Below, piece after piece: positions 1 through 64,000 of a stretch of 64,000 bases of DNA; within the stretch, counting starts at the first letter, position 1; every line of letters starts with the position of its first letter. The notes beneath the pieces were generated by a model. The model was not told the origin of the DNA, made no database searches, and saw only the letters and a list, made by a program, of their open reading frames with translations. This DNA is from an uncultured Eubacteriales bacterium. Its GTDB lineage: Bacteria; Bacillota; Clostridia; Oscillospirales; Acutalibacteraceae. The DNA lies in NCBI GenBank assembly GCA_964370775.1, contig CAYJKT010000001.1, positions 89,542 through 153,541 on the forward strand. The letters run 5' to 3'. The translations under genes were made by a program, and so were the position numbers.

Positions 1-206
1 TAGAAGCAGCAGACGACTTTGCTTTAACAAAATCTGAGATAGAAAATGCAGTTCAAACATTCATGGCATCTAGTGTTGTTGAGGGTATCTCTGAGGAAAG
101 CTGGAACGAATATATAGCTAACTTAGAAGCACTAGGACTAGCAGATTGGGTTACTTACTATCAATGCTATGTAAGTGGTGACTGGACAGCATGGGATAAC
201 AGATAA
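1..206 (+). CDS. C-terminal fragment of sugar-binding lipoprotein paralog (LplA/YtcQ-type extracellular solute-binding protein), copy 1 of a tandem array; 5' end outside window
   Basis: Frame 3 translates to ...EAADDFALTKSEIENAVQTFMASSVVEGISEESWNEYIANLEALGLADWVTYYQCYVSGDWTAWDNR*, clearly homologous to the C-termini of the two downstream full-length ORFs. Confidence 0.7.
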   Translation, partial: EAADDFALTKSEIENAVQTFMASSVVEGISEESWNEYIANLEALGLADWVTYYQCYVSGDWTAWDNR

Positions 207-260
207 TAATATTTACCTAAAATGCCTTAGGGTATAATAAATAGAAAGGAAGAAAAAAAT

Positions 261-1985
261 ATGCAAAGACTAAAAAGAATCATAGCAACACTTATCACAG
301 CGGCTCTTTTAGTATCTTCATTTGCTGCTTGCTCTACAGACACTGCTGAGAGCTCAGGCACAGCATCAGAAGGAACTGAATCATCTGCTACAGAGAGCGG
401 AGAAGAGAGCGGAGAGGCAGAAGGTGGAGAAGCTGTTACTTCGGTAGGTAACACAAACACAACTGGTTTACCAATCGCTATCGAGCCTATCTCTTATACA
501 GTGATGAACCAAAAAACTTCATCTGACAAATCAGGTGGACAAAATGACAAAGATATTATGACACTTTCAACCGAGGGTACAAATATCAGCATTGAGTGGA
601 CAGAGACAACAGAGGCTTCTTTCCAAGATACCCTTAACCTAATGCTTGCAACAGGCGACGGTATGCCTGATGGTATTTTAACAGGTTCTATGTCAGAAGC
701 TCAAGTTACTGAAAATATTCATAACTTCTATGCAATGACAGACGACACTCTAAGAACATTTGCGCCTAACATTGTTGAGCAAATGGAAGCAAACACTGAT
801 GGTGGACTAGACGAACTAAGAAAATCTGACGGAGTTATCTACACATTGCCAGTAGGCGTGTGGTCAGAGTATGCTAACTGGGCTACTGCTATTACATACA
901 TCAGAACAGAATGGATAGATACTTTAGGTTTAGAAATGCCTTCTACTATGGAAGAATTATATGATGTTCTAGTAGCGTTTAAAAATGACGACCCTAACGG
1001 TAATGGAACTGCAGATGAAATTCCATTCATCTTTGCTCAAAATAACTGGGCTGCAAAAATGCAACAATTAGCTGGTTCATGGGGCATGGCTGGTAGAAAC
1101 TTAAACAACGACCAATGGTATGGTAGAGTTGAAGATGGTCAATATATTTTAAATATCAATGATCAAAGATTTTACGATTTCTTAGTAGAGATGAACAGAT
1201 GGTATGAAGCTGGACTTATTAACGAAGACGGTTTCTCTATGACAGGCCCTGAGTATAACTCATTGGTACAACAAGATGTGCATGGTATGCATGGTTCATG
1301 GGCACCAACTCCAGAAGATTGGACAAGTGGAAAATGGACAAACCTACCTGTTTTAACAGTCGAAGGTTATGAAGAAGAAGCTATGAAACCAGGCGAAATC
1401 AACTTTAGATCAGCTGGTATGAACGGTTTCTCTATCACATCAACTTGTGAAGAACCAGAAGGTTTGCTACGTTGGTGGGATCATGTTCACTCAGAAACAG
1501 AGTGGAAACTTATCGGTAGAGATGGCCCAGAGGGCATAGCATGGGAATATGGCGAAGACGGAACAGCGTATGTAAAATCAGTTGATCCATATCCAGACGG
1601 CTTGACAAATGAGACAGAAGTACACAACACTTATGCTTGGCGTGCAGTTTCTCCAATCCTATTTGTTGGCGAAGCAGCTATTCCAAACCCAGACAATCTA
1701 AGTGCTGATGGTATCAGATACGAAGTTGGCCCTTACTACGAAGAGTTCTTCCCAGAAGAGCATATTCCTGTAACTCCAATTCCAGCTGATGCAGCAGAAG
1801 ATTTTGCTTTAGCTAAATCTGAGATTGAGAACGAAGTTGAAGTTTTCTTTGCAAACAGCGTTGTTAACGGTATCACAGAAGAGAGCTGGAACGAGTACCT
1901 AGCTAACCTAGAAGCATTCGGTATAGACGAATGGGTAAGCTTCTACCAAAGCTATGTAAGCGGTGACTGGTCTGCTTGGGAATAA
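261..1985 (+). CDS. extracellular solute-binding lipoprotein, LplA/YtcQ-like (CUT1-associated sugar SBP), paralog 2
   Basis: 574 aa; lipoprotein signal with lipobox FAAC-S; Ser/Glu/Gly-rich linker; motifs DGVIYTLP, WIDTLGLEMPSTMEELYDVLVAFKNDDPNGNGTADEIPF typical of large family-1 sugar SBPs; RBS AAGGAAG upstream. Confidence 0.8.
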   Translation: MQRLKRIIATLITAALLVSSFAACSTDTAESSGTASEGTESSATESGEESGEAEGGEAVTSVGNTNTTGLPIAIEPISYTVMNQKTSSDKSGGQNDKDIMTLSTEGTNISIEWTETTEASFQDTLNLMLATGDGMPDGILTGSMSEAQVTENIHNFYAMTDDTLRTFAPNIVEQMEANTDGGLDELRKSDGVIYTLPVGVWSEYANWATAITYIRTEWIDTLGLEMPSTMEELYDVLVAFKNDDPNGNGTADEIPFIFAQNNWAAKMQQLAGSWGMAGRNLNNDQWYGRVEDGQYILNINDQRFYDFLVEMNRWYEAGLINEDGFSMTGPEYNSLVQQDVHGMHGSWAPTPEDWTSGKWTNLPVLTVEGYEEEAMKPGEINFRSAGMNGFSITSTCEEPEGLLRWWDHVHSETEWKLIGRDGPEGIAWEYGEDGTAYVKSVDPYPDGLTNETEVHNTYAWRAVSPILFVGEAAIPNPDNLSADGIRYEVGPYYEEFFPEEHIPVTPIPADAAEDFALAKSEIENEVEVFFANSVVNGITEESWNEYLANLEAFGIDEWVSFYQSYVSGDWSAWE

Positions 1986-2134
1986 TCCCAAAAAATATTT
2001 GTTAATATTGACTTAATATATTGTAGGGCAAGGTTTTGACCATAACGAGATATTTATGGTTAAGACACTACCCTACATAATATTGTGTAATTCGATTTTA
2101 ATTAAATAAGAAACAATTAGGTAATAAATATACA

Positions 2135-2190
2135 TTCCCTGTAGGTGTATATTATAAAACAAATTACAGACCAAGATAATTTAATTATCT
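2135..2190. repeat. conserved ~55-bp intergenic element (ttccctgtagg-N17-attacagacca-ttaattat), copy 1, downstream of SBP paralog 2 / upstream of paralog 3
   Basis: Near-identical motif pair recurs at 4042..4090 with the same spacing; overlaps -35/spacer of AT-rich -10-like hexamers (TATATT/TATTAT). Confidence 0.5.
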
Positions 2191-2233
2191 AATGCCAAAA
2201 GGCAATTTATTTTCGAAAGGAAGAAATAAGACT

Positions 2234-3952
2234 ATGCAAAAACTAAAAAGAATTATAGCTACGTTAATCACAGCAGCTCTTTTAGTATCTTCATTTGCTG
2301 CGTGCTCTACAGACACTGCTGAGAGCTCAGGCACAGCATCAGAAGGAACTGAATCATCTGCAACAGATAGCGAAGGCGGAGAAGAAGAGGGTGGAGAAGC
2401 TGTTACTTCTGTGGGCAACACAAATGTATCAGGTTTACCAATTGCTATCGAGCCTATCACTTACACAGTGATGAACCAAAAACCTTCATCAGATAAATCA
2501 TCTGGTCAAAATGAAAAAGATATTATGACTCTTTCAACAGAGGGTACAAATGTAAGCATTGAGTGGACAGAGACAACAGAGGCATCTTTCCAAGATACTC
2601 TTAACTTAACACTTGCAACAGGCGACGGTATGCCAGATGCTATCATGACAGGTTCTATGTCAGAAGCACAAGTTACTGGTAACCTTCATAACTTCTTTGC
2701 TTTAACAGATGACACATTAAGAACATTTGCTCCTAACATTGTAGAGCAAATTGAAGCAAACACAGAAGGTGGACTAGACGAGTTAAGAAAAACTGACGGA
2801 GTTATCTATACTCTACCAGTAGGTGTTTGGTCAGAGTATGCTAACTGGGCAAGTGCTATACCTTACATCAGAACAGAGTGGTTAGATACTCTAGGTTTAG
2901 AAGTACCTTCTACTATCGAAGAGTTATACGATGTTCTAGTAGCATTTAAAAATGACGACCCTAACGGTAACGGAACTGCTGATGAAATTCCTATGATTTT
3001 TGCTCAAAACAACTGGGCAGCTAAATTACAAATATTAGCTGGTTCATGGGGTATGGCTGGTAGAAACCTAAACAACGACCAATGGTATGGTAGAGTTGAA
3101 GATGGTCAATACATATTAAATATCAATGATCAAAGATTTTACGATTACTTAGTAGAGATGAACAGATGGTATGAAGCTGGTCTTATCAATGGAGACGGTT
3201 TCTCAATGACAGGTCCTGAGTTTAACTCACTAAAACAACAAGATATTCATGGTTTAGTTGGCGATTGGACTCCTACAGTTGAAGCTTGGGAAAGTGGCGC
3301 ATGGACAAACCTACCTGTATTAACAGCAGAAGGTTATGAAGATATGGCTATGAAATCAGGCGAAACTAACTTTAAATCAGTTGCTTTAAACGGTTTTGCT
3401 ATCACTACTAGTTGTGAAGAGCCAGAAGGCTTACTACGTTGGTGGGATAATGTTCACTCAGACACAGAGTGGAAACTTATCTCTAGAGATGGTCCAGAAG
3501 GCATAGCATGGGAATATGGCGAAGACGGTACAGCGTATGTAAAATCAGTTGATCCACTTCCAGATGGTTTAACAACTGAGACAGAAGTACACAACACTTA
3601 TGCTTGGCGTTCAGTTTCTGCTGTTCTATTCACTGGCGAATCAGCTATTCCAAACCCAGATGTTTTAAGTGCTGACGGTATCAGATACGAAATCATTCCT
3701 CAATACGAAGAGTATTTCCCAACAGAGCACATTCCTTCTACTCCAACACCTGCAGATGCAACAGAAGATTTCGCATTAGCGAAATCTGAGATTGAAAACG
3801 AAGTTGAAGTTTTCTTTGCAAACAGCGTTGTTAACGGAATTACACAAGATAGCTGGAACGAGTACCTAGCTAACCTAGAAGCATTCGGTATAGACGAATG
3901 GGTAAGCTTCTACCAAAGCTATGTAAGCGGTGACTGGTCTGCTTGGGAATAA
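2234..3952 (+). CDS. extracellular solute-binding lipoprotein, LplA/YtcQ-like, paralog 3 (about 85 percent identical to paralog 2)
   Basis: ORF 2192..3952 trimmed to MQKLKRIIATL start preceded by GGAAG RBS; same lipobox and domain motifs as 261..1985. Confidence 0.8.
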   Translation: MQKLKRIIATLITAALLVSSFAACSTDTAESSGTASEGTESSATDSEGGEEEGGEAVTSVGNTNVSGLPIAIEPITYTVMNQKPSSDKSSGQNEKDIMTLSTEGTNVSIEWTETTEASFQDTLNLTLATGDGMPDAIMTGSMSEAQVTGNLHNFFALTDDTLRTFAPNIVEQIEANTEGGLDELRKTDGVIYTLPVGVWSEYANWASAIPYIRTEWLDTLGLEVPSTIEELYDVLVAFKNDDPNGNGTADEIPMIFAQNNWAAKLQILAGSWGMAGRNLNNDQWYGRVEDGQYILNINDQRFYDYLVEMNRWYEAGLINGDGFSMTGPEFNSLKQQDIHGLVGDWTPTVEAWESGAWTNLPVLTAEGYEDMAMKSGETNFKSVALNGFAITTSCEEPEGLLRWWDNVHSDTEWKLISRDGPEGIAWEYGEDGTAYVKSVDPLPDGLTTETEVHNTYAWRSVSAVLFTGESAIPNPDVLSADGIRYEIIPQYEEYFPTEHIPSTPTPADATEDFALAKSEIENEVEVFFANSVVNGITQDSWNEYLANLEAFGIDEWVSFYQSYVSGDWSAWE

Positions 3953-4041
3953 GAATATAACTTAATTTTATGGTATAGGGCTTAGAGGGGTAACCCTTTA
4001 AGTCCACCTCCATATCATGTGGTTAAACGATTATAAATATG

Positions 4042-4090
4042 TTCCCTGTAGGCATATTTTGTATTTATATTACAGACCATATTAATTATA
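4042..4090. repeat. conserved intergenic element copy 2 (ttccctgtagg...attacagacca), upstream of GH2 gene
   Basis: Same two 11-mers with 27-nt spacing as copy at 2135..2190. Confidence 0.5.
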
Positions 4091-4187
4091 TAAAACTAGA
4101 CAGGCGAATGGTATTACGAAATTTTTCGTCATACTTTTCGCTTTTAATAATGTAATCGATAAAATTAACATATAACAGGAGAAGAAA

Positions 4188-6599
4188 ATGAAAAAGGTAA
4201 TTACACTTAACAAAGATTGGAAATTTTTAGAGCACGACCTAGCAAAAGACTGTTCGTTTCACCCATTTTACAGAGATGACTTTGACGATAGTGCATGGGT
4301 AAATGTAACAATTCCACACGACAACAGCATTAGAACAGAGTTCAAAGAGAGTAACTTAAGTGGTGCACGTGGAGGATACGCAAAAACTACAATGTGCTAT
4401 TACAATAAATATTTTAATGTGGATAATGCCGATTTAAACAAGCGTTTTGAGCTAGAATTTGAGGGTGTATACATGAATTCTACCGTTTATGTTAACGGTG
4501 AATTTGTGGGTAAATATCCGTATGGTTACACAACTTTTTCTTACGATATAACATCTTTGGTTAAAGAGGGAAAAAATAAAATTTCTGTGTTAGTAGATAA
4601 CGAGGTTCAACCTGCTTCTCGTTGGTACAGTGGTACAGGTATTTACAGACCTGTGTATTTGCATGTAACAGAAAAACTATATCTAAAAAGAGACGATTTC
4701 TACGTGACTACTCCAATTGTAGGCGAGGAGCGTTCAGTTGTTGAAGTTACAGCTAATGTATGTAACGAGGGTAAAGAGTCAAAACATTTTGCATTAAAAT
4801 TCGAGATAAAAGATAAATCTGGTAAAATCGTAGCAGAAAAAGAAGTTAAAAAATCTGTTTCTTATGGTGGTAGCAGTAGCGTTACTGTGCAAATGGATAT
4901 AAATGACGTTTACCTATGGTGTAATGCTAATCCATATCTATATGATTGCAGTGTGACTGTATCAGTTGATAGCGAAAAAATGGACGAGTTAAGCCAAAAA
5001 ATTGGTGTTAGAGACATTAAATTTACAGCTGATAACGGATTTATCATCAATGGTAAAAGAGAATTTTTGAAAGGTGTTTGCATACATCACGACAACGGTT
5101 GCCTAGGTGCAGCTGCTGAGAGAGACGCTTTTATCAAGAAAATCGAGATAGTAAAAGCTATGGGTGCTAATGCTATTAGAACTTCTCACAACCCAGAAGC
5201 CCCAGAGTTTTTAGACCTCTGCGATGAATACGGAATGTACGTTATGGAGGAAGCATTTGACGAGTGGACTCTTGGTAAAAGACCTAGAATTTTCGGCAAT
5301 GTGTTTATCAGACAACCTATATATGCGTATGCTGTTCATTTTAACGAGTGGGCAGAAAAAGACCTAACAGCAATGATAAAAAGAGACAGAAACCACCCAA
5401 GTATTGTTATGTGGAGCATAGGAAATGAGATTGAAGAATTACGTCATGTTGAGGGCGAGGGATTGACTCAATTTTTGACAAACATTGTTAAAAAATATGA
5501 CGAAACAAGACCTGTAACTATGGCAGCAAATGGCTTGGAAGCTATCAACAAAACTCATTCACCTGACATTGTTGATGTTTGCGGATATAACTATGCTGAA
5601 AAATTCTATGTAGCACACCATAAACAAACTCCAACAAGACCAATTATAGGTAGCGAGACTGCATCTATTACTCCGTTTGAAAAACGTGGAGTGTATGATG
5701 AATTTATAAAAATGACAAACGAAGTTGACTATGACGAGGATGAAAACGCAGACCCAGAGCAAATGGCGTTCAACGGACCTGTTCTGCACGACACACTTTC
5801 TCGTGTAGTGCGTGGTGAGATGTCATGGAAATATCACAAGGAAAATCCGTTTGTTGCAGGTATGTTTATATGGACAGGTATTGATTATATCGGAGAGCCA
5901 ACTCCTTGCACATGGCCGTCAGTTAGTTCATATTTTGCACCGATAGACAGAGCAATGCTTCCTAAAGATGCATTTTACTTCTATAAAAGTGTGTGGTCAG
6001 ACGAAACAGTTCTGCACATGTTACCTCATTGGTCATTTGGCAAAGAGATGGAGGGCAAAACCGTACCAGTATGGAGCTTTACAAACTGCGAGGAAGTAGA
6101 GCTGTTTGTAAATGGAAAATCTTATGGCAAAAAAAGAATGGACGAAACAGAGCTTTACCACTTGATGTGGAAAGATGTTGTGTTTGAAGCTGGCGAACTT
6201 AAAGCAGTAGGATATAGAAACGGCGAAAAAGTAGAGCAAGTTATTAAAACAGCTAGAGAAGTAAGCGATTATAAATTCACAGCTGATAAAGACAGCGTAA
6301 AAGTAGACGAGCTAGTTTATGTTGACATTATTCTACTAGATAAAGACGGAAACTTTGTGCCAAACACAGACACAGAGGTTGAGTTTAACTGCTGTAACAA
6401 TGCTGAACTTATAGGAATTGACAATGGTTCACCTGAATTTATAGGTTTTGTAGACAACAAATTAGAGACTTTGTCTGGCAGAGCGATTGCGGTGTTTAGA
6501 GCATTAAATGCCGGAGAAATTGAGCTAACTGCTAATGTTAAAATGACAGATGGCTCAGTTAATGAAAAGAAAATTAAAGTTGCAAGTGTAAATAAATGA
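4188..6599 (+). CDS. glycoside hydrolase family 2 protein (beta-galactosidase/beta-glucuronidase-like), no signal peptide
   Basis: 803 aa; NEVQPASRWYSGTGIYRPVYL and MWSIGNEIEE (GH2 acid/base region) motifs; N-terminal sugar-binding jelly-roll region; RBS AGGAGAAG. Confidence 0.8.
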   Translation: MKKVITLNKDWKFLEHDLAKDCSFHPFYRDDFDDSAWVNVTIPHDNSIRTEFKESNLSGARGGYAKTTMCYYNKYFNVDNADLNKRFELEFEGVYMNSTVYVNGEFVGKYPYGYTTFSYDITSLVKEGKNKISVLVDNEVQPASRWYSGTGIYRPVYLHVTEKLYLKRDDFYVTTPIVGEERSVVEVTANVCNEGKESKHFALKFEIKDKSGKIVAEKEVKKSVSYGGSSSVTVQMDINDVYLWCNANPYLYDCSVTVSVDSEKMDELSQKIGVRDIKFTADNGFIINGKREFLKGVCIHHDNGCLGAAAERDAFIKKIEIVKAMGANAIRTSHNPEAPEFLDLCDEYGMYVMEEAFDEWTLGKRPRIFGNVFIRQPIYAYAVHFNEWAEKDLTAMIKRDRNHPSIVMWSIGNEIEELRHVEGEGLTQFLTNIVKKYDETRPVTMAANGLEAINKTHSPDIVDVCGYNYAEKFYVAHHKQTPTRPIIGSETASITPFEKRGVYDEFIKMTNEVDYDEDENADPEQMAFNGPVLHDTLSRVVRGEMSWKYHKENPFVAGMFIWTGIDYIGEPTPCTWPSVSSYFAPIDRAMLPKDAFYFYKSVWSDETVLHMLPHWSFGKEMEGKTVPVWSFTNCEEVELFVNGKSYGKKRMDETELYHLMWKDVVFEAGELKAVGYRNGEKVEQVIKTAREVSDYKFTADKDSVKVDELVYVDIILLDKDGNFVPNTDTEVEFNCCNNAELIGIDNGSPEFIGFVDNKLETLSGRAIAVFRALNAGEIELTANVKMTDGSVNEKKIKVASVNK

Positions 6600-6622
6600 T
6601 TAAGATGAATAGGAGAGAGAAC

Positions 6623-8611
6623 ATGAGTAACAAGCCGAACTTACTGTTTTTATTGGCAGAGGATATGTGCCCAAACCTAGGTTGCTATGGTGACCCAGAT
6701 GCGATTACTCCAAACTTAGATGCATTATCTGAGGAGGGAATGAGCTACACTCACGCTAACAGTGTAGCACCTGTGTGCTCTGCTGCAAGAACAACACTTG
6801 CACTTGGAGTATATCCGTTTACAGCTGGTGTTGGAAACCACAGAAGCTGTGTGGAACTTCCTAACCACATAAAAGTTATAGCAAAATATATGCAGGAGAT
6901 AGGCTATTTTACTGCTATCAACAAAACAGATTACAACTTTGCACACGAAAGTGGTAAGAACTATGTTGAGGGTTGGAACGAAGTGTTTGACGCTCCGTAT
7001 TTCATGGACGATATTTGCGTTCCTAATGCTATAAGAGATACATGGAGAAACAAAGGAGACAAGCCGTTCTTCTTTATGCATACTTATGCTGGTACTCATC
7101 AATCAAGATATGGTTACCCAAACAACGCAGAGGGACATAGAAAAGAGTATGCTCCACGTACACCAGAAAAAGATTTCAGAGACAGAAGTAAGCTGACTAT
7201 TCCTCCATATCACCCAGATAATGCAGATACTAGAGAGATTTGGGGGCAATACCATGAGTGCATATCTGCTATGGATAGAATGGTGGGAGAGACCATAGAA
7301 TATCTAAAAGAAGACGGACTATATGACGATACTATCATTTTGTTTGTAGGTGACAACGGCATGGGTATACCAGGTGGTAAGGCTCACATGTGGAACGAGG
7401 GTTTGCATGTTCCAATGATTATTAGAGTGCCAGAAAAATATGCTCACCTAGCGCCAAATTACAAAAAAGGTAGCAAATATGTGGACGAAGTAAGCTTTAT
7501 AGATATTCCAAGAACCATGATAAGATTAGGTGGTGGAACAGCACCTGAGTACATGCACGGTAAGGACTTCTTAAAAGACGAAGCAAGAGATTATTCGTTC
7601 TCTTACAGAAATCGCTTAGACGGTGTGCCAGAGTTCGTGCGTTCAGTGCGTGGCAAAGACTTCATGTATATTAGAAACTTCTTCCCAAAAAGAGCATGGA
7701 GATTTTCACCTTATATGGCAAAAATGGGACCATACTTTACAACTTCATGGGAGAGAGACGTTAAAAAGTCAGGCGAGTTAGATACATATAACAGAAAAAA
7801 TGCTTATTTCTTAGATGAAAAACCAGCAGAAGAATTATATGACCACAAAAACGACCCTTACGAGTTAAACAACATAGCAAATGACCCTAAATATAAAGAT
7901 GTACTGCTTGAGATGAGAGCAGAAACTATAAAATATATGTTATCTGTTAAAGATTTAGGCTTCATACCAGAGCAAGAGATTAACAGAATGGCAAAAGAAA
8001 AAGGCGTTACTCAATATGAAGTAGCACAAGATGAAAAAGCGTATCCAATAGCTGAGATTATGGAACTTTGTAACCTCGCGTTTGAGGAAAAAGCTCCTGT
8101 AGAAAAAATCAAAAACGCTATAGATAGCGAAAATCCGATAGTAAAATATTGGGGATTATACATGGCTGAGTACTTTAATTTAACAGAGTTCTTAGATGAT
8201 ATTTTGGCACTTACAAAAAGCGAAAATGTATCAGTTAAAATATCAGCTTCTGAGACAGTTATTAATTTAACTAACGAAGAAAACGCAGTTAAGACAGCAA
8301 AAGAGGCTATCAAAGAAGTACTTGTGATTAAAGACGACGTATTAGCTTTGCTAGAGGCTGTGCATTGTATTTGTAGATTAGAAGAAAAAGCAAGCGACTT
8401 AGTGCCATTCACACAAAAGTTCTATGATGTAAATAATGTGACAACAGAGAAAAACAAAGACAGATACACTGTAGCTGTGCAAGATATTGCAACTTATAGT
8501 GCAGAGTTTAGTGAAACTCCGTTTGACTTAAATCCTGATAAAAAAGACGAAAAAAGGTTGTTAATCATTAGAGAATTAAAGAAGAAAATCCTAGAAATGG
8601 ATTTAGCATAA
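6623..8611 (+). CDS. sulfatase (Cys-type, formylglycine-dependent) with about 200-aa C-terminal helical extension; cytoplasmic (no signal peptide)
   Basis: N-terminus KPNLLFLLAEDMCPNLGCYGD and active-site segment PVCSAARTTLALG (C-x-A-x-R variant of C-x-P-x-R); start chosen at MSNKPN after strong RBS TAGGAGAGAG; alternative ATG at 6596 overlaps GH2 stop (ATGA). Confidence 0.7.
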   Translation: MSNKPNLLFLLAEDMCPNLGCYGDPDAITPNLDALSEEGMSYTHANSVAPVCSAARTTLALGVYPFTAGVGNHRSCVELPNHIKVIAKYMQEIGYFTAINKTDYNFAHESGKNYVEGWNEVFDAPYFMDDICVPNAIRDTWRNKGDKPFFFMHTYAGTHQSRYGYPNNAEGHRKEYAPRTPEKDFRDRSKLTIPPYHPDNADTREIWGQYHECISAMDRMVGETIEYLKEDGLYDDTIILFVGDNGMGIPGGKAHMWNEGLHVPMIIRVPEKYAHLAPNYKKGSKYVDEVSFIDIPRTMIRLGGGTAPEYMHGKDFLKDEARDYSFSYRNRLDGVPEFVRSVRGKDFMYIRNFFPKRAWRFSPYMAKMGPYFTTSWERDVKKSGELDTYNRKNAYFLDEKPAEELYDHKNDPYELNNIANDPKYKDVLLEMRAETIKYMLSVKDLGFIPEQEINRMAKEKGVTQYEVAQDEKAYPIAEIMELCNLAFEEKAPVEKIKNAIDSENPIVKYWGLYMAEYFNLTEFLDDILALTKSENVSVKISASETVINLTNEENAVKTAKEAIKEVLVIKDDVLALLEAVHCICRLEEKASDLVPFTQKFYDVNNVTTEKNKDRYTVAVQDIATYSAEFSETPFDLNPDKKDEKRLLIIRELKKKILEMDLA

Positions 8612-8666
8612 CCTTAGAGATTTTCTTAGAATAAGACAAAATACTTAAAATAATTGAGGTGTGCTG

Positions 8667-9104
8667 ATGTTAAAAGGTGTACCAAGCGTGCTTTCACCAA
8701 GTTTGTTAAAAGCGTTAATGGAGATGGGGCATGGCGACGAGCTTGTGATTGGAGACGGCAACTTTCCGTCAAACAGGTTAGGTAAAAATGCAACGATTAT
8801 TAGAGCAGACGGACATGGAACAGAAGAAATATTAGAAGCTATTTTGCAGTTTTTGCCACTGGACAGCTATGTGGATTTTTCTGTTATATTAATGAAAGTG
8901 GGCAAGCACAGAAATATTGTTCCAATAATTTGGGATAGTTACAAAACAATTATAAAAAAGCATGAGCCGAATGTAACAGAGTTTTGCATGTTGGAAAGAT
9001 TTGATTTTTACGACAGAGCAAAAAAGGCTTATGTGGTAATAGCTACATCAGAGAAGCAAGAGTTTGCAAATATAATTCTTAAAAAAGGTGTAGTGAAAAA
9101 CTGA
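8667..9104 (+). CDS. fucU: L-fucose mutarotase (FucU/RbsD family)
   Basis: MLKGVPSVLSPSLLKALMEMGHGDELVIGDGNFP matches FucU N-terminal signature (MLK..ISPELLK.LAEMGHGDEIV..DAHFP); RBS GAGGTG 6 nt upstream. Confidence 0.75.
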   Translation: MLKGVPSVLSPSLLKALMEMGHGDELVIGDGNFPSNRLGKNATIIRADGHGTEEILEAILQFLPLDSYVDFSVILMKVGKHRNIVPIIWDSYKTIIKKHEPNVTEFCMLERFDFYDRAKKAYVVIATSEKQEFANIILKKGVVKN

Positions 9105-9149
9105 CTGTTTAAAAAGAGGCATCGCATTAAGGTAAAATGAACAAAAAGT

Positions 9150-9175
9150 AGGGGAGGGTTTCAATGCCCTCCCCT
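9150..9175. terminator. GC-rich hairpin aggggaggg-N8-ccctcccct; T-tract on minus strand (terminator of minus-strand ABC operon), possibly bidirectional
   Basis: Perfect 9-bp inverted repeat between convergent fucU and 9290..9472 gene; followed on minus strand by TTTTTGTTCATTTT. Confidence 0.5.
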
Positions 9176-9202
9176 AAAACAGGTGAAAAATTGATAATTT
9201 TC

Positions 9203-9224
9203 GGACAGGCATGGAAGCCTGTCC
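9203..9224. terminator. second intergenic hairpin ggacaggc-N6-gcctgtcc (possible + strand terminator for fucU operon)
   Basis: 8-bp perfect inverted repeat followed on + strand by T-rich tract ggtttgttcgtttt. Confidence 0.35.
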
Positions 9225-9289
9225 CTACACTGGTTTGTTCGTTTTAACGGTAAAGTTTGTAAATGCAACAACCCCTTCTTATATTGATT

Positions 9290-9472
9290 TTATTTTGGAA
9301 GCCCTAACCAAATAGCGAAAAGTGCTAGAGTTATTCCTAAAATAATAGCTACGATATTCCAAATAATACCTTTATTATTTTTCAATCGAGAAATAGCGAA
9401 AACTACTAAAAATATTCCTGCAATCATAGAAAAAAGCATTATAAAAAATCCCATTTTACACCACCCTTTCAA
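9290..9472 (-). CDS. 60-aa two-helix micro membrane protein, last gene of the XRE-FtsX-ABC operon (overlaps ATPase 3' end by 17 nt)
   Basis: MKGWCKMGFFIMLFSMIAGIFLVVFAISRLKNNKGIIWNIVAIILGITLALFAIWLGLPK: two hydrophobic helices; translationally coupled position. Confidence 0.4.
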   Translation of the reverse strand: MKGWCKMGFFIMLFSMIAGIFLVVFAISRLKNNKGIIWNIVAIILGITLALFAIWLGLPK

Positions 9473-10121
9473 GATGTATTATTTTTTCATGTCGATTAGC
9501 AACCTCTAAATCGTGAGTAACAGTGATAATAGTGGTGTTAAAATCGTGGTTCATTTTAAAAAGTAAATTAATGATATTATCCTTGTTTTCACCATCTAAA
9601 GAAGCAGTAGGTTCATCGCACAAAATAAGCTGAGGTTTCATAATTATAGCACGTGCAAATACAGCACGAGATTTTTCGCCACCAGAGCACTCTATTGGTT
9701 TCTTTTTTAATATTGATGAAATACCGATTGAATTAACGATATTTTCAAAACCTTTTGATAAATCATTTTTATGAGAAGTTGCGTACAGTAAAGGTAGCTT
9801 GATATTTTCTTCAATAGTTAAAGAATGAATTAAAGCTGATTCTTGAAGAACAAAACCAATCTTTTGATTACGCAATGTTGCTAGTTGTGTTAAATTCAAA
9901 GCGTCAGTTACAGAGCCAAAAAGCGTGTAATTGCCAATATAATGTGTGTCTAGCAAACCAAGAATATTGAGTAAAGTAGTTTTTCCTACGCCTGATTTTC
10001 CTACAATTGCAATTTTTTCACCAGCATATACTTCAAGATCAAAACCATTTAAAATTGAAAGATGTTGCTTTTTGCTTTTATATATTTTTTCGTGAATATT
10101 TAGGTCAATAATCTTTTTCAT
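9456..10121 (-). CDS. ABC transporter ATP-binding protein (MacB/FtsE/LolD-type)
   Basis: Walker A GKSGVGKTT, signature CSGGEKSRAVFARAI, Walker B ILCDEPTASLD; start trimmed to MKKIIDLN whose ATG overlaps permease stop (ATGA). Confidence 0.85.
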   Translation of the reverse strand: MKKIIDLNIHEKIYKSKKQHLSILNGFDLEVYAGEKIAIVGKSGVGKTTLLNILGLLDTHYIGNYTLFGSVTDALNLTQLATLRNQKIGFVLQESALIHSLTIEENIKLPLLYATSHKNDLSKGFENIVNSIGISSILKKKPIECSGGEKSRAVFARAIIMKPQLILCDEPTASLDGENKDNIINLLFKMNHDFNTTIITVTHDLEVANRHEKIIHLERVV

Positions 10122-11338
10122 TGTAACACCCCCAAAGAAATTGGAACTTTTTTTATTCTCCATATCACGACTTCGACAATAATTATCCCAATAATAATAT
10201 CAAAAAATAGCACTGCCAATAATGCGACCCAATCAATCTCAGCTAAGCCGAGGAAACCGAATGTAGCGAAGAAAAGCTCTTTTCTTGCCCAAAATCCGTA
10301 TCTTGAATATGCAGTTGTAGCAAAAAGTGCAACTAAATTTATTAAAAACAATATTCCATAGTAGCCATAAAAAATCTGTTTCAATCTCGAATAGCTTAAT
10401 CCAACAAACAAGTTAATGGTAAAATCTTTAATCATAAGGCGTATACCAACTAATGAACTCCAAACAGAAAGACAAGTTAAAATTATTACAACGATTATTG
10501 TTATTACACCAATGGTCTTTAATGAACTGAAATAATATTGATTAAAAAACTCAAAATTCTCTTGTTGCGTATTAAATTTAAAGTCTAAGCCTAAATTATC
10601 TTGAATAACTTCGCTTAATTCCTCAATTTTATCTTTTGAAGTTTGAACAAGTATAATGTCGAAAAGCCCATTAAGGTGAAGTCCAATATTTGAATTAGCT
10701 ATAAATTCTTCAGTTATAGGTAAAATAACAGAAAAATTATAATACTGTTTTGAACTGATTGCATAAAGATTAGAATGATATATATCCTGTTTCAAAATGC
10801 CTTGGACTTTCAGCGTTATAGTTTTTTCGAGTACAGGGTCTTCAATATTGAATGTAGAACCTAACGGATATGTTTCGCTTAACCCTTTTCCAATCAAAAC
10901 AGGAATTTCTATATCTCCATCAAAACTGTAATCAAAAACCAAATTTTCCCCTTGTGATATTTCAAATTGCTTATTCAAGTTATAATATTCTTCATTTATA
11001 TAAGCCACCGATACTTCCATATCATAAGTATTAGGTACTGGGATGGTAAATCCATCTGTAAACAAAGCATAGTTTAAATTATCATTTAAATAGTCGTAAA
11101 CTTTTTGTGTATCATCTTTATCAAGTATACCCATATCACTATCAATGCTTAAATTTGCAATATAATTACCTTCTTGATTTAAATATTTTATTTCATTATA
11201 CCCTTGCAGAGTAGATGTGACTGAACGAGTGGCAGTGAAAATTAGGTAATTACTCAAAAAGATCAATAAAAACACACCCAATATAATCATAGCCTTTCTT
11301 AGAAAAAATTTTACTATAAAAAAATTAAAGATTTTCAA
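10118..11338 (-). CDS. ABC transporter permease, FtsX-like (MacB/HrtB-type: N-terminal TM, about 230-aa extracytoplasmic domain, C-terminal 3-TM FtsX module)
   Basis: 406 aa; topology from hydrophobic segments; immediately followed by and coupled to ABC ATPase. Confidence 0.65.
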   Translation of the reverse strand: MKIFNFFIVKFFLRKAMIILGVFLLIFLSNYLIFTATRSVTSTLQGYNEIKYLNQEGNYIANLSIDSDMGILDKDDTQKVYDYLNDNLNYALFTDGFTIPVPNTYDMEVSVAYINEEYYNLNKQFEISQGENLVFDYSFDGDIEIPVLIGKGLSETYPLGSTFNIEDPVLEKTITLKVQGILKQDIYHSNLYAISSKQYYNFSVILPITEEFIANSNIGLHLNGLFDIILVQTSKDKIEELSEVIQDNLGLDFKFNTQQENFEFFNQYYFSSLKTIGVITIIVVIILTCLSVWSSLVGIRLMIKDFTINLFVGLSYSRLKQIFYGYYGILFLINLVALFATTAYSRYGFWARKELFFATFGFLGLAEIDWVALLAVLFFDIIIGIIIVEVVIWRIKKVPISLGVLQ

Positions 11339-11771
11339 ATTTTCTAACCTCCCTCGAACTGATTAATATATATATAACAAAAATACAAAATAAGTAAATG
11401 CTATTCTCTAAGTGTATATTCAAAATAATATTGACAATTAATGATAAGAAAAAAACAATTCCTAACATCATCAAACATTCAAGAACATAGCGAGTAATAA
11501 TGGCTTGCACGGTATCTCCTACAATAAATCTGCAATATACTTCCACCTTTTTTTTACGTAACACTTGGTAATGAAAAATTACCACGATGATTGAAAGAAA
11601 CAAGATAATATACTTTTGATAATTATACAATTGCATTAAAAAAATTTCCATGAGATGCGAATCTATACTTACTGTTTTAACAAAATCAAATATTATATTG
11701 AAAGCAAAGCAAAGCATATAGCAACTAAGTAATTCCAATCTATCTACATATCTAAACAAAGATTTACTCAT
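11325..11771 (-). CDS. hypothetical polytopic membrane protein (about 4 TM), 148 aa
   Basis: Hydrophobic segments; RBS AAGGAGAG; overlaps permease start by 14 nt, 27 nt after XRE gene stop. Confidence 0.45.
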   Translation of the reverse strand: MSKSLFRYVDRLELLSCYMLCFAFNIIFDFVKTVSIDSHLMEIFLMQLYNYQKYIILFLSIIVVIFHYQVLRKKKVEVYCRFIVGDTVQAIITRYVLECLMMLGIVFFLSLIVNIILNIHLENSIYLFCIFVIYILISSREVRKFENL

Positions 11772-11798
11772 TTATCTCTCCTTTTATGATGGCATATA

Positions 11799-12305
11799 TC
11801 ATCTTTTTCGTGTAAGAAATATTCCGATAATCGAACCTAGTAATGCTATTGGTGCTAATCGTACAAATAACCATTCGATACCGTGTAAAATTGTTCCTGC
11901 AACAGCTAAATCAGGTTTGCTATAATCCCATTCTAAATACGAACTGTTCATTAATAATAAGATTACAAAAAGTGCTACTATAGCCAAACTCACCGAAATG
12001 AAAAACACATGTAGCACTTTTCGTCTGGTGGCAATTATTTTAGATAATTGCAAATTGACTATCTCTAATTTCTCGGATATAGCTTTTAAGTCATCTGCAT
12101 TTTCTTGTGTAATGGATTCGCCAAGCAAAACACTTACTGGTGTTTCAAGATGTTCAGATATTAAAAGCAACATTTCTGAATCCGGAACAGACAATCCTTT
12201 CTCCCATTTTGATATAGTTTGTCGCACAACATTTAACTTTATAGCAAGTTCTTCTTGAGAAAGTCCTTTTGATTTTCTTATTATTTTAATATTTTCATTT
12301 AACAT
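11799..12305 (-). CDS. XRE-family helix-turn-helix transcriptional regulator with two C-terminal transmembrane helices (membrane-anchored)
   Basis: MLNENIKIIRKSKGLSQEELAIKLNVVRQTISKWEKGLSVPDSEMLLLISEHL is a canonical HTH_XRE; C-terminal VLHVFFISVSLAIVALFVILLLM and LAPIALLGSIIGIFLT helices; start set at ATG after AAGGGAGG RBS (track ORF extended upstream through the promoter). Confidence 0.7.
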   Translation of the reverse strand: MLNENIKIIRKSKGLSQEELAIKLNVVRQTISKWEKGLSVPDSEMLLLISEHLETPVSVLLGESITQENADDLKAISEKLEIVNLQLSKIIATRRKVLHVFFISVSLAIVALFVILLLMNSSYLEWDYSKPDLAVAGTILHGIEWLFVRLAPIALLGSIIGIFLTRKR

Positions 12306-12426
12306 GGTAAATACCTCCCTTATATTTGAAATTATAACCGATTTTTGCCCATTGCCACAAGCAACGCATGTTAACATTAGTGTTTTTCTTAAGAAAATAA
12401 GCAAAAAACTATCATACCGACAAAAT

Positions 12427-12465
12427 TAAGGCATAGACCGAACTAATTAGTTGCAATCTATGCCT
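12427..12465 (-). terminator. hairpin aaggcatag-N21-ctatgcctt just downstream of GGDEF/EAL gene stop
   Basis: 9-bp perfect inverted repeat 7 nt after stop codon on minus strand, followed by AATTTTGTC. Confidence 0.45.
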
Positions 12466-12471
12466 TTAAAT

Positions 12472-14679
12472 TTATTTATCCAAAAGTTCCTCAAATTCTT
12501 CTGATTTCATAGGTCTTGCGAAGTAGTAACCTTGAACAGAATAACAATTAACAGTACGTAAAAACTCTACTTGATCCTCGTACTCAATTCCTTCTGCTAC
12601 AACCTTAGAGCCTAAGCTAGTGATTAGATTGATAATACCTCGTAGAACGGTTTTTGCATTTTCACGATACTCCTCAGGGCAAGCGAAGAAAGTTCTATCA
12701 AGCTTAACAATGTCGAACTTATATTCTTTTAACATACCTAGCGCTGAATGACCAGAGCCAAAGTCGTCAATTGCTACCTTAAAGCCTGATTTGCGTAATG
12801 ATTGAAGTACATTGTTTAAGATATCTGCATTTTCTATAACTGCTGTTTCTGTGAGTTCTATCTCAAGATAGTCGACAGGAGTATTATGAGTATTAGCGAT
12901 TTCACGTATACGTTGTACAAAATCTGGGTTTAAAAGATGACGTCTTGAAAAGTTAACGGATATTGGAACACAAGGTTTATTCTCGCTTAATCTTCTGGAA
13001 ATTAGCTTGCAAGCAGTAGCGAAAATATATTCATCTAGAGTTGTGATAAAACCATTTTTCTCAAATAATGGTATAAAATCATTTGGGAAAACCATATTTC
13101 CGTCACTTTCGAACCAACGAACTAGAGCCTCTGCACCTACTATTGCGTTTTTCTCTAAATTATATTTTGGTTGTAAAAACATCTTGAATTCATCGTTTTT
13201 AAGCGAGTCTTCCATTTTGTTAGTAAGCTCTGTCATTCTTAGCCAATGGTTTTTGAAATCTTCATCATAATCATGCATTGCCCACCCTGATTGAGCACGA
13301 GCATAACCGTGTGCAATACTAACCTTGTTAATCATTTCTTCTACATTGTTTTCACTTTTCTCTAAAAAATATCTTCCATATCTAAAAACGAATATATGTT
13401 TTTTAAGTTCAGGTGATAATTGCCTCAATCTCTCGTTGTATTTTTCTCTGTTAGCAAAAAAATCAGTTACTTTAGATTTTTCAGCAAGTACTAAAAATTC
13501 ATCAGATCCAGTTCTTGCTACTTCTAATACCTTGCCTTTCATGCTTTTAATGATATTAGCCATTTCGCAAATTACTGCATCACCTGCATCTGAGCCAAAA
13601 GCTTCGTTAATTACTTTAAAGTTCTCTATATCGCCTTTTAACAAGATATAATTTGTGCCGTCAAAATTAGGGTTGTCGATAATTTTTTTCGTATTAAGTT
13701 TAAATTTAACAAGGTTTGAAACACCTGTTAGCTTATCATAGTATGCTTCTTTTTCAATCTGCTCAACTGTCTTTTTTCGCGCCCATAATATGTAAATTAT
13801 TAAAGCAGAAAAAACTAAAATCAAGCTGACACTTATTATTATCAAGCTAGAGATTATAGTGTCTCCGCTGCTAGACAAGTCACTTTCTGATATTTCAAAA
13901 AACAAACTCCAGTCATCTATACCAAGTGGGATATACTCACCCAACTTTTTTTCGCCAGCAATAGAAAAAGTTACGTCACCAGATGTCAAAGTAGAAAAAT
14001 CATTTAATATGTCACTATACTGCTTTCCGTCTTCAAAATCTGCACCTTTAAAGTTTTCTAAAGAGATAGGGAACGGGTAAGTGTGAAACATAATATCGCC
14101 AGCTGAATTAACAATCATAGAAGACCCACGACTATCTGTAACACCTACTAGCTGTGTAGCGAGGTCTTGTACGTCATACTCTGCAATTATTACTCCTTTT
14201 ATTTCTCCGTTAAAATAAATAGGTGCGCTTATTGTCAGTACAGAACTAGAAGAGTAATTAGATTCATAAATACTAGTCATTTCTACTTCACCATTTACTG
14301 CAGATATAAAATTAGGCTGAGTAGACACATCCGTATTATCTCCGTGTGAAGTAATTGCTTTTCCGTCAGTATTTGCTAGAATTATAGTTTCAATCTCAAA
14401 TTCCTCAACCCATAATTCCATTGATTTGTACAAAGTTTCATTATCAAAACCTATGTACCTAATAACGTCAACTATACCCTTTATATTGTCTTCTTTGTTA
14501 TGAATAATAAGCGATACTGCTTGGCTCTGTTCGTTAGCCATATCTTTAAGTGTAGATTTTGCAGAAGTTTCAAGCTCATTATACACCATATTATTGAACC
14601 ACAAAACAGCAAACAAATTAAGAATAAAGATAGCTAACATAATAACTATAATGATTATTCCTTTATTTTTTTTCTCCAT
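12472..14679 (-). CDS. c-di-GMP signalling protein: N-terminal TM + extracytoplasmic Cache-like sensor + TM + degenerate GGDEF (GSDEF) + EAL phosphodiesterase domain
   Basis: 735 aa; GGDEF region with ...RTGSDEFLVLAE (GG to GS); EAL motifs EALVRW, DDFGSGHSALGMLKEYKFDIVKLD; N-terminal signal/TM MEKKNKGIIIIVIMLAIFILNLFAVLWF. Confidence 0.85.
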   Translation of the reverse strand: MEKKNKGIIIIVIMLAIFILNLFAVLWFNNMVYNELETSAKSTLKDMANEQSQAVSLIIHNKEDNIKGIVDVIRYIGFDNETLYKSMELWVEEFEIETIILANTDGKAITSHGDNTDVSTQPNFISAVNGEVEMTSIYESNYSSSSVLTISAPIYFNGEIKGVIIAEYDVQDLATQLVGVTDSRGSSMIVNSAGDIMFHTYPFPISLENFKGADFEDGKQYSDILNDFSTLTSGDVTFSIAGEKKLGEYIPLGIDDWSLFFEISESDLSSSGDTIISSLIIISVSLILVFSALIIYILWARKKTVEQIEKEAYYDKLTGVSNLVKFKLNTKKIIDNPNFDGTNYILLKGDIENFKVINEAFGSDAGDAVICEMANIIKSMKGKVLEVARTGSDEFLVLAEKSKVTDFFANREKYNERLRQLSPELKKHIFVFRYGRYFLEKSENNVEEMINKVSIAHGYARAQSGWAMHDYDEDFKNHWLRMTELTNKMEDSLKNDEFKMFLQPKYNLEKNAIVGAEALVRWFESDGNMVFPNDFIPLFEKNGFITTLDEYIFATACKLISRRLSENKPCVPISVNFSRRHLLNPDFVQRIREIANTHNTPVDYLEIELTETAVIENADILNNVLQSLRKSGFKVAIDDFGSGHSALGMLKEYKFDIVKLDRTFFACPEEYRENAKTVLRGIINLITSLGSKVVAEGIEYEDQVEFLRTVNCYSVQGYYFARPMKSEEFEELLDK

Positions 14680-14687
14680 AATATAAA

Positions 14688-14716
14688 ACCTCCATATACC
14701 AAGCTAGTATATGGAG
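14688..14716 (-). promoter_or_regulatory. terminator-like hairpin in 5' UTR of GGDEF/EAL gene that sequesters its Shine-Dalgarno (cctccatatac-loop-gtatatggagg, then UUUUAUAU, then AUG)
   Basis: Perfect 11-bp stem; 3' arm contains GGAGG 9 nt before the ATG; no room for a promoter between hairpin and start codon, so hairpin must be inside the transcript. Confidence 0.5.
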
Positions 14717-14797
14717 GAAGCTTTAACTATCACGCTTACTTTAAACTCTTACATACTCACTTAACATAGAAATAGATATGATATATTTATATTGCTA

Positions 14798-14830
14798 ATT
14801 ATATCATTCTTGCCATGGTAAGTAAAGTGT
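14798..14830 (-). promoter_or_regulatory. candidate sigma-A promoter for GGDEF/EAL gene (extended -10 TGATATAAT, -35 TTTACT)
   Basis: Minus-strand sequence cTTTACT-17nt-TATAAT with TGn extension about 110 nt upstream of ATG. Confidence 0.35.
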
Positions 14831-14883
14831 AAATTTGTTAAATTATGAGATATTATAAATCTTTAATAGAATTAAATTGTTTG

Positions 14884-15804
14884 TCAAAATTCAGTATAAA
14901 TATATTTATCACTGTTAACAGGTGAATACGTAAACTTATCTATATGGTTTTCCGTGTAGAAATATTTTGGGTTTTCAGGATTATATGTATAATCAAAAGT
15001 CTCTATAATAATCAGTTTAATTTTCATTCTCGATGGAATGATACATTTAATAAACACACTTGCTTGTTGACCAACGCTTACATTCTCTTTAAGTTCTGCA
15101 AGACCTGCTAAATTAGGCGCAAGCTCCACAAACACACCGTAATTTTCAATGCTTCTAACTATTCCGGCAACTGTCTCGCCAGCGTTAAACAGAGCTGCAT
15201 TTTCTTCCCAAGTACCTAAAAGCTCTTTGTGAGAAATTGTAATTCTGCCATTGTCTATGCTTTTTACAACAGCCTTAATATTCATGCCTATTGTAAATCT
15301 CTCTGCTGGGTGCTCAATTCTTGATATAGAAATAAAATCTATTGGCATTAGTGCAACCACGCCACAACCAATGTCAGCAAACGCACCAAAGGCTTCCATG
15401 TGAGTGATTTTTGCATCGATTACATCGCCAACTTTTAGCTGATTAAGATAGTTTTCTTTGCACATTTCTTGCGCCTTACGTCGTGATAGTACAGCGAAGA
15501 TATTCCCGTTTTCATCTCTGTCAAAATCAGTGATAACAAAACAAACAGGCTTGTTTACCCTAGATATAATCGCAATGTCACGCACAGTACCTTCTTTAAT
15601 ACCAATAGCTCCTTCTTCTCTTGGTATAATACCTTTCATACACCCTAAATCAACCACAATATTGTGCTTACTATCACACACAACTGCTCTAGCCTCAAGA
15701 ATTTTTTTGTCATAACATGCTTCCGATAGCCCTGTTACAGAACTTAAATATAACTTATTCTCTTGTGTTTGGGATAAATAACCCTCAGGTAGGTATTTCA
15801 TCAA
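14884..15804 (-). CDS. S1 RNA-binding domain protein (two S1 domains)
   Basis: 306 aa; S1-like segments GDVIDAKITHMEAFGAFADIG and GETVAGIVRSIENYGVFVELAPNLAGLAE. Confidence 0.55.
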   Translation of the reverse strand: MMKYLPEGYLSQTQENKLYLSSVTGLSEACYDKKILEARAVVCDSKHNIVVDLGCMKGIIPREEGAIGIKEGTVRDIAIISRVNKPVCFVITDFDRDENGNIFAVLSRRKAQEMCKENYLNQLKVGDVIDAKITHMEAFGAFADIGCGVVALMPIDFISISRIEHPAERFTIGMNIKAVVKSIDNGRITISHKELLGTWEENAALFNAGETVAGIVRSIENYGVFVELAPNLAGLAELKENVSVGQQASVFIKCIIPSRMKIKLIIIETFDYTYNPENPKYFYTENHIDKFTYSPVNSDKYIYTEF

Positions 15805-15943
15805 TAATCATCCTTTCTTTTTATACGGCATAATAATATATATGAAAAAGACACATAATAATTACATAAAAAATAAAATACTTGAATTTTTTTAAAAAAT
15901 AGTATAAAATAAAGGCTAGAACGTAATTTGAAAGGAATAATAT

Positions 15944-16771
15944 ATGAAGAAAATTTTTATTGCAATATTAGCTGTAAGCATGGCTTTTTCTATGGTATCA
16001 TGCACAAGCAATGCCGAAAAAACACAGGAGGCTGTTTTAGGAACAACTGACGTAGTAGCTATGGAGGACTTGGAAGCTGTTGGAACGGTAGAACCTGTTG
16101 GTTTTCAGCTAGACATGCCACAAGTAGGTGAAGAAGTAGCGATTATTACAACAAACCAAGGCGTAATTAAGATGAGATTTTTCCCAGAGATTGCACCAAA
16201 AACAGTTTACAATTTTAAAAAACATGCTATTGACGGATACTATGACGGTGTGACTTTCCACAGAGTTATCGAAGACTTTATGATACAAGGTGGCGACCCA
16301 GAGGGTACAGGCGCTGGCGGCGAGAGCGTGTGGGGAACAGCGTTTGAGGACGAGTTCTCTGACAAATTGTTAAACATTCCAGGTTCTGTTGCTATGGCAA
16401 ACTCTGGTGCTAACACAAACGGTTCACAGTTCTTTATCAATACAAATACAACTGCTCCTGACTGGGCTACGTATGAGACATATTTTGGATACTATGAAGA
16501 AGACGAAGAAAGCTTTTTAGCACAAATTCCTAGCGGTACAGTTGATATGTCAAAAGTATCTGAGGATTTAAAAACTTTCTATTCTGAGCAAGGTGGTAAC
16601 ATCTTCCTAGACGGTGGACTTAATGTTATTCATTATGGACACACTGTTTTTGCACAAGTTTATGAGGGTTATGACATTGTTGTGGGCATATCTGAAGTAG
16701 ATACAGATGGCAGTGATAAACCAGTTGAACCAGTTATCATTGAGAGCATTGAAATTGTGGCATACGAATAA
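15944..16771 (+). CDS. peptidyl-prolyl cis-trans isomerase, cyclophilin type, lipoprotein
   Basis: Lipobox MVSC-T; cyclophilin motifs YDGVTFHRVIEDFMIQGGDP, SVAMANSGANTNGSQFFINT. Confidence 0.85.
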   Translation: MKKIFIAILAVSMAFSMVSCTSNAEKTQEAVLGTTDVVAMEDLEAVGTVEPVGFQLDMPQVGEEVAIITTNQGVIKMRFFPEIAPKTVYNFKKHAIDGYYDGVTFHRVIEDFMIQGGDPEGTGAGGESVWGTAFEDEFSDKLLNIPGSVAMANSGANTNGSQFFINTNTTAPDWATYETYFGYYEEDEESFLAQIPSGTVDMSKVSEDLKTFYSEQGGNIFLDGGLNVIHYGHTVFAQVYEGYDIVVGISEVDTDGSDKPVEPVIIESIEIVAYE

Positions 16772-16777
16772 AATTTT

Positions 16778-16803
16778 GGGAGGGTTCGCCCTCCCTTTTG
16801 TTT
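16778..16803 (+). terminator. rho-independent terminator after cyclophilin gene (gggaggg-ttcg-ccctccc + TTTTGTTT)
   Basis: 7-bp GC stem, tetraloop, T-tract. Confidence 0.7.
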
Positions 16804-16814
16804 AAGGGGAAAAA

Positions 16815-18356
16815 ATGGAATACATAATCATTATATTGCTAATAATAAGTATAGGCTTAAACATATTTATGCTTATTAAGTCACAAAATAAAAAAGATAA
16901 TTCATCTGAGATATTAAGTTTGATTGACGACACAAGCAGTAAAACAAAAAGTGAAGTAGTGACAGAGTTTGATAAGGCTCAAAAAAATACTATTGATTTT
17001 GTGCAAAAACAGTTAGAGATGTATAGCTCTAACCAAGTTAACACACAAAAACAACTTGCAGATATTGAAAGCAAAAGGTTTAGTGATTTTTCAGAGAATA
17101 CACAGAACTCTATTACCAATTTAAGAGAAACAGTTAACGAAATGTCGCTAAGAACAGACAAACGTTTTGTAGATTTTCAAAAACAAAACGAAGAAAGTCT
17201 TCAAAATAATATTGATTTTGTGCGAAAACAGCTAGAGACTTATAGCTCTAACCAAGTTAACACACAAAAACAACTTGCAGATATTGAAAGCAAAAGGTTT
17301 AGTGATTTTTCAGAGAACACACAGAACTCTATCACAAATTTAAGACGAACAGTTAACGAGATGTTGCAAACAACGGACAAGCGTTTTGTAGATTTTCAAA
17401 AACAAAACGAAGAAAGTCTTGAGAAAATGCGTAGCACACTAGAGAAAAAAGTTGTGGATATGCAAGTTAGCAACGAGAAAAAGCTTGATGAAATGCGTGC
17501 TACTGTAGACGAAAAACTGCAAAAAACATTAAATGACAGAATTAGCGAAAGCTTTAAAGTTGTTAGTGAAAGACTTGAACAAGTGTATAAATCTTTAGGA
17601 GAAATGCAAAAACTTAGCACAGGTGTTGATGATCTTAAAAAAGTGTTATCGAACGTTAAAACAAGAGGTATATTAGGCGAAGTTCAACTAGGGGCGATAC
17701 TAGAGCAAATTCTTAACAAAGAGCAATATGTGGAGAACTTCCCAACTAAAAAAGGGTCAAACGACAGGGTAGAATTTGCTGTTAAATTACCAGGTGATGA
17801 CAATGATTTTGTGTATCTGCCAATAGATGCGAAATTCCCAATGGACGCGTATCAAAACCTTTTAGAAGCGTATGACAGTGCAGACAAAGCGAAAGTTGAT
17901 GAGATGTCTAAGGTGTTGATTAATAGAATTAAAGGCTTTGCAAAAGACATTAAGAACAAGTATATTGATGTGCCACACACAACAGAATTTGCTGTAATGT
18001 TCTTGCCGATTGAGGGTTTATATGCAGAGGTTGTAAGGCTAGGTCTTGTTGAGCAATTACAAGCAGATAAGATAAACATTGCAGGGCCTACAACAATGGC
18101 GGCGTTGTTAAGTAGTTTGCAAATGGGATTTAAAACTCTGGCAATACAAAAACGTTCTAGCGAGGTTTGGAAAGTTCTAGAGGGTGTAAAACAAGAGTTC
18201 ACAAAATTTGGAGATGCACTAGAAAAAACAAGACAAAGAATGAAGCAAACTTCTGATGAACTTGATAAACTTGTGACAACTAGAACCAACGCAATTAATA
18301 GAAAGCTTAGAGATGTAAGCACAATTGACGGAATAGACAGTGGAAATGAAGAATAG
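16815..18356 (+). CDS. rmuC: DNA recombination protein RmuC, with internal in-frame tandem duplication
   Basis: C-terminal RmuC core VLSNVKTRGILGEVQLGAILEQIL...YLPIDAKFPMDAYQ; N-terminal coiled-coil region. Confidence 0.8.
   Translation: MEYIIIILLIISIGLNIFMLIKSQNKKDNSSEILSLIDDTSSKTKSEVVTEFDKAQKNTIDFVQKQLEMYSSNQVNTQKQLADIESKRFSDFSENTQNSITNLRETVNEMSLRTDKRFVDFQKQNEESLQNNIDFVRKQLETYSSNQVNTQKQLADIESKRFSDFSENTQNSITNLRRTVNEMLQTTDKRFVDFQKQNEESLEKMRSTLEKKVVDMQVSNEKKLDEMRATVDEKLQKTLNDRISESFKVVSERLEQVYKSLGEMQKLSTGVDDLKKVLSNVKTRGILGEVQLGAILEQILNKEQYVENFPTKKGSNDRVEFAVKLPGDDNDFVYLPIDAKFPMDAYQNLLEAYDSADKAKVDEMSKVLINRIKGFAKDIKNKYIDVPHTTEFAVMFLPIEGLYAEVVRLGLVEQLQADKINIAGPTTMAALLSSLQMGFKTLAIQKRSSEVWKVLEGVKQEFTKFGDALEKTRQRMKQTSDELDKLVTTRTNAINRKLRDVSTIDGIDSGNEE
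16992..17429 (+). repeat. 2 x 219-bp in-frame tandem repeat (73 aa each, about 90 percent nt identity) inside rmuC
   Basis: attgattttgtgc(a/g)aaaacag... unit restarts at 17211; protein repeat IDFV(Q/R)KQLE.YSSNQVNTQKQLADIESKRFSDFSENTQNSITNLR.TVNEM...DKRFVDFQKQNEESL. Confidence 0.85.
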
Positions 18357-18382
18357 TTATAATAAAGAAAATAGAGGCAATT

Positions 18383-19276
18383 TTGGAATTTAAAAAAATA
18401 ACAATTAACGATAAACCTATTATAGACAAATACCTAAAATCAGCAAATTTGGGTGTGGCAGAGCATTGTTTTACAGATTTGTTCATGTGGCAAGATTATT
18501 ACTCCACATGCTTTTACGAAGACGGTGAGTTCTTGTATATAAAAAGTAAATCTGTAGAAGACGGCACCGATTACTATATGTGCCCAGTAGGTACGGGCGA
18601 TTTAAAACAAGCATTGGACAAACTTTTTATCAATTTTGGTGATGATATCAGCGTTATTTCTGTTACGGAAGAAATTAAAGAAAAAATAGAGAATATAATG
18701 CCAAATGTGTTTGATTATAGCGAGATACCAGAGTCTGCTGATTATATTTATCTTAGCGAGAAATTAATATCTTTGGCAGGCAAAAAATTACATTCTAAAC
18801 GCAATTTTGTAAACAGATTTATCGCTGAGTATGGCGAAAAATTTGTTTATGAGAAAATGACAAATGAGAATAAAAACAAAGCTTGGGAGTTTCACCAAAC
18901 ATGGAACAAGGAAACAGGAAACGAAGAAGAAGATAAGTCTTTAAGAGCTGAGACATTGGCTATTAAGAGAATTATGGATAACTTTAACGAGCTGGGTGTA
19001 ATTGGAGCTACTTTTTATGTTGATAACAAAGTTGTGGGTTATACCATAGCAACAAAATCTACTGAAAATTTAGCAGTGGTTCAAATCGAAAAAGGCGACA
19101 TAAATTATAACGGTGTTTATCAAATGATTAACAAAACTTTTGTGGAAAATGAGTTAGCTGATGTTGTGTATATCAACAGGGAAGAAGACATGGGAATTGA
19201 GGGTTTGAGAAAAGCGAAACTATCGTATAGGCCTGAGATTATACGCATGAAATACTGTTTAAAAAGGAGAAAGTGA
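18383..19276 (+). CDS. DUF2156 (MprF C-terminal / LPG-synthase-C-like, FemX-fold) domain protein
   Basis: 297 aa; GKKLHSKRNFVNRF and C-terminal GLRKAKLSYRPE resemble conserved DUF2156 segments; stop overlaps next gene start (TGATG). Confidence 0.5.
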   Translation: MEFKKITINDKPIIDKYLKSANLGVAEHCFTDLFMWQDYYSTCFYEDGEFLYIKSKSVEDGTDYYMCPVGTGDLKQALDKLFINFGDDISVISVTEEIKEKIENIMPNVFDYSEIPESADYIYLSEKLISLAGKKLHSKRNFVNRFIAEYGEKFVYEKMTNENKNKAWEFHQTWNKETGNEEEDKSLRAETLAIKRIMDNFNELGVIGATFYVDNKVVGYTIATKSTENLAVVQIEKGDINYNGVYQMINKTFVENELADVVYINREEDMGIEGLRKAKLSYRPEIIRMKYCLKRRK

Positions 19277-20055
19277 TGATTAGTTTTGCTAGTAAGCAAG
19301 ATAATATATTGCCTTTGTTTGAGCGTTGTTTTCCTGGTGCAGACGAGTTTAACAAGTATTTTTTTAGCAAAATATATCAAGCAGAAAATGCACTGGTATA
19401 TAAAAAAGAAGGTAAAATAGTAGCTATGTTGCAAATGTTACCATTTGAAACAAACATAGGAAAAAGTATGTATCTTTTTGGTGTGTGCACAGATGAAAAT
19501 TATCGCAGGCAAGGCTTAAGTGCTCAGTTAATGGAAAAATCCTTTGAAGTAGCAAAAGAAAGAGCTTGCAGTACTGTTATATTAATACCTGAGCATGCAT
19601 GGTTATATGATTTTTATGCTAAATTTGGATTTAAGAAAAACTTGAAATGTGACAAAGGGGAAATCGTAACAAATCACGCAAATCATATCAAAATAAACCA
19701 GTTAACTTATAATGATATTGAGTGCTTAATTAAGTTGTATAATGAGAATATAGGCACAGGCTTTTATGTTCTAAGAGATTATGAGTTCTATAAATGGCAA
19801 ATTGATTTATATGGTGACGGTGCTGTTAAATACATGGAAAACGACAGAATTATTGGATATAGTTTTGGGTATAAAAAAGATGACACGATAGTGCTTGATG
19901 AAATCATATCACATGATTATGATTTATGTTTTAATGCGTATGATTTTGCTAACGTAAGCTATAAAAAACCTAATGGTAATGATAATCTTGGAATGATTAA
20001 ATATCTAAGTGGCAATCAAACAAACAACGGGTATATTAATCTTATGTTTAATTAA
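19276..20055 (+). CDS. GNAT family N-acetyltransferase
   Basis: Motif A region YRRQGLSAQLMEKSFEVAKERACSTVILIP; translationally coupled to DUF2156 gene. Confidence 0.6.
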   Translation: MISFASKQDNILPLFERCFPGADEFNKYFFSKIYQAENALVYKKEGKIVAMLQMLPFETNIGKSMYLFGVCTDENYRRQGLSAQLMEKSFEVAKERACSTVILIPEHAWLYDFYAKFGFKKNLKCDKGEIVTNHANHIKINQLTYNDIECLIKLYNENIGTGFYVLRDYEFYKWQIDLYGDGAVKYMENDRIIGYSFGYKKDDTIVLDEIISHDYDLCFNAYDFANVSYKKPNGNDNLGMIKYLSGNQTNNGYINLMFN

Positions 20056-20060
20056 TAATA

Positions 20061-20097
20061 AATGAGCTGTGACAATAAATCACAGCTCATTTTATTT
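20061..20097. terminator. bidirectional terminator between convergent GNAT and RidA genes (aatgagctgtga-caataaa-tcacagctcatt, T-tracts both sides)
   Basis: Perfect 12-bp stem, 7-nt loop. Confidence 0.6.
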
Positions 20098-20098
20098 G

Positions 20099-20560
20099 TT
20101 AATATAATTCGAAAACAGCTTCAATTTCTACAGGGATATTAGATGGCAATGCGTTCATTCCAACGGCAGAGCGTGCTGGTGGTGTAGGTAAAATTGATAC
20201 TAACAGTTCACTTGCTCCATTCGCAACTGCTGGTTGGTCGTAAAACTCGTTTGTTCCAGCAACAAAAACTAAAAGTTTAACTGCTTGCTTAACATTGTTT
20301 AAATCTCCAATTTCTGCTTTTAAAACAGCTAAAACATTTAACATACAGTTCCTTGCATATTCTTTGCCTTGCTCAATTGTAAATTCAGCACCGAGTTTAC
20401 CAGCGTAAGTTAAACCGTTTAAATTAGGACCACAACCTGAAACATAACAAAGTTTTTCGTTTTCTCCAAACCTAACACAAGGTGTGTACACGCCTCCTTT
20501 AGGTGGTGCTTGTGGTAAAGTGATGTTTAATTCGAGTAATTTTTGTTCAATATTTGACAT
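20099..20560 (-). CDS. RidA family protein (YjgF/TdcF; reactive enamine/imine deaminase)
   Basis: 153 aa; typical RidA length and motifs (..VYTPCVRFG...AVGMNALP..VEIEAVFEL). Confidence 0.8.
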   Translation of the reverse strand: MSNIEQKLLELNITLPQAPPKGGVYTPCVRFGENEKLCYVSGCGPNLNGLTYAGKLGAEFTIEQGKEYARNCMLNVLAVLKAEIGDLNNVKQAVKLLVFVAGTNEFYDQPAVANGASELLVSILPTPPARSAVGMNALPSNIPVEIEAVFELY

Positions 20561-20579
20561 TGTTCATTTCCTTTCTTTA

Positions 20580-22166
20580 TTATGATTTTATAACAATACC
20601 ATTTTTCAATATAGGTGTTTCATCGCTAAAAACAGTCTCTCCACCAATTATCACGTGCTTCATACCAGTAGAAAGTAGGGTAGGGGTAGAAAAATTAGCA
20701 TTATCGCTTATATCATCTAAGTTAAAAATGTTTATATCTGCGTCTGCACCGATTTCTATTCTACCTTTCTGTGGCATAGAAAATCTATCGGCTGGCATTG
20801 CAGTCATTTTATTAATAGCTTGTGGTAAAGTTAATATTTTTCTGTCTCTCACATATTCTCTAAGCAGTTTTGAGAAAGAAGCGTTTAATCTAGGGTGAGG
20901 AAAATCAGCAGAACCATACAGTGCGTCCGAAATCAAAGCAGAGTAATTTAAACTGACGATAGTGTCGAGATCTTCTTGGCATATACTCATGACGATAATG
21001 CTCACTTTACCTTTTTCTTCAACCAATAGCTCAGATATAAACTTAACAGGAGTGTCAAAATTATATTCTTCACAAATACTAGCAATGGATTTACCACAAT
21101 ATACTTTGTTTTTGTCTAGCGTTAATCCACTAATAATAATTCGATCCCAACCTATATCCAAAACCATGTTACCCCATGATTTATGCACCATGTAAATCTC
21201 TTTTTCTAATAAATCCACTTCTGATTTAAGCTCTAATCTCCTAAGTGTGTCACCAGTTCCTTTATCAGTGAAAGTGGGTGGAATAAGGCTGATTAACGTG
21301 GTAGAGCCTCCTAAAAATGGGTAAAAATCTACACTGACTTCATAACCTAGAGCACGCTCTTTTTCTATAATTTCTATCGATTTATATATCTCATCATGCC
21401 AATTTTTTACACCAACAGATTTAAAATGACTGATATTTACCCTTAGATTTGCTCGTTTTCCAATATCAATTATCTCATGAACATGAGCAGATAAATCAGT
21501 GCTTTCACATCTTATATGAGAAGTCAATATCTTATCATACTTAGCAGAAACGGACAATAAACGAACATATTCGTCAGCTGTCGTGTAACATTCTGGAGGA
21601 TACATAAGTCCACAGGATATTCCAAGAGCACCTTCTTGCATGGCTGTGCTCAATAAATACTGTGCTATTTCCATTTCTTTTTGAGTAAAAGGTGAATTAC
21701 TAAAACCTTTAACACTTGTTTTTATAGCGCCAGTCGCTGATAAAGCTCCTGTGTTTAGATACCTTTTTTCTTTGGCAATCTCTGCTAAAAAATCGCCTAC
21801 ATTGTCATATATTACATCATTTACAGTAGTTCCTAGGCAAGGTGCCAAAAAAGAATATTGTGGCTCTTGTATCTTTATATTGCACGGATATGGTGCAAGT
21901 CCACAGTTTCCACAAATAGCAGTGGTGATACCTTGTGCAAGCTCAGTATGTCCAAAAGACGGATTTTCTGTAACCTCAAAGTCAAAGTGCCGATGTGTGT
22001 CCACAAAACCTGGTGTAGCAAGTAAACCTTTTGCATCAATTACTCTTTCACATTCACAATTAAATCTACCAATGTCTTTAATCTTGCAGTTTTCTACTAA
22101 TATATCGCCCATAAAAAGCTCAGTATTCTTACCGTCACAAATATTAGCATTTGTTATTTTTAACAT
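20580..22166 (-). CDS. metal-dependent amidohydrolase, N-acyl-D-amino-acid deacylase (D-aminoacylase)-like
   Basis: 528 aa; N-terminal metal motif GFVDTHRHFD; overall D-aminoacylase-like architecture; start overlaps upstream gene stop by 1 nt. Confidence 0.6.
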   Translation of the reverse strand: MLKITNANICDGKNTELFMGDILVENCKIKDIGRFNCECERVIDAKGLLATPGFVDTHRHFDFEVTENPSFGHTELAQGITTAICGNCGLAPYPCNIKIQEPQYSFLAPCLGTTVNDVIYDNVGDFLAEIAKEKRYLNTGALSATGAIKTSVKGFSNSPFTQKEMEIAQYLLSTAMQEGALGISCGLMYPPECYTTADEYVRLLSVSAKYDKILTSHIRCESTDLSAHVHEIIDIGKRANLRVNISHFKSVGVKNWHDEIYKSIEIIEKERALGYEVSVDFYPFLGGSTTLISLIPPTFTDKGTGDTLRRLELKSEVDLLEKEIYMVHKSWGNMVLDIGWDRIIISGLTLDKNKVYCGKSIASICEEYNFDTPVKFISELLVEEKGKVSIIVMSICQEDLDTIVSLNYSALISDALYGSADFPHPRLNASFSKLLREYVRDRKILTLPQAINKMTAMPADRFSMPQKGRIEIGADADINIFNLDDISDNANFSTPTLLSTGMKHVIIGGETVFSDETPILKNGIVIKS

Positions 22167-23278
22167 TATATAACAGAACCTCTCGCATCAACCTTAACAA
22201 GTGTTAAGGTGTTGTATTCTAATATATACACATTATTTTGCAGATTAACTGCTGGGCAAACATGAATAGGTATAAGTCGTACAATGTCGCCGACCTTTAA
22301 ATTTGTATAGCCGTCATCTGCTGTCAGTATTCCATGTTCCTCGCTTAATCTAGTTAGCTTTAGATTTTTATTACCAAGCACATGTGCAAAACCTTCATAG
22401 TAATATGGTGGTAGATTAGGGACTACATCAGTTGGGAAAGTCTTGCTACCTCCGTCAATTACAGCATAAGAAGTGCAAGGAGTACTTACAACAGTTGCAT
22501 ATATGCTAAGAGCAATGTCATCAAGCTTTACTATGCCTTCTTTATAAAGCATGTAGTCGTTAAAAATATAGGTGCCTGGTCGAATTTCATTCACCTTACC
22601 AGTCTGTGCAACAAGTACACCTGTAGGAGATGAACCAGCGCTTATATCCTTAATATTGATACCGTTTTCAATCAATAAATTAGCTACACTTTCCATAAGT
22701 TGCCCCTCTTCTATAGCGGCAATTTTAGGGTCAGTAGTTGGTTTGTTGTCGTATATTAAACTTTTAAAAGTAAAAATTCCTGTAAGGTTAAGATTAGGCA
22801 TTTCTGAAATAGTTTTTGCAAGCAATACAATGTCTTTTTGCACACCAGTACGTTTAGCGCCTGTATCTATTTCTAGACGAACTTCAAAAGTTAAGTTGTT
22901 ATCCTTAGCACACTGTTGCAAACCTAATGCACCCTCGATACTGTCAACTGCAAGAATTAGTCTCTTTACCTTAGACGCAAGAGAGGGGAGCTTATCGGTT
23001 TTTGCCTTGCCTATGATTGGGTAAGCTATGAAAATATCATCTATTCCACCATCAGCCATAACCATTGCTTCTGAGATTTTTGCGCAAGTTATACCGACTG
23101 CACCAGCTTCTATTTGCATTTTAGCAAAAGCAACCATTTTGTGTGTTTTTATGTGAGGTCGTAAGTTGCACTTTGCTTTAAGTGCGTGTTGTTGCATGTT
23201 AGAAATATTTTTTTTAGCCTTAGCGTTGTCGACAACTATGCATGGTGTTTGCAAACTTTGAAGTAAATCTAGTTCCAT
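22166..23278 (-). CDS. PLP-dependent alanine-racemase-fold enzyme of the DSD1/D-threonine aldolase/YhfX family (putative D-serine/D-threonine dehydratase)
   Basis: LRPHIKTHKMVAFAKMQIEAG (KTHK PLP-lysine motif of DSD1/D-TA family); start set at MELDLL after GGAG. Confidence 0.6.
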   Translation of the reverse strand: MELDLLQSLQTPCIVVDNAKAKKNISNMQQHALKAKCNLRPHIKTHKMVAFAKMQIEAGAVGITCAKISEAMVMADGGIDDIFIAYPIIGKAKTDKLPSLASKVKRLILAVDSIEGALGLQQCAKDNNLTFEVRLEIDTGAKRTGVQKDIVLLAKTISEMPNLNLTGIFTFKSLIYDNKPTTDPKIAAIEEGQLMESVANLLIENGINIKDISAGSSPTGVLVAQTGKVNEIRPGTYIFNDYMLYKEGIVKLDDIALSIYATVVSTPCTSYAVIDGGSKTFPTDVVPNLPPYYYEGFAHVLGNKNLKLTRLSEEHGILTADDGYTNLKVGDIVRLIPIHVCPAVNLQNNVYILEYNTLTLVKVDARGSVI

Positions 23279-23310
23279 ATTCATGCTCCAATCAATATTA
23301 TTATGTAAAT

Positions 23311-23339
23311 ATAGTAACTAGTTTTAATGTGTATGTCAA
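23311..23339 (-). promoter_or_regulatory. candidate promoter of the D-amino-acid operon (TTGACA-17-TACTAT) abutting the NACHT gene 3' end
   Basis: Minus strand atcTTGACAtacacattaaaactagtTACTAT about 35 nt upstream of start. Confidence 0.4.
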
Positions 23340-23359
23340 GATATTTTTAAATATATAAT

Positions 23360-25819
23360 TTATTTTGTTGAATTTGCTAGGTGTTTTTCTATAATACTTC
23401 CTTTATCGTATATAGCGTTATCAAATATAGCGCCGTCTAAAATAGCGTTATTAAAATTTGCGCCTCGTAAATCGCAATTTGAAAAATTTGTGCCACTTAG
23501 GTTTGCATAAGTAAAGTTTGCACTTATAAGCTTAGAATTACTAAAATCTGAGTTATGTATATTGGCACGGTAAAAATCTGAGTCGTTCATAGTGCAATTG
23601 ATTAATTCTGCATCATAAAAATAAGCATTATAAAAAGAAGAATTAATAAGATTAACTTCGTAGAAATCGGCTTCGAAAATAGTAGCGTAAGAAAAATCGC
23701 TATCATTTAGAGTGCATTCAAATAAATATGCTGAATTTAATATAGCCCTAGAAAAATTTGAATATATCATAGTAGAATCTATAATATAAACACTTGTTAA
23801 ATCCGAATTAGCAAAAATCGAATTAGCTAGGTTGGAGTTGGATAAATTAATACCATCAAGATCTGAAAATGACAAGTCACAAGAAGAAAAATTTATATTT
23901 ACTAAAGAAGCGCCATTCAATAGACTTCTTCTTAAGTCACAATCTTTTGCTACTGTATTCTGCAAATATAGTCCAGCACAGTCATAAGCTTGAATGCATG
24001 AATGAATATTATTTAGCCTAATCTTTGTGTTTGTAATCGTATTTGCAACTAAAATAATATTAAAAAAACTTAACTCGGCTTGGCGTAATCTGTTACCCTT
24101 AGTAGGGTTTTTCGGTATGCAATTTGTTGTAGCAATAAAATTTTCTAATTTTCTTGTGTTTAAATCAAAGTAATTGATATTAGTCAGATTATAGATAAAA
24201 CCTACAATATCTTCATCAATTAAGTCGTAAGATAAACTCTCACAAAGGGTTTCGTAGTCTTCGTTAACTAACAGATTAAATATATATTTTGCAAAGAAAA
24301 ATTGATAAAATGATCGATGAATAAATTCTACTCTGTTGTCACTTACTCTTGTGTAAAAATGTGCTAAAACAGGTGTAATGTTTTGGGTAACTGGGTTTTC
24401 GTCGTTTTTGTAATACTCAAAAGCACATTGATTTAAACTATCGTGAAAATGTGCAATGTCATCAAGTCCATTACCTATTCTAGTGCGTTCTCGCTCGGTA
24501 ATTTTATCTAAGATAGCGATATACAAATCGGCTCTATTTCTCATGTTGGAATACACACCATAAAATGCAACTAATTGCAATAACAACGGTATACTGACAA
24601 GGTCATACAAAGTCTTATGTTCTGTCAAATCTGCTTCAGTACACTGGTATTTTATTTCACTCATAGAATTATATACATCAATCCAATTTACTATCTCTTT
24701 TGGGTTGAGGGTTCTTAATGTTTGAACTGTGACAGAATGTTTTTCTAGGTTATCTGTAATATAATTAGGACGTGAAGATATGACAAACTTAACTTTATTA
24801 TACTTTTGCAGATAAGTTACAAGAGATGTTTCTGCTTTTTCTTTTGTCGTGTCAAGTATCTCTCTTAGCGTATCGATTACCTCATCAAAGCCGTCTAAAT
24901 ACACTGCTAAATTATTTTCTTTTGTCAGTTGAATTTCCGTGTCTAGGTCTAGTTTAAAACCAATTTTCTCAATACCTAGTGGAGTTGCTATTACTTTTAC
25001 ATTACTGCTATTGATAATGTCGGTAAGCTTGATGTAGGCGATGTTTTCAATCTTTCCGTCAAACAGTTGTTTGTTGCTAGTAACAAAGTCATATAGCAAC
25101 TTTATGCCTAAACTGCTCTTCCCATGACCTGCTTCGCCAGTAATAAACATAATGTTTTGTTCTGAGTTCAACCATTTGCTGATTGTAGGGTATATGTCAC
25201 CACTCTCAAAATGAGGTTCTATGTAGTAATCTTTAAGCTTAAATTCGTCACCTATAATCAAATTTTTACGCTCGTAAATATAAGTCATGTCTTTGTAATG
25301 GCTATCGAAAATACTAGGTGGTGGGGGAGGTGATGTTAATTTTTCAAGCAATTCGATAAGTTTTTTAATTTCAGCACCCAATATTTTAGTGCTATGATTA
25401 ACAACACTTCTTTGCTCGTCATTCAATGGGTTTAGTGAATAGAATAAGTAATAATATAAAAATGTTAAAATGTTGATTATCTGATTTTTTTTATGAACAT
25501 TTATAGCTTTTCCAGACGAGCTGTAATACATATTAACTTGCATTTCAATGCTATCACATATCTCGTCGTGTGTTTTACTTAATTCATATTTTGCCATATA
25601 ATACATTGTTTCTGCAAGACCTGTATTACCAAAAATCAGCTCTATTTCATCTGTATAGCTATCGTCTATATTAAAAGATAAATCCATTTCCTTGAACTCA
25701 TCAAAGAATTTTTGGTTCTGTTTAATTTTTTTTGCTTCTTTATATTTAACAGAGATTTTACTCCAAGCTAAGTCCCAAATCTTCCCACTTAAAAAAGAAG
25801 CCAACCCTAATTCTACCAT
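23360..25819 (-). CDS. STAND NTPase of the NACHT clade (bacterial NLR-like): unknown N-terminal domain (~165 aa) - PPPPP linker - NACHT - helical region - C-terminal pentapeptide repeats
   Basis: Walker A FITGEAGHGKSSLG; NACHT-type Walker B VYLDGFDEVID (hhhhDGhDE); C-terminus with >15 A(D/N)LxxA(N/D)F pentapeptide repeats (e.g. ANFTYANLSGTNFSNCDLRGANFNNAILDGAIF); start at MVELGL after GGGAGG RBS (track ORF begins at an upstream GTG inside the RBS). Confidence 0.8.
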   Translation of the reverse strand: MVELGLASFLSGKIWDLAWSKISVKYKEAKKIKQNQKFFDEFKEMDLSFNIDDSYTDEIELIFGNTGLAETMYYMAKYELSKTHDEICDSIEMQVNMYYSSSGKAINVHKKNQIINILTFLYYYLFYSLNPLNDEQRSVVNHSTKILGAEIKKLIELLEKLTSPPPPPSIFDSHYKDMTYIYERKNLIIGDEFKLKDYYIEPHFESGDIYPTISKWLNSEQNIMFITGEAGHGKSSLGIKLLYDFVTSNKQLFDGKIENIAYIKLTDIINSSNVKVIATPLGIEKIGFKLDLDTEIQLTKENNLAVYLDGFDEVIDTLREILDTTKEKAETSLVTYLQKYNKVKFVISSRPNYITDNLEKHSVTVQTLRTLNPKEIVNWIDVYNSMSEIKYQCTEADLTEHKTLYDLVSIPLLLQLVAFYGVYSNMRNRADLYIAILDKITERERTRIGNGLDDIAHFHDSLNQCAFEYYKNDENPVTQNITPVLAHFYTRVSDNRVEFIHRSFYQFFFAKYIFNLLVNEDYETLCESLSYDLIDEDIVGFIYNLTNINYFDLNTRKLENFIATTNCIPKNPTKGNRLRQAELSFFNIILVANTITNTKIRLNNIHSCIQAYDCAGLYLQNTVAKDCDLRRSLLNGASLVNINFSSCDLSFSDLDGINLSNSNLANSIFANSDLTSVYIIDSTMIYSNFSRAILNSAYLFECTLNDSDFSYATIFEADFYEVNLINSSFYNAYFYDAELINCTMNDSDFYRANIHNSDFSNSKLISANFTYANLSGTNFSNCDLRGANFNNAILDGAIFDNAIYDKGSIIEKHLANSTK

Positions 25820-25893
25820 GCCAAAACCTCCCACAGTTATTTCAATAATTTTACCATATATTGTAAAAAAATGAAATAGTTTGTAGAAAAAAA

Positions 25894-25919
25894 GTAGCCA
25901 TGAAATTAATCATGGCTAC
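25894..25919 (-). terminator. terminator of PASTA gene (gtagccatg-N8-catggctac + T7 on minus strand), separating it from NACHT gene
   Basis: 9-bp perfect stem followed by TTTTTTT on minus strand. Confidence 0.6.
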
Positions 25920-25925
25920 TGAGCT

Positions 25926-27788
25926 TTATTCGGTTACCGTTGTAGTATCTGTTGCAGTATCTGGAGTGATAGTGCCGTCTGGTACAGTGGTGTCTGGTTC
26001 TTCGGTTGGTGGAGTAACTGGTATTTCTACTTCTTCGCCTCCTAAAGATAGCGTAATAGATGAACCCAGTGCAACTGTAGAGCCTGCTGTAGCAGATTGT
26101 GCCACAACTTTGTCTTGCATGTTTTCTACAAAGTCACCTGTTGTGTAAGTGATAGAGAATAGCTTATCATAACCATTATTTATGATTTCAGCCTCTGTCA
26201 TTCCACTAAAATCTGGTACAGTTTGAACATTGTTAACAGGTACATATTTGATGTGAATTTCTGTACCTTGTTGTGTTTCGTACCCAGCTTCTAAGCTTTG
26301 CCACCACACTTCGCCTTGCAATCTGCCCTCTGCATATTCAGCAGTGAAAACAGGTACTAACTGTAGCTCGTTGCATATCTCCATAGCTTTTTCCCTTGTC
26401 ATAATGTCTGAGTATGCATTGCCAGCATTTAGTACTAAATCTGGAACATAAACTACATCACCTTTTGACACAACTAAGTTTAGTGTAGTTGATATACCTA
26501 TTTTTGTTGACTCTTTGTCTTGTGTTAGAATTGTACCACTGCTTAGTTCAGAGGTTGTGTATTGGATAGACACTTTTAGACTAGCACCTAACTCGTTATA
26601 TGGTTCTATCCAAGTGTAAACAGAATCAATGCTTTGTCCAACGAAAGATGGAACAGTAAAGCTGTTTCCTAAAGAATAAGTAAGCTCAATAATTTGGTCG
26701 TCATACAAAGTACCTGACTCAACTGATTGATATATCAGATTACCTTCGTTAGAGCTTGAATATTTCTCTTTAACTATAGTCATTATACCAAGTTGAGAAG
26801 CCACAGCAGATGCTTTTTCTTGAGAATATTCATAGAAGTTAGGAACAATTATTTCTTCACCTTTTGATACATTCAAGGTGATAGTATCGCCCTCTCTAAC
26901 AACTTCTTCAGCTTTGATGCTTTGTTTAAAGATAGTGTTTTCTGGGTAAGTATCATGGAATTCTTCAATCAATTCTAGCTTAATATTATTTTCTTCTGCA
27001 AAAGTTTTAGTAGCTTCTAAAGTCATGGTTGTAAAGTCTGGCAGAGTAACTGCTTCGCCCTCGCCTTGTCCTTTAGAGAACACTACGTACAGTGGGCTAT
27101 CTCTGCGAATTTCTTTATCCAAAACGCTGTCGTCGTTTATTGTGAACGAGATAACCTCGCCCTCTGGCACAGTTTCGCTGTCTTCTGATGTCACACGAAC
27201 TTTGCTCATGTGGTTTTCTTCCGCCCAATCTTCAACCTCTGCCATAGTCATAGCTTCAATATCTGGCACTGCTACCAAGATGCTTAAATCAGGTCCGTTA
27301 GATATTGTAAGCTCTATAAAGCTACCACTGCTAACAGTTTCGCCCTCTACTGGGTTTTGTACAAATATTTCATTAAGTGCAACAGTGTCGCTATACTCTG
27401 TTTCTGCACGAATTAGAACATCATTTTCGGTCGCCCAAAGTTCTGCTTCGGTTCGTGTCCAGCCTATCATGTTTGGAACAGCAGTGCCTCTGTTTAAAAG
27501 AATTACTGTTACAATAATCGCAATAACAGCTACAACTGCTATACCGATATAGACAACAGGAATGTGTCTCTCGGTAGTTTTTGCTCGGTTTCTGTTTCTT
27601 GGAGGTTCAAAACTGCTTTGTTCCTCAAAGTTAAAGTTATCGCTACTGCTACTTAGCTCGTTAGTATCAGCATCTTGTGTAGTTTTTAGTGTCCTGTTTG
27701 TAGGTCTAACACTCTCCAATTCGCTAGGGATATTCTCTGTGTTAGATTCATTGTTTCTTTTGTAGTTGTTCAAAAAATTGTTGTCCAT
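25926..27788 (-). CDS. membrane-anchored protein with seven tandem PASTA domains and no kinase or transpeptidase domain; disordered cytoplasmic N-tail, Thr/Pro/Asp-rich C-tail
   Basis: TM HIPVVYIGIAVVAVIAIIVTVILL then 7 repeats each starting (V/T)VP(D/N/S)(F/M/I/L) and about 65-70 aa long, ending ..SKG(D/E/Q). Confidence 0.7.
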   Translation of the reverse strand: MDNNFLNNYKRNNESNTENIPSELESVRPTNRTLKTTQDADTNELSSSSDNFNFEEQSSFEPPRNRNRAKTTERHIPVVYIGIAVVAVIAIIVTVILLNRGTAVPNMIGWTRTEAELWATENDVLIRAETEYSDTVALNEIFVQNPVEGETVSSGSFIELTISNGPDLSILVAVPDIEAMTMAEVEDWAEENHMSKVRVTSEDSETVPEGEVISFTINDDSVLDKEIRRDSPLYVVFSKGQGEGEAVTLPDFTTMTLEATKTFAEENNIKLELIEEFHDTYPENTIFKQSIKAEEVVREGDTITLNVSKGEEIIVPNFYEYSQEKASAVASQLGIMTIVKEKYSSSNEGNLIYQSVESGTLYDDQIIELTYSLGNSFTVPSFVGQSIDSVYTWIEPYNELGASLKVSIQYTTSELSSGTILTQDKESTKIGISTTLNLVVSKGDVVYVPDLVLNAGNAYSDIMTREKAMEICNELQLVPVFTAEYAEGRLQGEVWWQSLEAGYETQQGTEIHIKYVPVNNVQTVPDFSGMTEAEIINNGYDKLFSITYTTGDFVENMQDKVVAQSATAGSTVALGSSITLSLGGEEVEIPVTPPTEEPDTTVPDGTITPDTATDTTTVTE

Positions 27789-27871
27789 ATTTGTTTTAAA
27801 TTCCCTCTTTCCTAAATATCAAGATAGAAATACAGCTATAACGTTAGCCGTATTTCTTCTTGAAAAAATAT

Positions 27872-29602
27872 TTAGTTTGTAATGTCTAGCTTTTTGAATG
27901 AGAATAGTGAAATTATAAATATCACTGCTCCGTATATCAAGTTTACACCTATTCCTAACGGAATACTTAATGGGAAGCCTTTTGAAATCAGTTCGCTTGT
28001 CATGCTATATTCTGCATAGAAGTCATACATGTTGATGTATGGTATAGGAGTGAAAGCGATGAAAGATAGGCTTGTTGACATTTGATATGCAAATGCAAGT
28101 ACGATAGTTGCACCGAATAATACAAGTGTTGGTATTATTATTGAAACAGCTATGTTTTTAGATGTCATTGATACTGAGAAAGCTATAATGTAACAGAATA
28201 GCATTGACACTGATGTTACCATCATTCTTTCAAACAGCATTAGGAAGAAATTAATATCTCCACTAGCAGTGTAATTAGGGAAAGAATAGTCGCTAAATCC
28301 GTGTGTAAATCCTGTAATTACTATTGTAGTCAAAAAGATTGCAAAATACAAGACATAAAGTATAATTAATCCTGCTAAAAATCTAGATAATATAACTTTT
28401 TCTCTAATTCTTGGTCTAATCATTAAAAGTCTAACTGTTCCGCTTTGGAATTCGCCAGCGATTGTGTAACCACCGATTAGTATACCGAAGATTGCAACTA
28501 ATGATACTGATGATAACATAGAGTTTACATTAGTTCTTGCTCCATCTTGTACAAACTTCATGTCAGGTTCGCTAGTATCTAGTGATGATTGAGCAACGAA
28601 AATATTTTTTTCTGCTTCTATAACTGTGTCTTGTAAGTTTTTTTCGTAGTTAGAATAAGTTTCGTACTCTCTTAATTCATATTCAGATTCATAAAACTCT
28701 TCTTCAGTTAGTTTGTAAGTAGTAGCTTGTTTTATATCACTTCTAGCCCAGTTTAATTGGTCTAATGCATCATTTTCCCAACTTCCGTCTCCTGGTACAA
28801 TGCCATTAGCTAATCTATATTCTAATTCAGGAATTTGAATTTCTTGTATATCAGATATATTCATGTTGATGTGTTCGATTTGCTCTGATAAATATTCTTC
28901 TTTACTAGGGTCAGCTATAATATCTGCCTCTAAATCTAGAATATCTTGATTATAATCTTCTATATCTTTGTTATAGTTTCTAATTGAATAATCAACATAA
29001 AGGTTAAAGTCATTATTAGCTATAATAGTTTTAACGTCTTCTAAATTAGAAGCTAACTCTGCTTTGTCTTCATCTGTATATTCTTCAAGTTCTTTTGATA
29101 TATCTACATAAGAATGTCCGTTGTACTCCAAAACTTTTGTCATAGCATCTTCATTTATATCATCAGTTTGAATAACGAAATTTTTAATTATATTATATTG
29201 GTTTTGGTATGTTAAACGTATACGATAATCGGCCCAATCAGTAGCTTGAGTTGCTGCTAATAAGTAAAAATCAATTAATTCTTGGTTAAGGTCAACTGCG
29301 TACTTAACTTCGTCTTGGCTTTCGTACCAATCTGTTGCATAGTCACGTTGATCCACAAAATTGCGTAAATCCCAGTAAAGTTCAGAGTTGTTTGGAACTG
29401 TAACTCCGTCTATAACTAACTCTTCACCACCATATCCGTAATATGAAGAACCATAAATCATGTCATCTATTGATGATGAAAAAAGGCTGATAATCGGTGT
29501 AACTACACAAAGTAATGCAAAAATAATAATGCCTGAAATCAAAATAAACTTAGATTGAAGCATAAGTTTTGCTTCTGCTAAAATTTGTTTAAAAAAGTTC
29601 AT
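27872..29602 (-). CDS. ABC-2 family transporter permease with about 330-aa acidic extracytoplasmic domain (YhgE/Pip-like topology)
   Basis: N-terminal TM, large extracellular coiled/acidic region, C-terminal 5-6 TM bundle; 12 nt after ATPase stop. Confidence 0.6.
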   Translation of the reverse strand: MNFFKQILAEAKLMLQSKFILISGIIIFALLCVVTPIISLFSSSIDDMIYGSSYYGYGGEELVIDGVTVPNNSELYWDLRNFVDQRDYATDWYESQDEVKYAVDLNQELIDFYLLAATQATDWADYRIRLTYQNQYNIIKNFVIQTDDINEDAMTKVLEYNGHSYVDISKELEEYTDEDKAELASNLEDVKTIIANNDFNLYVDYSIRNYNKDIEDYNQDILDLEADIIADPSKEEYLSEQIEHINMNISDIQEIQIPELEYRLANGIVPGDGSWENDALDQLNWARSDIKQATTYKLTEEEFYESEYELREYETYSNYEKNLQDTVIEAEKNIFVAQSSLDTSEPDMKFVQDGARTNVNSMLSSVSLVAIFGILIGGYTIAGEFQSGTVRLLMIRPRIREKVILSRFLAGLIILYVLYFAIFLTTIVITGFTHGFSDYSFPNYTASGDINFFLMLFERMMVTSVSMLFCYIIAFSVSMTSKNIAVSIIIPTLVLFGATIVLAFAYQMSTSLSFIAFTPIPYINMYDFYAEYSMTSELISKGFPLSIPLGIGVNLIYGAVIFIISLFSFKKLDITN

Positions 29603-29614
29603 ACTTATACCCCC

Positions 29615-30535
29615 TTAAGAAATTTGGTTCTTAGAACCTGATGTCATAGAAATGAAATCTTGCTCTAGTGAACGTTGTTGTCTGTTAACTGCATAAATGC
29701 CTATGCCCTCGCTAATTAAATCGCTGATGATTTTAGGTATTTCGTCGTTTTTCATAACCAAATTTACACCCTCAGGTAGCATATCACAGTTAGCACCCAT
29801 AGCTTTAAATTTCTCTAAAACATGTTTATTGTTATCTGTAACAAATGTGTATTGGTAAATCTCTACATTTTCTTCTTCGTTAGAACCTATAGTTTTTTCG
29901 CCAATAATCACGCCGTTATCGATTATGTAAATTCTGTCGCACATAAGTTCCATTTCAGAAAGCAAATGGCTAGAAATAAACACACCTGTACCAGCATTTT
30001 GTGCTAAGTGTTTTAAAAGGTCACGAAGTTCTTTGATACCTATAGGGTCAAGTCCGTTAGTAGGTTCATCCAATATAAGTAGTGGAGGCATGTGTAACAA
30101 AGCTTGTGCAAGACCAACCCTTTGTCTCATACCCAAAGAATATGTTTTGATTTTGTGGTTAATTCTGTCTTTCATTTTAACAAGTTCAACAACAGAATCA
30201 ATGTTCTCTACTGCTTCTTTTCCGTGAAAGCCAGCAAAGTACTCTAAATTTTGTCTGCCAGTAAGTCTTTTGTATAAATCAGGATTTTCAACTATACCGC
30301 CAACATTTTGCATTGCTCTTTCAAAATCTGTTTTAACACTGTGCCCACACACGCTTATGTTGCCCTCGGTTATGTTAAATAGTCCCATTATCATTTTAAT
30401 GGTAGTGGTTTTACCTGCGCCGTTAGGTCCCAAAAAGCCTACAATCTCGCCACTATTTACAGTTAGGCTAACATTGTCTACTATAGTTTTTTTCTTTATC
30501 TTTTTGGTAACGCCTTCTAATTTCAAAAGCTCCAT
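29615..30535 (-). CDS. ABC transporter ATP-binding protein
   Basis: Walker A GPNGAGKTT, signature YSLGMRQRVGLAQAL, Walker B LLILDEPTNGLD. Confidence 0.85.
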   Translation of the reverse strand: MELLKLEGVTKKIKKKTIVDNVSLTVNSGEIVGFLGPNGAGKTTTIKMIMGLFNITEGNISVCGHSVKTDFERAMQNVGGIVENPDLYKRLTGRQNLEYFAGFHGKEAVENIDSVVELVKMKDRINHKIKTYSLGMRQRVGLAQALLHMPPLLILDEPTNGLDPIGIKELRDLLKHLAQNAGTGVFISSHLLSEMELMCDRIYIIDNGVIIGEKTIGSNEEENVEIYQYTFVTDNNKHVLEKFKAMGANCDMLPEGVNLVMKNDEIPKIISDLISEGIGIYAVNRQQRSLEQDFISMTSGSKNQIS

Positions 30536-30556
30536 TAGATTTCCTCCTTAAAGTTC

Positions 30557-30612
30557 AAGTGTATTATTAAAGTTAATACACTTATAATAGTCTATTATGA
30601 ACCGTTTGTCAA
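30557..30612 (-). promoter_or_regulatory. promoter (TTGACA-17-TATTAT) of the ABC/PASTA operon with a perfect 10-bp inverted repeat (aagtgtatta-N7-taatacactt) starting at +1, candidate operator or 5'-UTR hairpin
   Basis: Minus strand ctatTGACAaacggttcataatagacTATTAT then palindrome then AAGGAGG RBS. Confidence 0.5.
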
Positions 30613-30672
30613 TAGTATATTTCTGAAATAAACATTAAATTTTTATTAAAGGCTAAATAATTCCAAAATAGT

Positions 30673-30709
30673 AAGGAGCAGTGACACTTTTTTTGTGTCA
30701 CTGCTCCTT
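30673..30709. terminator. bidirectional terminator (aaggagcagtgacac-tttttttg-tgtcactgctcctt)
   Basis: 14-bp stem, T-rich loop/flanks; lies 3' of lipoprotein gene 30722..31285. Confidence 0.65.
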
Positions 30710-30721
30710 ATATAATTTATT

Positions 30722-31285
30722 TTAGACACCCATTATATCGGTGTGCAGAATGTTTATCGTTAATATATCGTTTCCAGCAGTGTTGATAATAGCTGTGATA
30801 TTTAATGATGTATCATTCAAAATCCAACGGCTAAAGCTGTTCTGTAAGCCGTTAAATTCATTCTCTGAAAACTCACTAGGCTCTCCGTATATTTCAGTGA
30901 ATTCAGCAAGCTTTTCTGCGATGTACTCAGAAGAATTTTCTTCAAGTGTAAAGCTAAAAGTTATTCCTGCAAGCCTGTCATTTGTGAAAAAATAGTTGGA
31001 CTCAGCTGTGAAGTCGTCAAGCATGAATATATTGTTAGGTGCATACATCACACCAGAAACTACACCCTCTTGGTCGATGATAGTCTCTGTAGATTTATCT
31101 ATAACAGAAGCATTATCATCTGGAGAACTACCCCAAACTAAACCGTTATAAGAGAATTCGTCATCGTTTTTAAAACTGGATATATCAAGAGTGACATTTT
31201 TGTTTTGTGATGAACATGCAGTTAATATAGCCATAATAAGCAGAATTGTTGCTATAAGATTTACTGTTTTTTTCAATTGGAACAC
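30722..31285 (-). CDS. hypothetical lipoprotein
   Basis: Signal peptide with lipobox LTAC-S; 187 aa. Confidence 0.5.
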   Translation of the reverse strand: MFQLKKTVNLIATILLIMAILTACSSQNKNVTLDISSFKNDDEFSYNGLVWGSSPDDNASVIDKSTETIIDQEGVVSGVMYAPNNIFMLDDFTAESNYFFTNDRLAGITFSFTLEENSSEYIAEKLAEFTEIYGEPSEFSENEFNGLQNSFSRWILNDTSLNITAIINTAGNDILTINILHTDIMGV

Positions 31286-31297
31286 CCCTATAAGCTA

Positions 31298-32743
31298 TTA
31301 TTCTACATCAACTGAAGTTGTTGGTACTGCCTCAGTCGGTGCTGATTTTTTTGTACCTAGATAATTTGGTAAGTCCATTCCCGCCATGTCGAACATATCG
31401 TTCATTGGAGGGATGCTTTTCATAAGTCCTGACAAGAAGTTAGCTGTTGAGCTTTTTCCGTCAGCGCCGTTGCCGCCATCCCAAACAGTAATTTTATCAA
31501 ATTTAATGTTTTTGATAGAGTCAACTTGGATTTTAAGCAAGTCTTCCATTTTATCTGTAAGCATAAGTTTAAGTGCATCGTCTGCGTTGCCACCAGCAGC
31601 CTTTACAATCTCTGCAAGACCAGCAGCTTGCTTAGTTAGGATTTCTTGAATACCACGAGCCTCAGCTTCCATTTTCATAAATATCGCATCAGCTTCACCT
31701 TTTGCTCGTCTTCTAATTTGTTCAGCCTCAGCCTCAGCCTCAAGCTCTAATTTACGTTTAGCAATCTCTGCTTTAACGATAACATCAGCTTCTAGTGTAG
31801 CTTTTTCTCTTGAAGAACGAGCAAGCTCTGCGGTTTGTTCAGCAGCATAAGCGTCTTCAAGCGCTTTCGCAGACTGAATTTTCTCAGCAGATGTAGCAAT
31901 TCTTAAAGCTTCAGCTTCTTTTTCACGTCTTTGAGCATTACTCAAAGATATAGCAACTTGCGCTTCGTTTTCACCAGTAATAGCGATAGACTCAGCTTGA
32001 GAAACTTGGATACGTTGGTCTTTTTCAGCATTCGCTTGACCGATAGCACCGTCACGAGTTTTCTCAGCAACTGATTTTTTAGCGTCATTGATAGCTTTAG
32101 CAGCTGCTTCTTTACCAAGAGCTAGGATATAACCAGATTCGTCGTTAATGTCTGTAACGTTAACGTTGATAAGACGTAGACCGATTTTTTTAAGCTCTGT
32201 TTCAACGTTAGAAGAAACAGCTTCTAGGAATTTGTCTCTGTCTGTGTTGATTTCTTCGATATCCATTGTAGCAATTATAAGTCTTAATTGTCCAAAGATA
32301 ATATCTTTTGCAAGCTCTTGAATCTCTACAAGTTTCAAACCAAGTAGTCTTTCAGCAGCGTTTTGCATAACGCCAGTTTCTGTTGATATACCTACTGTAA
32401 ATCTTGATGGTACGTCGATACGAATGTTTTGTCTTGAAAGTGCGTTTGTTAAGTCAACTTGAATTGACAGAGGGGTTAAGTCTAAGTACGCAAAACCTTG
32501 AACAACAGGAATAACAAAGGCTGCGCCACCGTGGATACATCTAGCACTTCTAGCTGTTCCATCTTTGTTTTGGCCAACTTTACCAAAGATAACCATAACT
32601 TTGTCGGACGGACACTTTTTGTATCTTGAAATAAAGAAAACAAGTACAGAAAGCAGGATTAAAACTAACACGACTATAAAGATAACTAATTCTACAGGGA
32701 TCATAATTAAAACTCCTTTTATAATTTTTATATCACTTATCAC
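31298..32743 (-). CDS. flotillin-like SPFH/band-7 protein (FloT/YuaG type)
   Basis: 481 aa; N-terminal TM, SPFH domain, long Ala/Glu-rich coiled coil (EAEAEAEQIRRRAKGEADAI). Confidence 0.8.
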   Translation of the reverse strand: MISDIKIIKGVLIMIPVELVIFIVVLVLILLSVLVFFISRYKKCPSDKVMVIFGKVGQNKDGTARSARCIHGGAAFVIPVVQGFAYLDLTPLSIQVDLTNALSRQNIRIDVPSRFTVGISTETGVMQNAAERLLGLKLVEIQELAKDIIFGQLRLIIATMDIEEINTDRDKFLEAVSSNVETELKKIGLRLINVNVTDINDESGYILALGKEAAAKAINDAKKSVAEKTRDGAIGQANAEKDQRIQVSQAESIAITGENEAQVAISLSNAQRREKEAEALRIATSAEKIQSAKALEDAYAAEQTAELARSSREKATLEADVIVKAEIAKRKLELEAEAEAEQIRRRAKGEADAIFMKMEAEARGIQEILTKQAAGLAEIVKAAGGNADDALKLMLTDKMEDLLKIQVDSIKNIKFDKITVWDGGNGADGKSSTANFLSGLMKSIPPMNDMFDMAGMDLPNYLGTKKSAPTEAVPTTSVDVE

Positions 32744-33321
32744 TTCTTAATAACTATAAGAGTGTTAGGTGCAGATATTGATACAACAGTAACACTTGTG
32801 CCCGTTGTAAGGGGTTCGTCTTCGTCAGTCATTGCATCAAATTCACTGTACTGACCTCCGACTACTGCGTTGATTTTACCAGTTCCACCACGGTTTGCAG
32901 GTATTCTAATGTAAACTGTTCCACTTACTCCAAGGGCATCGTTTATACTGCCAGTGCCGTTTTCTTGAAGTTTAAATAAATAATAATATGCTAAACCTAT
33001 TAGGTACATAGCTCCAGCACCACATGCAAATGCTAAAATTAGTGTAGCAAGAGCCTGTAAGCCTAGTTCAAGAAGTAATACTCCAGACCAACCAAACACT
33101 GCAAAAAAGCTAACAAAACCTTTTACTGTAAGAAATTGTAAACCAGACGAACCGGCGTCAATTTCCAGCTCATCAAATTCGGATAAACCCTCACTCTCAG
33201 CCTCAGAGTCGCCTCCAATGAATAATAGCACAATTTGCACCACTAAAATCACTGTGGCAGGTATAGCTATAAAAGCTAATACTTGTTGTAAATTACTTAA
33301 CGAATTCCACCAATCAATCAT
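32740..33321 (-). CDS. NfeD-like membrane protein (YuaF type; OB-fold C-terminus), partner of flotillin
   Basis: Three TM then TVYIRIPANRGGTGKINAVVGGQYSEFDAM OB-fold segment; stop overlaps flotillin start (4 nt). Confidence 0.7.
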   Translation of the reverse strand: MIDWWNSLSNLQQVLAFIAIPATVILVVQIVLLFIGGDSEAESEGLSEFDELEIDAGSSGLQFLTVKGFVSFFAVFGWSGVLLLELGLQALATLILAFACGAGAMYLIGLAYYYLFKLQENGTGSINDALGVSGTVYIRIPANRGGTGKINAVVGGQYSEFDAMTDEDEPLTTGTSVTVVSISAPNTLIVIKK

Positions 33322-33334
33322 AATATCACTCCTT

Positions 33335-33877
33335 TCATATAATTCTCGAAATCTTCATCAATAACAGCGCTTGTCGTTTACACTCGCAAGATAGATGAGA
33401 AATTAGCAAAATCTCTAACACAACTTTCAATCTATCTTTTGCACCGTAAACAGGTTCGATATAATTAGAAAGAATATCGTCTAAAATATAGACTAAGTCT
33501 TCTCGTTTTTCATTGTACCTAAACAGTAGGTCAACAAAATAGAAATAAAGGTCGCTGTCGCTAATTAAATCGTCGCTTTCAGACACTAAGTCGCCATTAA
33601 TATGTGATATTAAAGAACATATATTGTCTATCGGCAAGCAATCTTTAACTGCGTTTATCGTTGCTAATCTTGCAAGTTTATCCATAGAATATTTTTTTTC
33701 TATAGGAGGGGAAACGTAGCCTCTTTTTACCCAGTTTTGAACAGTGTGGGTCTCTAGACCGGTTACTGTGCAAATTTGGGAAAGTACTAATCCGCCTGTA
33801 GAGTACATTGAATTAAAGATTTTTCTGCACTCTAGGTTGTTGCCTTCTATAGTTAATCCTGGAAGTTGTTTCATCAT
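33335..33877 (-). CDS. DUF1836-like HTH domain protein (putative regulator)
   Basis: N-terminal LSQICTVTGLETHTVQNWVKRGYVSPP resembles DUF1836 HTH segment. Confidence 0.4.
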   Translation of the reverse strand: MMKQLPGLTIEGNNLECRKIFNSMYSTGGLVLSQICTVTGLETHTVQNWVKRGYVSPPIEKKYSMDKLARLATINAVKDCLPIDNICSLISHINGDLVSESDDLISDSDLYFYFVDLLFRYNEKREDLVYILDDILSNYIEPVYGAKDRLKVVLEILLISHLSCECKRQALLLMKISRII

Positions 33878-33889
33878 CTCACCACCTTA

Positions 33890-33918
33890 AACTGTAATAT
33901 GATTATATCACACAGTCA
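33890..33918 (-). promoter_or_regulatory. promoter TTTACA-17-TATAAT of the HTH-NfeD-flotillin operon with perfect 16-bp palindrome ACAGTCACGTGACTGT over -35/spacer (candidate autoregulatory operator)
   Basis: Palindrome at 33902..33917; TATAAT directly 3' of it on minus strand; GGTGGTGAG RBS. Confidence 0.5.
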
Positions 33919-34059
33919 CGTGACTGTAAAGAGGTAAAATAAACAAAAATAATTACATTTTTTTATAGATATTGTTGATTTACGGTAGGGCAAGGGTTCT
34001 ACTCTTGCCGAAGAATAGATTTGGTACATACTAATCAATATGTTTTTCATATTGTTTAA

Positions 34060-34088
34060 AACCTCAAATTATGGTATAATCAATATTA
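34060..34088 (+). promoter_or_regulatory. promoter of MATE gene (TTGTTT-17-TGgTATAAT)
   Basis: Extended -10 consensus 24 nt upstream of RBS AAAAGGGGAG. Confidence 0.5.
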
Positions 34089-34112
34089 TTTGAGCAAAAA
34101 AGGGGAGCGACT

Positions 34113-35522
34113 ATGGATAAAAGAGAACAAATGCTTGCAGAGGGTAAAATTAGTGGATTGATTTTAAAGTATTCGCTTCCGGCAATATTAAGTGGATTGA
34201 TAAGTGCGATATATAACATTGTAGACCAAATATTTATAGGTCAACAAGTAGGTGTTATAGGAAACTCTGCTACAAACGTTGTGTTTCCAGTGGTTATGAT
34301 AACCTCTGCACTTGCTACTTTAATAGGTGTGGGTACGTCTAGTAATTTTAGCTTGGCAAGAGGCAGAAAAGACGAAGATTTGTCTAAAAAATTCATTGGA
34401 AACGGAATTTTAATGGCTGTTGTGTGGGGCGTGACTATTTGTGTTATAGCACTGCTTTTTTCGTCTCAGATTTTAAACGTATCAGGTGCAACTCCTGCAA
34501 ACATGGAATATGCACAAACATATTTAGGTATACTTGCACTGGGTTTTCCGTTTTTTGTGTTTAGTACATCGGTTAGCCACATAATAAGAGCAGATGGTTC
34601 ACCAAAATATTCAATGATATGTATAGGCTCAGGCGCTATTTTGAACATAGTTTTAGATGCACTATTTATGTATGGTTTTAACATGGGCATAGCAGGGGCA
34701 GCGTGGGCAACGGTGATAGGGCAGGTTGTGTCAGCAGGGTTATCAGTTAAATATTTAACTAAATTTAAGACGTTTAAGTTAGATAAAAGTGTGATTTCTC
34801 TTAAATTTTTTGCTATGAAAAAAATCGCATTGCTGGGAATTGCTCCATTTGTGAACCAAATCTCAATATCCATAACTCAAATTGCAATGAATAACACAAT
34901 TACCTTATACGGTGCGGACTCAATTTATGGAACGGATATTCCACTTGCATGTGTGGGGATTATCACAAAAGTTAACATGATTTTTGTGACTATAGCTATA
35001 GGCATAGGGCAAGGCTCTCAACCGATTATCGGCTTTAACTACGGCGCTAAAAATTACACTAGAGTTATGGAAGCGATACGTAAAAATTTGATGTATGTAA
35101 GTGTTGTGTCAGTAATGGCGTTCTGTGCGTTTCAGATTTTCCCAAGACAAATTACGTCTTTGTTTGGCGACGGAAGCGAATTGTACTTTGAATTTGCAGA
35201 AAGTTATTTTAGAATATTCATGTTTATGGCATTTACCATTGGAATTCAACCAGTTGCTGGCAACTTTTTTACTTCACTTGGCAAATCCACAAGAGGTGTG
35301 TTTATATCGCTTACTAAACAGATTTTATTCTTACTGCCACTCATAATTATTTTACCAATGTTCATGGGTTTAGACGGTGTATTGTATGCTGGCCCGATTG
35401 CAGATACTGCTGCTGTTTTAGTGTCTAGCATATTGTTAATTAAAGAATACAGAAATCTAAAAAGGTTAGATAATGAACAAAATGCAGTAAAAAAACTGAC
35501 AGAAAGAGAAATTTTATGCTAG
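34113..35522 (+). CDS. MATE family efflux transporter
   Basis: 469 aa, 12 TM; N-terminal LKYSLPAILSGLISAIYNIVDQIFIGQ typical MATE. Confidence 0.85.
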   Translation: MDKREQMLAEGKISGLILKYSLPAILSGLISAIYNIVDQIFIGQQVGVIGNSATNVVFPVVMITSALATLIGVGTSSNFSLARGRKDEDLSKKFIGNGILMAVVWGVTICVIALLFSSQILNVSGATPANMEYAQTYLGILALGFPFFVFSTSVSHIIRADGSPKYSMICIGSGAILNIVLDALFMYGFNMGIAGAAWATVIGQVVSAGLSVKYLTKFKTFKLDKSVISLKFFAMKKIALLGIAPFVNQISISITQIAMNNTITLYGADSIYGTDIPLACVGIITKVNMIFVTIAIGIGQGSQPIIGFNYGAKNYTRVMEAIRKNLMYVSVVSVMAFCAFQIFPRQITSLFGDGSELYFEFAESYFRIFMFMAFTIGIQPVAGNFFTSLGKSTRGVFISLTKQILFLLPLIIILPMFMGLDGVLYAGPIADTAAVLVSSILLIKEYRNLKRLDNEQNAVKKLTEREILC

Positions 35523-35531
35523 TAAGTTTTG
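35505..35531 (+). repeat. 27-bp perfect direct repeat, left copy (agagaaattttatgctagtaagttttg), spans MATE stop codon
   Basis: Identical 27-mer recurs at 36807..36833. Confidence 0.85.
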
Positions 35532-35554
35532 TGCTGTAATTAATGTACGAATGA

Positions 35555-35583
35555 TTGACAAAATTTGCCTAGCAGTGTATAAT
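35555..35583 (+). promoter_or_regulatory. perfect consensus sigma-A promoter TTGACA-17-TATAAT driving the acyltransferase gene
   Basis: TTGACAaaatttgcctagcagtgTATAAT, about 58 nt upstream of ATG at 35642. Confidence 0.6.
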
Positions 35584-35641
35584 AATTATTAGGTGATTTA
35601 TCATTATATCTTGAAAAATAATTGTAATTTTGGGAGGAAAC

Positions 35642-36739
35642 ATGGAAAAAAAATTCTATGATAATTTTAATGGAGTTAGAACTTTAGCAGCTGTTACTAT
35701 TGTATTTATGCACGTGTTACAAACAGCTTCTTACACTTTTAAACCTGGATTGGTTTCAGATTTAGCTTATATATATTTATATAATTCTTATGTTTTTGTT
35801 GAGCTCTTTTTTATGATAAGTGGTTTTTCATTGTGTTGTGGATATTATGAAAGAATTAAAAATAACAAAATGAATATCAATGATTTCTATAGTAAAAGAT
35901 ATACAAGGATTTTACCTTTTTTTGCTATATTGGTATGTCTAGATTTATTAGCAACTTTTCTGTTCGGCAGTGGAATAACTATGTCAGTTTTATATGAAGC
36001 TTACGCAAACTTTACACTGTTGTTTGGTTTTCTTCCTATGGTTGATATCAGTGTAATTGGTGTTGGTTGGACTTTAGGAGTAATATTTGGTTTTTATATA
36101 GTATTTCCATTTTTTGTATATACATTATGGACTAAACGCAGAGCATGGTTTTGGTTGCTAGTATTTTTAGGAATTAACTATGTTACATCTGTTTATTTTG
36201 TGGGAGAAAATGGACCTATAAAAACTAACACATTCAGATTTCTTTGCTTCTTTACAGTTGGTGGTATTTTATATCTATATAAAGATAAAATCGACAATAT
36301 GTATAATAAGTTAAGTAAAAGTGTATCAATGGTAGTGTCTGTACTATTTCTTATTGTGGGGCTAATCATTAGTGTTTATTTTGAAGATAACAATAATTAT
36401 ACCAATATACTTGCGCTGTGGCTCACTGTGAAAAATATTTTAGCGTTTGCGCTCATACTAATTTCTGCTATGGCTCCTAACCACAAAGTGTTAGATAATA
36501 TATTTACGAAATATATGAGCAACATAAGCTTTGAAATTTATTTATCTCACATGTTAATGTATAGAGTTGTAGAAATGGTGGGATTAATAGCTATTTTTGG
36601 AAACACTGTACATGGTTATATCATTGTTTCTTTAGCAGTTCTTGCAGGTTCTACAGCATTCTCTATTGTGTTTAAGATAATAGAGAAAAAAGTTTTTGCT
36701 TATCTAGATAAAAGAAAATTAGCAAAAACTACAGTCTAA
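35642..36739 (+). CDS. acyltransferase family 3 protein (OatA/O-antigen acetylase-like integral membrane acyltransferase)
   Basis: MEKKFYDNFNGVRTLAAVTIVFMHV (acyl_transf_3 N-terminal motif), about 10 TM; start at MEKKFY after GGGAGG RBS. Confidence 0.75.
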   Translation: MEKKFYDNFNGVRTLAAVTIVFMHVLQTASYTFKPGLVSDLAYIYLYNSYVFVELFFMISGFSLCCGYYERIKNNKMNINDFYSKRYTRILPFFAILVCLDLLATFLFGSGITMSVLYEAYANFTLLFGFLPMVDISVIGVGWTLGVIFGFYIVFPFFVYTLWTKRRAWFWLLVFLGINYVTSVYFVGENGPIKTNTFRFLCFFTVGGILYLYKDKIDNMYNKLSKSVSMVVSVLFLIVGLIISVYFEDNNNYTNILALWLTVKNILAFALILISAMAPNHKVLDNIFTKYMSNISFEIYLSHMLMYRVVEMVGLIAIFGNTVHGYIIVSLAVLAGSTAFSIVFKIIEKKVFAYLDKRKLAKTTV

Positions 36740-36752
36740 TTTATACAAAATA

Positions 36753-36800
36753 AATCCGAATTCTAATGTTTTGCATGAGAGTTCGGATTGTTATTTTTTA
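36753..36800 (+). terminator. terminator-like hairpin after acyltransferase gene (aatccgaa-N20-ttcggatt + TTATTTTTT)
   Basis: 8-bp stem, long loop, T-tract. Confidence 0.5.
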
Positions 36801-36806
36801 TTATGG

Positions 36807-36833
36807 AGAGAAATTTTATGCTAGTAAGTTTTG
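36807..36833 (+). repeat. 27-bp perfect direct repeat, right copy, spans antiporter start codon
   Basis: Identical to 35505..35531. Confidence 0.85.
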
Positions 36834-37990
36834 CACTTATTTTTATTTTAAGTTTAATACTCAGTACGGTTTTTAACAAGCTGAAACTACCTAGGTTTTT
36901 AGGCATGCTTTTAACAGGTATAATACTTTCTGCATTATCGCTTATCGATGATAGTATACTTAATATATCGGCTGATTTACGAGAGATTGCACTTATAATT
37001 ATACTTACAAGAGCTGGCTTAACACTAGATTTAAAAGTGTTAAAAAAAGTTGGTAGACCAGCAATTTTAATGAGCTTTGTTCCAGCTCTTTTTGAGATTA
37101 CAGCTTACATTATTTTTGCACCTATTTTGTTCGGTTTATCAATTACTGAAGCAGCACTAATGGGTTGTGTTTTAGCTGCTGTATCTCCTGCTGTAATTCT
37201 TCCAAGAATGATAAAGCTCACAGAGGAAAAATACGGCACCAAAGAGGGTGTGCCACAGTTAATTATGGCAAGTGCAAGCATTGATGACGTGTTTGTGATA
37301 GTAATGTTTTCGGCTGTTTTAAGCATACAAATTGCTGAAATAAAATCGCTTAACGTAGTTTCTTTCACACTGATACCATTATCGATTTTACTGGGCGTTG
37401 TTATGGGAATTATAGTAGGCATTGCTTTGGTGTGGTTTTTCAAAAAGTTTAGATTACGAGATAGCACAAAGGTGATTGTTCTGCTGAGTGTGTCATTTTT
37501 GATGGTTGCGATAGAGGACTGCGCACCTGTATCAGGGCTTGTGGCTGTAATGGCTGTTGGAGGTACTTTGCTTACAAAATACTCTGATTTATCTGTAAGA
37601 ATGTCGGCTAAATTCTCAAAATTATGGGTCGCAGCAGAGATAATACTCTTTGTATTAGTCGGTGCAAATGTAGATGTTAACTATGCGATAAGGGCTGGGG
37701 GATATGCTCTGCTTTTAATATTAGTTTCCTTATGCTTTAGAGTTTTTGGAGTGTGGCTGTGCTTAATCAAAACCAAGTTAAATTATAAAGAGAGATTATT
37801 TTGCGTGTTCTCATTTTTGCCAAAGGCTACAGTTCAAGCAGCTATTGGCTCAGTTCCACTTGCGATAGGATTGCCTGGTGGTGAAATTATTTTATCTGTA
37901 GCAGTTTTAGGTATAATAATTACAGCGCCTGTTGGTGCATTTTTGATGGATTATTCTTATAAAAAATTGTTGAAACATGAAAAATCATAA
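36818..37990 (+). CDS. cation:proton antiporter (Na+/H+ exchanger family)
   Basis: 390 aa polytopic; N-terminal LILSTVFNKLKLPRFLGMLLTGIILS typical of CPA1/2 exchangers; start at MLVSFA after GGAGAG RBS. Confidence 0.7.
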   Translation: MLVSFALIFILSLILSTVFNKLKLPRFLGMLLTGIILSALSLIDDSILNISADLREIALIIILTRAGLTLDLKVLKKVGRPAILMSFVPALFEITAYIIFAPILFGLSITEAALMGCVLAAVSPAVILPRMIKLTEEKYGTKEGVPQLIMASASIDDVFVIVMFSAVLSIQIAEIKSLNVVSFTLIPLSILLGVVMGIIVGIALVWFFKKFRLRDSTKVIVLLSVSFLMVAIEDCAPVSGLVAVMAVGGTLLTKYSDLSVRMSAKFSKLWVAAEIILFVLVGANVDVNYAIRAGGYALLLILVSLCFRVFGVWLCLIKTKLNYKERLFCVFSFLPKATVQAAIGSVPLAIGLPGGEIILSVAVLGIIITAPVGAFLMDYSYKKLLKHEKS

Positions 37991-38032
37991 AAAATCATAC
38001 AACCCTCACATTACTACATTATAGTGTGAGGG

Positions 38033-38464
38033 TTAGTTAAATAATTTTGACATAACAGCGTTGTCATTATAGTCCATTGGTTGAACATCTGGGAAGTACA
38101 TGGTCATTCGGACAGCATACACGATTAAGTATATCGCTAGTATTGATAGTAGAACAATTACAGTTTTTTTGCCACCTTTTAGTAGCAATTTTGGCTTGTA
38201 ACATAGCACAATAATTAATATAGCTGTTAACCAAAACAATGGGTGCCAGTAGAAAGCTCCACGAATATCAAAACTGGACAGAGAAAAATATGCCCTAGAA
38301 ATGCCACAAGCAGGGCAAGGCAAACCTGTTGTGTTTTTTATAACGCAACCTATATCAGAGATAATTAATACGATAGAAGCAGCGACGAGTAAGATTGTTG
38401 GTTTTATGTATTTTTTATATATAATAAATCGCCTCTTTATATTGATATGCTTTAATTTTAACAA
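38033..38464 (-). CDS. DUF2752-like membrane protein with CPxCG motif
   Basis: GLPCPACGISRA motif between TM helices. Confidence 0.5.
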   Translation of the reverse strand: MLKLKHINIKRRFIIYKKYIKPTILLVAASIVLIISDIGCVIKNTTGLPCPACGISRAYFSLSSFDIRGAFYWHPLFWLTAILIIVLCYKPKLLLKGGKKTVIVLLSILAIYLIVYAVRMTMYFPDVQPMDYNDNAVMSKLFN

Positions 38465-38526
38465 TAATGTTTTAGATAGTCAAGTAGGGAGTAAGCATCA
38501 CAAACATAATTAATTTTGGGGGAACT

Positions 38527-39288
38527 ATGGAATTTTTTAAACCGATTGAAGTATATGAGAGCTTTGAGCTATTCTCTGTACCTCATCTAATTGCACTTGC
38601 TATTTTAACGGTAGCCTGTCTTGCAATTGTATTCTTACGCAAAGTAATTTTGAAAAGCGAAAAAAGAACAAGAAATCTTAGATTAACAATAGCATGGGCA
38701 TTGATTATTCAACAAACTGCGTTCTATTTGTGGAAAATTAGTGCAAACGAATTCACACTAGACCAAATTTTGCCACTCAACTTATGTAGCATAGCGATTT
38801 TTTTAGCAATCTATATATTGCTGTCACAAAACAACAGGTTTTATCCACTGTTATATTACATAGGGATGTGTGGAGCGTTGCAAGCACTTTTAACACCGAG
38901 TATGGACGGATATAATTATCCACATTTTAGATTTTTTCAGTTCTTCACAGGGCATAATCTAATAATAATTGCTATAATTTTCATGGCTTTTGTTATGCAG
39001 TACAAAGTAGACTTAAAAGATACAGTAGTAGCGTTCTTCCAACTGCAAGTTGTAGCTTTAATGGCAGGGTTAGCAAATGTTTTCACAGGCGGAAACTACA
39101 TGTTCTTGGCTAGAAAACCAGACTCAACTTCATTGTTTTCGATTATGGCAGATTGGCCATTCTATATAGTTCAATTAGAGGTAATAGTTGTGATACTAAT
39201 GCTGTTATTAAGCATACCTTACATGATACACCTTAAAAAAGACTTTGTGAAAAAAAGTAAGCTAAAGTCAATTTCACAGAATACATAA
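38527..39288 (+). CDS. integral membrane protein (YwaF/TIGR02206-like, uncertain)
   Basis: 253 aa, about 7 TM. Confidence 0.35.
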   Translation: MEFFKPIEVYESFELFSVPHLIALAILTVACLAIVFLRKVILKSEKRTRNLRLTIAWALIIQQTAFYLWKISANEFTLDQILPLNLCSIAIFLAIYILLSQNNRFYPLLYYIGMCGALQALLTPSMDGYNYPHFRFFQFFTGHNLIIIAIIFMAFVMQYKVDLKDTVVAFFQLQVVALMAGLANVFTGGNYMFLARKPDSTSLFSIMADWPFYIVQLEVIVVILMLLLSIPYMIHLKKDFVKKSKLKSISQNT

Positions 39289-39390
39289 GATAAAGAACCA
39301 AAAATTATGTTAAGAAAAGCGGTAAAAGTATTTACATTTTATCGCTTTTGTAGTAAAATAAAGAGAATAAATATGAAACGGAGCTGTCGT

Positions 39391-40095
39391 ATGGATATAA
39401 AATATAAAAGAGTGTTATTAAAATTAAGTGGTGAGTCTCTAGCTGGTGAAAAATCAAGTGGTATAGATTTTGACGTGGTTTTAGAGATGTGCAAACCTAT
39501 TAAAAAATTGGTTGAAATGGGCGTTGAAGTAGCCGTTGTTGTTGGAGGTGGTAACTTCTGGCGTGGCAGAAGCAGTGGCGATATGGACAGAACAAGAGCA
39601 GACCACATGGGTATGCTTGCAACAGTTATTAATGCATTAGGCGTGGCAGACGGATTAGAGCAAGTAGGTGTTGATGTGCGTGTTCAAACAGCTATATCTA
39701 TGCCACAAATTGCAGAGCCTTATATCAGAAACAGAGCAGTTAGACACCTTGAAAAAGGCAGAGTTGTAGTTTTTGGTTGTGGTACTGGCAATCCGTTTTT
39801 CTCAACTGACACAGGTGCAGCTTTAAGAGCAGCCGAGATTGAAGCTGACGTAATTCTAAAAGCGACTTTAGTTGACGGCGTTTATGATAGCGACCCTAAA
39901 ACTAATCCAAACGCTAAGAGATACGAACAAATTTCTTACATGGAAGTATTAAGCAACAACTTACAAGTTATGGACATGACAGCAGCTTCGTTCTGTAACG
40001 ATAAAGACATTCCGTTTTATGTATTTAGCATTGAAGACCCAGATAACATCGTTAAGGTTGTTCAAGGCGAAAACGTTGGTACATTAGTACATTAA
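39391..40095 (+). CDS. pyrH: UMP kinase
   Basis: [15 protein letters not shown]...[11 protein letters not shown]; start MDIKYKRV after GGAG. Confidence 0.9.
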
Positions 40096-40119
40096 TTTTA
40101 TTTTTAAGAGGTAATAGTT

Positions 40120-40674
40120 ATGAAAGAGATTTTAGAAAAATCAGAAAGTAAAATGAATAAAATCATAGAAGCATTAGAGAGTGAATATGCTTCTATTAGA
40201 GCAGGAAGAGCAAACCCAGCTGTTCTTGATAAAATTATGGTTGATTATTATGGAACTCCAACTCCAATCAACCAACTTGCAGCTGTTGCAGTTGCAGAGG
40301 CTAGAGTGCTAAACATTCAACCTTGGGACGCAAGTGTTGTGTCTTCTATTGAAAAAGCTATTCAAAAATCAGAGCTAGGTGTTAACCCACAAAGCGACGG
40401 TAAATTAATCAGACTAGTTTTTCCACAACTTACAGAGGACAGACGTAAAGAGTTAGTTAAAGAGATTAGCAAAATGGCAGAGGAAAGAAAAATTGCTATC
40501 CGTGGTGTTCGCCGTGATTCTATTGAAAAACTAAAAGATTTAAAGAAAAAAAGCGAACTTACTGAGGATGATTTAAAATTTGCAGAGAAAAAAGTTCAAG
40601 ATATAACTGATAAAAAAGTTAAAGATATTGAAAGTATTGCTGCTGCTAAAGAGAAAGAAGTGCTTTCTATCTAA
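40120..40674 (+). CDS. frr: ribosome recycling factor
   Basis: 184 aa; ESEYASIRAGRANPAVLDKIMVDYYG. Confidence 0.9.
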   Translation: MKEILEKSESKMNKIIEALESEYASIRAGRANPAVLDKIMVDYYGTPTPINQLAAVAVAEARVLNIQPWDASVVSSIEKAIQKSELGVNPQSDGKLIRLVFPQLTEDRRKELVKEISKMAEERKIAIRGVRRDSIEKLKDLKKKSELTEDDLKFAEKKVQDITDKKVKDIESIAAAKEKEVLSI

Positions 40675-40694
40675 GATTAGCACACGGAGTGAAA

Positions 40695-41411
40695 ATGCCG
40701 ATATTTAAAAAAGATAAATTAGTTATGCCTGACCACGTTGCTGTTATTATGGACGGCAACGGAAGATGGGCAAAAAAACGTGGTTTGCCTCGCACAGCTG
40801 GACACACCAAAGGTGCAGCTAATTTTAAAACTATAACAAAGTATGCCTCAGACATAGGTATTAAATACTTTACAGTATATGCTTTTTCTACAGAAAATTG
40901 GAGCAGACCAAAAGATGAAGTTAGTATGCTTATGAAGATATTTAAGGATTACTTAAATGAAGCTTTAACAGACTTTTTACACGAAAATATCAAGATTAAT
41001 TTTATAGGAGATACCTCTAAGTTCTCTCCTGAATTAATTGATTTAATAGAGCGAGTAAAAGAAGGCTCTGCAAGTAAAACTGGCATGGTTTTAAATCTTG
41101 CCCTAAATTATGGTGGCAGAGACGAAATAACAAGAGCTGTTAAAATTATTGCAGAACAGTATAAAAATGGCGAGATTGATGAAATTACTGAACAGGATAT
41201 AGAGAATAATCTGTATACTAATAATCAGCCAGACCCAGATATTATTATTAGACCGAGTGGAGAAGAACGACTATCTAACTTTATGCTGTGGCAATCTGCT
41301 TATTCAGAATTTATCTACTTTGATATTCTGTGGCCTGATTTCAAAAAAAGCGATTTAGATAAGGCTATAGAGATTTATAATGGAAGGAACAGACGTTTTG
41401 GTGGGGTGTAA
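40695..41411 (+). CDS. uppS: isoprenyl transferase (undecaprenyl diphosphate synthase)
   Basis: HVAVIMDGNGRWAKKRGLPR...FSTENWSRP. Confidence 0.9.
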   Translation: MPIFKKDKLVMPDHVAVIMDGNGRWAKKRGLPRTAGHTKGAANFKTITKYASDIGIKYFTVYAFSTENWSRPKDEVSMLMKIFKDYLNEALTDFLHENIKINFIGDTSKFSPELIDLIERVKEGSASKTGMVLNLALNYGGRDEITRAVKIIAEQYKNGEIDEITEQDIENNLYTNNQPDPDIIIRPSGEERLSNFMLWQSAYSEFIYFDILWPDFKKSDLDKAIEIYNGRNRRFGGV

Positions 41412-41436
41412 TACGTCTTTGCGGTGATATAAGTTT

Positions 41437-42267
41437 ATGAAACAAAGGGTAATATCAAGCGTAGTAATATCTTTGATGTTAATTGCACTATTGATATTTA
41501 ACAGCACATTTCCAGTATTGTTAAACATAAGCATAGGGTTGGCTTCTGCTTTTTGTGTTCACGAATTAATAGTGGCATCTGGTTTATTAAAACACTGGAT
41601 GCTCTATTTTCCGTCGATTTCAGTAGCATTTGCACTGCCGTTATTTGGGATTTTTAATGTGTCTGAAATGCTCGTGGTATACGCTTTTTATTCATTCATA
41701 ATGTTCACGTCTTTAATAATTTATCATAGGTCAGTAACATTTAAAGACCTAGCGATTATATACAGCATGTCTATTTTAATACCGTCAGCACTACAAACAA
41801 TTGTTTTAAGCAGAGAGTTAAACAGTACTTACGGAATGATATATGCAATTTTATCCGTAGTTTGTGCGTGGATACCAGATATTGGAGCATTTTTGGTAGG
41901 CGTTAACTTTGGAAAAACTAAGCTTTGCCCAGAAATTAGCCCTAAAAAAACGGTTGAAGGCTTATTTGGTGGAATTGGATTTTCTGTTGTGCTAGTGCTT
42001 GCAATTGGTGTAGTATCTTCATTATTCTATTTTGGAGACATCGACTCAATAAGCTATGTTCCTTTAATAATTTTAGGATTATTAGCACCGATTACAGCAA
42101 CAATTGGAGATTTAAGCTTCTCTTTAATTAAAAGAAGTTGTGGAATAAAAGATTTTGGACAAATTATACCAGGACATGGTGGTTTGTTAGATAGATTTGA
42201 CAGTGTTACATTTACAGCACCATTAGTTTTTCTAGTGTTGTCATATTTCCCAATGTTTTTATCATAA
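41437..42267 (+). CDS. cdsA: phosphatidate cytidylyltransferase
   Basis: C-terminal GDLSFSLIKRSCGIKDFGQIIPGHGGLLDRFDS. Confidence 0.85.
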   Translation: MKQRVISSVVISLMLIALLIFNSTFPVLLNISIGLASAFCVHELIVASGLLKHWMLYFPSISVAFALPLFGIFNVSEMLVVYAFYSFIMFTSLIIYHRSVTFKDLAIIYSMSILIPSALQTIVLSRELNSTYGMIYAILSVVCAWIPDIGAFLVGVNFGKTKLCPEISPKKTVEGLFGGIGFSVVLVLAIGVVSSLFYFGDIDSISYVPLIILGLLAPITATIGDLSFSLIKRSCGIKDFGQIIPGHGGLLDRFDSVTFTAPLVFLVLSYFPMFLS

Positions 42268-42287
42268 TAATAAATGGAGTTATATTA

Positions 42288-43436
42288 ATGAAAAAAATAA
42301 CATTATTAGGTAGCACCGGTTCAATTGGTGTTCAATGTTTAGAAGTAGTAAGAATGCATAGTGACAAGTTTAAAATTCAAACGCTTGCTGTGCGCTCTAA
42401 TATAATAGAGCTCGAAAGTCAAATTAGAGAATTTAAACCGCAAGCAGTTGCGGTTTTTGACTTAAATTCAGCTAAATTATTAAAAGAAAAAGTAGCAGAT
42501 ACAGGCGTAAAAGTGCTTTCTGGTATAGAAGGAATATGCGAGTTAGTTAGAGAGTACGACTGCGATTTTGTGCTTAACTCTGTAACAGGTATGGTAGGTT
42601 TAAAGCCGACTTTAACAGCTGTGGAATGTGGTAAAACTTTGGCGCTTGCAAACAAAGAAAGCCTTGTAACAGGTGGTGAACTTGTTATGAAAAAAGCTAA
42701 GGAGACAGGTGCGTTAATCTTGCCAGTTGATAGCGAACATTCTGCGATTTTTCAGTGCTTAAATACAAAACATCATACAGACGATTTAAAAAGAATAATC
42801 ATAACAGCTTCTGGTGGGCCTTTCTTTGGAAAAGACAGAGAATATTTAAAAACTGTTACGCCAGAAATGGCACTAAAGCACCCAAACTGGGACATGGGGA
42901 GTAGAATTACAATTGACAGTGCGACCATGTTTAACAAAGGGTTGGAGGTTATAGAGGCTAAATGGATTTTTGACTTACAGCCTGAGCAAATTGATGTTGT
43001 GGTTCACAGAGAGAGCATAGTTCACTCACTGGTTGAGTTTAACGATAATTCTGTTTTAGCACAATTAGGTGTGCCAGACATGCGAATACCTATTCAATAT
43101 GCTTTGACATACCCTACAAGAATTCCGTCCCCAGTTAAGCAGTTGAACTTATGGGATTATCAGAACTTGTCGTTCTATAAAGCAGATGAAAAAACCTTTA
43201 AATGCCTAGCAGTTTGCAAAAATGCAATGGTTAGAGGTGGTCTTGCACCAACAGCTGCTAACGGAGCAGACGAGGAAGCTGTAAAGCTGTTTTTAAACAA
43301 CAAAATTAGCTTTACTGACATTGGAGACTTGGTAGAAGCAGCAACAGCTAACCAAAAAGACGTTACAAGTTTTGATTTAGAAGATTTAATTGAAGCTGAT
43401 AGAATAGCGAGAGAATACGTATTAAACAATATTTAG
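42288..43436 (+). CDS. dxr: 1-deoxy-D-xylulose 5-phosphate reductoisomerase
   Basis: KKITLLGSTGSIGVQCLEVV, LANKESLV. Confidence 0.9.
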   Translation: MKKITLLGSTGSIGVQCLEVVRMHSDKFKIQTLAVRSNIIELESQIREFKPQAVAVFDLNSAKLLKEKVADTGVKVLSGIEGICELVREYDCDFVLNSVTGMVGLKPTLTAVECGKTLALANKESLVTGGELVMKKAKETGALILPVDSEHSAIFQCLNTKHHTDDLKRIIITASGGPFFGKDREYLKTVTPEMALKHPNWDMGSRITIDSATMFNKGLEVIEAKWIFDLQPEQIDVVVHRESIVHSLVEFNDNSVLAQLGVPDMRIPIQYALTYPTRIPSPVKQLNLWDYQNLSFYKADEKTFKCLAVCKNAMVRGGLAPTAANGADEEAVKLFLNNKISFTDIGDLVEAATANQKDVTSFDLEDLIEADRIAREYVLNNI

Positions 43437-43446
43437 GAGGTAATTC

Positions 43447-44502
43447 GTGATTAATGGAATAATATTGATAGTAGCAGGTATTTTACTTTTCAACTTGATA
43501 ATATTTGTGCATGAGTTCGGTCATTTCTTCACAGCAAAAATGTCTGGTATGCTTGTACACGAGTTTGCATTAGGAATGGGGCCGAAGTTTTTCAGCTTCA
43601 CAAAAGGTGAGACGGTATATTCTTTAAGGCTTTTTCCTATAGGTGGATTTTGCGACATTGAGGGCGAGAACGGAGACACAGGAAACGACAGATCTTTTGC
43701 TAGTAAACCGATTTGGAAAAGAATGATTGTTATCATCACTGGTGCGATAATGAATATTATCTTAGGTATAATTTTTATGTCAGTGTTACTTGTTCAACAA
43801 GATTTACTTCCGTATCCTATGATAGCTGACTTTGCCGAAAACTCTAAATTTGAGCAAGCAGGTTTAAGTGTAGGAGACACTATCACAGAAGTTGATGGAT
43901 ATGCGATATATTCAGAGAAAGATTTATCTTTTGCGTTAGCGATAGCAGACCCTAATTCAGTAGATTTAGAGGTGGAGAGAGCTGGCGAAAAGCTAGAGTT
44001 CACAGATATTACACTAGACAGCGAAGAGATGAGTGGCAGAACTGTAACGGTAATGGATTTTTACATCTATGGTGAGCCGATTTCGTTCACAGGAGTTATC
44101 GAAAAAACATTTGTAGACTCACTTTCAATCATAAGAATGGTTTTGGCTAGCTTAGAGGGCTTAGTTACAGGTGAGTTCGGATTTAACGAGGTATCAGGAC
44201 CGATTGGTGCGACACAAGCGATTGCAGAGGCGGCTTCTGTTGGTTTGCAAGAAAGCTTGATTGCTGGCTTTAACAACATTCTATTTATGATGGCAGTTAT
44301 TAGCATAAATTTAGGTGTGTTCAACCTTTTACCAATCCCAGCACTTGACGGTGGCAGATTTGTTTTCTTGTTAATAGAACTGATTTTTAGAAAACCTGTA
44401 CCAGAAAAAGTAGAGACTTATGTAAACACAGCAGGCTTTGTAGTGCTTATAGGATTTATGGTAGTAGTGGCGTTTAAAGATGTTTACTATTTGTTTGTAT
44501 AA
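43447..44502 (+). CDS. rseP: RIP metalloprotease RseP (site-2 protease)
   Basis: HEFGHFFTAKMSG (HExxH), PDZ region, C-terminal LDGG. Confidence 0.85.
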   Translation: MINGIILIVAGILLFNLIIFVHEFGHFFTAKMSGMLVHEFALGMGPKFFSFTKGETVYSLRLFPIGGFCDIEGENGDTGNDRSFASKPIWKRMIVIITGAIMNIILGIIFMSVLLVQQDLLPYPMIADFAENSKFEQAGLSVGDTITEVDGYAIYSEKDLSFALAIADPNSVDLEVERAGEKLEFTDITLDSEEMSGRTVTVMDFYIYGEPISFTGVIEKTFVDSLSIIRMVLASLEGLVTGEFGFNEVSGPIGATQAIAEAASVGLQESLIAGFNNILFMMAVISINLGVFNLLPIPALDGGRFVFLLIELIFRKPVPEKVETYVNTAGFVVLIGFMVVVAFKDVYYLFV

Positions 44503-44519
44503 TTGATATAGAGGATAAT

Positions 44520-45566
44520 ATGACTAGGAAAACGACAAAAAAAATTAAGATAGGCAACACTGAGATTGGTGGACTTAGCTCTGTGAAAATACAATCTATG
44601 CTTAATGTTCACCACAGCAATGTGGAGGGCAATGTAGAGCAAGCAGTTAGGCTAGAAAAAGCTGGGTGCGAGATTGTGCGTGTGGCTATTCCAAATGCTG
44701 AAGCTGTAAAGCTAATTCCATCAATTAAAAAAGAGATTAGTATTCCGTTGGTTGCAGACATTCATTTTGATTACAAATTAGCGTTGTTATCTTGCGAAAA
44801 TGGAATTGATAAAATTAGAATAAACCCAGGAAATATCGGAAATGATGACAGAGTTAAAGAGGTTGTAAATGCGTGTAAATCTCGTAATATTCCTATTAGA
44901 ATAGGAGTGAATTCTGGCTCTGTTGAAAAGCATATTTTAGAGAAATATAAGTCTCCAACTCCAAGAGCTTTGTGCGAAAGTGCGATGTACCACGTGAACT
45001 TGCTAGAGAAATTCGACTTTACAGACATAGCAATATCTATTAAATCTTCTGATGTTGTTAAGATGATAGAAGCGTATGAACTGATGAGCGAAATGGTTGA
45101 TTATCCGTTGCATTTAGGTGTGACAGAGGCAGGCACTGCCCACATGGGACTTGTGAAATCTGCTGTAGGAATTGGCAGTTTGTTGGCTCACGGAATTGGC
45201 GACACGATAAGGGTATCTCTAACAGCTGACCCAGTGGAAGAAATCGCTGCTGCTAAAGATATTTTGAAATCTTTAGGAATGAGAAAAGGCATTAAGTTTG
45301 TGTCATGCCCAACTTGTGGCAGAACTAGCATAGATTTAATAGGTCTTGCAAGCAAAGTAGAAAAAGCCTTAGAAAACTGCGAAAAAGACATCACCGTTGC
45401 TATTATGGGTTGCGAGGTTAACGGACCAGGTGAAGCTAAAGAAGCCGATATTGGTGTAGCTGGTGGCAAGGGAATAGGTCTTATATTTAAAAAAGGGCAG
45501 ATACTGAAAAGAGTTAATGAAGATGAATTGCTAGGCACTTTATTAGAAGAAGTCGAAAAATTATAA
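44520..45566 (+). CDS. ispG: 4-hydroxy-3-methylbut-2-en-1-yl diphosphate synthase
   Basis: GcpE motifs incl. CPTCGRT and GCEVNGPGE. Confidence 0.9.
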   Translation: MTRKTTKKIKIGNTEIGGLSSVKIQSMLNVHHSNVEGNVEQAVRLEKAGCEIVRVAIPNAEAVKLIPSIKKEISIPLVADIHFDYKLALLSCENGIDKIRINPGNIGNDDRVKEVVNACKSRNIPIRIGVNSGSVEKHILEKYKSPTPRALCESAMYHVNLLEKFDFTDIAISIKSSDVVKMIEAYELMSEMVDYPLHLGVTEAGTAHMGLVKSAVGIGSLLAHGIGDTIRVSLTADPVEEIAAAKDILKSLGMRKGIKFVSCPTCGRTSIDLIGLASKVEKALENCEKDITVAIMGCEVNGPGEAKEADIGVAGGKGIGLIFKKGQILKRVNEDELLGTLLEEVEKL

Positions 45567-45575
45567 GGGGTAAAA

Positions 45576-48500
45576 GTGAAATTAATATCAGCTTTTTTTG
45601 AAAAAGAAATTAGTAAAAATAATTTAAGTGAAAATTTATTAAAAGGCGAGATAGTGGGTTTGGACGTAAACAAATCCACTGATTTTGTATGTATTGATGT
45701 TAGGTTTGATGAGTTTTGTAAGTATTCAGATATAGCAGAGCTTGCAAAAAGCCTTGGCGAGACACTTAACTTAAAAAAAGTTATTATCAACCCTAAGTTT
45801 AATAAAGAACAATTCTGTGCTGACTGTTTTAGCTCTTTGGCTGAGAAAATCAAAGAAGAAGATAGAACAATTAATGGTACGTTTAAAGATAGCACAGCCG
45901 AATTAGAAAACAATATTTTAACCATAACTTTGGCGCATGGTGGCTTGATTATGCTTAAAACAAAAAAAGCAGATAGCAAGTTGAAAGCCTTAGCCAAGCA
46001 ATGGTTTGATGTGAATATAGATATAAAATTTTGTGGTAAAACGTCAATTGATAACCAAGAAGAAAGCGTAATTGAGAAGATAAGAAACGAGCAAGTAAAG
46101 GCGATTAGAGAAGCAGCTGTAGAGAAAATAGAGCTTTATGAAAAGAAAATGGAGCTTAAACGCACCGAGCGTAAAATCAGCGTAAGAACTGGTAGCAATC
46201 TAATGCCGTCAATTATCCCAGAAACTGTGAGACCGGTAGTCGGAAACCTCACAAAACAGCCAATTGTGCCAATAGATAGTATATCTATTGAAGACGGCGT
46301 GGTTAACGTGTGGGGTGACATTTTTGCGCTTGAAAGTAAAGATACTAAAGACAAAAGGTGGAAGATTTATTCTATTGATATAACGGATTATACATCTTCT
46401 GTAACGATAAAAATTATTCAAGAATATGACAAATGCAAAGAGATTGACACTATTAAAAAAGGTGACACAATTGTTGTTAGAGGTAACTTGAAAAACGACA
46501 AGTACGACAGAGAAGACGTGCTTGAAATGCGTGCGATTGGCAAAGTAGAGAAGCTTGAAGTCAGTGATAACGCAATGAACAAAAGGGTTGAACTTCACCT
46601 ACATACGAATATGTCGTCTATGGATGCAATCAACCAACCAGGCGAGTTGATTAAGCGAGCACACAGTTGGGGGCACAGAGCAGTTGCGATTACTGACCAC
46701 GGAGTAGCACAGGCGTTCCCAGAGGCTATGAACACAGTAAACAGGTTAAAAGATGATGATTTTAAGGTTATCTACGGAATTGAAGCATATTATGTAAACG
46801 ACTTAGTACAAGCAGTTACTGGTGAGGACGACAGAGAGCTTGATAGTGAATTTATCTGTTTTGACTTAGAGACAACTGGTTTTTCTCCAAAGAGTGAAAG
46901 AATTACAGAGATTGGTGCTGTTAAGATTGTTAATGGAGAGGTTACGGATACATTCGCAAGCTTTGTTAACCCACAAAAGCCAATTAGTGCAAAGATTACA
47001 GAGATAACAGGTATCACAGATGCTATGGTGAAAGATGCACCATTGGACTTAGAAGCAGTTACGAATTTTCTTGAATTTTGTGGAGATAACCCTGTTTTGG
47101 TGGCTCATAATGCAAGTTTTGACATGAGCTTTATTAATGCTGTTTGCAAAAGAGAAAACATTGATTTTAGCTGTACTTATATCGACACAGTAACTATGAG
47201 TAGGTCAATGCTTGTTGACCTTAAAAATGCGAAGTTAAACACTGTTGCAAAGTATTTGAAATTAGGCGAGTTTAACCACCACAGAGCAGTTGATGATGCG
47301 AAAATTCTTGGTGAGATTTTCAAAAACTTTTTGCTTAGATTAAAAGAAGATTATTACATAAACAATATAAAAGAGATTAACTCAGCTCTTGCTGGTGGCG
47401 ACCCTAAAAAATTGCCGACAAACCATGCGATAATTTTAGTTAAAAACTTAGTAGGACTTAAAAATCTATATAAAATAGTGTCTGCTGGGCATTTGAACTA
47501 CTTCTTTAAAAGACCTAGAACTCCAAAAAGCTTTTTGGATAAGCATAGAGAGGGATTGATTATTGGTTCTGCTTGTGAAGCTGGCGAGCTGTACAAAGCG
47601 GTTATGAGAGGCGACAATAAAACGGAGCTTGAAAGAATTGCGAAGTATTATGACTATTTAGAAATTCAACCTGTTGCTAATAACATGTTCATGGTTAGAA
47701 AAGGCACTTGCACAGAAGACGATATAAGAGGATATAACAGAACAATTGTTAACCTTGGTGAAAAGCTTAGTATACCAGTTGTTGCGACTGGCGACGTGCA
47801 TTTTCTTGACCCAAAAGACGCAGCATATAGAAAAGTGCTTATGACTGCACAAGGCTTTAAAGATGCAGACGAGCAAGCACCACTTTACTTGAAAACAACG
47901 GATGAAATGCTAGACGAATTTGCGTATTTAGGTAAAGAAAAAGCGTATGAAGTTGTGGTAGAAAACACAAATAAAATAGCTGATATGGTAGAGAAAATCA
48001 AACCGATACCAGACGGCGTTTTTCCTCCTTTTATTGACGGAGCAGAGGAGGAACTGATTAGAATTACAGAGGAGAGAACCAAAGAAAAATACGGAGACCC
48101 TCTGCCTGATATAGTGGAAAAAAGATTAAAAAAAGAACTAACTTCAATCACGAAACACGGTTTCTCAGTTCTTTATATGACTGCTCAAAAACTTGTGGCA
48201 GACAGCGAAGCTCACGGATATTTGGTAGGTTCTAGAGGTTCGGTTGGTTCATCATTTGTTGCGAGTATGTCAGGTATAAGTGAGGTTAACCCACTCGAAC
48301 CACATTATATATGCAAATCTTGTAAATATAGTCAGTTCTTTGTTGAGGGCGAATATGGCTCTGGCTTTGATTTACCTCCTAAAACTTGCCCAAATTGTGG
48401 AGAAGAACTAGACAGAGACGGACACACAATTCCGTTTGAGACTTTCTTGGGATTTGACGGAGATAAAACGCCTGATATCGACCTTAACTTCTCTGGTGAA

Positions 48501-49910
48501 TATCAAAGTAGTTCACATAGATACACAGAGGAGCTTTTTGGTAGAGATAACGTTTTTAAAGCTGGTACTATTGCTACTGTTGCAGATAAAACTGCAATGG
48601 GATATGTAAAAGGTTATATGAACGAGAAAAATAGGATTTTGAGAAAAGCTGAGGAACGCAGGCTTGCGACAGGTTGCACAGGTATAAAAAGAACAACTGG
48701 TCAGCACCCAGGTGGAATGGTTGTTGTGCCAAAAGGTATGGAGATATACGATTTCTGCCCAGTTCAACGACCAGCAAACGACCAAAAATCTCAAAACATA
48801 ACTACTCACTTTGACTTCCATTCAATACATGATACTATTTGTAAACTGGACGAACTAGGGCATGATGTGCCGACTATATATAAATATTTAGAAGACTACA
48901 CTGGTGTGTCTATCAAAAATATATCAATGAGTGACCCAAAAGTTATGTCGCTGTTTACATCAACAGAAGCACTTGGCGTAACTCCAGAGGAGATAGACTC
49001 AAAAACAGGTACGTTCTCATTGCCAGAAGTTGGCACAGGCTTTGTTAGACAAATGCTTATTGAGGCACAGCCTAAGACATTCTCTGACTTATTACAGGTG
49101 TCTGGTTTGTCTCACGGAACAGACGTGTGGCTTGGCAATGCACAAGACTTAATTAAAAACGGAACTTGTACAATATCAGAAGTTATCGGAACGAGGGACA
49201 GCATTATGACTTACCTAATGCTAAAAGGTCTTGACCCTAAAATGGCTTTTAAGATAATGGAGATAACAAGAAAAGGATTGGCAAGCAAATTGCTAACTAA
49301 CGAACATGTTGTGGCAATGCAAGAAAACAATGTGCCACAATGGTACATAGACGCTTGTTTTAAGATTAAATACATGTTCCCAAAAGCCCATGCGGCGGCG
49401 TATATGATTGCTACTTTAAGACTTGGTTGGTACAAAGTTTATAGACCAACAGAATATTACGCGGCATATTTTACTGTTAGAAGCGACGATTTCGACGGTA
49501 TTACAGCCGTTAAAGGCAAGGCTGCTATAGAGCAAAAAATGAAAGACATAGACCAAAAAATCAAGAACAAAGAGGCTACTCCAAAAGAAGAGGGCGAAGT
49601 TGCGACACTTCAAATTATTAACGAAATGCTTGCGAGAAAAATAGAGCTGTTGCCAGTTGATTTATATAAAAGCCATGCAAGCAAATATGTGGTAGAAGAC
49701 GGAAAAATCAGACTACCGTTTTCATCATTACCAGGTGTTGGCGAAAATGCTGCTATCAGCTTGATGGAAGCTAGAGATAGCGACGGCGAATACATAAGCA
49801 TTGATGAACTGCGTGCAAGGGCGAAAGTATCCAGTGCGATTATTGATGTTATGAAAACAGCAGGCATTTTAAACGACTTGCCAGACAGTAGCCAAGTTAG
49901 CTTATTTTAG
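45576..49910 (+). CDS. polC: DNA polymerase III PolC-type (Gram-positive replicative polymerase with 3'-5' exonuclease)
   Basis: 1444 aa; exonuclease motif FICFDLETTGFSP...EIGAVKI; PHP and polymerase core regions. Confidence 0.9.
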   Translation: MKLISAFFEKEISKNNLSENLLKGEIVGLDVNKSTDFVCIDVRFDEFCKYSDIAELAKSLGETLNLKKVIINPKFNKEQFCADCFSSLAEKIKEEDRTINGTFKDSTAELENNILTITLAHGGLIMLKTKKADSKLKALAKQWFDVNIDIKFCGKTSIDNQEESVIEKIRNEQVKAIREAAVEKIELYEKKMELKRTERKISVRTGSNLMPSIIPETVRPVVGNLTKQPIVPIDSISIEDGVVNVWGDIFALESKDTKDKRWKIYSIDITDYTSSVTIKIIQEYDKCKEIDTIKKGDTIVVRGNLKNDKYDREDVLEMRAIGKVEKLEVSDNAMNKRVELHLHTNMSSMDAINQPGELIKRAHSWGHRAVAITDHGVAQAFPEAMNTVNRLKDDDFKVIYGIEAYYVNDLVQAVTGEDDRELDSEFICFDLETTGFSPKSERITEIGAVKIVNGEVTDTFASFVNPQKPISAKITEITGITDAMVKDAPLDLEAVTNFLEFCGDNPVLVAHNASFDMSFINAVCKRENIDFSCTYIDTVTMSRSMLVDLKNAKLNTVAKYLKLGEFNHHRAVDDAKILGEIFKNFLLRLKEDYYINNIKEINSALAGGDPKKLPTNHAIILVKNLVGLKNLYKIVSAGHLNYFFKRPRTPKSFLDKHREGLIIGSACEAGELYKAVMRGDNKTELERIAKYYDYLEIQPVANNMFMVRKGTCTEDDIRGYNRTIVNLGEKLSIPVVATGDVHFLDPKDAAYRKVLMTAQGFKDADEQAPLYLKTTDEMLDEFAYLGKEKAYEVVVENTNKIADMVEKIKPIPDGVFPPFIDGAEEELIRITEERTKEKYGDPLPDIVEKRLKKELTSITKHGFSVLYMTAQKLVADSEAHGYLVGSRGSVGSSFVASMSGISEVNPLEPHYICKSCKYSQFFVEGEYGSGFDLPPKTCPNCGEELDRDGHTIPFETFLGFDGDKTPDIDLNFSGEYQSSSHRYTEELFGRDNVFKAGTIATVADKTAMGYVKGYMNEKNRILRKAEERRLATGCTGIKRTTGQHPGGMVVVPKGMEIYDFCPVQRPANDQKSQNITTHFDFHSIHDTICKLDELGHDVPTIYKYLEDYTGVSIKNISMSDPKVMSLFTSTEALGVTPEEIDSKTGTFSLPEVGTGFVRQMLIEAQPKTFSDLLQVSGLSHGTDVWLGNAQDLIKNGTCTISEVIGTRDSIMTYLMLKGLDPKMAFKIMEITRKGLASKLLTNEHVVAMQENNVPQWYIDACFKIKYMFPKAHAAAYMIATLRLGWYKVYRPTEYYAAYFTVRSDDFDGITAVKGKAAIEQKMKDIDQKIKNKEATPKEEGEVATLQIINEMLARKIELLPVDLYKSHASKYVVEDGKIRLPFSSLPGVGENAAISLMEARDSDGEYISIDELRARAKVSSAIIDVMKTAGILNDLPDSSQVSLF

Positions 49911-49939
49911 TTGACAAAATTGATTTGATGTGTTATCAT
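49911..49939 (+). promoter_or_regulatory. his operon promoter TTGACA-17-TATCAT
   Basis: Immediately after polC stop; about 58-nt leader to hisZ ATG. Confidence 0.55.
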
Positions 49940-49996
49940 ACTATTACTTTACTGCGATAAAATATATAAGGTGGTGCGTGGCATTAATTGCCGACT

Positions 49997-51151
49997 ATGA
50001 AAAAGTTCAACATGCTTACTCCAGAGGGTACAAAAGACGTGCTTTTTGAGGAGTGTCAGTTAAAAAGAAATATTGAAAAACAGCTTAAAGATGTGTTTAC
50101 TCTTAGGTCATATAATGAGGTAAAAACACCGGGTATAGAGTTTTATGATGTGTTTGATATTATACCTCAGCACGAGATGTATAAAAGTACGGACAACAAC
50201 AACAGACTTTTGGTGTTTAGACCAGACTCCACTTTGCCGATTGCAAGAATGGCAGCGACAAGGCTGAAAAAACACAAAGCACCAATTAGACTTTGCTATA
50301 ATCAAGATATTTACAGAAACAGACCAGACCACAGTGGAAGAAGCGACGAGAACACTCAAGCTGGAATTGAGCTTATGGGTGTTAAAGGTTTGAAAGCTGA
50401 CTTAGAGGTTATCACAACAGCTGTTGAAGCGCTAAATAAGTTTGATATTGATTATAGAATAGAAATAGGTCACGCAGCACTTTTTAACGCATTGGTTGAA
50501 AAATTAAATGTGTGCGACACTTTAAAAGAGAATATTAGAGAGACGATTGGTTCTAAGAATTACGCACTGTTAAGCCATATTTTAGAAGACGTAACAGAGA
50601 GTGTGTACTCTAATGCTGTGAAAGATTTACCTACACTTTTTGGTGGTGAAGAAGTGCTTGAAAAAGCTGATGAATTTTGCACAGATAAAGAATTAACAGA
50701 TATTTTGAAATACCTTAAAATGCTATATAAGACTCTATGTGACTTAGGTTTAAAAGAGAGAATTATTTTAGATTTAGGCATGGTTCAACGTAACGAATAT
50801 TACACAGGTTTTGTGTTCTCAGCGTATGTTAAAAACCACGGAAAAGCGATTTTAAGAGGCGGAAGATATGATAATCTTTTAGCTAAATTTAATGGAGATA
50901 TGCCAGCTGTTGGTTTTGCGATTGATGTTGACGAGATTACAGATATTTTACTAAGTGATGAAGCAGTTAAGACATCTGATGTGATTCTATACGCAGAAAA
51001 TGGCGATGAAGTAAAGCTGTTTAATGCTATAAAAGAATATGAGAAAAATGGTAAAGTGAGCGAGGTTTCTTTCTGTGATAGCATGGAAGAAACAGAAAAA
51101 TATGCAAAAGAAAAAGGCATTTTAACAGCAGTGAATGTTAGTACTTTATAA
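49997..51151 (+). CDS. hisZ: ATP phosphoribosyltransferase regulatory subunit (HisRS-like)
   Basis: HisRS-like catalytic core without anticodon-binding domain; precise start uncertain (TTG 49988 / ATG 49997). Confidence 0.8.
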   Translation: MKKFNMLTPEGTKDVLFEECQLKRNIEKQLKDVFTLRSYNEVKTPGIEFYDVFDIIPQHEMYKSTDNNNRLLVFRPDSTLPIARMAATRLKKHKAPIRLCYNQDIYRNRPDHSGRSDENTQAGIELMGVKGLKADLEVITTAVEALNKFDIDYRIEIGHAALFNALVEKLNVCDTLKENIRETIGSKNYALLSHILEDVTESVYSNAVKDLPTLFGGEEVLEKADEFCTDKELTDILKYLKMLYKTLCDLGLKERIILDLGMVQRNEYYTGFVFSAYVKNHGKAILRGGRYDNLLAKFNGDMPAVGFAIDVDEITDILLSDEAVKTSDVILYAENGDEVKLFNAIKEYEKNGKVSEVSFCDSMEETEKYAKEKGILTAVNVSTL

Positions 51152-51166
51152 GAACGGAGTTAGTGT

Positions 51167-51802
51167 ATGAAAACGCTTAGAATAGCACTTACAAAAGGCA
51201 GATTAGAAAAAGATTCTGTTAAACTTTTTGAGAACTGTGGAATAGAGTGTAGTGCATTAAAAGATAAAGGAAGAAAATTGATTTTTCCTATAAATAATGG
51301 TAAAATAGAAGTAGTTTTAGCAAAGGCACCAGACGTTATTACTTATGTAGAAAATGGTGTGTGCGATTTAGGCATTGTTGGCAAAGATACTATCATGGAA
51401 AACGGTAGCTATTTTTACGAGATAATGGATTTAGGCTTTGGTAAATGCAAATTCGCACTTGCCGGGCAAAAAGATAAAGATTTTTATAATGGATACAGAG
51501 CAAAAGTGGTTGCGTCTAAATACCCAAAAGTTACTAAGCAATACTTTGAGGGCAAAGACATGGACGTAAAAGTTATTAAAATCGAGGGTTCTGTGGAACT
51601 TGCGCCACTTGTTGGACTAGCAGATGGAATTGTTGACATTGTAGAGACAGGCTCTACATTAAAAGAAAATGGGCTAGAAGTTAAAGAAGATATAGCATAT
51701 ATCAGTGCTAGGTTGATTGCTAACCAAGCGAGTTTGAAAATGAGAAAAGAAGAGATAGAGAGCCTAGTTAATTCTATGAAAGGGGTTATACAAGATGATT
51801 GA
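51167..51802 (+). CDS. hisG: ATP phosphoribosyltransferase, short form
   Basis: 211 aa; MKTLRIALTKGRL. Confidence 0.9.
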   Translation: MKTLRIALTKGRLEKDSVKLFENCGIECSALKDKGRKLIFPINNGKIEVVLAKAPDVITYVENGVCDLGIVGKDTIMENGSYFYEIMDLGFGKCKFALAGQKDKDFYNGYRAKVVASKYPKVTKQYFEGKDMDVKVIKIEGSVELAPLVGLADGIVDIVETGSTLKENGLEVKEDIAYISARLIANQASLKMRKEEIESLVNSMKGVIQDD

Positions 51803-53087
51803 AATAGTAAAAGGTAGCAGAGATTACTTAGAGAGTTTTATTGTCGACCTTAAAAATAGAATAGGGGATAACGACAGAAAAGTAGACGGAGCAGTTGCCG
51901 AAATATTAAAAAATGTATACACAAATGGAGACAGCGCTGTTAAAGAATATAGCGAAAAATTCGACGGTTGGTGCCCAGAGAAATTAGAGCTTAGTAAAGA
52001 AGAAATTGCAGAACTAGCTGCTGAAAGTAAACCAGAATTTGTTGAAGCTTTAAAAAGAGCTGCTGAAAATATATATGATTATCATGCTAGACAAAAACAG
52101 CAATCAAGAATAGATACAAAGTCAAACGGAATCATAACTGGGCAAAGAGTGCGTGGTTTACATAAAGTTGGCGTGTATGTTCCTGGTGGAACAGCTGCGT
52201 ATCCGTCCACTGTTTTAATGAACGTTATACCTGCAAAAATCGCAGAAGTTGGCGAAATTATCATGACTACTCCTCCTGGAATAAACGGAAAAATCAACCC
52301 AGATATCATGGCTGCTGCTATGGTGGCTGGTGTGGATAGAGTATTTTTAATGGGTGGTGCACAATCTGTGGCAGCACTTGCTTATGGAACTGAAAGTGTA
52401 CCGAAAGTTGATAAAATCGTTGGACCTGGTAACATATTTGTTGCTACTGCAAAAAAACAATTATACGGAACTGTAGACATTGACATGATAGCAGGACCTA
52501 GCGAAGTTTTGATTATTGCAGATAAAAATGCGAACCCAAAATACTTAGCAGCTGATTTAATGAGCCAAGCAGAACACGATGCTATGGCAAGTTCTGTTTT
52601 AATTACAGACTGCGAAGAAATTGCTGTAAAAACTAAAGAAGAACTGATAAGACAACTTGCGACACTAGAGAGAAGCGAGATTATAGAAAAAGCATTAAAA
52701 GGTTTTGGAGCTATAATTGTGTGCGATAATCTTGAAGAAGCTGTTGATTTTGCTAACGATTTAGCACCTGAACACCTAGAAGTATGCTGTGATAATCCGT
52801 TAGAATATATAGGTAAGTTAGACAACGCAGGCTCTGTATTTTTGGGAGATTACTCGCCAGAACCATTAGGCGATTATTATGCTGGTGCAAACCATGTTTT
52901 ACCAACAAATGGTACAGCGAGATTTTTCTCTCCACTTTCAGTTGATAACTTCATAAAAAAATCAAGCTTTATATATTACCCTAAAAAAGAGCTATTGAGT
53001 GTAGCAGATGATATAATTGTGTTAGCTGAGACAGAGGGTCTTACAGCTCATGCAAATTCGATAAAGGTAAGAAAAGAAGATGTATAA
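51795..53087 (+). CDS. hisD: histidinol dehydrogenase
   Basis: 430 aa; conserved HisD motifs (GPGNIFVATAKK, SQAEHD). Confidence 0.9.
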   Translation: MIEIVKGSRDYLESFIVDLKNRIGDNDRKVDGAVAEILKNVYTNGDSAVKEYSEKFDGWCPEKLELSKEEIAELAAESKPEFVEALKRAAENIYDYHARQKQQSRIDTKSNGIITGQRVRGLHKVGVYVPGGTAAYPSTVLMNVIPAKIAEVGEIIMTTPPGINGKINPDIMAAAMVAGVDRVFLMGGAQSVAALAYGTESVPKVDKIVGPGNIFVATAKKQLYGTVDIDMIAGPSEVLIIADKNANPKYLAADLMSQAEHDAMASSVLITDCEEIAVKTKEELIRQLATLERSEIIEKALKGFGAIIVCDNLEEAVDFANDLAPEHLEVCCDNPLEYIGKLDNAGSVFLGDYSPEPLGDYYAGANHVLPTNGTARFFSPLSVDNFIKKSSFIYYPKKELLSVADDIIVLAETEGLTAHANSIKVRKEDV

Positions 53088-54129
53088 ATTAAATGACAAA
53101 ATCAAAAATTTAACTCCGTATATACCACTAAAAGACGAGTACGATATTAGACTTGATGCTAACGAGAGCTTTGTTAAATTACCTAATTATATTTTGGACA
53201 AAGTAGATGATGAACTTAGTAAGTTAAAACTTAATAGATACCCAGACCCTGCTGCGATAGAACTTTGCACGTCTTTTGGAAAATACTATGGTTTTGACAA
53301 AGAAAATATTGTAGCTGGCAATGGGTCAGACGAGTTAATCTTTGTTATAATGTCTGGTTTTTTAATGAAAAACGACACTTTCGCAGTGTTTGAAAAAGAC
53401 TTTTCTATGTATGAGTTTTACGGTTCACTAAGTGAGTGCAACAAGCTTGTTATTAGCAAGAACGACGACTTTACTGTGGACTATAAAATGGCTACACAGC
53501 AGTGCTTGGATAACAAAGTAGACTTGCTGATTTTTAGCAATCCGTGCAATCCAACATCACAGGGTATGACTTGTGATGAAGTTTGCTATATGGCTGAAAA
53601 GTTAGAAGACACACTAGTGATTGTAGACGAAGCATATATGGAGTTCTGGAATCAATCAGTGCTTGATAAAGTTTTGGATTACCCTAATGTTTTGGTGCTT
53701 AAAACTTGTTCAAAAGCCTTTGGTATGGCAGGTCTTAGAGTAGGATTTGCAGTTGGTAACGAAAGCCTAATAACTGCGATTAAATCGATAAAATCTCCGT
53801 ACAATCTTAATGCGATGTCACAGGCGTATGCAAAAACAGTGCTTGAACACAAAAAAGAGTGCGAGAGTGCAATATGCTCAATTATTAACTCAAAAAACAC
53901 TTTGTTTGACATGCTAAAAGAGCTAGAAAATGATGATATAAAAGTGTTAGACAGCAAAACAAACTTTATTGTGGTTAAAACTAATTTAGCAACTGGTATA
54001 TATAAATATTTGCTAGAAAACGGAATAGCTATTCGTTGTTTTGGCGATTTTCTAAGAATAACAGCAGGTACAGAGGAAGAAAATTTAACAACTGTGAACT
54101 GCATAAAAAAATATCTAGGCACTGTGTAA
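53080..54129 (+). CDS. hisC: histidinol-phosphate aminotransferase
   Basis: 349 aa class-II aminotransferase; LKTCSKAFGMAGLRVG PLP-lysine region. Confidence 0.85.
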   Translation: MYKLNDKIKNLTPYIPLKDEYDIRLDANESFVKLPNYILDKVDDELSKLKLNRYPDPAAIELCTSFGKYYGFDKENIVAGNGSDELIFVIMSGFLMKNDTFAVFEKDFSMYEFYGSLSECNKLVISKNDDFTVDYKMATQQCLDNKVDLLIFSNPCNPTSQGMTCDEVCYMAEKLEDTLVIVDEAYMEFWNQSVLDKVLDYPNVLVLKTCSKAFGMAGLRVGFAVGNESLITAIKSIKSPYNLNAMSQAYAKTVLEHKKECESAICSIINSKNTLFDMLKELENDDIKVLDSKTNFIVVKTNLATGIYKYLLENGIAIRCFGDFLRITAGTEEENLTTVNCIKKYLGTV

Positions 54130-54141
54130 AGGAGTGGAAAA

Positions 54142-54729
54142 ATGGCTAGAATAGCAAGTGTGAAAAGAGAAACAAAAGAGACAAAAATTGACTTAGAGAT
54201 TAATTTGGACGGTGGCGAAGTAGCTATAGAAACTGGTGTTGGTTTTTTTGACCACATGCTAAATAGCTTTGCACACCACGCAGGTTTTGGATTAAAACTA
54301 AAAGCAGTGGGAGATTTACACGTTGATTGTCACCACACTGTTGAAGACGTTGGAATTGTGCTTGGCCAGGCTGTAAAAAAAGCACTTGGAGACAACAAAG
54401 GAATAAAAAGATTTGGCACAGCGTTTATACCAATGGACGAAGCGTTAGCGTTTTGTTCTATAGATGTATGTTTTAGAGCATTCTTGGTGTTTAATGCTGA
54501 ATTTCCACAAGAGAGAATTGGAGATTACGACAGTTGCATGACAGAGGAATTTTTTAGAGCATTTGCAGAAAACAGTGGTATTTGTGTGCATGTAAAAAGC
54601 GAGTACGGCAAAAATTCTCACCACATAACAGAGGCAATGTTTAAAGCCTTAGCGTATTCTATGAAAACAGCCGTTAGCCTAAACGAGAACGGAGAAGTAG
54701 TGTCCACCAAGGGAACACTTTCGATATAA
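54142..54729 (+). CDS. hisB: imidazoleglycerol-phosphate dehydratase
   Basis: 195 aa; [15 protein letters not shown]. Confidence 0.9.
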
Positions 54730-54739
54730 AGGAGATATT

Positions 54740-55807
54740 ATGATAATTTTACCGGCTATAGATATAAAAGACGGAAACTGCGTAAGATTGCTTAGAGGCG
54801 ACTATGCTACAGCTCACAAAGTGGCAGAAGACCCACTAAAAACCGCTGAGAAATTTGAAAACAGTGGAGCTAGATGGATTCATTTAGTTGACTTAGACGG
54901 AGCAAAAGCAAGAAAACCAATTAACTATAATATAGTTTTAAGAATATTAGAACACACTAACTTAAAAGTGGAAATCGGTGGCGGTATTCGTGATATGGCT
55001 ACTATTGAATTCTATTTAAACAAGGGTGTTAGCAGAATTATTTTGGGTTCGGCTGCTTTAAATGACCCAAACTTTGTTAGAGAAGCAGTTAAGAGATACG
55101 ACAAAAAAATTGCAGTTGGAATTGACGCACTAGACGGAAAAGTTGCAGCAGAGGGTTGGACACAAACTAGCACTGTTGACTATCTAGACTTTGCAAAAGA
55201 GATGGAGCAAACTGGTGTTAAGCATTTGATTGTAACTGATATTTCTAAAGATGGAACACTAGAAGGCCCTAATTTAGCTATGCTAGATAAAATCAACAGA
55301 GCAGTTTCTTGTAATGTTATTGCAAGTGGAGGTGTTAGTAGCATTGTTGACATTATCAACCTTTATAACCTAGATTTATATGGTGCGATTGCAGGTAAAA
55401 GCTTGTACACAGGCGACCTTGACTTGCAACAAGCAGTGGAGCTTTCTCAAAAAATATCTGGTGGAGTTAAGGATAGATACGAGGACGAAGTTGAGAGATA
55501 CTTTACAAAATCAGAGCTTCTTCCTACTATTATTCAAGAAAATTCTACTGGTGAAGTTTTGATGATGGCATACATGAACCCTACTTCATTAAGAAAAACT
55601 TTCGAGACAGGTTACACTTGGTTTTATAGTCGTTCAAGACGTGAACTTTGGAACAAAGGTGCGACATCAGGCAATGTGCAAAAAGTTGTTAGTATTCATG
55701 CAGATTGTGATGATGATACGCTTCTTATTAAAGTTGACCAAACAGGACCTGCGTGTCACACTGGAAAAAAAAGCTGTTTTTACAAGGAGTTAGTGAATAA
55801 TGATTGA
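54740..55807 (+). CDS. hisA: fusion protein: ProFAR isomerase (HisA, aa 1-240) + phosphoribosyl-AMP cyclohydrolase (HisI, aa 255-355)
   Basis: N-term [22 protein letters not shown]...LVDLDGA...SGGV (HisA); C-term [57 protein letters not shown]...[26 protein letters not shown] (HisI). Confidence 0.85.
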
Positions 55808-56126
55808 TATATTAAGAGCTGAGTATGAGACTATTTTGAAAAGAAAAACAGATAAACAAGAGGGTTCATACACTTGTTATCTGCTAGACAAAGGCGCTGA
55901 TAAAATTCTTAAAAAATGTGGAGAAGAGTGTAGCGAGGTTATTATTGCAGCGAAAAATAAGGATAATGCTGAACTTTGTGGCGAGATAAGCGACTTGCTT
56001 TATCATCTGACTGTTCTTATGGTGAACGAGGGTTTAACTATAGAAGAGTTAGAGAACGAATATATTAAAAGAAATGCAAAAGAGGGTAACCTAAAGCAGT
56101 TTCACGAGGTTGACAAAAACACATGA
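55800..56126 (+). CDS. hisE: phosphoribosyl-ATP pyrophosphatase
   Basis: 108 aa MazG-like; [12 protein letters not shown]...[17 protein letters not shown]. Confidence 0.8.
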
Positions 56127-56566
56127 TAAAAAAAGACTGGGACTTAAAACAGACTATCAAAAACTTTTTAAAGCCTAGCACTCGCTTGTTATATGTGGGT
56201 GAAAATAAAGCTATGATTTATTCGCTAAATCATAGCTATTCTTTAACTGGTTTTAATGATGAAAACACAGATAATATATACGATGTTGTGGTGTATGACA
56301 GTGTGAAATACGACATACAAAAAGTTAGCACATTACTTGCAGATAAAGGACATTTAATCACTGTTCAAAATGGAAGTGAACATGACATTATGCTTGATAA
56401 ATCTGATATTATCAACACCTTTAACCTTGAAAATGAGGCAGAAAAGTTAAGTAAAAGTGGGTATAGTATTGTTAGATGTAATCAAAAATATAAAGATGAA
56501 ATAGTGGGGAATACTATTAAAAGAGAACACAAATTTTTTATTCTAGCAAAAAAATACCGACAATAA
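56123..56566 (+). CDS. hypothetical protein translationally coupled to hisE (ATGA overlap)
   Basis: 147 aa, no recognisable motifs. Confidence 0.4.
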   Translation: MIKKDWDLKQTIKNFLKPSTRLLYVGENKAMIYSLNHSYSLTGFNDENTDNIYDVVVYDSVKYDIQKVSTLLADKGHLITVQNGSEHDIMLDKSDIINTFNLENEAEKLSKSGYSIVRCNQKYKDEIVGNTIKREHKFFILAKKYRQ

Positions 56567-56605
56567 TTGGGCGTGAGTTAATGTGAAGATGACATTAGCT
56601 CACGT

Positions 56606-56785
56606 TTATTTAATATTAGGGTTTTCGTTCATATTTTCTATCGCATATTCAATGCACCTATTAATAAATTCGCTACGGTTTGTGCCGTATTCAGCACAGC
56701 GAATATCTATTTCTTTCAGCCTATCTACATCAATTCTTATTGTGATAGGTTCTTTTTTATAAGGTTTTGGTATAAAGTTATTCAT
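56606..56785 (-). CDS. CopG/ribbon-helix-helix family DNA-binding protein (59 aa; below ORF-track length cut-off)
   Basis: Translation MNNFIPKPYKKEPITIRIDVDRLKEIDIRCAEYGTNRSEFINRCIEYAIENMNENPNIK: beta-strand ITIRID followed by NRSEFI..CIEYAI helices typical of RHH; RBS GAGAGGTG 7 nt upstream. Confidence 0.55.
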   Translation of the reverse strand: MNNFIPKPYKKEPITIRIDVDRLKEIDIRCAEYGTNRSEFINRCIEYAIENMNENPNIK

Positions 56786-56836
56786 AAATTCACCTCTCTT
56801 GACATTATTGTATGTTATATTGTGTGTTTAATATAG

Positions 56837-56851
56837 ATGACAAATTGTCAT
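56837..56851. promoter_or_regulatory. 7-1-7 palindrome ATGACAA-A-TTGTCAT upstream of RHH gene (candidate RHH operator) with TTGACA at 56799
   Basis: Perfect inverted repeat about 50 nt upstream of RHH start in 224-bp divergent intergenic region. Confidence 0.4.
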
Positions 56852-57009
56852 ACAAAATACTATAAAGATAATTAGTTTAAAAGTGGATATTAATTGTCAA
56901 GCAATATAGATTATATTATAAACTAAATAAATTTGTAAAAAACGGTAGAAGAGTAAATCGTTTTATGGTAATATAATTTTATATAAAAAATTTTATGGAG
57001 GGAAGAACT

Positions 57010-57195
57010 ATGTCAAAAGTAACAGTAAAAGCTGGAATATGCAATTTTGTTGCAATGATTGACGCTGTAAAAAACGAAGACACAGAGATGATAGACGTTA
57101 AATTTAGAACTACATGCCCTAACTTCAAGCACCTAGAAGAAGAGGAAATTGAGATTGATGCGCTTGTAGCTTGTTATTTTTTCACTTATATATAA
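57010..57195 (+). CDS. hypothetical small protein (61 aa, three Cys)
   Basis: Strong RBS GGAGGGAAG 7 nt upstream of MSKVTVK; 3' end overlaps convergent gene by 14 nt. Confidence 0.3.
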   Translation: MSKVTVKAGICNFVAMIDAVKNEDTEMIDVKFRTTCPNFKHLEEEEIEIDALVACYFFTYI

Positions 57196-57586
57196 TAAGA
57201 GGATTAATTTTTTTTAACGTCGATATGAAGTCATCGTTATTTTGTAACGAAATCATAACTTCTTGAAGATATGATTCATTGTCTATATATGTTATTTTAA
57301 GTCTATCCAAAGATGTAGCGAAGCTTTGTCTTGGGTCTACCGATTTTTCTATGGATTCAATTTTACTGATATCTATATTCTTATTGTTAATACCTATTTT
57401 TATAATAAGTATATTATCTGAAATAGTAACAAAGTTAGGTAACGTCCAAATAAGTTGAAAAACAATACCCAAAAAACAAAATATCATAACAAATATATCT
57501 TTGGCAATACACCCATATATTAACAAAAATAAGAGGAATATTAATACTACTGGAATAAACGAACCGATTTTACCTTTAAACTTCAT
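57182..57586 (-). CDS. membrane protein with two N-terminal TM helices and bacterial PH-like (YdbS-type) C-terminal domain
   Basis: Hydrophobic hairpin then ILIIKIGINNKNIDISKIESIEK... beta-rich domain. Confidence 0.4.
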   Translation of the reverse strand: MKFKGKIGSFIPVVLIFLLFLLIYGCIAKDIFVMIFCFLGIVFQLIWTLPNFVTISDNILIIKIGINNKNIDISKIESIEKSVDPRQSFATSLDRLKITYIDNESYLQEVMISLQNNDDFISTLKKINPLIIYK

Positions 57587-57600
57587 GTGAAATCACACCT

Positions 57601-57930
57601 TTAGATTATTTCAATTTCAGAAAAAACAATATCAATAGCTCTTTTTAGCAAATCGCTAGGAAGTGTCTCGGCAACTTTATACTGTCGCGCTGATAAATCC
57701 AGTGCTTTTACGTGTTCACAAAGAATAACCCCAGTAGTAACAGTTCTCTCATCAAGTGGAATGTGTAGAGGGAAATTATTATTTGTGTTTGTAATAGGGC
57801 ATACAATGGTTAAATTTGTCTTTTGATTAAAAAAGTTATTACTTAGTACAACTGCTGGTCTATATCCTGCCTGTTCATGACCTGACTGAGGGTTAAAGTT
57901 CACTTTAATTATATCGCCTTGTTTTACCAT
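57601..57930 (-). CDS. mazF: type II toxin-antitoxin system toxin, MazF/PemK family endoribonuclease
   Basis: MVKQGDIIKVNFNPQSGHEQAGYRPAVVLS...VCPITN canonical PemK/MazF. Confidence 0.85.
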   Translation of the reverse strand: MVKQGDIIKVNFNPQSGHEQAGYRPAVVLSNNFFNQKTNLTIVCPITNTNNNFPLHIPLDERTVTTGVILCEHVKALDLSARQYKVAETLPSDLLKRAIDIVFSEIEII

Positions 57931-58169
57931 ACTTCATCACCAACTGGTTCGCCCCAATCAACATTTTGAGGAGTATATTCGCCGTCAAAATTCGCAAAAA
58001 GTTCTTTAATATTTTTGCGTTCTTTGTGGACTACTTTTTCAATTACTAGTTTGCCATTTTGAGCAGTTATTTCAATTTCTTCGTTTTCATTCCACTTTAT
58101 AGAATCAAGCAAATGTTTTGGTAAACGAATACCTTGAGAATTACCCCATTTTTGAATATTAGTAGTCAT
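57924..58169 (-). CDS. mazE: antitoxin MazE/PemI (SpoVT/AbrB-type)
   Basis: MTTNIQKWGNSQGIRLPKHLLDSI swapped-hairpin AbrB motif; overlaps mazF start; start after AAAGGA RBS. Confidence 0.75.
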   Translation of the reverse strand: MTTNIQKWGNSQGIRLPKHLLDSIKWNENEEIEITAQNGKLVIEKVVHKERKNIKELFANFDGEYTPQNVDWGEPVGDEVW

Positions 58170-58187
58170 AGATAACCATCCTTTCAT

Positions 58188-58216
58188 AGAAACAGTATAT
58201 ACATAGTATATACTGT
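58188..58216 (-). promoter_or_regulatory. 13-bp perfect inverted repeat AAACAGTATATAC-ata-GTATATACTGTTT just upstream of mazE (candidate MazE/MazEF operator)
   Basis: Located 19-47 nt upstream of mazE ATG. Confidence 0.5.
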
Positions 58217-58316
58217 TTTCTTATAAAATGCAACTTAAATTGAAGAAATACAAAAATTTTACAACTCCAATACTTATATGAAGAAAAAAGAAAGTAAAGA
58301 TAACTAGCAGACAAAA

Positions 58317-58358
58317 CCTCCAAGTCGGTTGAAAAATGCACCGATTTGGAGGTTTTTA
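58317..58358. terminator. bidirectional terminator (cctccaagtcggt-N10-accgatttggagg, T-tracts)
   Basis: 13-bp stem with one mismatch directly 3' of ABC exporter gene stop. Confidence 0.6.
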
Positions 58359-58363
58359 TTGAA

Positions 58364-60181
58364 TTATGAATTTATCTCTTCGTAGATTTTAGATGTAGCT
58401 TCGCTCTCGAACTGCTTTTTATAAAGTTCTGAGTAATAACCCTTGCTTTTTAGAAGCTCTTGATGAGTTCCACGCTCTATTATCTTACCATTTTTAACAA
58501 CTAAAATAATATCAGCTTTTCTAATAGTAGACAATCTGTGTGCTATCAAGAAAGATGTTCTGCTTCCAAGCAAAGTGTCAATCGCTTCTTGAATAAGTTC
58601 CTCTGTTTTTGTGTCTATAGAAGCAGTTGCCTCGTCCAAAACGAATATTTTAGGGTTAGCAAGAACTGCTCTCGCAAAGGAAATCAACTGTTTTTCACCT
58701 GTTGAAAGCTGGTCGCCACCCTCGCCAACATAACTTTTGTATCCGTCTTTCATTCTCATAATGCTGTCATGTGCACTAACAATTTTAGCAGCTTCAATAA
58801 CTTCATCATCAGTCGCATTCAGCCTACCATAACGAATGTTATCCATAATTGAGCCAGAGAACAAATGAGGCGTTTGCAAAACGTAACCTATATTGCTGTG
58901 AAGCCACAAAGTGCTTCTCTCTTTGTAATCTTTGCCGTCAATCAGCACTCTACCTCCTGTAGGCTCAAAAAATCTGCACGCAAGGTTAACAAGTGTAGAT
59001 TTACCAGCGCCAGTTTCACCAACAATAGCGACAGTAGTACCAGCTGGTACGTCAAGGTTAAAGTTTTCAAGCACATTTTCAGTTCCGTCAGAGTACATAA
59101 AGGTTACGTCGTCAAACTTAATGTCACCTTTAAGCTCTTCCCAATTTTCTGTTTTAGGGTCAAAACATGTGCCGTACTTCGCTGTAACTTCCTCACTGTC
59201 TTTAATTTGAGGCTCTAAGTCAAGCAAAGCATTACAACGCTCCACATTAACTTGTGTTGCAACAAAGTTGGAAAGCGTGTTTGCAAGCTGTTGAACAGGT
59301 CCTGCAATAACAAGTGCGTAGTTAACAAATGCTGTAAGTTTCCAAAGTTCAATATCTCCTAAAATAACTCTGCTACCACCTGAATTAATTATTATAGCAA
59401 CAGCTAGAGAAGTAAAAGTAGCGATAATTGGAATGTAAAAAGCGTTTAGCTTAACTGCGTGTATCGATTTGCGACGCATTTCTCCACTAACATTTTTGAA
59501 GTTACCAAGATTTTTGTCCTCTATAACTAGGGTTTTAGATGTCTTAGCACCAGAAATTCCCTCGTTAAAATGCCTTGTAATCTCTGCGTTGACAGCTCTT
59601 ACGTCTCGGTTAACAACAATAATCTTCTTTTGGAATAAATAAGTGATAACCGCTATAAAAGGTATGATTGCAATGATTAATAAAGCAAGTTGAATGTCGA
59701 TTAAACACATAGCTATAATATAACCGATTATAGAAGCAGAAGACCATGCGATGTCTACAATAGCCCAAGCAACCATCTCGCCAATTCTCATGGTGTCGCT
59801 CATAACTCTAGCGACAATAACACCAACAGGAGTGGTGTTGTAGTAGTCAAATCCTAGTGTTTGCAAGTGGTTAAACATAGTTTTACGTAAGTCTCCACCA
59901 ACTCGCATCTCAACAGCAATGGCATTTTTAGCCATTATATAAGTGTTAAAACTTTGAATAAGCATAGCGCCTATTCCCACCAAAGCAAAAAGTAAAAGTC
60001 CGTCAGTTGTGCCTGGTTCAATAAAAGTATCAACCGCAAAGGCACTAAACAGTGGAATAAAAACATCAATAGCAGATGACATAAGCATACATATAACAAG
60101 TACGATTATTTTTGACTTATGCTTTTTTATTAGAGGGAAAATTTTAGACCATGCCATAACAAATTTTGGTTTGTTTTTCAT
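58364..60181 (-). CDS. ABC transporter ATP-binding/permease protein (type I exporter half-transporter, partner 2)
   Basis: 6 TM + NBD; Walker A GETGAGKST, signature LSTGEKQLISFARA, Walker B FVLDEATASID; start MKNKPKF after GGAGGT. Confidence 0.85.
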   Translation of the reverse strand: MKNKPKFVMAWSKIFPLIKKHKSKIIVLVICMLMSSAIDVFIPLFSAFAVDTFIEPGTTDGLLLFALVGIGAMLIQSFNTYIMAKNAIAVEMRVGGDLRKTMFNHLQTLGFDYYNTTPVGVIVARVMSDTMRIGEMVAWAIVDIAWSSASIIGYIIAMCLIDIQLALLIIAIIPFIAVITYLFQKKIIVVNRDVRAVNAEITRHFNEGISGAKTSKTLVIEDKNLGNFKNVSGEMRRKSIHAVKLNAFYIPIIATFTSLAVAIIINSGGSRVILGDIELWKLTAFVNYALVIAGPVQQLANTLSNFVATQVNVERCNALLDLEPQIKDSEEVTAKYGTCFDPKTENWEELKGDIKFDDVTFMYSDGTENVLENFNLDVPAGTTVAIVGETGAGKSTLVNLACRFFEPTGGRVLIDGKDYKERSTLWLHSNIGYVLQTPHLFSGSIMDNIRYGRLNATDDEVIEAAKIVSAHDSIMRMKDGYKSYVGEGGDQLSTGEKQLISFARAVLANPKIFVLDEATASIDTKTEELIQEAIDTLLGSRTSFLIAHRLSTIRKADIILVVKNGKIIERGTHQELLKSKGYYSELYKKQFESEATSKIYEEINS

Positions 60182-60191
60182 GTTACCTCCA

Positions 60192-61988
60192 TTACACATC
60201 TTTAGAACGCTGACTGTCATATATCATTTTATATATACCGTCAGTTTTAATAAGTTCACTATGTGTTCCTTGCTGTGCGATTTTACCTTTATCCATAACA
60301 ATGATTTTATCAGCATTCATTATAGTTGTAATTCTGTGCGCAATTATGATAGTTGTACCTTTAACATGATTGTTAATTGCATCACGAATTTTAGCATCGG
60401 TTTCCATATCGACAGCAGATAGTGAGTCGTCGAATATTTTGATAGGTGAATTTTGCATTAACATTCTAGCGATTGCAACACGTTGCTTTTGACCACCAGA
60501 TATTGTAACGCCACGTTCACCAATTTGGGTGTCGTAACCCTCTGCAAAGTTCACAATTGTATCATCTATAACTGCGATTTTTGCATACTTACGAACATCT
60601 TCAAGCTGAACGGTTCTTGCAGTGTCGCCAATGTTGTGCATAAAGCTTTTAGAGAACAAGAATGGTTCTTGCAAAACAATACCAATATTTTTACGCAAGT
60701 CGTCAAGGCTTAAATCTCTAATGTCAGTGCCTCCGATAGTGATACTACCATTTTCTCTAGGCAATTCATAAAGTCTGTCTAACAGATACATAAGTGTTGT
60801 TTTACCACTGCCAGTTGCACCTAAAATTCCAAGAGTAGTTCCACCTTTAACAGTGAAGTTAATATCTGTCAAAGTCTCTCTTGTTTCAGTGTAACTAAAG
60901 TTAACGTTTTTAAATTCAATATCGCCGTTCATATTAGTTTTAACAGGCTTTTCACAGTCTTTTTCAGTCTCTGCATTTAAAATCTCAAATATTCTAGTTG
61001 AGCTTATTGAGGTTTTACTAAGCTCTGCAATAACTCTACCAAGTTGCCTAACAGGCCAAATTAACATAAAGTTATATGACACAAACGCCAAAAATTCACC
61101 AAGGGTAATAGTGCCATTAACAGCTAAAATAGTACCCACGGATATAATAAGTATAATTTGAAGCGAACCGATTAAATCGCCTACACCCCAGTTTAAACCC
61201 AAAACTTTGCCTTGTTTTTCCCAAAGTTTGATGTACTCAGCATTAGTTTTTTCGAACTTGTCACGTTCGTAACGCTCTCTGCCGAATGCTCTAACAACTC
61301 TAACTCCAGTGAAGTTTTCTTGAGCAACAGATGTCAAAGCGCCCTCGGTTTCGTCTATAGTTAAATAAGCTTTTGCAACAATTTTGTAAAATAATAGATT
61401 AACTGCTAATGACACAGGTATAAACGCAAAAGCAATTAAAGAAAGAGTCGTGTTCATTGGGAACATAAGTGCTAAAGCAATTACAATTAAAGACACAGTT
61501 TTAAGTAATGCTTGCATTTGGTCGTTCATAAAAGCCTTGATAGCTTCTACGTCCATTGTACAACGTTGAATTATATCACCTGTTTGGTGATTAGTGTGCC
61601 AGTTGTATGGCAGTTTTTGGATATGCCCAAAAAGTCTGTTGCGTATTCTTCTAATCGTTCCCTCACAAGATACTGCGAGAAAGTACCTTGATGTGAAGTC
61701 GGACACTGCCGACAGCAACGCTAGGGATAAAGAAGCGATAGCACAGATAAATAGATTTTGCCTTATAAATTCTCGTCCACCAAAGTTTTCGATAATCTCC
61801 ACAATAAAATTAGGCAGTGCAAATGGCTCTGACCCTATAACAGAGTCAACAGTTACACGTATTACTTGAGGAGTTAGATAACTTAGTAGGACAGATAAAA
61901 TTACGGCAGAAAAGGATATTATAAATGTCGCCCTAAAACCTTTAGTCATAGGGAAAAAATCTATAATCGTAAATTTTGTTTTTTTCAT
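60192..61988 (-). CDS. ABC transporter ATP-binding/permease protein (type I exporter half-transporter, partner 1)
   Basis: Walker A GATGSGKTT, signature ISGGQKQRVAIARM, Walker B IFDDSLSAVD; 10 nt upstream of partner gene. Confidence 0.85.
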   Translation of the reverse strand: MKKTKFTIIDFFPMTKGFRATFIISFSAVILSVLLSYLTPQVIRVTVDSVIGSEPFALPNFIVEIIENFGGREFIRQNLFICAIASLSLALLSAVSDFTSRYFLAVSCEGTIRRIRNRLFGHIQKLPYNWHTNHQTGDIIQRCTMDVEAIKAFMNDQMQALLKTVSLIVIALALMFPMNTTLSLIAFAFIPVSLAVNLLFYKIVAKAYLTIDETEGALTSVAQENFTGVRVVRAFGRERYERDKFEKTNAEYIKLWEKQGKVLGLNWGVGDLIGSLQIILIISVGTILAVNGTITLGEFLAFVSYNFMLIWPVRQLGRVIAELSKTSISSTRIFEILNAETEKDCEKPVKTNMNGDIEFKNVNFSYTETRETLTDINFTVKGGTTLGILGATGSGKTTLMYLLDRLYELPRENGSITIGGTDIRDLSLDDLRKNIGIVLQEPFLFSKSFMHNIGDTARTVQLEDVRKYAKIAVIDDTIVNFAEGYDTQIGERGVTISGGQKQRVAIARMLMQNSPIKIFDDSLSAVDMETDAKIRDAINNHVKGTTIIIAHRITTIMNADKIIVMDKGKIAQQGTHSELIKTDGIYKMIYDSQRSKDV

Positions 61989-62158
61989 ATTTCCTCCCAT
62001 TTTTTCTTTGCATAAACCAACCTAATTCATTATTGCATTAACGAAGAAAAAAGTCAATCATTATATAGATATTTAATATTTTTTTATTAATCTCTTGTGT
62101 TTTTATTAATAATTGTTTATACTGATATAAAGTAGTTAAATTAGAAAGTAGGTTAGAT

Positions 62159-62863
62159 ATGGAAAATATAAGAAAATTATCTAAAATAGAGCGTACTCGT
62201 ATATGGTATGCTAATAGAGTTAAACTTAAACTGCCTAAATATAGTTTAGGCGAAGAAATATTTTCAGCAGTTGTACATGGAGTATCAGCACTTTTTGCAG
62301 TAACAGCACTGGTTTTATTGCTAGTGTTTTGTAATAAAGACTGGGTAACTGTTAGCACAGTGTCTGTTTTTGGTGGAACTATGATAATATTATACACAGT
62401 TTCTACCCTTTACCACGCACTTAATGTTAACAAAGCAAAAAAAGTTTTTCAAATACTCGACCACAACTCAATATTTTTGTTGATAGCCGGAACTTACACA
62501 CCTATCACAGGGCTTGCAATTGGTGGCACAAAAGGTTTAGTTATTCTTTGTGTTATTTGGGCATCGGCTACTTTAGGGATAGTGCTTAACAGCATAGACA
62601 TGAAAAAGTTCTCTAAATTCTCTATGATATGCTATGTTGCAATGGGTTGGGGAATTGTTTTTGTTATGAAAGACTTTATTGCAAACACAAACTTTTTAGC
62701 AGTCTTATTCTTAATGTTAGGTGGCGTTTGCTATACAGGTGGTTTAGCGTTCTATAAAGCTGGCAAAAAAATTGCATATATGCACTCTATATGGCACTTC
62801 TTTGTGTTGGGAGGCAGTGTGTTCCACACTTTATCAATAGCTCAGTTTACAGTATTTTTATAA
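62159..62863 (+). CDS. hemolysin III family channel protein (PAQR/YqfA-like)
   Basis: 234 aa 7-TM; EEIFSAVVHGVSALFA...YHALN...HNSIFLLIAGTYTP...HSIWHFFVLGGSVFH. Confidence 0.8.
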   Translation: MENIRKLSKIERTRIWYANRVKLKLPKYSLGEEIFSAVVHGVSALFAVTALVLLLVFCNKDWVTVSTVSVFGGTMIILYTVSTLYHALNVNKAKKVFQILDHNSIFLLIAGTYTPITGLAIGGTKGLVILCVIWASATLGIVLNSIDMKKFSKFSMICYVAMGWGIVFVMKDFIANTNFLAVLFLMLGGVCYTGGLAFYKAGKKIAYMHSIWHFFVLGGSVFHTLSIAQFTVFL

Positions 62864-62881
62864 TTAAACATAAAAACCTTT

Positions 62882-62913
62882 GTCCTTAACTATATATAGT
62901 TAAGGACTTTTTT
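62882..62913 (+). terminator. rho-independent terminator (gtccttaactatat-atagttaaggac + TTTTTT)
   Basis: Perfect stem then T6. Confidence 0.7.
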
Positions 62914-62927
62914 ATGGGGTATTATTT

Positions 62928-64000
62928 ATGTATATAATTAAAGAGATACTTTGGGGATACCATGTACTTGTGCTGATTTTTTTAATAGGTGTTAAAATTA
63001 GCATAGATACAAGATTTTTTCAAGTGAGACGTTTTTTTTCTTGGTTAAAATTTTCTGTTAATGGAGATAAATCAGAGGGTGGTATATCAGCTTTTCAAGC
63101 ACTTTCTACAGCACTTGCTGGGTCTATCGGTGCTGGTAATATTGTTGGAGTTGGACTCGCAATTAGCGTAGGTGGCGCTGGTTCGATTTTTTGGATGTGG
63201 TTAACATCAATTTTTAGCATGATGACTGTTTTTGCAGAAGTTGTACTTGCGACTGTATATAAAAAAGAGGGTAAACCTGGGGCGATAGCGTATATCTCTA
63301 GGATTGGCAAAGGGAAAGTACTTCCATTTATTTATGGAATTGGTTTGGTGTGTTCGTCACTCGCTATGGGTAACATGGCACAATCAAACGCTTTTGCTGT
63401 GTCTGCTAATAATTTAGGCATACCGATGTGGGTATCAGGTATAGCATTAGCTGTGTCGCTGGTTTTTATATCAAAAGGTGGAATAAGCTGTGCTGTGAAA
63501 TTCACGGAAAAACTAGTGCCGGTGATGACAGTATTCTTTATGGTTTTTAGCATTAGCTTACTGACTATCAACAGGCAAAACATACCATTAGTTTTTAACG
63601 AGATAATGGAGGGTGCGTTTTCTGTTAAAGCCGGTCTTGGTGGTGGAATGTATATTGCTGTGAAAACAGGAATATCAAGAGCAGTGTTTACAAACGAAGC
63701 TGGACTTGGCATATCCTCGATAGCTTTTGCGAATGTGAAAAAAACAAGTGCTATAAAACTTGGCTATCTTGGTATTTTTCAAGTGTTTATGGATACAACA
63801 GTTATGTGCACTATAACGGCATTTTGCATTTTGTGTGCAACTGATTTAAGACAAGGTGACGCTCTTGCGTTTATTGCATTTGAGAATACCTATGGAGATT
63901 TAGGTTTGATATTCATAAACATTTGCACGATGCTTTTTGCATTTGCTACCCTAACTGCAACTTCATATTATGGCAAAGAGGGATTGAGGTATTTATCTAA
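62928..64000 (+). CDS. sodium:alanine (amino acid:cation) symporter family protein, 3' end beyond window
   Basis: Open frame to window end: ...SAFQALSTALAGSIGAGNIVGVGLAISVGGAGSIFWMWLTSIF... AGCS signature; not in ORF track because no stop within window. Confidence 0.8.
   Translation, partial: MYIIKEILWGYHVLVLIFLIGVKISIDTRFFQVRRFFSWLKFSVNGDKSEGGISAFQALSTALAGSIGAGNIVGVGLAISVGGAGSIFWMWLTSIFSMMTVFAEVVLATVYKKEGKPGAIAYISRIGKGKVLPFIYGIGLVCSSLAMGNMAQSNAFAVSANNLGIPMWVSGIALAVSLVFISKGGISCAVKFTEKLVPVMTVFFMVFSISLLTINRQNIPLVFNEIMEGAFSVKAGLGGGMYIAVKTGISRAVFTNEAGLGISSIAFANVKKTSAIKLGYLGIFQVFMDTTVMCTITAFCILCATDLRQGDALAFIAFENTYGDLGLIFINICTMLFAFATLTATSYYGKEGLRYLS

Follow-up and report, generated by a model that had tools for sequence, protein, structure and literature searches.

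Does the gene that lies between a PASTA-protein gene and a D-amino-acid cassette (DSD-amidohydrolase-RidA), all on the same strand, encode a bacterial NLR-like protein of antiphage immunity? Bacterial NACHT proteins have been shown to defend against phage (Kibby et al., bioRxiv 10.1101/2022.07.19.500537; Cell 2023), and an earlier note on this DNA had proposed the gene as a candidate of that kind, working as a single-gene system. In this study we followed up the proposal in the window, i.e. the whole stretch of 64,000 nucleotides, and in the relatives of the encoded protein.

The open reading frame runs from 23360 to 25834 on the reverse strand and has 824 aa when counted from a GTG. A GGGAGG ribosome-binding site (25827..25832, -) precedes an ATG at 25819 by 7 nt, which gives an 819-aa protein, and the complete NACHT-pentapeptide gene (819 aa plus stop) is placed at 23360..25819 (-) on the basis of the ORF list, of homologues and of one NCBI protein, P0001, identical to the 819-aa product. 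The gene appears to form its own transcription unit, as had been noted before: besides the ribosome-binding site, a consensus scan places a promoter-like site, TCTACA-16-TACAAT, at 25860..25887 (-), with 9/12 matches, although matches of this type are frequent in this AT-rich DNA (23 found, 15.7 expected). Upstream, the PASTA gene ends in an intrinsic terminator at 25893..25920 (-), with an 11-bp stem, 5 GC pairs and a T-run, which marks a transcription-unit boundary; no terminator was found 3' of the NACHT-pentapeptide gene. The promoter of the next operon (TTGACA-17-TACTAT, 23339..23311) begins 21 nt past the stop codon, a distance previously given as about 40 nt. As for the AT-richness ascribed to the gene, its GC content is indeed lower than that of other genes (31.2%, for a gene mean of 35.6% and an sd of 2.9; fifth lowest among 45 ORFs), but the deviation is mild (z = -1.5), and GC3 is normal for the genome (z = -0.36).

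The protein is composed of three parts, from N to C-terminal: a helical domain of 163 aa, a NACHT module with NBD, HD1, WHD and HD2, and a solenoid of pentapeptide repeats, some 190 aa long. A PPPPP linker (aa 164-168; 25316..25330, -), recognised in the sequence and by low pLDDT over aa 143-167, leads to a pre-NACHT segment and the NACHT nucleotide-binding domain (aa 169-370; 24710..25315, -). This domain contains a Walker A motif, GEAGHGKSS (aa 228-236; 25112..25138, -), in which none of 41 aligned family members departs from G233 or K234, and a Walker B motif with the NACHT signature, AVYLDGFDE (aa 305-313; 24881..24907, -), whose E313 never varies in the family, with D309, G310 and D312 at least 90% conserved. 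Both motifs had been reported for this 819-aa protein, and both are confirmed here as family-conserved. The sensor-1 region, VISSRP (aa 346-351; 24767..24784, -), has S349 and R350 conserved in at least 90% of the family. Sensor 1 of the protein is TSR-like. At the sequence level, the NTPase motifs are all intact. HD1, the winged-helix domain and HD2 follow (aa 371-612; 23984..24709, -), assigned from the AlphaFold model and an NLR alignment; within the winged helix (FIHRSFYQFF, aa 499-508), residues H501, R502, F504 and Y505 are nearly invariant in the family.

An AlphaFold model computed from a single sequence was unusable (pLDDT 32), whereas the alignment-based model reaches a pLDDT of 81 and is good except at aa 1-52, 143-167 and 273-295. 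In this model aa 371-612, with pLDDT mostly above 80, align to the NBD-HD1-WHD of NLRs, and the winged-helix extension stands C-terminal to the AAA+ core in the NBD-HD1-WHD order that is a hallmark of STAND proteins. The DGFDE sequence also conforms to the D[GAS]hDE Walker B that serves as NACHT criterion (Kibby et al., 10.1101/2022.07.19.500537). The Pfam score of the protein alone for NACHT (PF05729) is 21.0 bits (E 3.3e-4), under the gathering score of 26.7 and above the 13.8 bits obtained for NB-ARC. However, three homologues exceed the gathering score (P0032, 42.7; P0015, 28.8; P0036, 28.4 bits), and among 45 diverse relatives 23 have a Pfam NACHT match at E<1e-4, with 1.5e-19 as the lowest value. 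Against the PDB, a profile of about 40 relatives found, besides pentapeptide proteins, only NLRP3, NLRP14, NLRP2, NLRC4 and NOD2, and the best Foldseek matches of the AlphaFold model are NLRC4 (3.8e-12), NOD2 and NLRP3. The protein belongs, in stand-alone form, to the NACHT clade of STAND NTPases and is nearer to NACHT than to AP-ATPase/NB-ARC or MalT/SWACOS; the family assignment made earlier holds through the family profile and the model, the protein's own Pfam score being below threshold.

The family to which it belongs is very patchy: among 1.84 billion representatives, just one homologue is more than 30% identical to it. When the full protein or aa 1-615 served as query, word-indexed searches were saturated by pentapeptide words and returned the protein itself and one relative at 25% identity; the family was recovered by an exhaustive HMMER search. 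Its members keep the NACHT core and mostly also the pentapeptide C-terminus, while the N-termini of 77 relatives fall in at least 37 unrelated clusters. One of these N-termini is a metallophosphoesterase, matched by a PADLOC 'Endonuclease effector'; another is an Mrr-type REase, with matches to models of pAgo-associated effectors. The commonest neighbours (130 ORFs at 28 family loci) are Resolvase (6), SIR2_2 (4), type I restriction-modification (3 loci) and McrBC (2); P0002 is located among serine recombinases, and two relatives are found on IMG/VR contigs. With its swapped N-termini, nucleases included, and its recombinase, SIR2 and restriction-modification neighbours, the family shows the behaviour of a conflict system.

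We consider the product to be a single-polypeptide bNACHT-type STAND NTPase that most likely works inside the cell as a sensor-switch of immunity against phage or mobile elements, with a probability of about 0.65. Of the earlier proposal, the NLR-like architecture (a NACHT-STAND protein with a solenoid, in a conflict-like family) stands on observation, while the antiphage function is one that we infer. Among PADLOC-DB v2 models, those of Avs included, there was no significant match (sole match PDC-S41, E 0.024, 11 bits), and no experimental report on any NACHT-pentapeptide protein was found in the searchable literature. On the model of NLR, Avs and bNACHT proteins, the solenoid together with the WHD and HD2 would keep the NACHT module closed and ADP-bound in the resting state. 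This inhibition would be lifted when a ligand, either derived from the phage or a host molecule perturbed by it, binds to the acidic beta-solenoid, and nucleotide exchange would then drive the NACHT modules to oligomerise. In the oligomer the N-terminal domains would be clustered and would then carry out, or call in, an activity that arrests growth or kills the cell, resulting in abortive infection.

The module that would deliver this output is the N-terminal all-alpha domain (aa 1-163; 25331..25819, -), a putative effector or adaptor module delimited from the AlphaFold model and a homologue search. It is modelled as about eight helices, with pLDDT of 58-82 at aa 53-140 and below 50 at aa 1-52. 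The first 165 aa or so had been described as free of any recognisable motif, and indeed aa 1-163 gave no match in Pfam (E up to 10), NCBIfam, PADLOC or the PDB; no transmembrane segment and no recognisable catalytic motif were found in the domain. A membrane-inserting role was considered and is not supported, the maximal Kyte-Doolittle mean over 19 residues being 1.2 and the homologous helix of P0021 being polar. P0021, in which aa 19-152 are 36% identical to the domain, is its one detectable homologue in 1.84 billion representative proteins. A profile of the two copies run against a 5.8-billion-protein index, as well as searches of JGI metagenomes and IMG/VR, revealed no further carriers, and hhalign showed no relation to 20 other N-terminal types of the family. 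P0021 is a protein of 1237 aa with the N-domain homologue at its head and no P-loop; that it could be a degenerate STAND protein was rejected, as it has no Walker A and an hhalign probability of 0.1% against NACHT. Its gene sits between ThsB-TIR/ThsA-Macro (Thoeris) and KwaA/KwaB (Kiwa) plus SIR2, and is adjoined by PemK and a recombinase. The effector role of the N-domain is putative, the argument for it being a positional one: we propose that it delivers the output, since it stands where effectors are found and has been exchanged, like a cassette, between unrelated scaffolds. It is a rare domain and may be a new module of the effector or adaptor kind.

The adaptor option deserves separate mention, as the N-domain would then recruit a separately encoded effector after NACHT oligomerisation, in the manner of Death-like, CARD or EAD domains, and the gene would not be a true single-gene system. 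The domain is all-helical, non-catalytic in appearance and devoid of a transmembrane segment, one class of N-terminal domains in bacterial NACHT proteins is termed 'adaptor' by Kibby et al., and the P0021 gene is directly followed by an uncharacterised gene of 315 aa, all of which would suit such a role. Nevertheless, tblastn detected no second copy of the domain in the 64-kb window, in the 24-kb P0021 locus or in any other locus analysed, the protein, metagenome and viral searches added no carrier, and the sole gene common to the window and the P0021 locus encodes an unrelated PemK toxin. We regard recruitment of a partner as a minor possibility beside an N-domain that acts as output within the same polypeptide.

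At the other end of the protein, the C-terminal pentapeptide-repeat beta-solenoid (aa 613-805; 23405..23983, -), the putative sensor, was delimited by Pfam, a register count and the AlphaFold model. The run of contiguous repeats reported earlier at this C-terminus is borne out, with 38-39 pentads in one unbroken register, amounting to about 9.6 coils, and a centre position that is hydrophobic in 97.5% of pentads. The pentads are tandem A(D/N)LXX units forming a quadrilateral beta-helix, as expected of PF00805 (E = 1.3e-29), and the solenoid is contiguous and confidently modelled. It is strongly acidic, with a net charge of -16 and a pI of 4.05.

Pentapeptide repeats can inhibit DNA-binding proteins (Kaur et al. 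2020), and this acidity recalls the B-DNA mimics MfpA, Qnr and AlbG. The polarity of the protein might thus be reversed, with the N-domain as input or regulatory part and the solenoid as output, which, once released or multimerised by the NACHT module, would tie up DNA gyrase/topoisomerase or a phage protein that binds DNA. Partial matches to the NCBIfam Qnr and MfpA models, and the pentapeptide repeats that Kaur et al. 2020 put at effector positions of other NTPase conflict systems, point in the same direction. The matches are, however, far under the equivalog cut-offs (65.2 bits for a cut-off of 240 with Qnr, 39 bits for 360 with MfpA), and acidity is not conserved in the family, where the pI of the solenoids spans 4.3 to 8.8. 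Moreover, the C-terminal repeats are the constant part of the relatives and their N-termini bear the recognisable effectors (Mrr, metallophosphoesterase), which is the usual NLR polarity. A reversed arrangement therefore seems unlikely. A further reading joins both ends of the protein, with the N-domain as an undescribed death or effector module exchanged between this NACHT-pentapeptide sensor and P0021, an unrelated protein of a defence island, and the acidic solenoid as a DNA-mimic decoy that would trap a phage DNA-binding protein. This combination is doubtful as a whole; if true, it would provide the first beta-solenoid 'DNA-decoy' pattern-recognition receptor.

It remains to place the proposed sensor-switch in its locus. 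The gene's own neighbourhood is ordinary housekeeping chromosome and no defence island, its local neighbours being the PASTA protein, an ABC-2 transporter, the D-amino-acid cassette, a GGDEF-EAL protein, RmuC and glycosidases. No flanking direct or inverted repeats that could be insertion scars were found at the locus, where the sole periodic repeats are those of the pentapeptide coding region, with a 15-nt period. The earlier idea of a compact insertion has little behind it, given the normal GC3, the lack of flanking repeats and the housekeeping neighbours. No tRNA gene or Rfam family was detected in the window, a tblastn search of plasmid and phage records gave no match, and the downstream flanking gene has its best match among 185,579 species genomes at 62% identity. 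None of the 58 family loci shares any of the window's neighbour genes, in keeping with a single-gene unit. That the protein is a housekeeping or regulatory STAND switch with no phage role, for example an envelope or stress signalling ATPase read through from the PASTA gene or into the D-amino-acid cassette, would fit the native-like GC3, the housekeeping surroundings, the position between these two units on the same strand and the missing downstream terminator, through which transcription could reach the cassette, but it is quite unlikely, since a strong terminator splits off the PASTA gene, the cassette has its own near-consensus promoter, linkage to the cassette is absent from all 23 conserved-cassette loci and all 58 family loci, Pfam finds no DNA-binding or other regulatory output domain in the protein, and the family is patchy, with nuclease N-termini and mobile or defence genes nearby.

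Read as a bNACHT-type sensor-switch, the protein belongs to a type that is already catalogued, and bears an N-domain that matches nothing described. The combination of NACHT and pentapeptide repeats had been put forward as perhaps uncharacterised, which does not hold for the architecture: Kibby et al. (10.1101/2022.07.19.500537) list the architecture, with pentapeptide repeats among the sensor repeats of bacterial NACHT proteins, and NNH3-NACHT-pentapeptide proteins are annotated in Pfam. Pentapeptide solenoids are thus a catalogued class of bacterial NLR sensor, apparently never studied by experiment; the sensors characterised in Avs and bNACHT proteins consist of helical repeats, LRR, WD40 or FGE domains, and the text of a 2026 STAND census (10.64898/2026.01.04.697583) mentions no pentapeptide sensors. 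To learn the ligand of a rigid, DNA-shaped, acidic beta-helix would widen the range of patterns that bacteria are known to recognise. The N-domain is very rare, its only other occurrence among the 1.84 billion representative proteins being the one between Thoeris and Kiwa. As thousands of bacterial NACHT proteins have unclassified N-termini, the protein is an incremental addition unless its trigger or output prove unusual.

Several known systems are close to it. The NNH3-NACHT-pentapeptide proteins (PF22735 + PF05729 + PF00805; for example P0005 and P0008) agree with it in overall architecture and in the kind of C-terminal solenoid and are distant homologues in the NACHT region; identity is 22-29%, and hhalign shows no relation between their helical NNH3-type N-terminus and the present N-domain (probability 0.1%). 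Like bNACHT proteins, it is one polypeptide in which a NACHT module stands between a putative output part at the N-terminus and a repeat sensor at the C-terminus; variable N-terminal modules, the Walker A, the D[GAS]hDE Walker B and the WHD extension are shared as well. In the bNACHT proteins that the Kibby preprint names as experimentally tested, the C-terminus is of the LRR, HEAT, TM or NCH1/short type and the N-terminus is an REase, TIR or NNH1 domain; the preprint ascribes a pentapeptide sensor to none of them, and the present N-domain is not among the named ones. The hosts also differ, a proteobacterium for bNACHT and here an uncultured-type, low-GC, Clostridia-like genome. Animal NLRs (NLRC4, NOD2, NLRP3) differ in having LRRs and a CARD or PYD N-terminus, at an identity of about 12-16%. 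MfpA, Qnr, AlbG and HetL are dimers and occur as free proteins of some 200 aa, unlike the solenoid described here, which is the C-terminal domain of an 819-aa NTPase. Finally, the Avs/AVAST proteins (Gao et al. 2022) are likewise STAND sensors encoded by one gene, in which the effector lies at the N-terminus and the C-terminal sensor part binds phage proteins that are conserved. Their sensors, as described, consist of helical/TPR-like bundles, FGE-sulfatase or WD40 domains and not of pentapeptide repeats. Mrr, metallophosphoesterase and other effectors occur at the N-terminus in this family's relatives, and the likeness to Avs proteins points to the likely mode of action of the NACHT-pentapeptide protein.

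At the levels of family, profile and fold, we accept the window protein as NACHT, on the basis of sequence comparison and a predicted structure. Taken alone, it scores 21.0 bits against Pfam NACHT (E 3.3e-4; gathering score 26.7); nSTAND3, NPHP3_N and NB-ARC also match, all more weakly, and PADLOC models give no significant match. With aa 1-615 as query, exhaustive HMMER searching across 1.84 billion representative proteins returned 102 matches at E<=1e-3, 28 of them at <=1e-10, the sole close relative being P0012 (44% identity across aa 169-595). The aligned family has in common the motifs LIxGEPGHGK[ST], LxFLDGFDEL, VVTSR, LLGIPxLF and GFxHRSFYQYFLA, in which we read Walker A, sensor 1, the His motif of the winged helix and a Walker B of the D[GAS]hDE form; this Walker B is the criterion dividing NACHT from other STANDs (Kibby et al., 10.1101/2022.07.19.500537). 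Several relatives pass the Pfam threshold (for example P0032, at 42.7 bits), and 23 of 45 diverse relatives match Pfam NACHT at E<1e-4 (best 1.5e-19). Moreover, a 41-member family profile compared with all PDB sequences retrieved, beside pentapeptide proteins, only NLRP3, NLRP14, NLRP2, NLRP5, NLRC4 and NOD2, and Foldseek with an AlphaFold2 model from the same alignment (mean pLDDT 81.3, pTM 0.71) ranked NLRC4 first (3.8e-12), then NOD2 and NLRP3. Because these motifs, relatives' scores, profile matches and fold agree, the family call of the earlier note stands, although the protein's own Pfam score falls short. Walker A (GEAGHGKSS, aa 228-236), Walker B (AVYLDGFDE, aa 305-313) and the PPPPP stretch (aa 164-168) are all present as the note had named them, and the NACHT switch module is intact.

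The contiguous C-terminal pentapeptide repeats are likewise confirmed (Pfam Pentapeptide, E = 1.3e-29). Residues 613-805 comprise 38-39 pentapeptides in a single unbroken register, with a hydrophobic centre position in 97.5% of repeats and a small residue (A/S/C) at i-2. The resulting solenoid is rigid, with ~9.6 coils, a net charge of -16 and a pI of 4.05.

For the N-domain (aa 1-163), AlphaFold2 predicts helices only, about eight in all, at moderate confidence for aa 53-140 (pLDDT 58-82) and low confidence for aa 1-52. The N-domain carries no recognisable motif, as first noticed: neither Pfam at E<=10 nor a profile search of the PDB gave a match, no TM segment was found, and hhalign relates it to none of 20 further kinds of N-terminus in the family (probability <=2%). 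Its only detectable homologue is aa 19-152 of P0021 (36% identity), a 1237-aa protein without P-loop or match in Pfam, PADLOC or the PDB, which was considered as a NACHT relative and rejected as unrelated. No more copies were found in a 5.8-billion-protein index, metagenomes or viral contigs. With a sole homologue on an unrelated scaffold and these wider searches empty, the N-domain is a rare module moving between unrelated scaffolds in conflict-system contexts. P0021 is clearly in a defence island (L025; GCA_964370635.1, contig CAYJJU010000008.1): ThsB-TIR and ThsA-Macro (Thoeris) lie directly upstream, KwaA/KwaB (Kiwa) and a 939-aa SIR2 protein downstream, with a serine recombinase and the toxin PemK nearby. 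A 315-aa gene starts 6 nt downstream of the P0021 gene, and the pair (10001..14667) is a candidate uncharacterised two-gene defence system with an N-domain in common with the window protein.

Across the family, Pfam pentapeptide repeats occur in 29 of 45 diverse relatives scanned, and all ten relatives examined one by one have the order variable N-terminus, NACHT, pentapeptide repeats. N-termini were compared for 77 relatives and form at least 37 clusters without mutual relation; the recognisable ones include a calcineurin-like metallophosphoesterase (P0013, matching the PADLOC 'Endonuclease effector'), an Mrr-type restriction endonuclease (P0020, matching pAgo-associated effector models) and NNH3 helical domains. 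The window protein, too, has an exchangeable N-terminal module. A JGI/ENA metagenome scan added 60 family loci, many in OCTX/OCVV/ODAI/AUXO-series assemblies, and IMG/VR contigs 2 more; two metagenomic members of ~1,800 aa (L026 9473..14854; L027 683..6082), about twice the usual length, suggest big additional C-terminal extensions beyond the NACHT-pentapeptide core. At 28 non-redundant loci, ORFs were called out to 4.5 kb from the family gene; among the 130 obtained, the commonest neighbour families were Resolvase (6), SIR2_2 (4), type I restriction-modification subunits (3 loci) and McrBC (2), with SWI2/SNF2 and ResIII helicases also frequent; P0002, another relative, is flanked by one HTH gene and four serine-recombinase genes. 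None of the window's neighbouring genes recurs at any of 58 family loci, hence there is no conserved partner.

The window locus itself is not a defence island. The gene is a single long ORF (23360..25834, minus strand), whose GTG at 25834 coincides in part with the Shine-Dalgarno sequence; the ATG at 25819, 7 nt behind a GGGAGG ribosome binding site (25827..25832, minus), yields the 819-aa protein, a 100% match to one NCBI protein. A promoter-like site (25887..25860, minus) precedes the ribosome binding site, and the upstream PASTA gene ends in an intrinsic terminator with an 11-bp stem (25920..25893, minus); the scan of the window's transcription signals found no terminator 3' of the gene. 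The TTGACA-17-TACTAT of the downstream operon begins 21 nt past the stop codon, not ~40 nt as estimated before. The reported AT-richness is real but mild (GC 31.2%, z = -1.5 relative to the mean of 35.6% for genes, sd 2.9; only four of the 45 ORFs are lower), and since GC3 is normal (z = -0.36) it stems from amino-acid composition, not foreign codon usage. No direct or inverted repeats flanking the gene were found in the window; 15-nt periodic repeats at its 3' end (23403..23471, 65-87% identity) are the nucleotide trace of pentapeptide coding and no separate element.

Upstream lie genes for a five-PASTA-domain protein without kinase, an ABC-2 transporter and an SPFH protein. The PASTA protein (25926..27788, minus; 620 aa) has one TM helix, a disordered Ser/Asn/Glu-rich N-terminus and a strong terminator at its gene end; as Pfam found no kinase or transpeptidase domain, it is a PASTA-only membrane protein. 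Downstream is a cassette encoding an Ala_racemase_N/D-Ser-dehydratase-like protein, a D-aminoacylase-like amidohydrolase and RidA (20099..23284, minus). This block is conserved, with varying flanks, in 12 or more distant MAGs from Clostridia, Oscillospiraceae and spirochaetes (loci L002-L018), none of which has an adjoining NACHT or PASTA gene, and has the appearance of a mobile or modular unit for D-amino-acid catabolism. Farther away are GH2, sulfatase, GGDEF-EAL, S1, cyclophilin and RmuC genes; those for the GGDEF-EAL protein (735 aa; 12472..14679, minus) and the RmuC-family protein (513 aa; 16815..18356, plus), ~5-10 kb distant, belong to the ordinary chromosomal background and show no obvious connection with the NACHT gene. 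A mazEF-type pair lies between his genes and an ABC exporter pair (57601..58187, minus), comprising a 109-aa PemK/MazF-like toxin (57601..57930, minus; 31% identity to PemK of the P0021 island) and an 87-aa AbrB/MazE-like antitoxin (57924..58187, minus; QKWGNSQGIRLPK). In the nearest genome among 185,579 species, a flanking enzyme is only 62% identical.

By analogy with NLR, Avs and bNACHT proteins, the solenoid would bind a phage-derived or phage-perturbed ligand and autoinhibition would be relieved; nucleotide exchange would then drive oligomerisation, and the clustered N-domains could stop the cell's growth or kill it. The main rival reverses this polarity, making the acidic solenoid a DNA-mimic inhibitor similar to MfpA/Qnr. 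Against it, acidity varies in relatives (pI 4.3-8.8), hence is not conserved, and the family's recognisable effectors are located N-terminally. A housekeeping role for the protein, or an adaptor function for the N-domain, are lesser rivals to the sensor-to-effector reading.

The earlier note thought the domain combination and N-terminal module possibly uncharacterised, which applies to the N-domain only. The NACHT-pentapeptide architecture is already catalogued: Kibby et al. (10.1101/2022.07.19.500537) include 'Pp' in the key to their architectures and count pentapeptide repeats as one of the superstructure repeats of sensor type, and NNH3-NACHT-Pentapeptide proteins exist with Pfam annotation. 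The text of a 2026 STAND census (10.64898/2026.01.04.697583) gives helical, FGE-sulfatase and WD40 sensors, with no mention of pentapeptides, and our literature search found no experimental work on any NACHT-pentapeptide protein. The N-domain is undescribed, yet in this family an N-terminus that fits no known class is the norm. The window protein is of moderate interest and no surprise for a specialist; it is a reasonable starting point for experiments on pentapeptide sensors and on a rare domain that is a candidate output module. Its family, with a constant NTPase core, cassette-like N-termini that include nucleases, a patchy spread and mobile or defence neighbours, follows the same pattern as bacterial NLR-like defence genes.

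Follow-up and report, generated by a model that had tools for sequence, protein, structure and literature searches.

The morons of tailed phages are said by Hendrix and colleagues to be autonomous promoter–gene–terminator units located between neighboring genes, and we know of no settled mechanism for their insertion. CIMEs (cis-mobilizable elements) are decayed integrative elements that have lost their integration and transfer genes but retain attL and attR, and tyrosine recombinases act between direct repeats of 8–60 bp within att sites (PMC5704250). In Shigella flexneri, oac, oacB, and oacC each encode a single AT3 membrane acyltransferase with a conserved RxxR motif away from the glycan cluster; these genes were horizontally acquired, and their carriers are prophages, a transposon-like structure, or plasmids (PMC4206707). 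The RxxR motif is reported to matter for the function of OafA, OafB, Oac, and OacB (PMC12423673).

Here, we describe an acyltransferase gene in a 64-kb window (the whole stretch of DNA analyzed) of a contig of 191,876 bp. This stretch is core chromosome, with pyrH-frr-uppS-cdsA-dxr, polC, and the his operon, and the neighbors of the locus are housekeeping and transporter genes. Between a MATE-family transporter gene and a cation/proton antiporter gene lies a single transcription unit bracketed by two exact copies of a 27-mer (Table 1). Like the phage morons, it is tight, has its own strong promoter and terminator, differs somewhat in composition, and leaves its neighbors unharmed, whereas morons lie in phage genomes and this unit lies in the core chromosome with a visible 27-bp scar of its putative insertion. 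It likewise resembles the Shigella genes in encoding one AT3 membrane enzyme away from a glycan cluster; those genes ride on phage, transposon-like, or plasmid carriers, whereas no phage, IS, or plasmid context accompanies this unit, only the 27-bp duplication.

Table 1. Features of the MATE–acyltransferase–antiporter locus (positions in the window).
Feature	Position	Strand	Remarks
MATE-family efflux transporter gene, 469 aa	34113..35522	+	Pfam MatE E = 1.9e-38; NCBIfam MATE models match
Left 27-bp copy	35505..35531	+	C-terminal MATE codons (REILC*) and 9 non-coding nt after them
Non-functional antiporter-start duplicate ("fossil")	35516..35531	+	ATG CTA GTA AGT TTT G = MLVSF
Unit between the repeat copies (putative insert), 1,275 bp	35532..36806	+	GC 0.283 versus 0.353 for the window
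Promoter TTGACA-17 nt-TATAAT, sigma-70/sigma-A type	35555..35583	+	12/12 match
RBS GGGAGG	35632..35637	+	4 nt upstream of the acyltransferase ATG, read from the sequence
AT3-only membrane O-acyltransferase gene, 365 aa, intact	35642..36739	+	Pfam PF01757
Intrinsic terminator	36752..36799	+	12–13 bp stem AAATCCGAATTCT / AGAGTTCGGATT, then GTTATTTTTT
Right 27-bp copy	36807..36833	+	Part of the antiporter RBS, spacer, ATG, first 5 codons
Cation/proton antiporter gene, Na_H_Exchanger family, 390 aa, intact	36818..37990	+	Pfam PF00999 E = 4.9e-39

The 27-bp repeat and the gene junction

The two copies of AGAGAAATTTTATGCTAGTAAGTTTTG are identical and in the same orientation. Both of their predicted coordinates proved exact, and the view that chance is negligible agrees with an expectation of 0 (no match in 100 dinucleotide shuffles). 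The identity ends abruptly at both edges, and no similarity hinting at an older, longer duplication was found past the 27-mer on either side. Membership in a wider dispersed repeat family, which the original prediction had named as a sign against insertion, was not seen: the window contains no third copy even with up to three mismatches, the exact 27-mer had no match in the metagenome and viral collections, and its 19-nt core was absent from the 96 homologue loci that were fetched. The pair is the sole isolated exact repeat of at least 18 nt in the window; the remaining repeats of this length come from a pair of tandem paralogous genes or from a 219-bp tandem repeat within one gene. Isolated exact repeats are also rare in related loci (3 in 0.9 Mb), and none of them brackets a gene in this manner. 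Att repeats of 27 bp were not found in the literature. A Xer/dif-like site was considered and rejected; the dyad symmetry of the 27-mer is weak, and it bears no likeness to what we take to be the dif sequences.

The left copy contains the last 18 nt of the MATE gene including its stop (TAG, 35520–35522), and the antiporter ATG falls in the right copy, both as predicted. The antiporter RBS is GGAGAG, of which the GG falls outside the right copy. The 3′-terminal 16 nt of the 27-mer natively belong to the antiporter reading frame (MLVSF), as seen from the antiporter N-terminus, MLVSFALIF, against the family sequence MLTSLALIF, which is conserved in 33 homologues. Because these 16 nt encode a conserved antiporter N-terminus, the left copy represents a duplicate of part of that gene, and the fossil start that it carries, just past the MATE stop, meets a stop after seven codons. 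The antiporter itself has full-length homologues with identities of up to 62%.

Removal of 1,302 bp leaves the MATE and antiporter genes both intact, with a 7-nt overlap (ATGCTAG) and an SD-like AGAAAGAGA upstream. Such overlaps are common in the window (11 of the 43 same-strand pairs). The original prediction of a rebuilt overlap is right in substance and off in two figures: the overlap is 7 nt, not 8 nt, and the two copies lie 1,275 bp apart, 1,302 bp being the repeat period, which is what a deletion takes out. The predicted sequence of the empty site is ...ACAGAA-27-mer-CACTTATT, and that of a circle or tandem junction is ...TTATTATGG-27-mer-TGCTGTAA.

The source lineage has no relative above about 60% protein identity. 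The MATE, acyltransferase, and antiporter proteins are singletons among 5.8 billion proteins, with next-best matches of 58%, 47%, and 62% identity, respectively, and an exact-protein look-up of these three and of P0001 returned none on record. The homologue loci that we viewed comprised the surroundings of the closest MATE and antiporter homologues, 39 metagenome antiporter loci, and the loci from a scan of genome contigs with MATE; the latter gave 48 loci at ~50% identity, all of which lacked a nearby antiporter or acyltransferase gene. With relatives this distant, the proposed comparison of orthologous junctions turned up no empty site and no sister strain in the collections searched. MATE and antiporter genes adjoin each other in 0 of about 96 homologue loci.

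The contig is a single database entry with no replicate, and an assembly or population artefact has to be weighed. The chromosome would then carry the empty junction, the 1,302-bp segment would exist as a circle or in part of the population, and the assembler would have threaded it in through the common 27-mer; a path A-R-X-R-B would give the same de Bruijn graph as a chromosome A-R-B plus a circle R-X. Even so, X would have the 27-mer physically attached at either end, and the biological association would stand. A 1.3-kb circle without a replication function is unlikely to persist, and to our knowledge 27 nt matches no k-1 of common assembler settings. We consider this explanation far-fetched.

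The transcription unit and its acyltransferase

The unit is an autonomous promoter–RBS–gene–terminator module with a strong RBS, and its ends are tight, with 23 nt ahead of the -35 box and 7 nt past the T-run of the terminator. Both signals named in the original prediction held up on inspection. The promoter matches the consensus at every position and is unique in the 64 kb, where 0.03 such matches are expected. The terminator RNA folds at -19.6 kcal/mol (z = -4.3) with a T-run after it, and 1 of 200 shuffles folds equally well; a simple scan overlooked it because its loop is too long. The claim of an AT-rich gene was borne out to a modest extent. The acyltransferase gene has a GC content of 0.287 and a GC3 of 0.216, the third lowest GC of the 53 genes (z about -1.9), its codon usage is no outlier, and the block at 9456–12404 of the window is equally AT-rich. 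Composition is thus weak evidence for a foreign origin.

The encoded protein belongs to the AT3 family (PF01757; TmAT superfamily) by its profile match, motifs, and fold. The Acyl_transf_3 match (E = 1.1e-34; 120.5 bits, cut-off 31) covers residues 8–341, corresponding to profile positions 3–325 of 326, and is the single Pfam domain; PHROG 3333, an O-acetyltransferase, also matches (3.4e-36). The length is in keeping with homologues of 340–390 aa. All residues invariant in a 28-sequence alignment are present. The motifs are R13-X10-H24, R86xxR89, and S296xE298, with R13, H24, and R86 invariant in that alignment and R89 following in RYTR. R-X10-H is the TMH1 motif of OafA and OafB, and RxxR is the motif of TMH3. 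The AlphaFold2 model is all-helical (pLDDT 84, pTM 0.84). A sequence search found no AT3 structure. The top four PDB matches to the model are HGSNAT or entries deposited only as "membrane proteins", with probabilities of 0.89–1.00 but TM-scores of only ~0.4 and E-values of 6e-3 to 0.26; the best solved fold is HGSNAT, pointing to a related multi-helix architecture. The AT3–SGNH acetyltransferases (OatA, OafA, OafB) share the transmembrane AT3 domain with its R-X10-H and RxxR motifs and carry an SGNH domain at the C-terminus, whereas the 365-aa protein is AT3 alone, with no C-terminal SGNH/GDSL domain. Hence, the description "OatA-like" is apt as a domain label and not as an architecture.

The four closest homologues examined (44–46% aligned identity) all lie within polysaccharide-synthesis operons with glycosyltransferase genes, rml-like genes, and an O-antigen-ligase-like gene. 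The copy described here lies between unrelated transporter genes and is an orphan by that comparison. The most likely function is surface-polysaccharide O-acylation: the enzyme would use cytoplasmic acyl-CoA to acylate (acetylate) a cell-surface polysaccharide, the probable substrate, whose synthesis genes would lie elsewhere in the genome, and this would alter the cell surface as orphan O-antigen acetylases do.

The orphan position and the composition also bear on the direction of events. Instead of an insertion, the acyltransferase gene could be an old resident, and a 27-bp patch from the antiporter start could later have been copied onto the MATE end by ectopic repair or gene conversion, giving MATE a new C-terminal tail. 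MATE C-terminal tails do vary among homologues and would tolerate such a change, the ancestral overlap has no independent record given that MATE–antiporter adjacency occurs in no relative, and the codon usage of the acyltransferase gene is not deviant. The patch would nevertheless have to land in frame, supply a stop at the normal MATE length, and also rebuild a standard 7-nt overlap once the interval is removed, and it would leave the orphan position, the own promoter and terminator, and the lower GC unexplained. We regard local copying as very unlikely.

Signatures of mobile elements

As the original prediction stated, the unit contains no recombinase gene, nor was one found among the roughly 47 of the 53 window genes scanned. 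Integrase, transposase, and phage genes were likewise found neither in the unit nor among the scanned genes. No tRNA was found, and no Rfam family scored above threshold near the unit. The DNA of the unit had no match in plasmid or phage collections. An integron gene cassette was rejected: cassettes have an attC with R″/R′ core sites and are usually promoterless, whereas no GTTRRRY or RYYYAAC cores were seen by eye in the 3′ hairpin region, which folds as a terminator, and the unit has its own consensus promoter and no integrase. An engineered construct was rejected as well, the organism having no cultured or sequenced relative.

The label "moron" did not survive as a statement on phage origin. 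The own promoter, terminator, and differing composition of a prophage moron are present, the composition shift being modest, but the neighbors are chromosomal, the window offers no phage context, and an IMG/VR profile-derived scan found no relatives. The suggested search for the enzyme in phages yielded only weak matches, to Pseudomonas phage acetylases with 23–25% identity over about half the protein.

A transposon, IS, or MITE is not indicated, as the ends of the unit have no terminal inverted repeats, no transposase is found among the scanned genes, and the unit is single copy in the window. A variant of this idea is that the unit is non-autonomous cargo of a transposase acting in trans with long staggered cuts, the 27 bp being a true target-site duplication. 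Elements of the IS1634 group duplicate tens to hundreds of bp, and a directly duplicated target flanking a discrete insert is what such an event would leave. That is its sole support; the missing inverted repeats and the lack of a transposase among the scanned genes count against it, as does the fact that no portion of the unit recurs in the window or in the phage, plasmid, viral, and metagenome collections. We judge it very improbable.

The main rival to the insertion proposed below takes the 27-mers for attL and attR, left by a CIME-like integrative element that is decayed or non-autonomous. A circle bearing one 27-mer would have integrated at the MATE 3′ end, where the chromosome had the identical sequence, with catalysis by a tyrosine recombinase encoded elsewhere or by RecA acting on the 27-bp homology, and precise excision would still be possible. 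The locus shares with CIMEs the lack of recombination and transfer genes, direct repeats (here exactly 27 bp) within the 8–60 bp range (PMC5704250), a position at a gene 3′ end, and an intact target gene. Entry at a 3′ end with the frame restored is typical of such elements. It differs from them in that the unit is a single 1.3-kb gene with no vestige of other element genes and with only 23 nt before the promoter and 7 nt after the terminator, and in that no cognate integrase, in the scanned genes or otherwise, and no intact sister element are known. A dedicated attachment site is unlikely because the junction is lineage-specific and the MATE C-terminal tails are not conserved; a dedicated site-specific element is argued against on the same ground, the target junction being conserved in no relative examined. 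The incoming element must also already have borne 27 bp of this very junction, and the 27-mer is missing from the viral and metagenome collections. On balance, we consider a CIME-like origin unlikely, although it is the strongest competitor.

Proposed insertion and its meaning

Here, we propose a one-off insertion of a compact foreign transcription unit with duplication of the junction, by an illegitimate, recombinase-independent event, and we hold this reading as an even call. The target would have been the spot where the MATE and cation/proton antiporter genes overlapped by 7 nt. During insertion, 27 bp across the junction would be copied to both sides, most likely by fill-in of a staggered break or by a template switch in replication. 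The left copy would thereby retain the MATE stop, and the right copy the ribosome-binding spacer, the ATG, and the first codons of the antiporter gene. The insertion may have survived because only one that duplicates the junction keeps both genes working. The direction of the event as opposed to local patch copying, the foreign origin, and the mechanism are what we infer from one sequence. The structure fits the insertion with a 27-bp target duplication that was originally predicted, provided that "target duplication" is understood as the name of a pattern and not of a mechanism. Three points weigh against the proposed insertion. A 27-bp duplication exceeds the usual target duplications of transposases; we can cite no precedent in bacteria for break fill-in or template switching that gives exactly this product; and random DNA capture would not be expected to give fragment ends that fit so tightly around a transcription unit.

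A bolder version would make the unit a chromosomal moron with a scar, that is, a recombinase-free module that enters by a new route (a 27-nt stagger, or a recombinase in trans on a 27-bp site) and settles at gene junctions while sparing both neighbors. We find this doubtful to a marked degree; if such scars recur around other orphan genes, it would bear on how single-gene modules are inserted.

With one genome and no relatives, the locus is a well-described single case and not one to be generalized to a new principle. The terminator now parts the antiporter gene from MATE transcription, so antiporter expression may be rewired, and the 27-bp repeats also permit precise loss of the acyltransferase gene. 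The likely effect of the enzyme, surface-polysaccharide O-acylation, is a trait that commonly alters phage and immune recognition. If the proposed insertion is correct, a single-gene acquisition is visible here as cargo and scar alike, with an unambiguous pre-insertion state, which is uncommon, and the locus would be a concrete case for how stand-alone surface-modifying genes enter chromosomes without visible mobile-element machinery.

A 27-bp direct repeat at the MATE–antiporter junction

An exact 27-mer, AGAGAAATTTTATGCTAGTAAGTTTTG, flanks the inserted unit at the positions given in the original prediction (Table), and no such repeat match arose in 100 dinucleotide-preserving shuffles (0/100), in line with the negligible chance that had been claimed for it. 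The edges of the repeat are sharp: ACAGAA precedes and TGCTG follows the left copy, and TTATGG and CACTT do so for the right copy. The repeat is genuine, and no wider dispersed family lies behind it; a third copy was absent from the 64-kb window even with up to three mismatches, and the 27-mer had no match in metagenome and viral collections. By exhaustive k-mer scan, it is the sole isolated exact repeat of at least 18 nt in the window, all others lying within tandem paralogues or the 219-bp tandem repeat of an RmuC-family gene. Related loci totalling 0.9 Mb yielded just three isolated exact repeats of at least 20 nt spaced 200–6,000 bp apart; a duplicated tRNA region accounts for one.

The tandem paralogues, whose products of 574 and 586 aa match no Pfam family at 1e-5, recur with a period of 1,967 nt; they are ~88–91% identical and share an unchanged 3′ end of 102 nt. 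They are followed by genes for a GH2 glycosidase, a sulfatase, and FucU/RbsD, which suggests a glycan-degradation locus. The RmuC-gene duplication is in-frame (92% identity, exact stretches up to 77 nt). Elsewhere, a perfect 26-nt palindrome, GTCCTTAACTATATATAGTTAAGGAC, directly follows an HlyIII-family gene and may serve as a terminator or as an operator. Two adjacent minus-strand genes encode an 824-aa protein, with pentapeptide repeats toward its C terminus, and a 620-aa protein for which three PASTA domains are all that Pfam detects at 1e-5; Pfam reported no kinase or transpeptidase domain in the latter at this threshold.

Features of the locus and of the surrounding window
Feature	Position	Strand	Description
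Tandem paralogous genes	261-3952		
AT-rich block	9456-12404	-	ABC ATPase, two hydrophobic ORFs without Pfam match, HTH_3 regulator
RmuC-family gene	16815-18356		
219-bp tandem duplication	16984-17421		inside RmuC-family gene
Pentapeptide-repeat and PASTA proteins	23360-27788	-	
MATE efflux transporter gene	34113-35522	+	upstream neighbor; Pfam
Left copy of 27-mer	35505-35531	+	contains MATE stop codon (35520-35522)
Promoter TTGACA-17-TATAAT	35555-35583	+	perfect; sole one in window, 0.03 expected
Ribosome-binding site GGGAGG			4 nt before acyltransferase ATG
Acyltransferase ORF			365 aa; Pfam Acyl_transf_3 over full length, E = 1.1e-34
Hairpin and T-run	36752-36799		-19.6 kcal/mol, z = -4.3
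Antiporter ribosome-binding site GGAGAG	36799-36812	+	
Right copy of 27-mer	36807-36833	+	contains antiporter ATG (36818)
Na+/H+-exchanger-family antiporter gene	36818-37990	+	downstream neighbor; Pfam
Palindrome	62882-62907		26 nt

The MATE stop and the antiporter start were located in the left and right copies, respectively, as predicted. Because the N terminus of the antiporter family is strongly conserved (MLTSLALIF in 33 homologues; MLVSFALIF in the window protein), the final 16 nt of the 27-mer (ATG CTA GTA AGT TTT G) are native antiporter coding sequence, and their copy past the MATE stop is a non-functional duplicate of the antiporter start. MATE C-terminal tails vary in length and sequence among homologues. 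In silico removal of one repeat period (1,302 bp) yielded a MATE protein ending in ...TEREILC* and an unchanged antiporter, with a purine run, AGAAAGAGA, upstream of the antiporter ATG. The removal did recreate the anticipated overlap, which measures 7 nt (ATGCTAG) rather than 8; overlaps are common in the window (11 of 43 same-strand neighbor pairs). The simplest history would be a single insertion at an overlapping junction, which was duplicated meanwhile. The present antiporter ribosome-binding site is completed by two G's of the inserted unit, outside the repeat, so the insertion would have given a stronger Shine-Dalgarno sequence than that of the reconstructed ancestral junction, AGAAAGAGA.

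Among 5.8 billion proteins, those of the MATE, acyltransferase, and antiporter genes each occur as a singleton, all on one NCBI contig (191,876 bp), with next-best identities of 58, 47, and 62%, respectively. We regard an assembly or population artefact as the source of this arrangement as highly improbable. MATE–antiporter adjacency was absent from all 48 MATE loci, ~45 antiporter loci, and the individually inspected contexts, and the junction is therefore lineage-specific.

The transcription unit between the repeats and its acyltransferase

Both the promoter and the terminator foreseen in the interval, which measures 1,275 bp from copy to copy, were found (Table). The -35 box lies 23 nt from the left repeat and the T-run 7 nt from the right one, and the unit has no space for further functions. 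The acyltransferase passes the membership tests of acyltransferase family 3. The earlier label of an OatA-like acyl_transf_3 protein thus holds for the family and fails for the architecture: OatA is defined by a second domain, and the SGNH domain is absent from the window enzyme, which shares the one-domain architecture of Oac-type enzymes. All residues invariant in a 28-sequence alignment are present, including R13-X10-H24, R86xxR89, and S296xE298; the RxxR motif is reported to matter for the function of OafA, OafB, Oac, and OacB (PMC12423673). The AlphaFold2 model (pLDDT 84) shows a membrane protein made up entirely of helices, and its best solved structure matches are HGSNAT (acetyl-CoA transmembrane acetyltransferase), with TM-scores of just ~0.4. 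From its residues and predicted fold, the enzyme looks functional.

The gene had been described as richer in AT than its flanks. Its GC (0.287) and GC3 (0.216) are indeed third lowest among the 53 genes (z ~ -1.9 and -1.8), but its codon usage is no outlier. The minus-strand block at the left of the window is equally AT-rich (GC 0.26–0.32), and low GC alone does not make the cassette unique. With ordinary codon usage and this second block, composition argues only weakly for a foreign origin. Genomic context seems more telling. All four of the nearest homologues with readable loci (44–46% aligned identity) belong to polysaccharide-synthesis operons, where they are tightly packed with GT4 glycosyltransferases, dTDP-rhamnose-type genes, a pyruvyl transferase, flippase-like genes, and O-antigen-ligase-like genes. 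In the window, the gene is isolated: two unrelated transporters flank it, and the region around them carries housekeeping genes (pyrH-frr-uppS-cdsA-dxr-rseP, polC, and the his operon). Beside this context, we give little probability to a resident acyltransferase gene next to which a 27-bp patch was copied locally.

Possible routes of insertion and their consequences

The unit fails the tests for a transposon, an integron cassette, and a prophage. As predicted, no recombinase accompanies it: Pfam scans of ~47 of the 53 window genes detected neither integrases nor transposases nor proteins of phages. No tRNA was found, and no Rfam family near the unit exceeded the threshold. The insert has no terminal inverted repeats, and a transposon mobilized in trans with a long target duplication is a quite improbable source. 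The acyltransferase matches PHROG 3333 (O-acetyltransferase); a profile-derived scan of IMG/VR returned no relatives, its sole phage matches share 23–25% identity over about half the protein, and the cassette DNA had no match in phage and plasmid collections. The proposed term moron, as defined for prophages, is inapplicable here, the neighbors being chromosomal.

The main rival, which we consider unlikely though ahead of the other alternatives, takes the repeats as the attL and attR sites of an integrative element that has decayed or is non-autonomous. Their length falls within the 8–60 bp range, and the position at the 3′ end of a gene fits cis-mobilizable elements (CIMEs) (PMC5704250). However, the scanned genes contain neither an integrase nor an element vestige, and such an element would have needed the host-specific junction sequence aboard before integrating. 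Site-specific elements normally target conserved sequences, so the lineage-specific junction disfavors a dedicated one. Our preferred reading, to which we give about even odds, is that a foreign fragment was inserted once, independently of any recombinase, and that repair copied the 27 bp to both sides. Staggered-break fill-in or a replication template switch could have done so, and selection would have retained the event because both transporters stayed intact. The rest of the probability we leave to mechanisms other than those named here.

We rate the unit as a horizontally acquired orphan glycan acyltransferase, distinguished by a clean 27-bp junction duplication with no mobility gene. By its form the unit is similar to a phage moron or a minimal CIME, and by its function to orphan O-antigen acetylase genes known from Shigella flexneri, where prophages, a transposon-like structure, or plasmids carry them outside the O-antigen cluster (PMC4206707). 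The predicted terminator would now shield the antiporter from transcription that starts at the MATE gene. The stretch from this terminator to the antiporter ATG contains no convincing promoter, and antiporter expression therefore probably relies on read-through. Whatever the origin of the unit, the direct repeats allow its precise loss.
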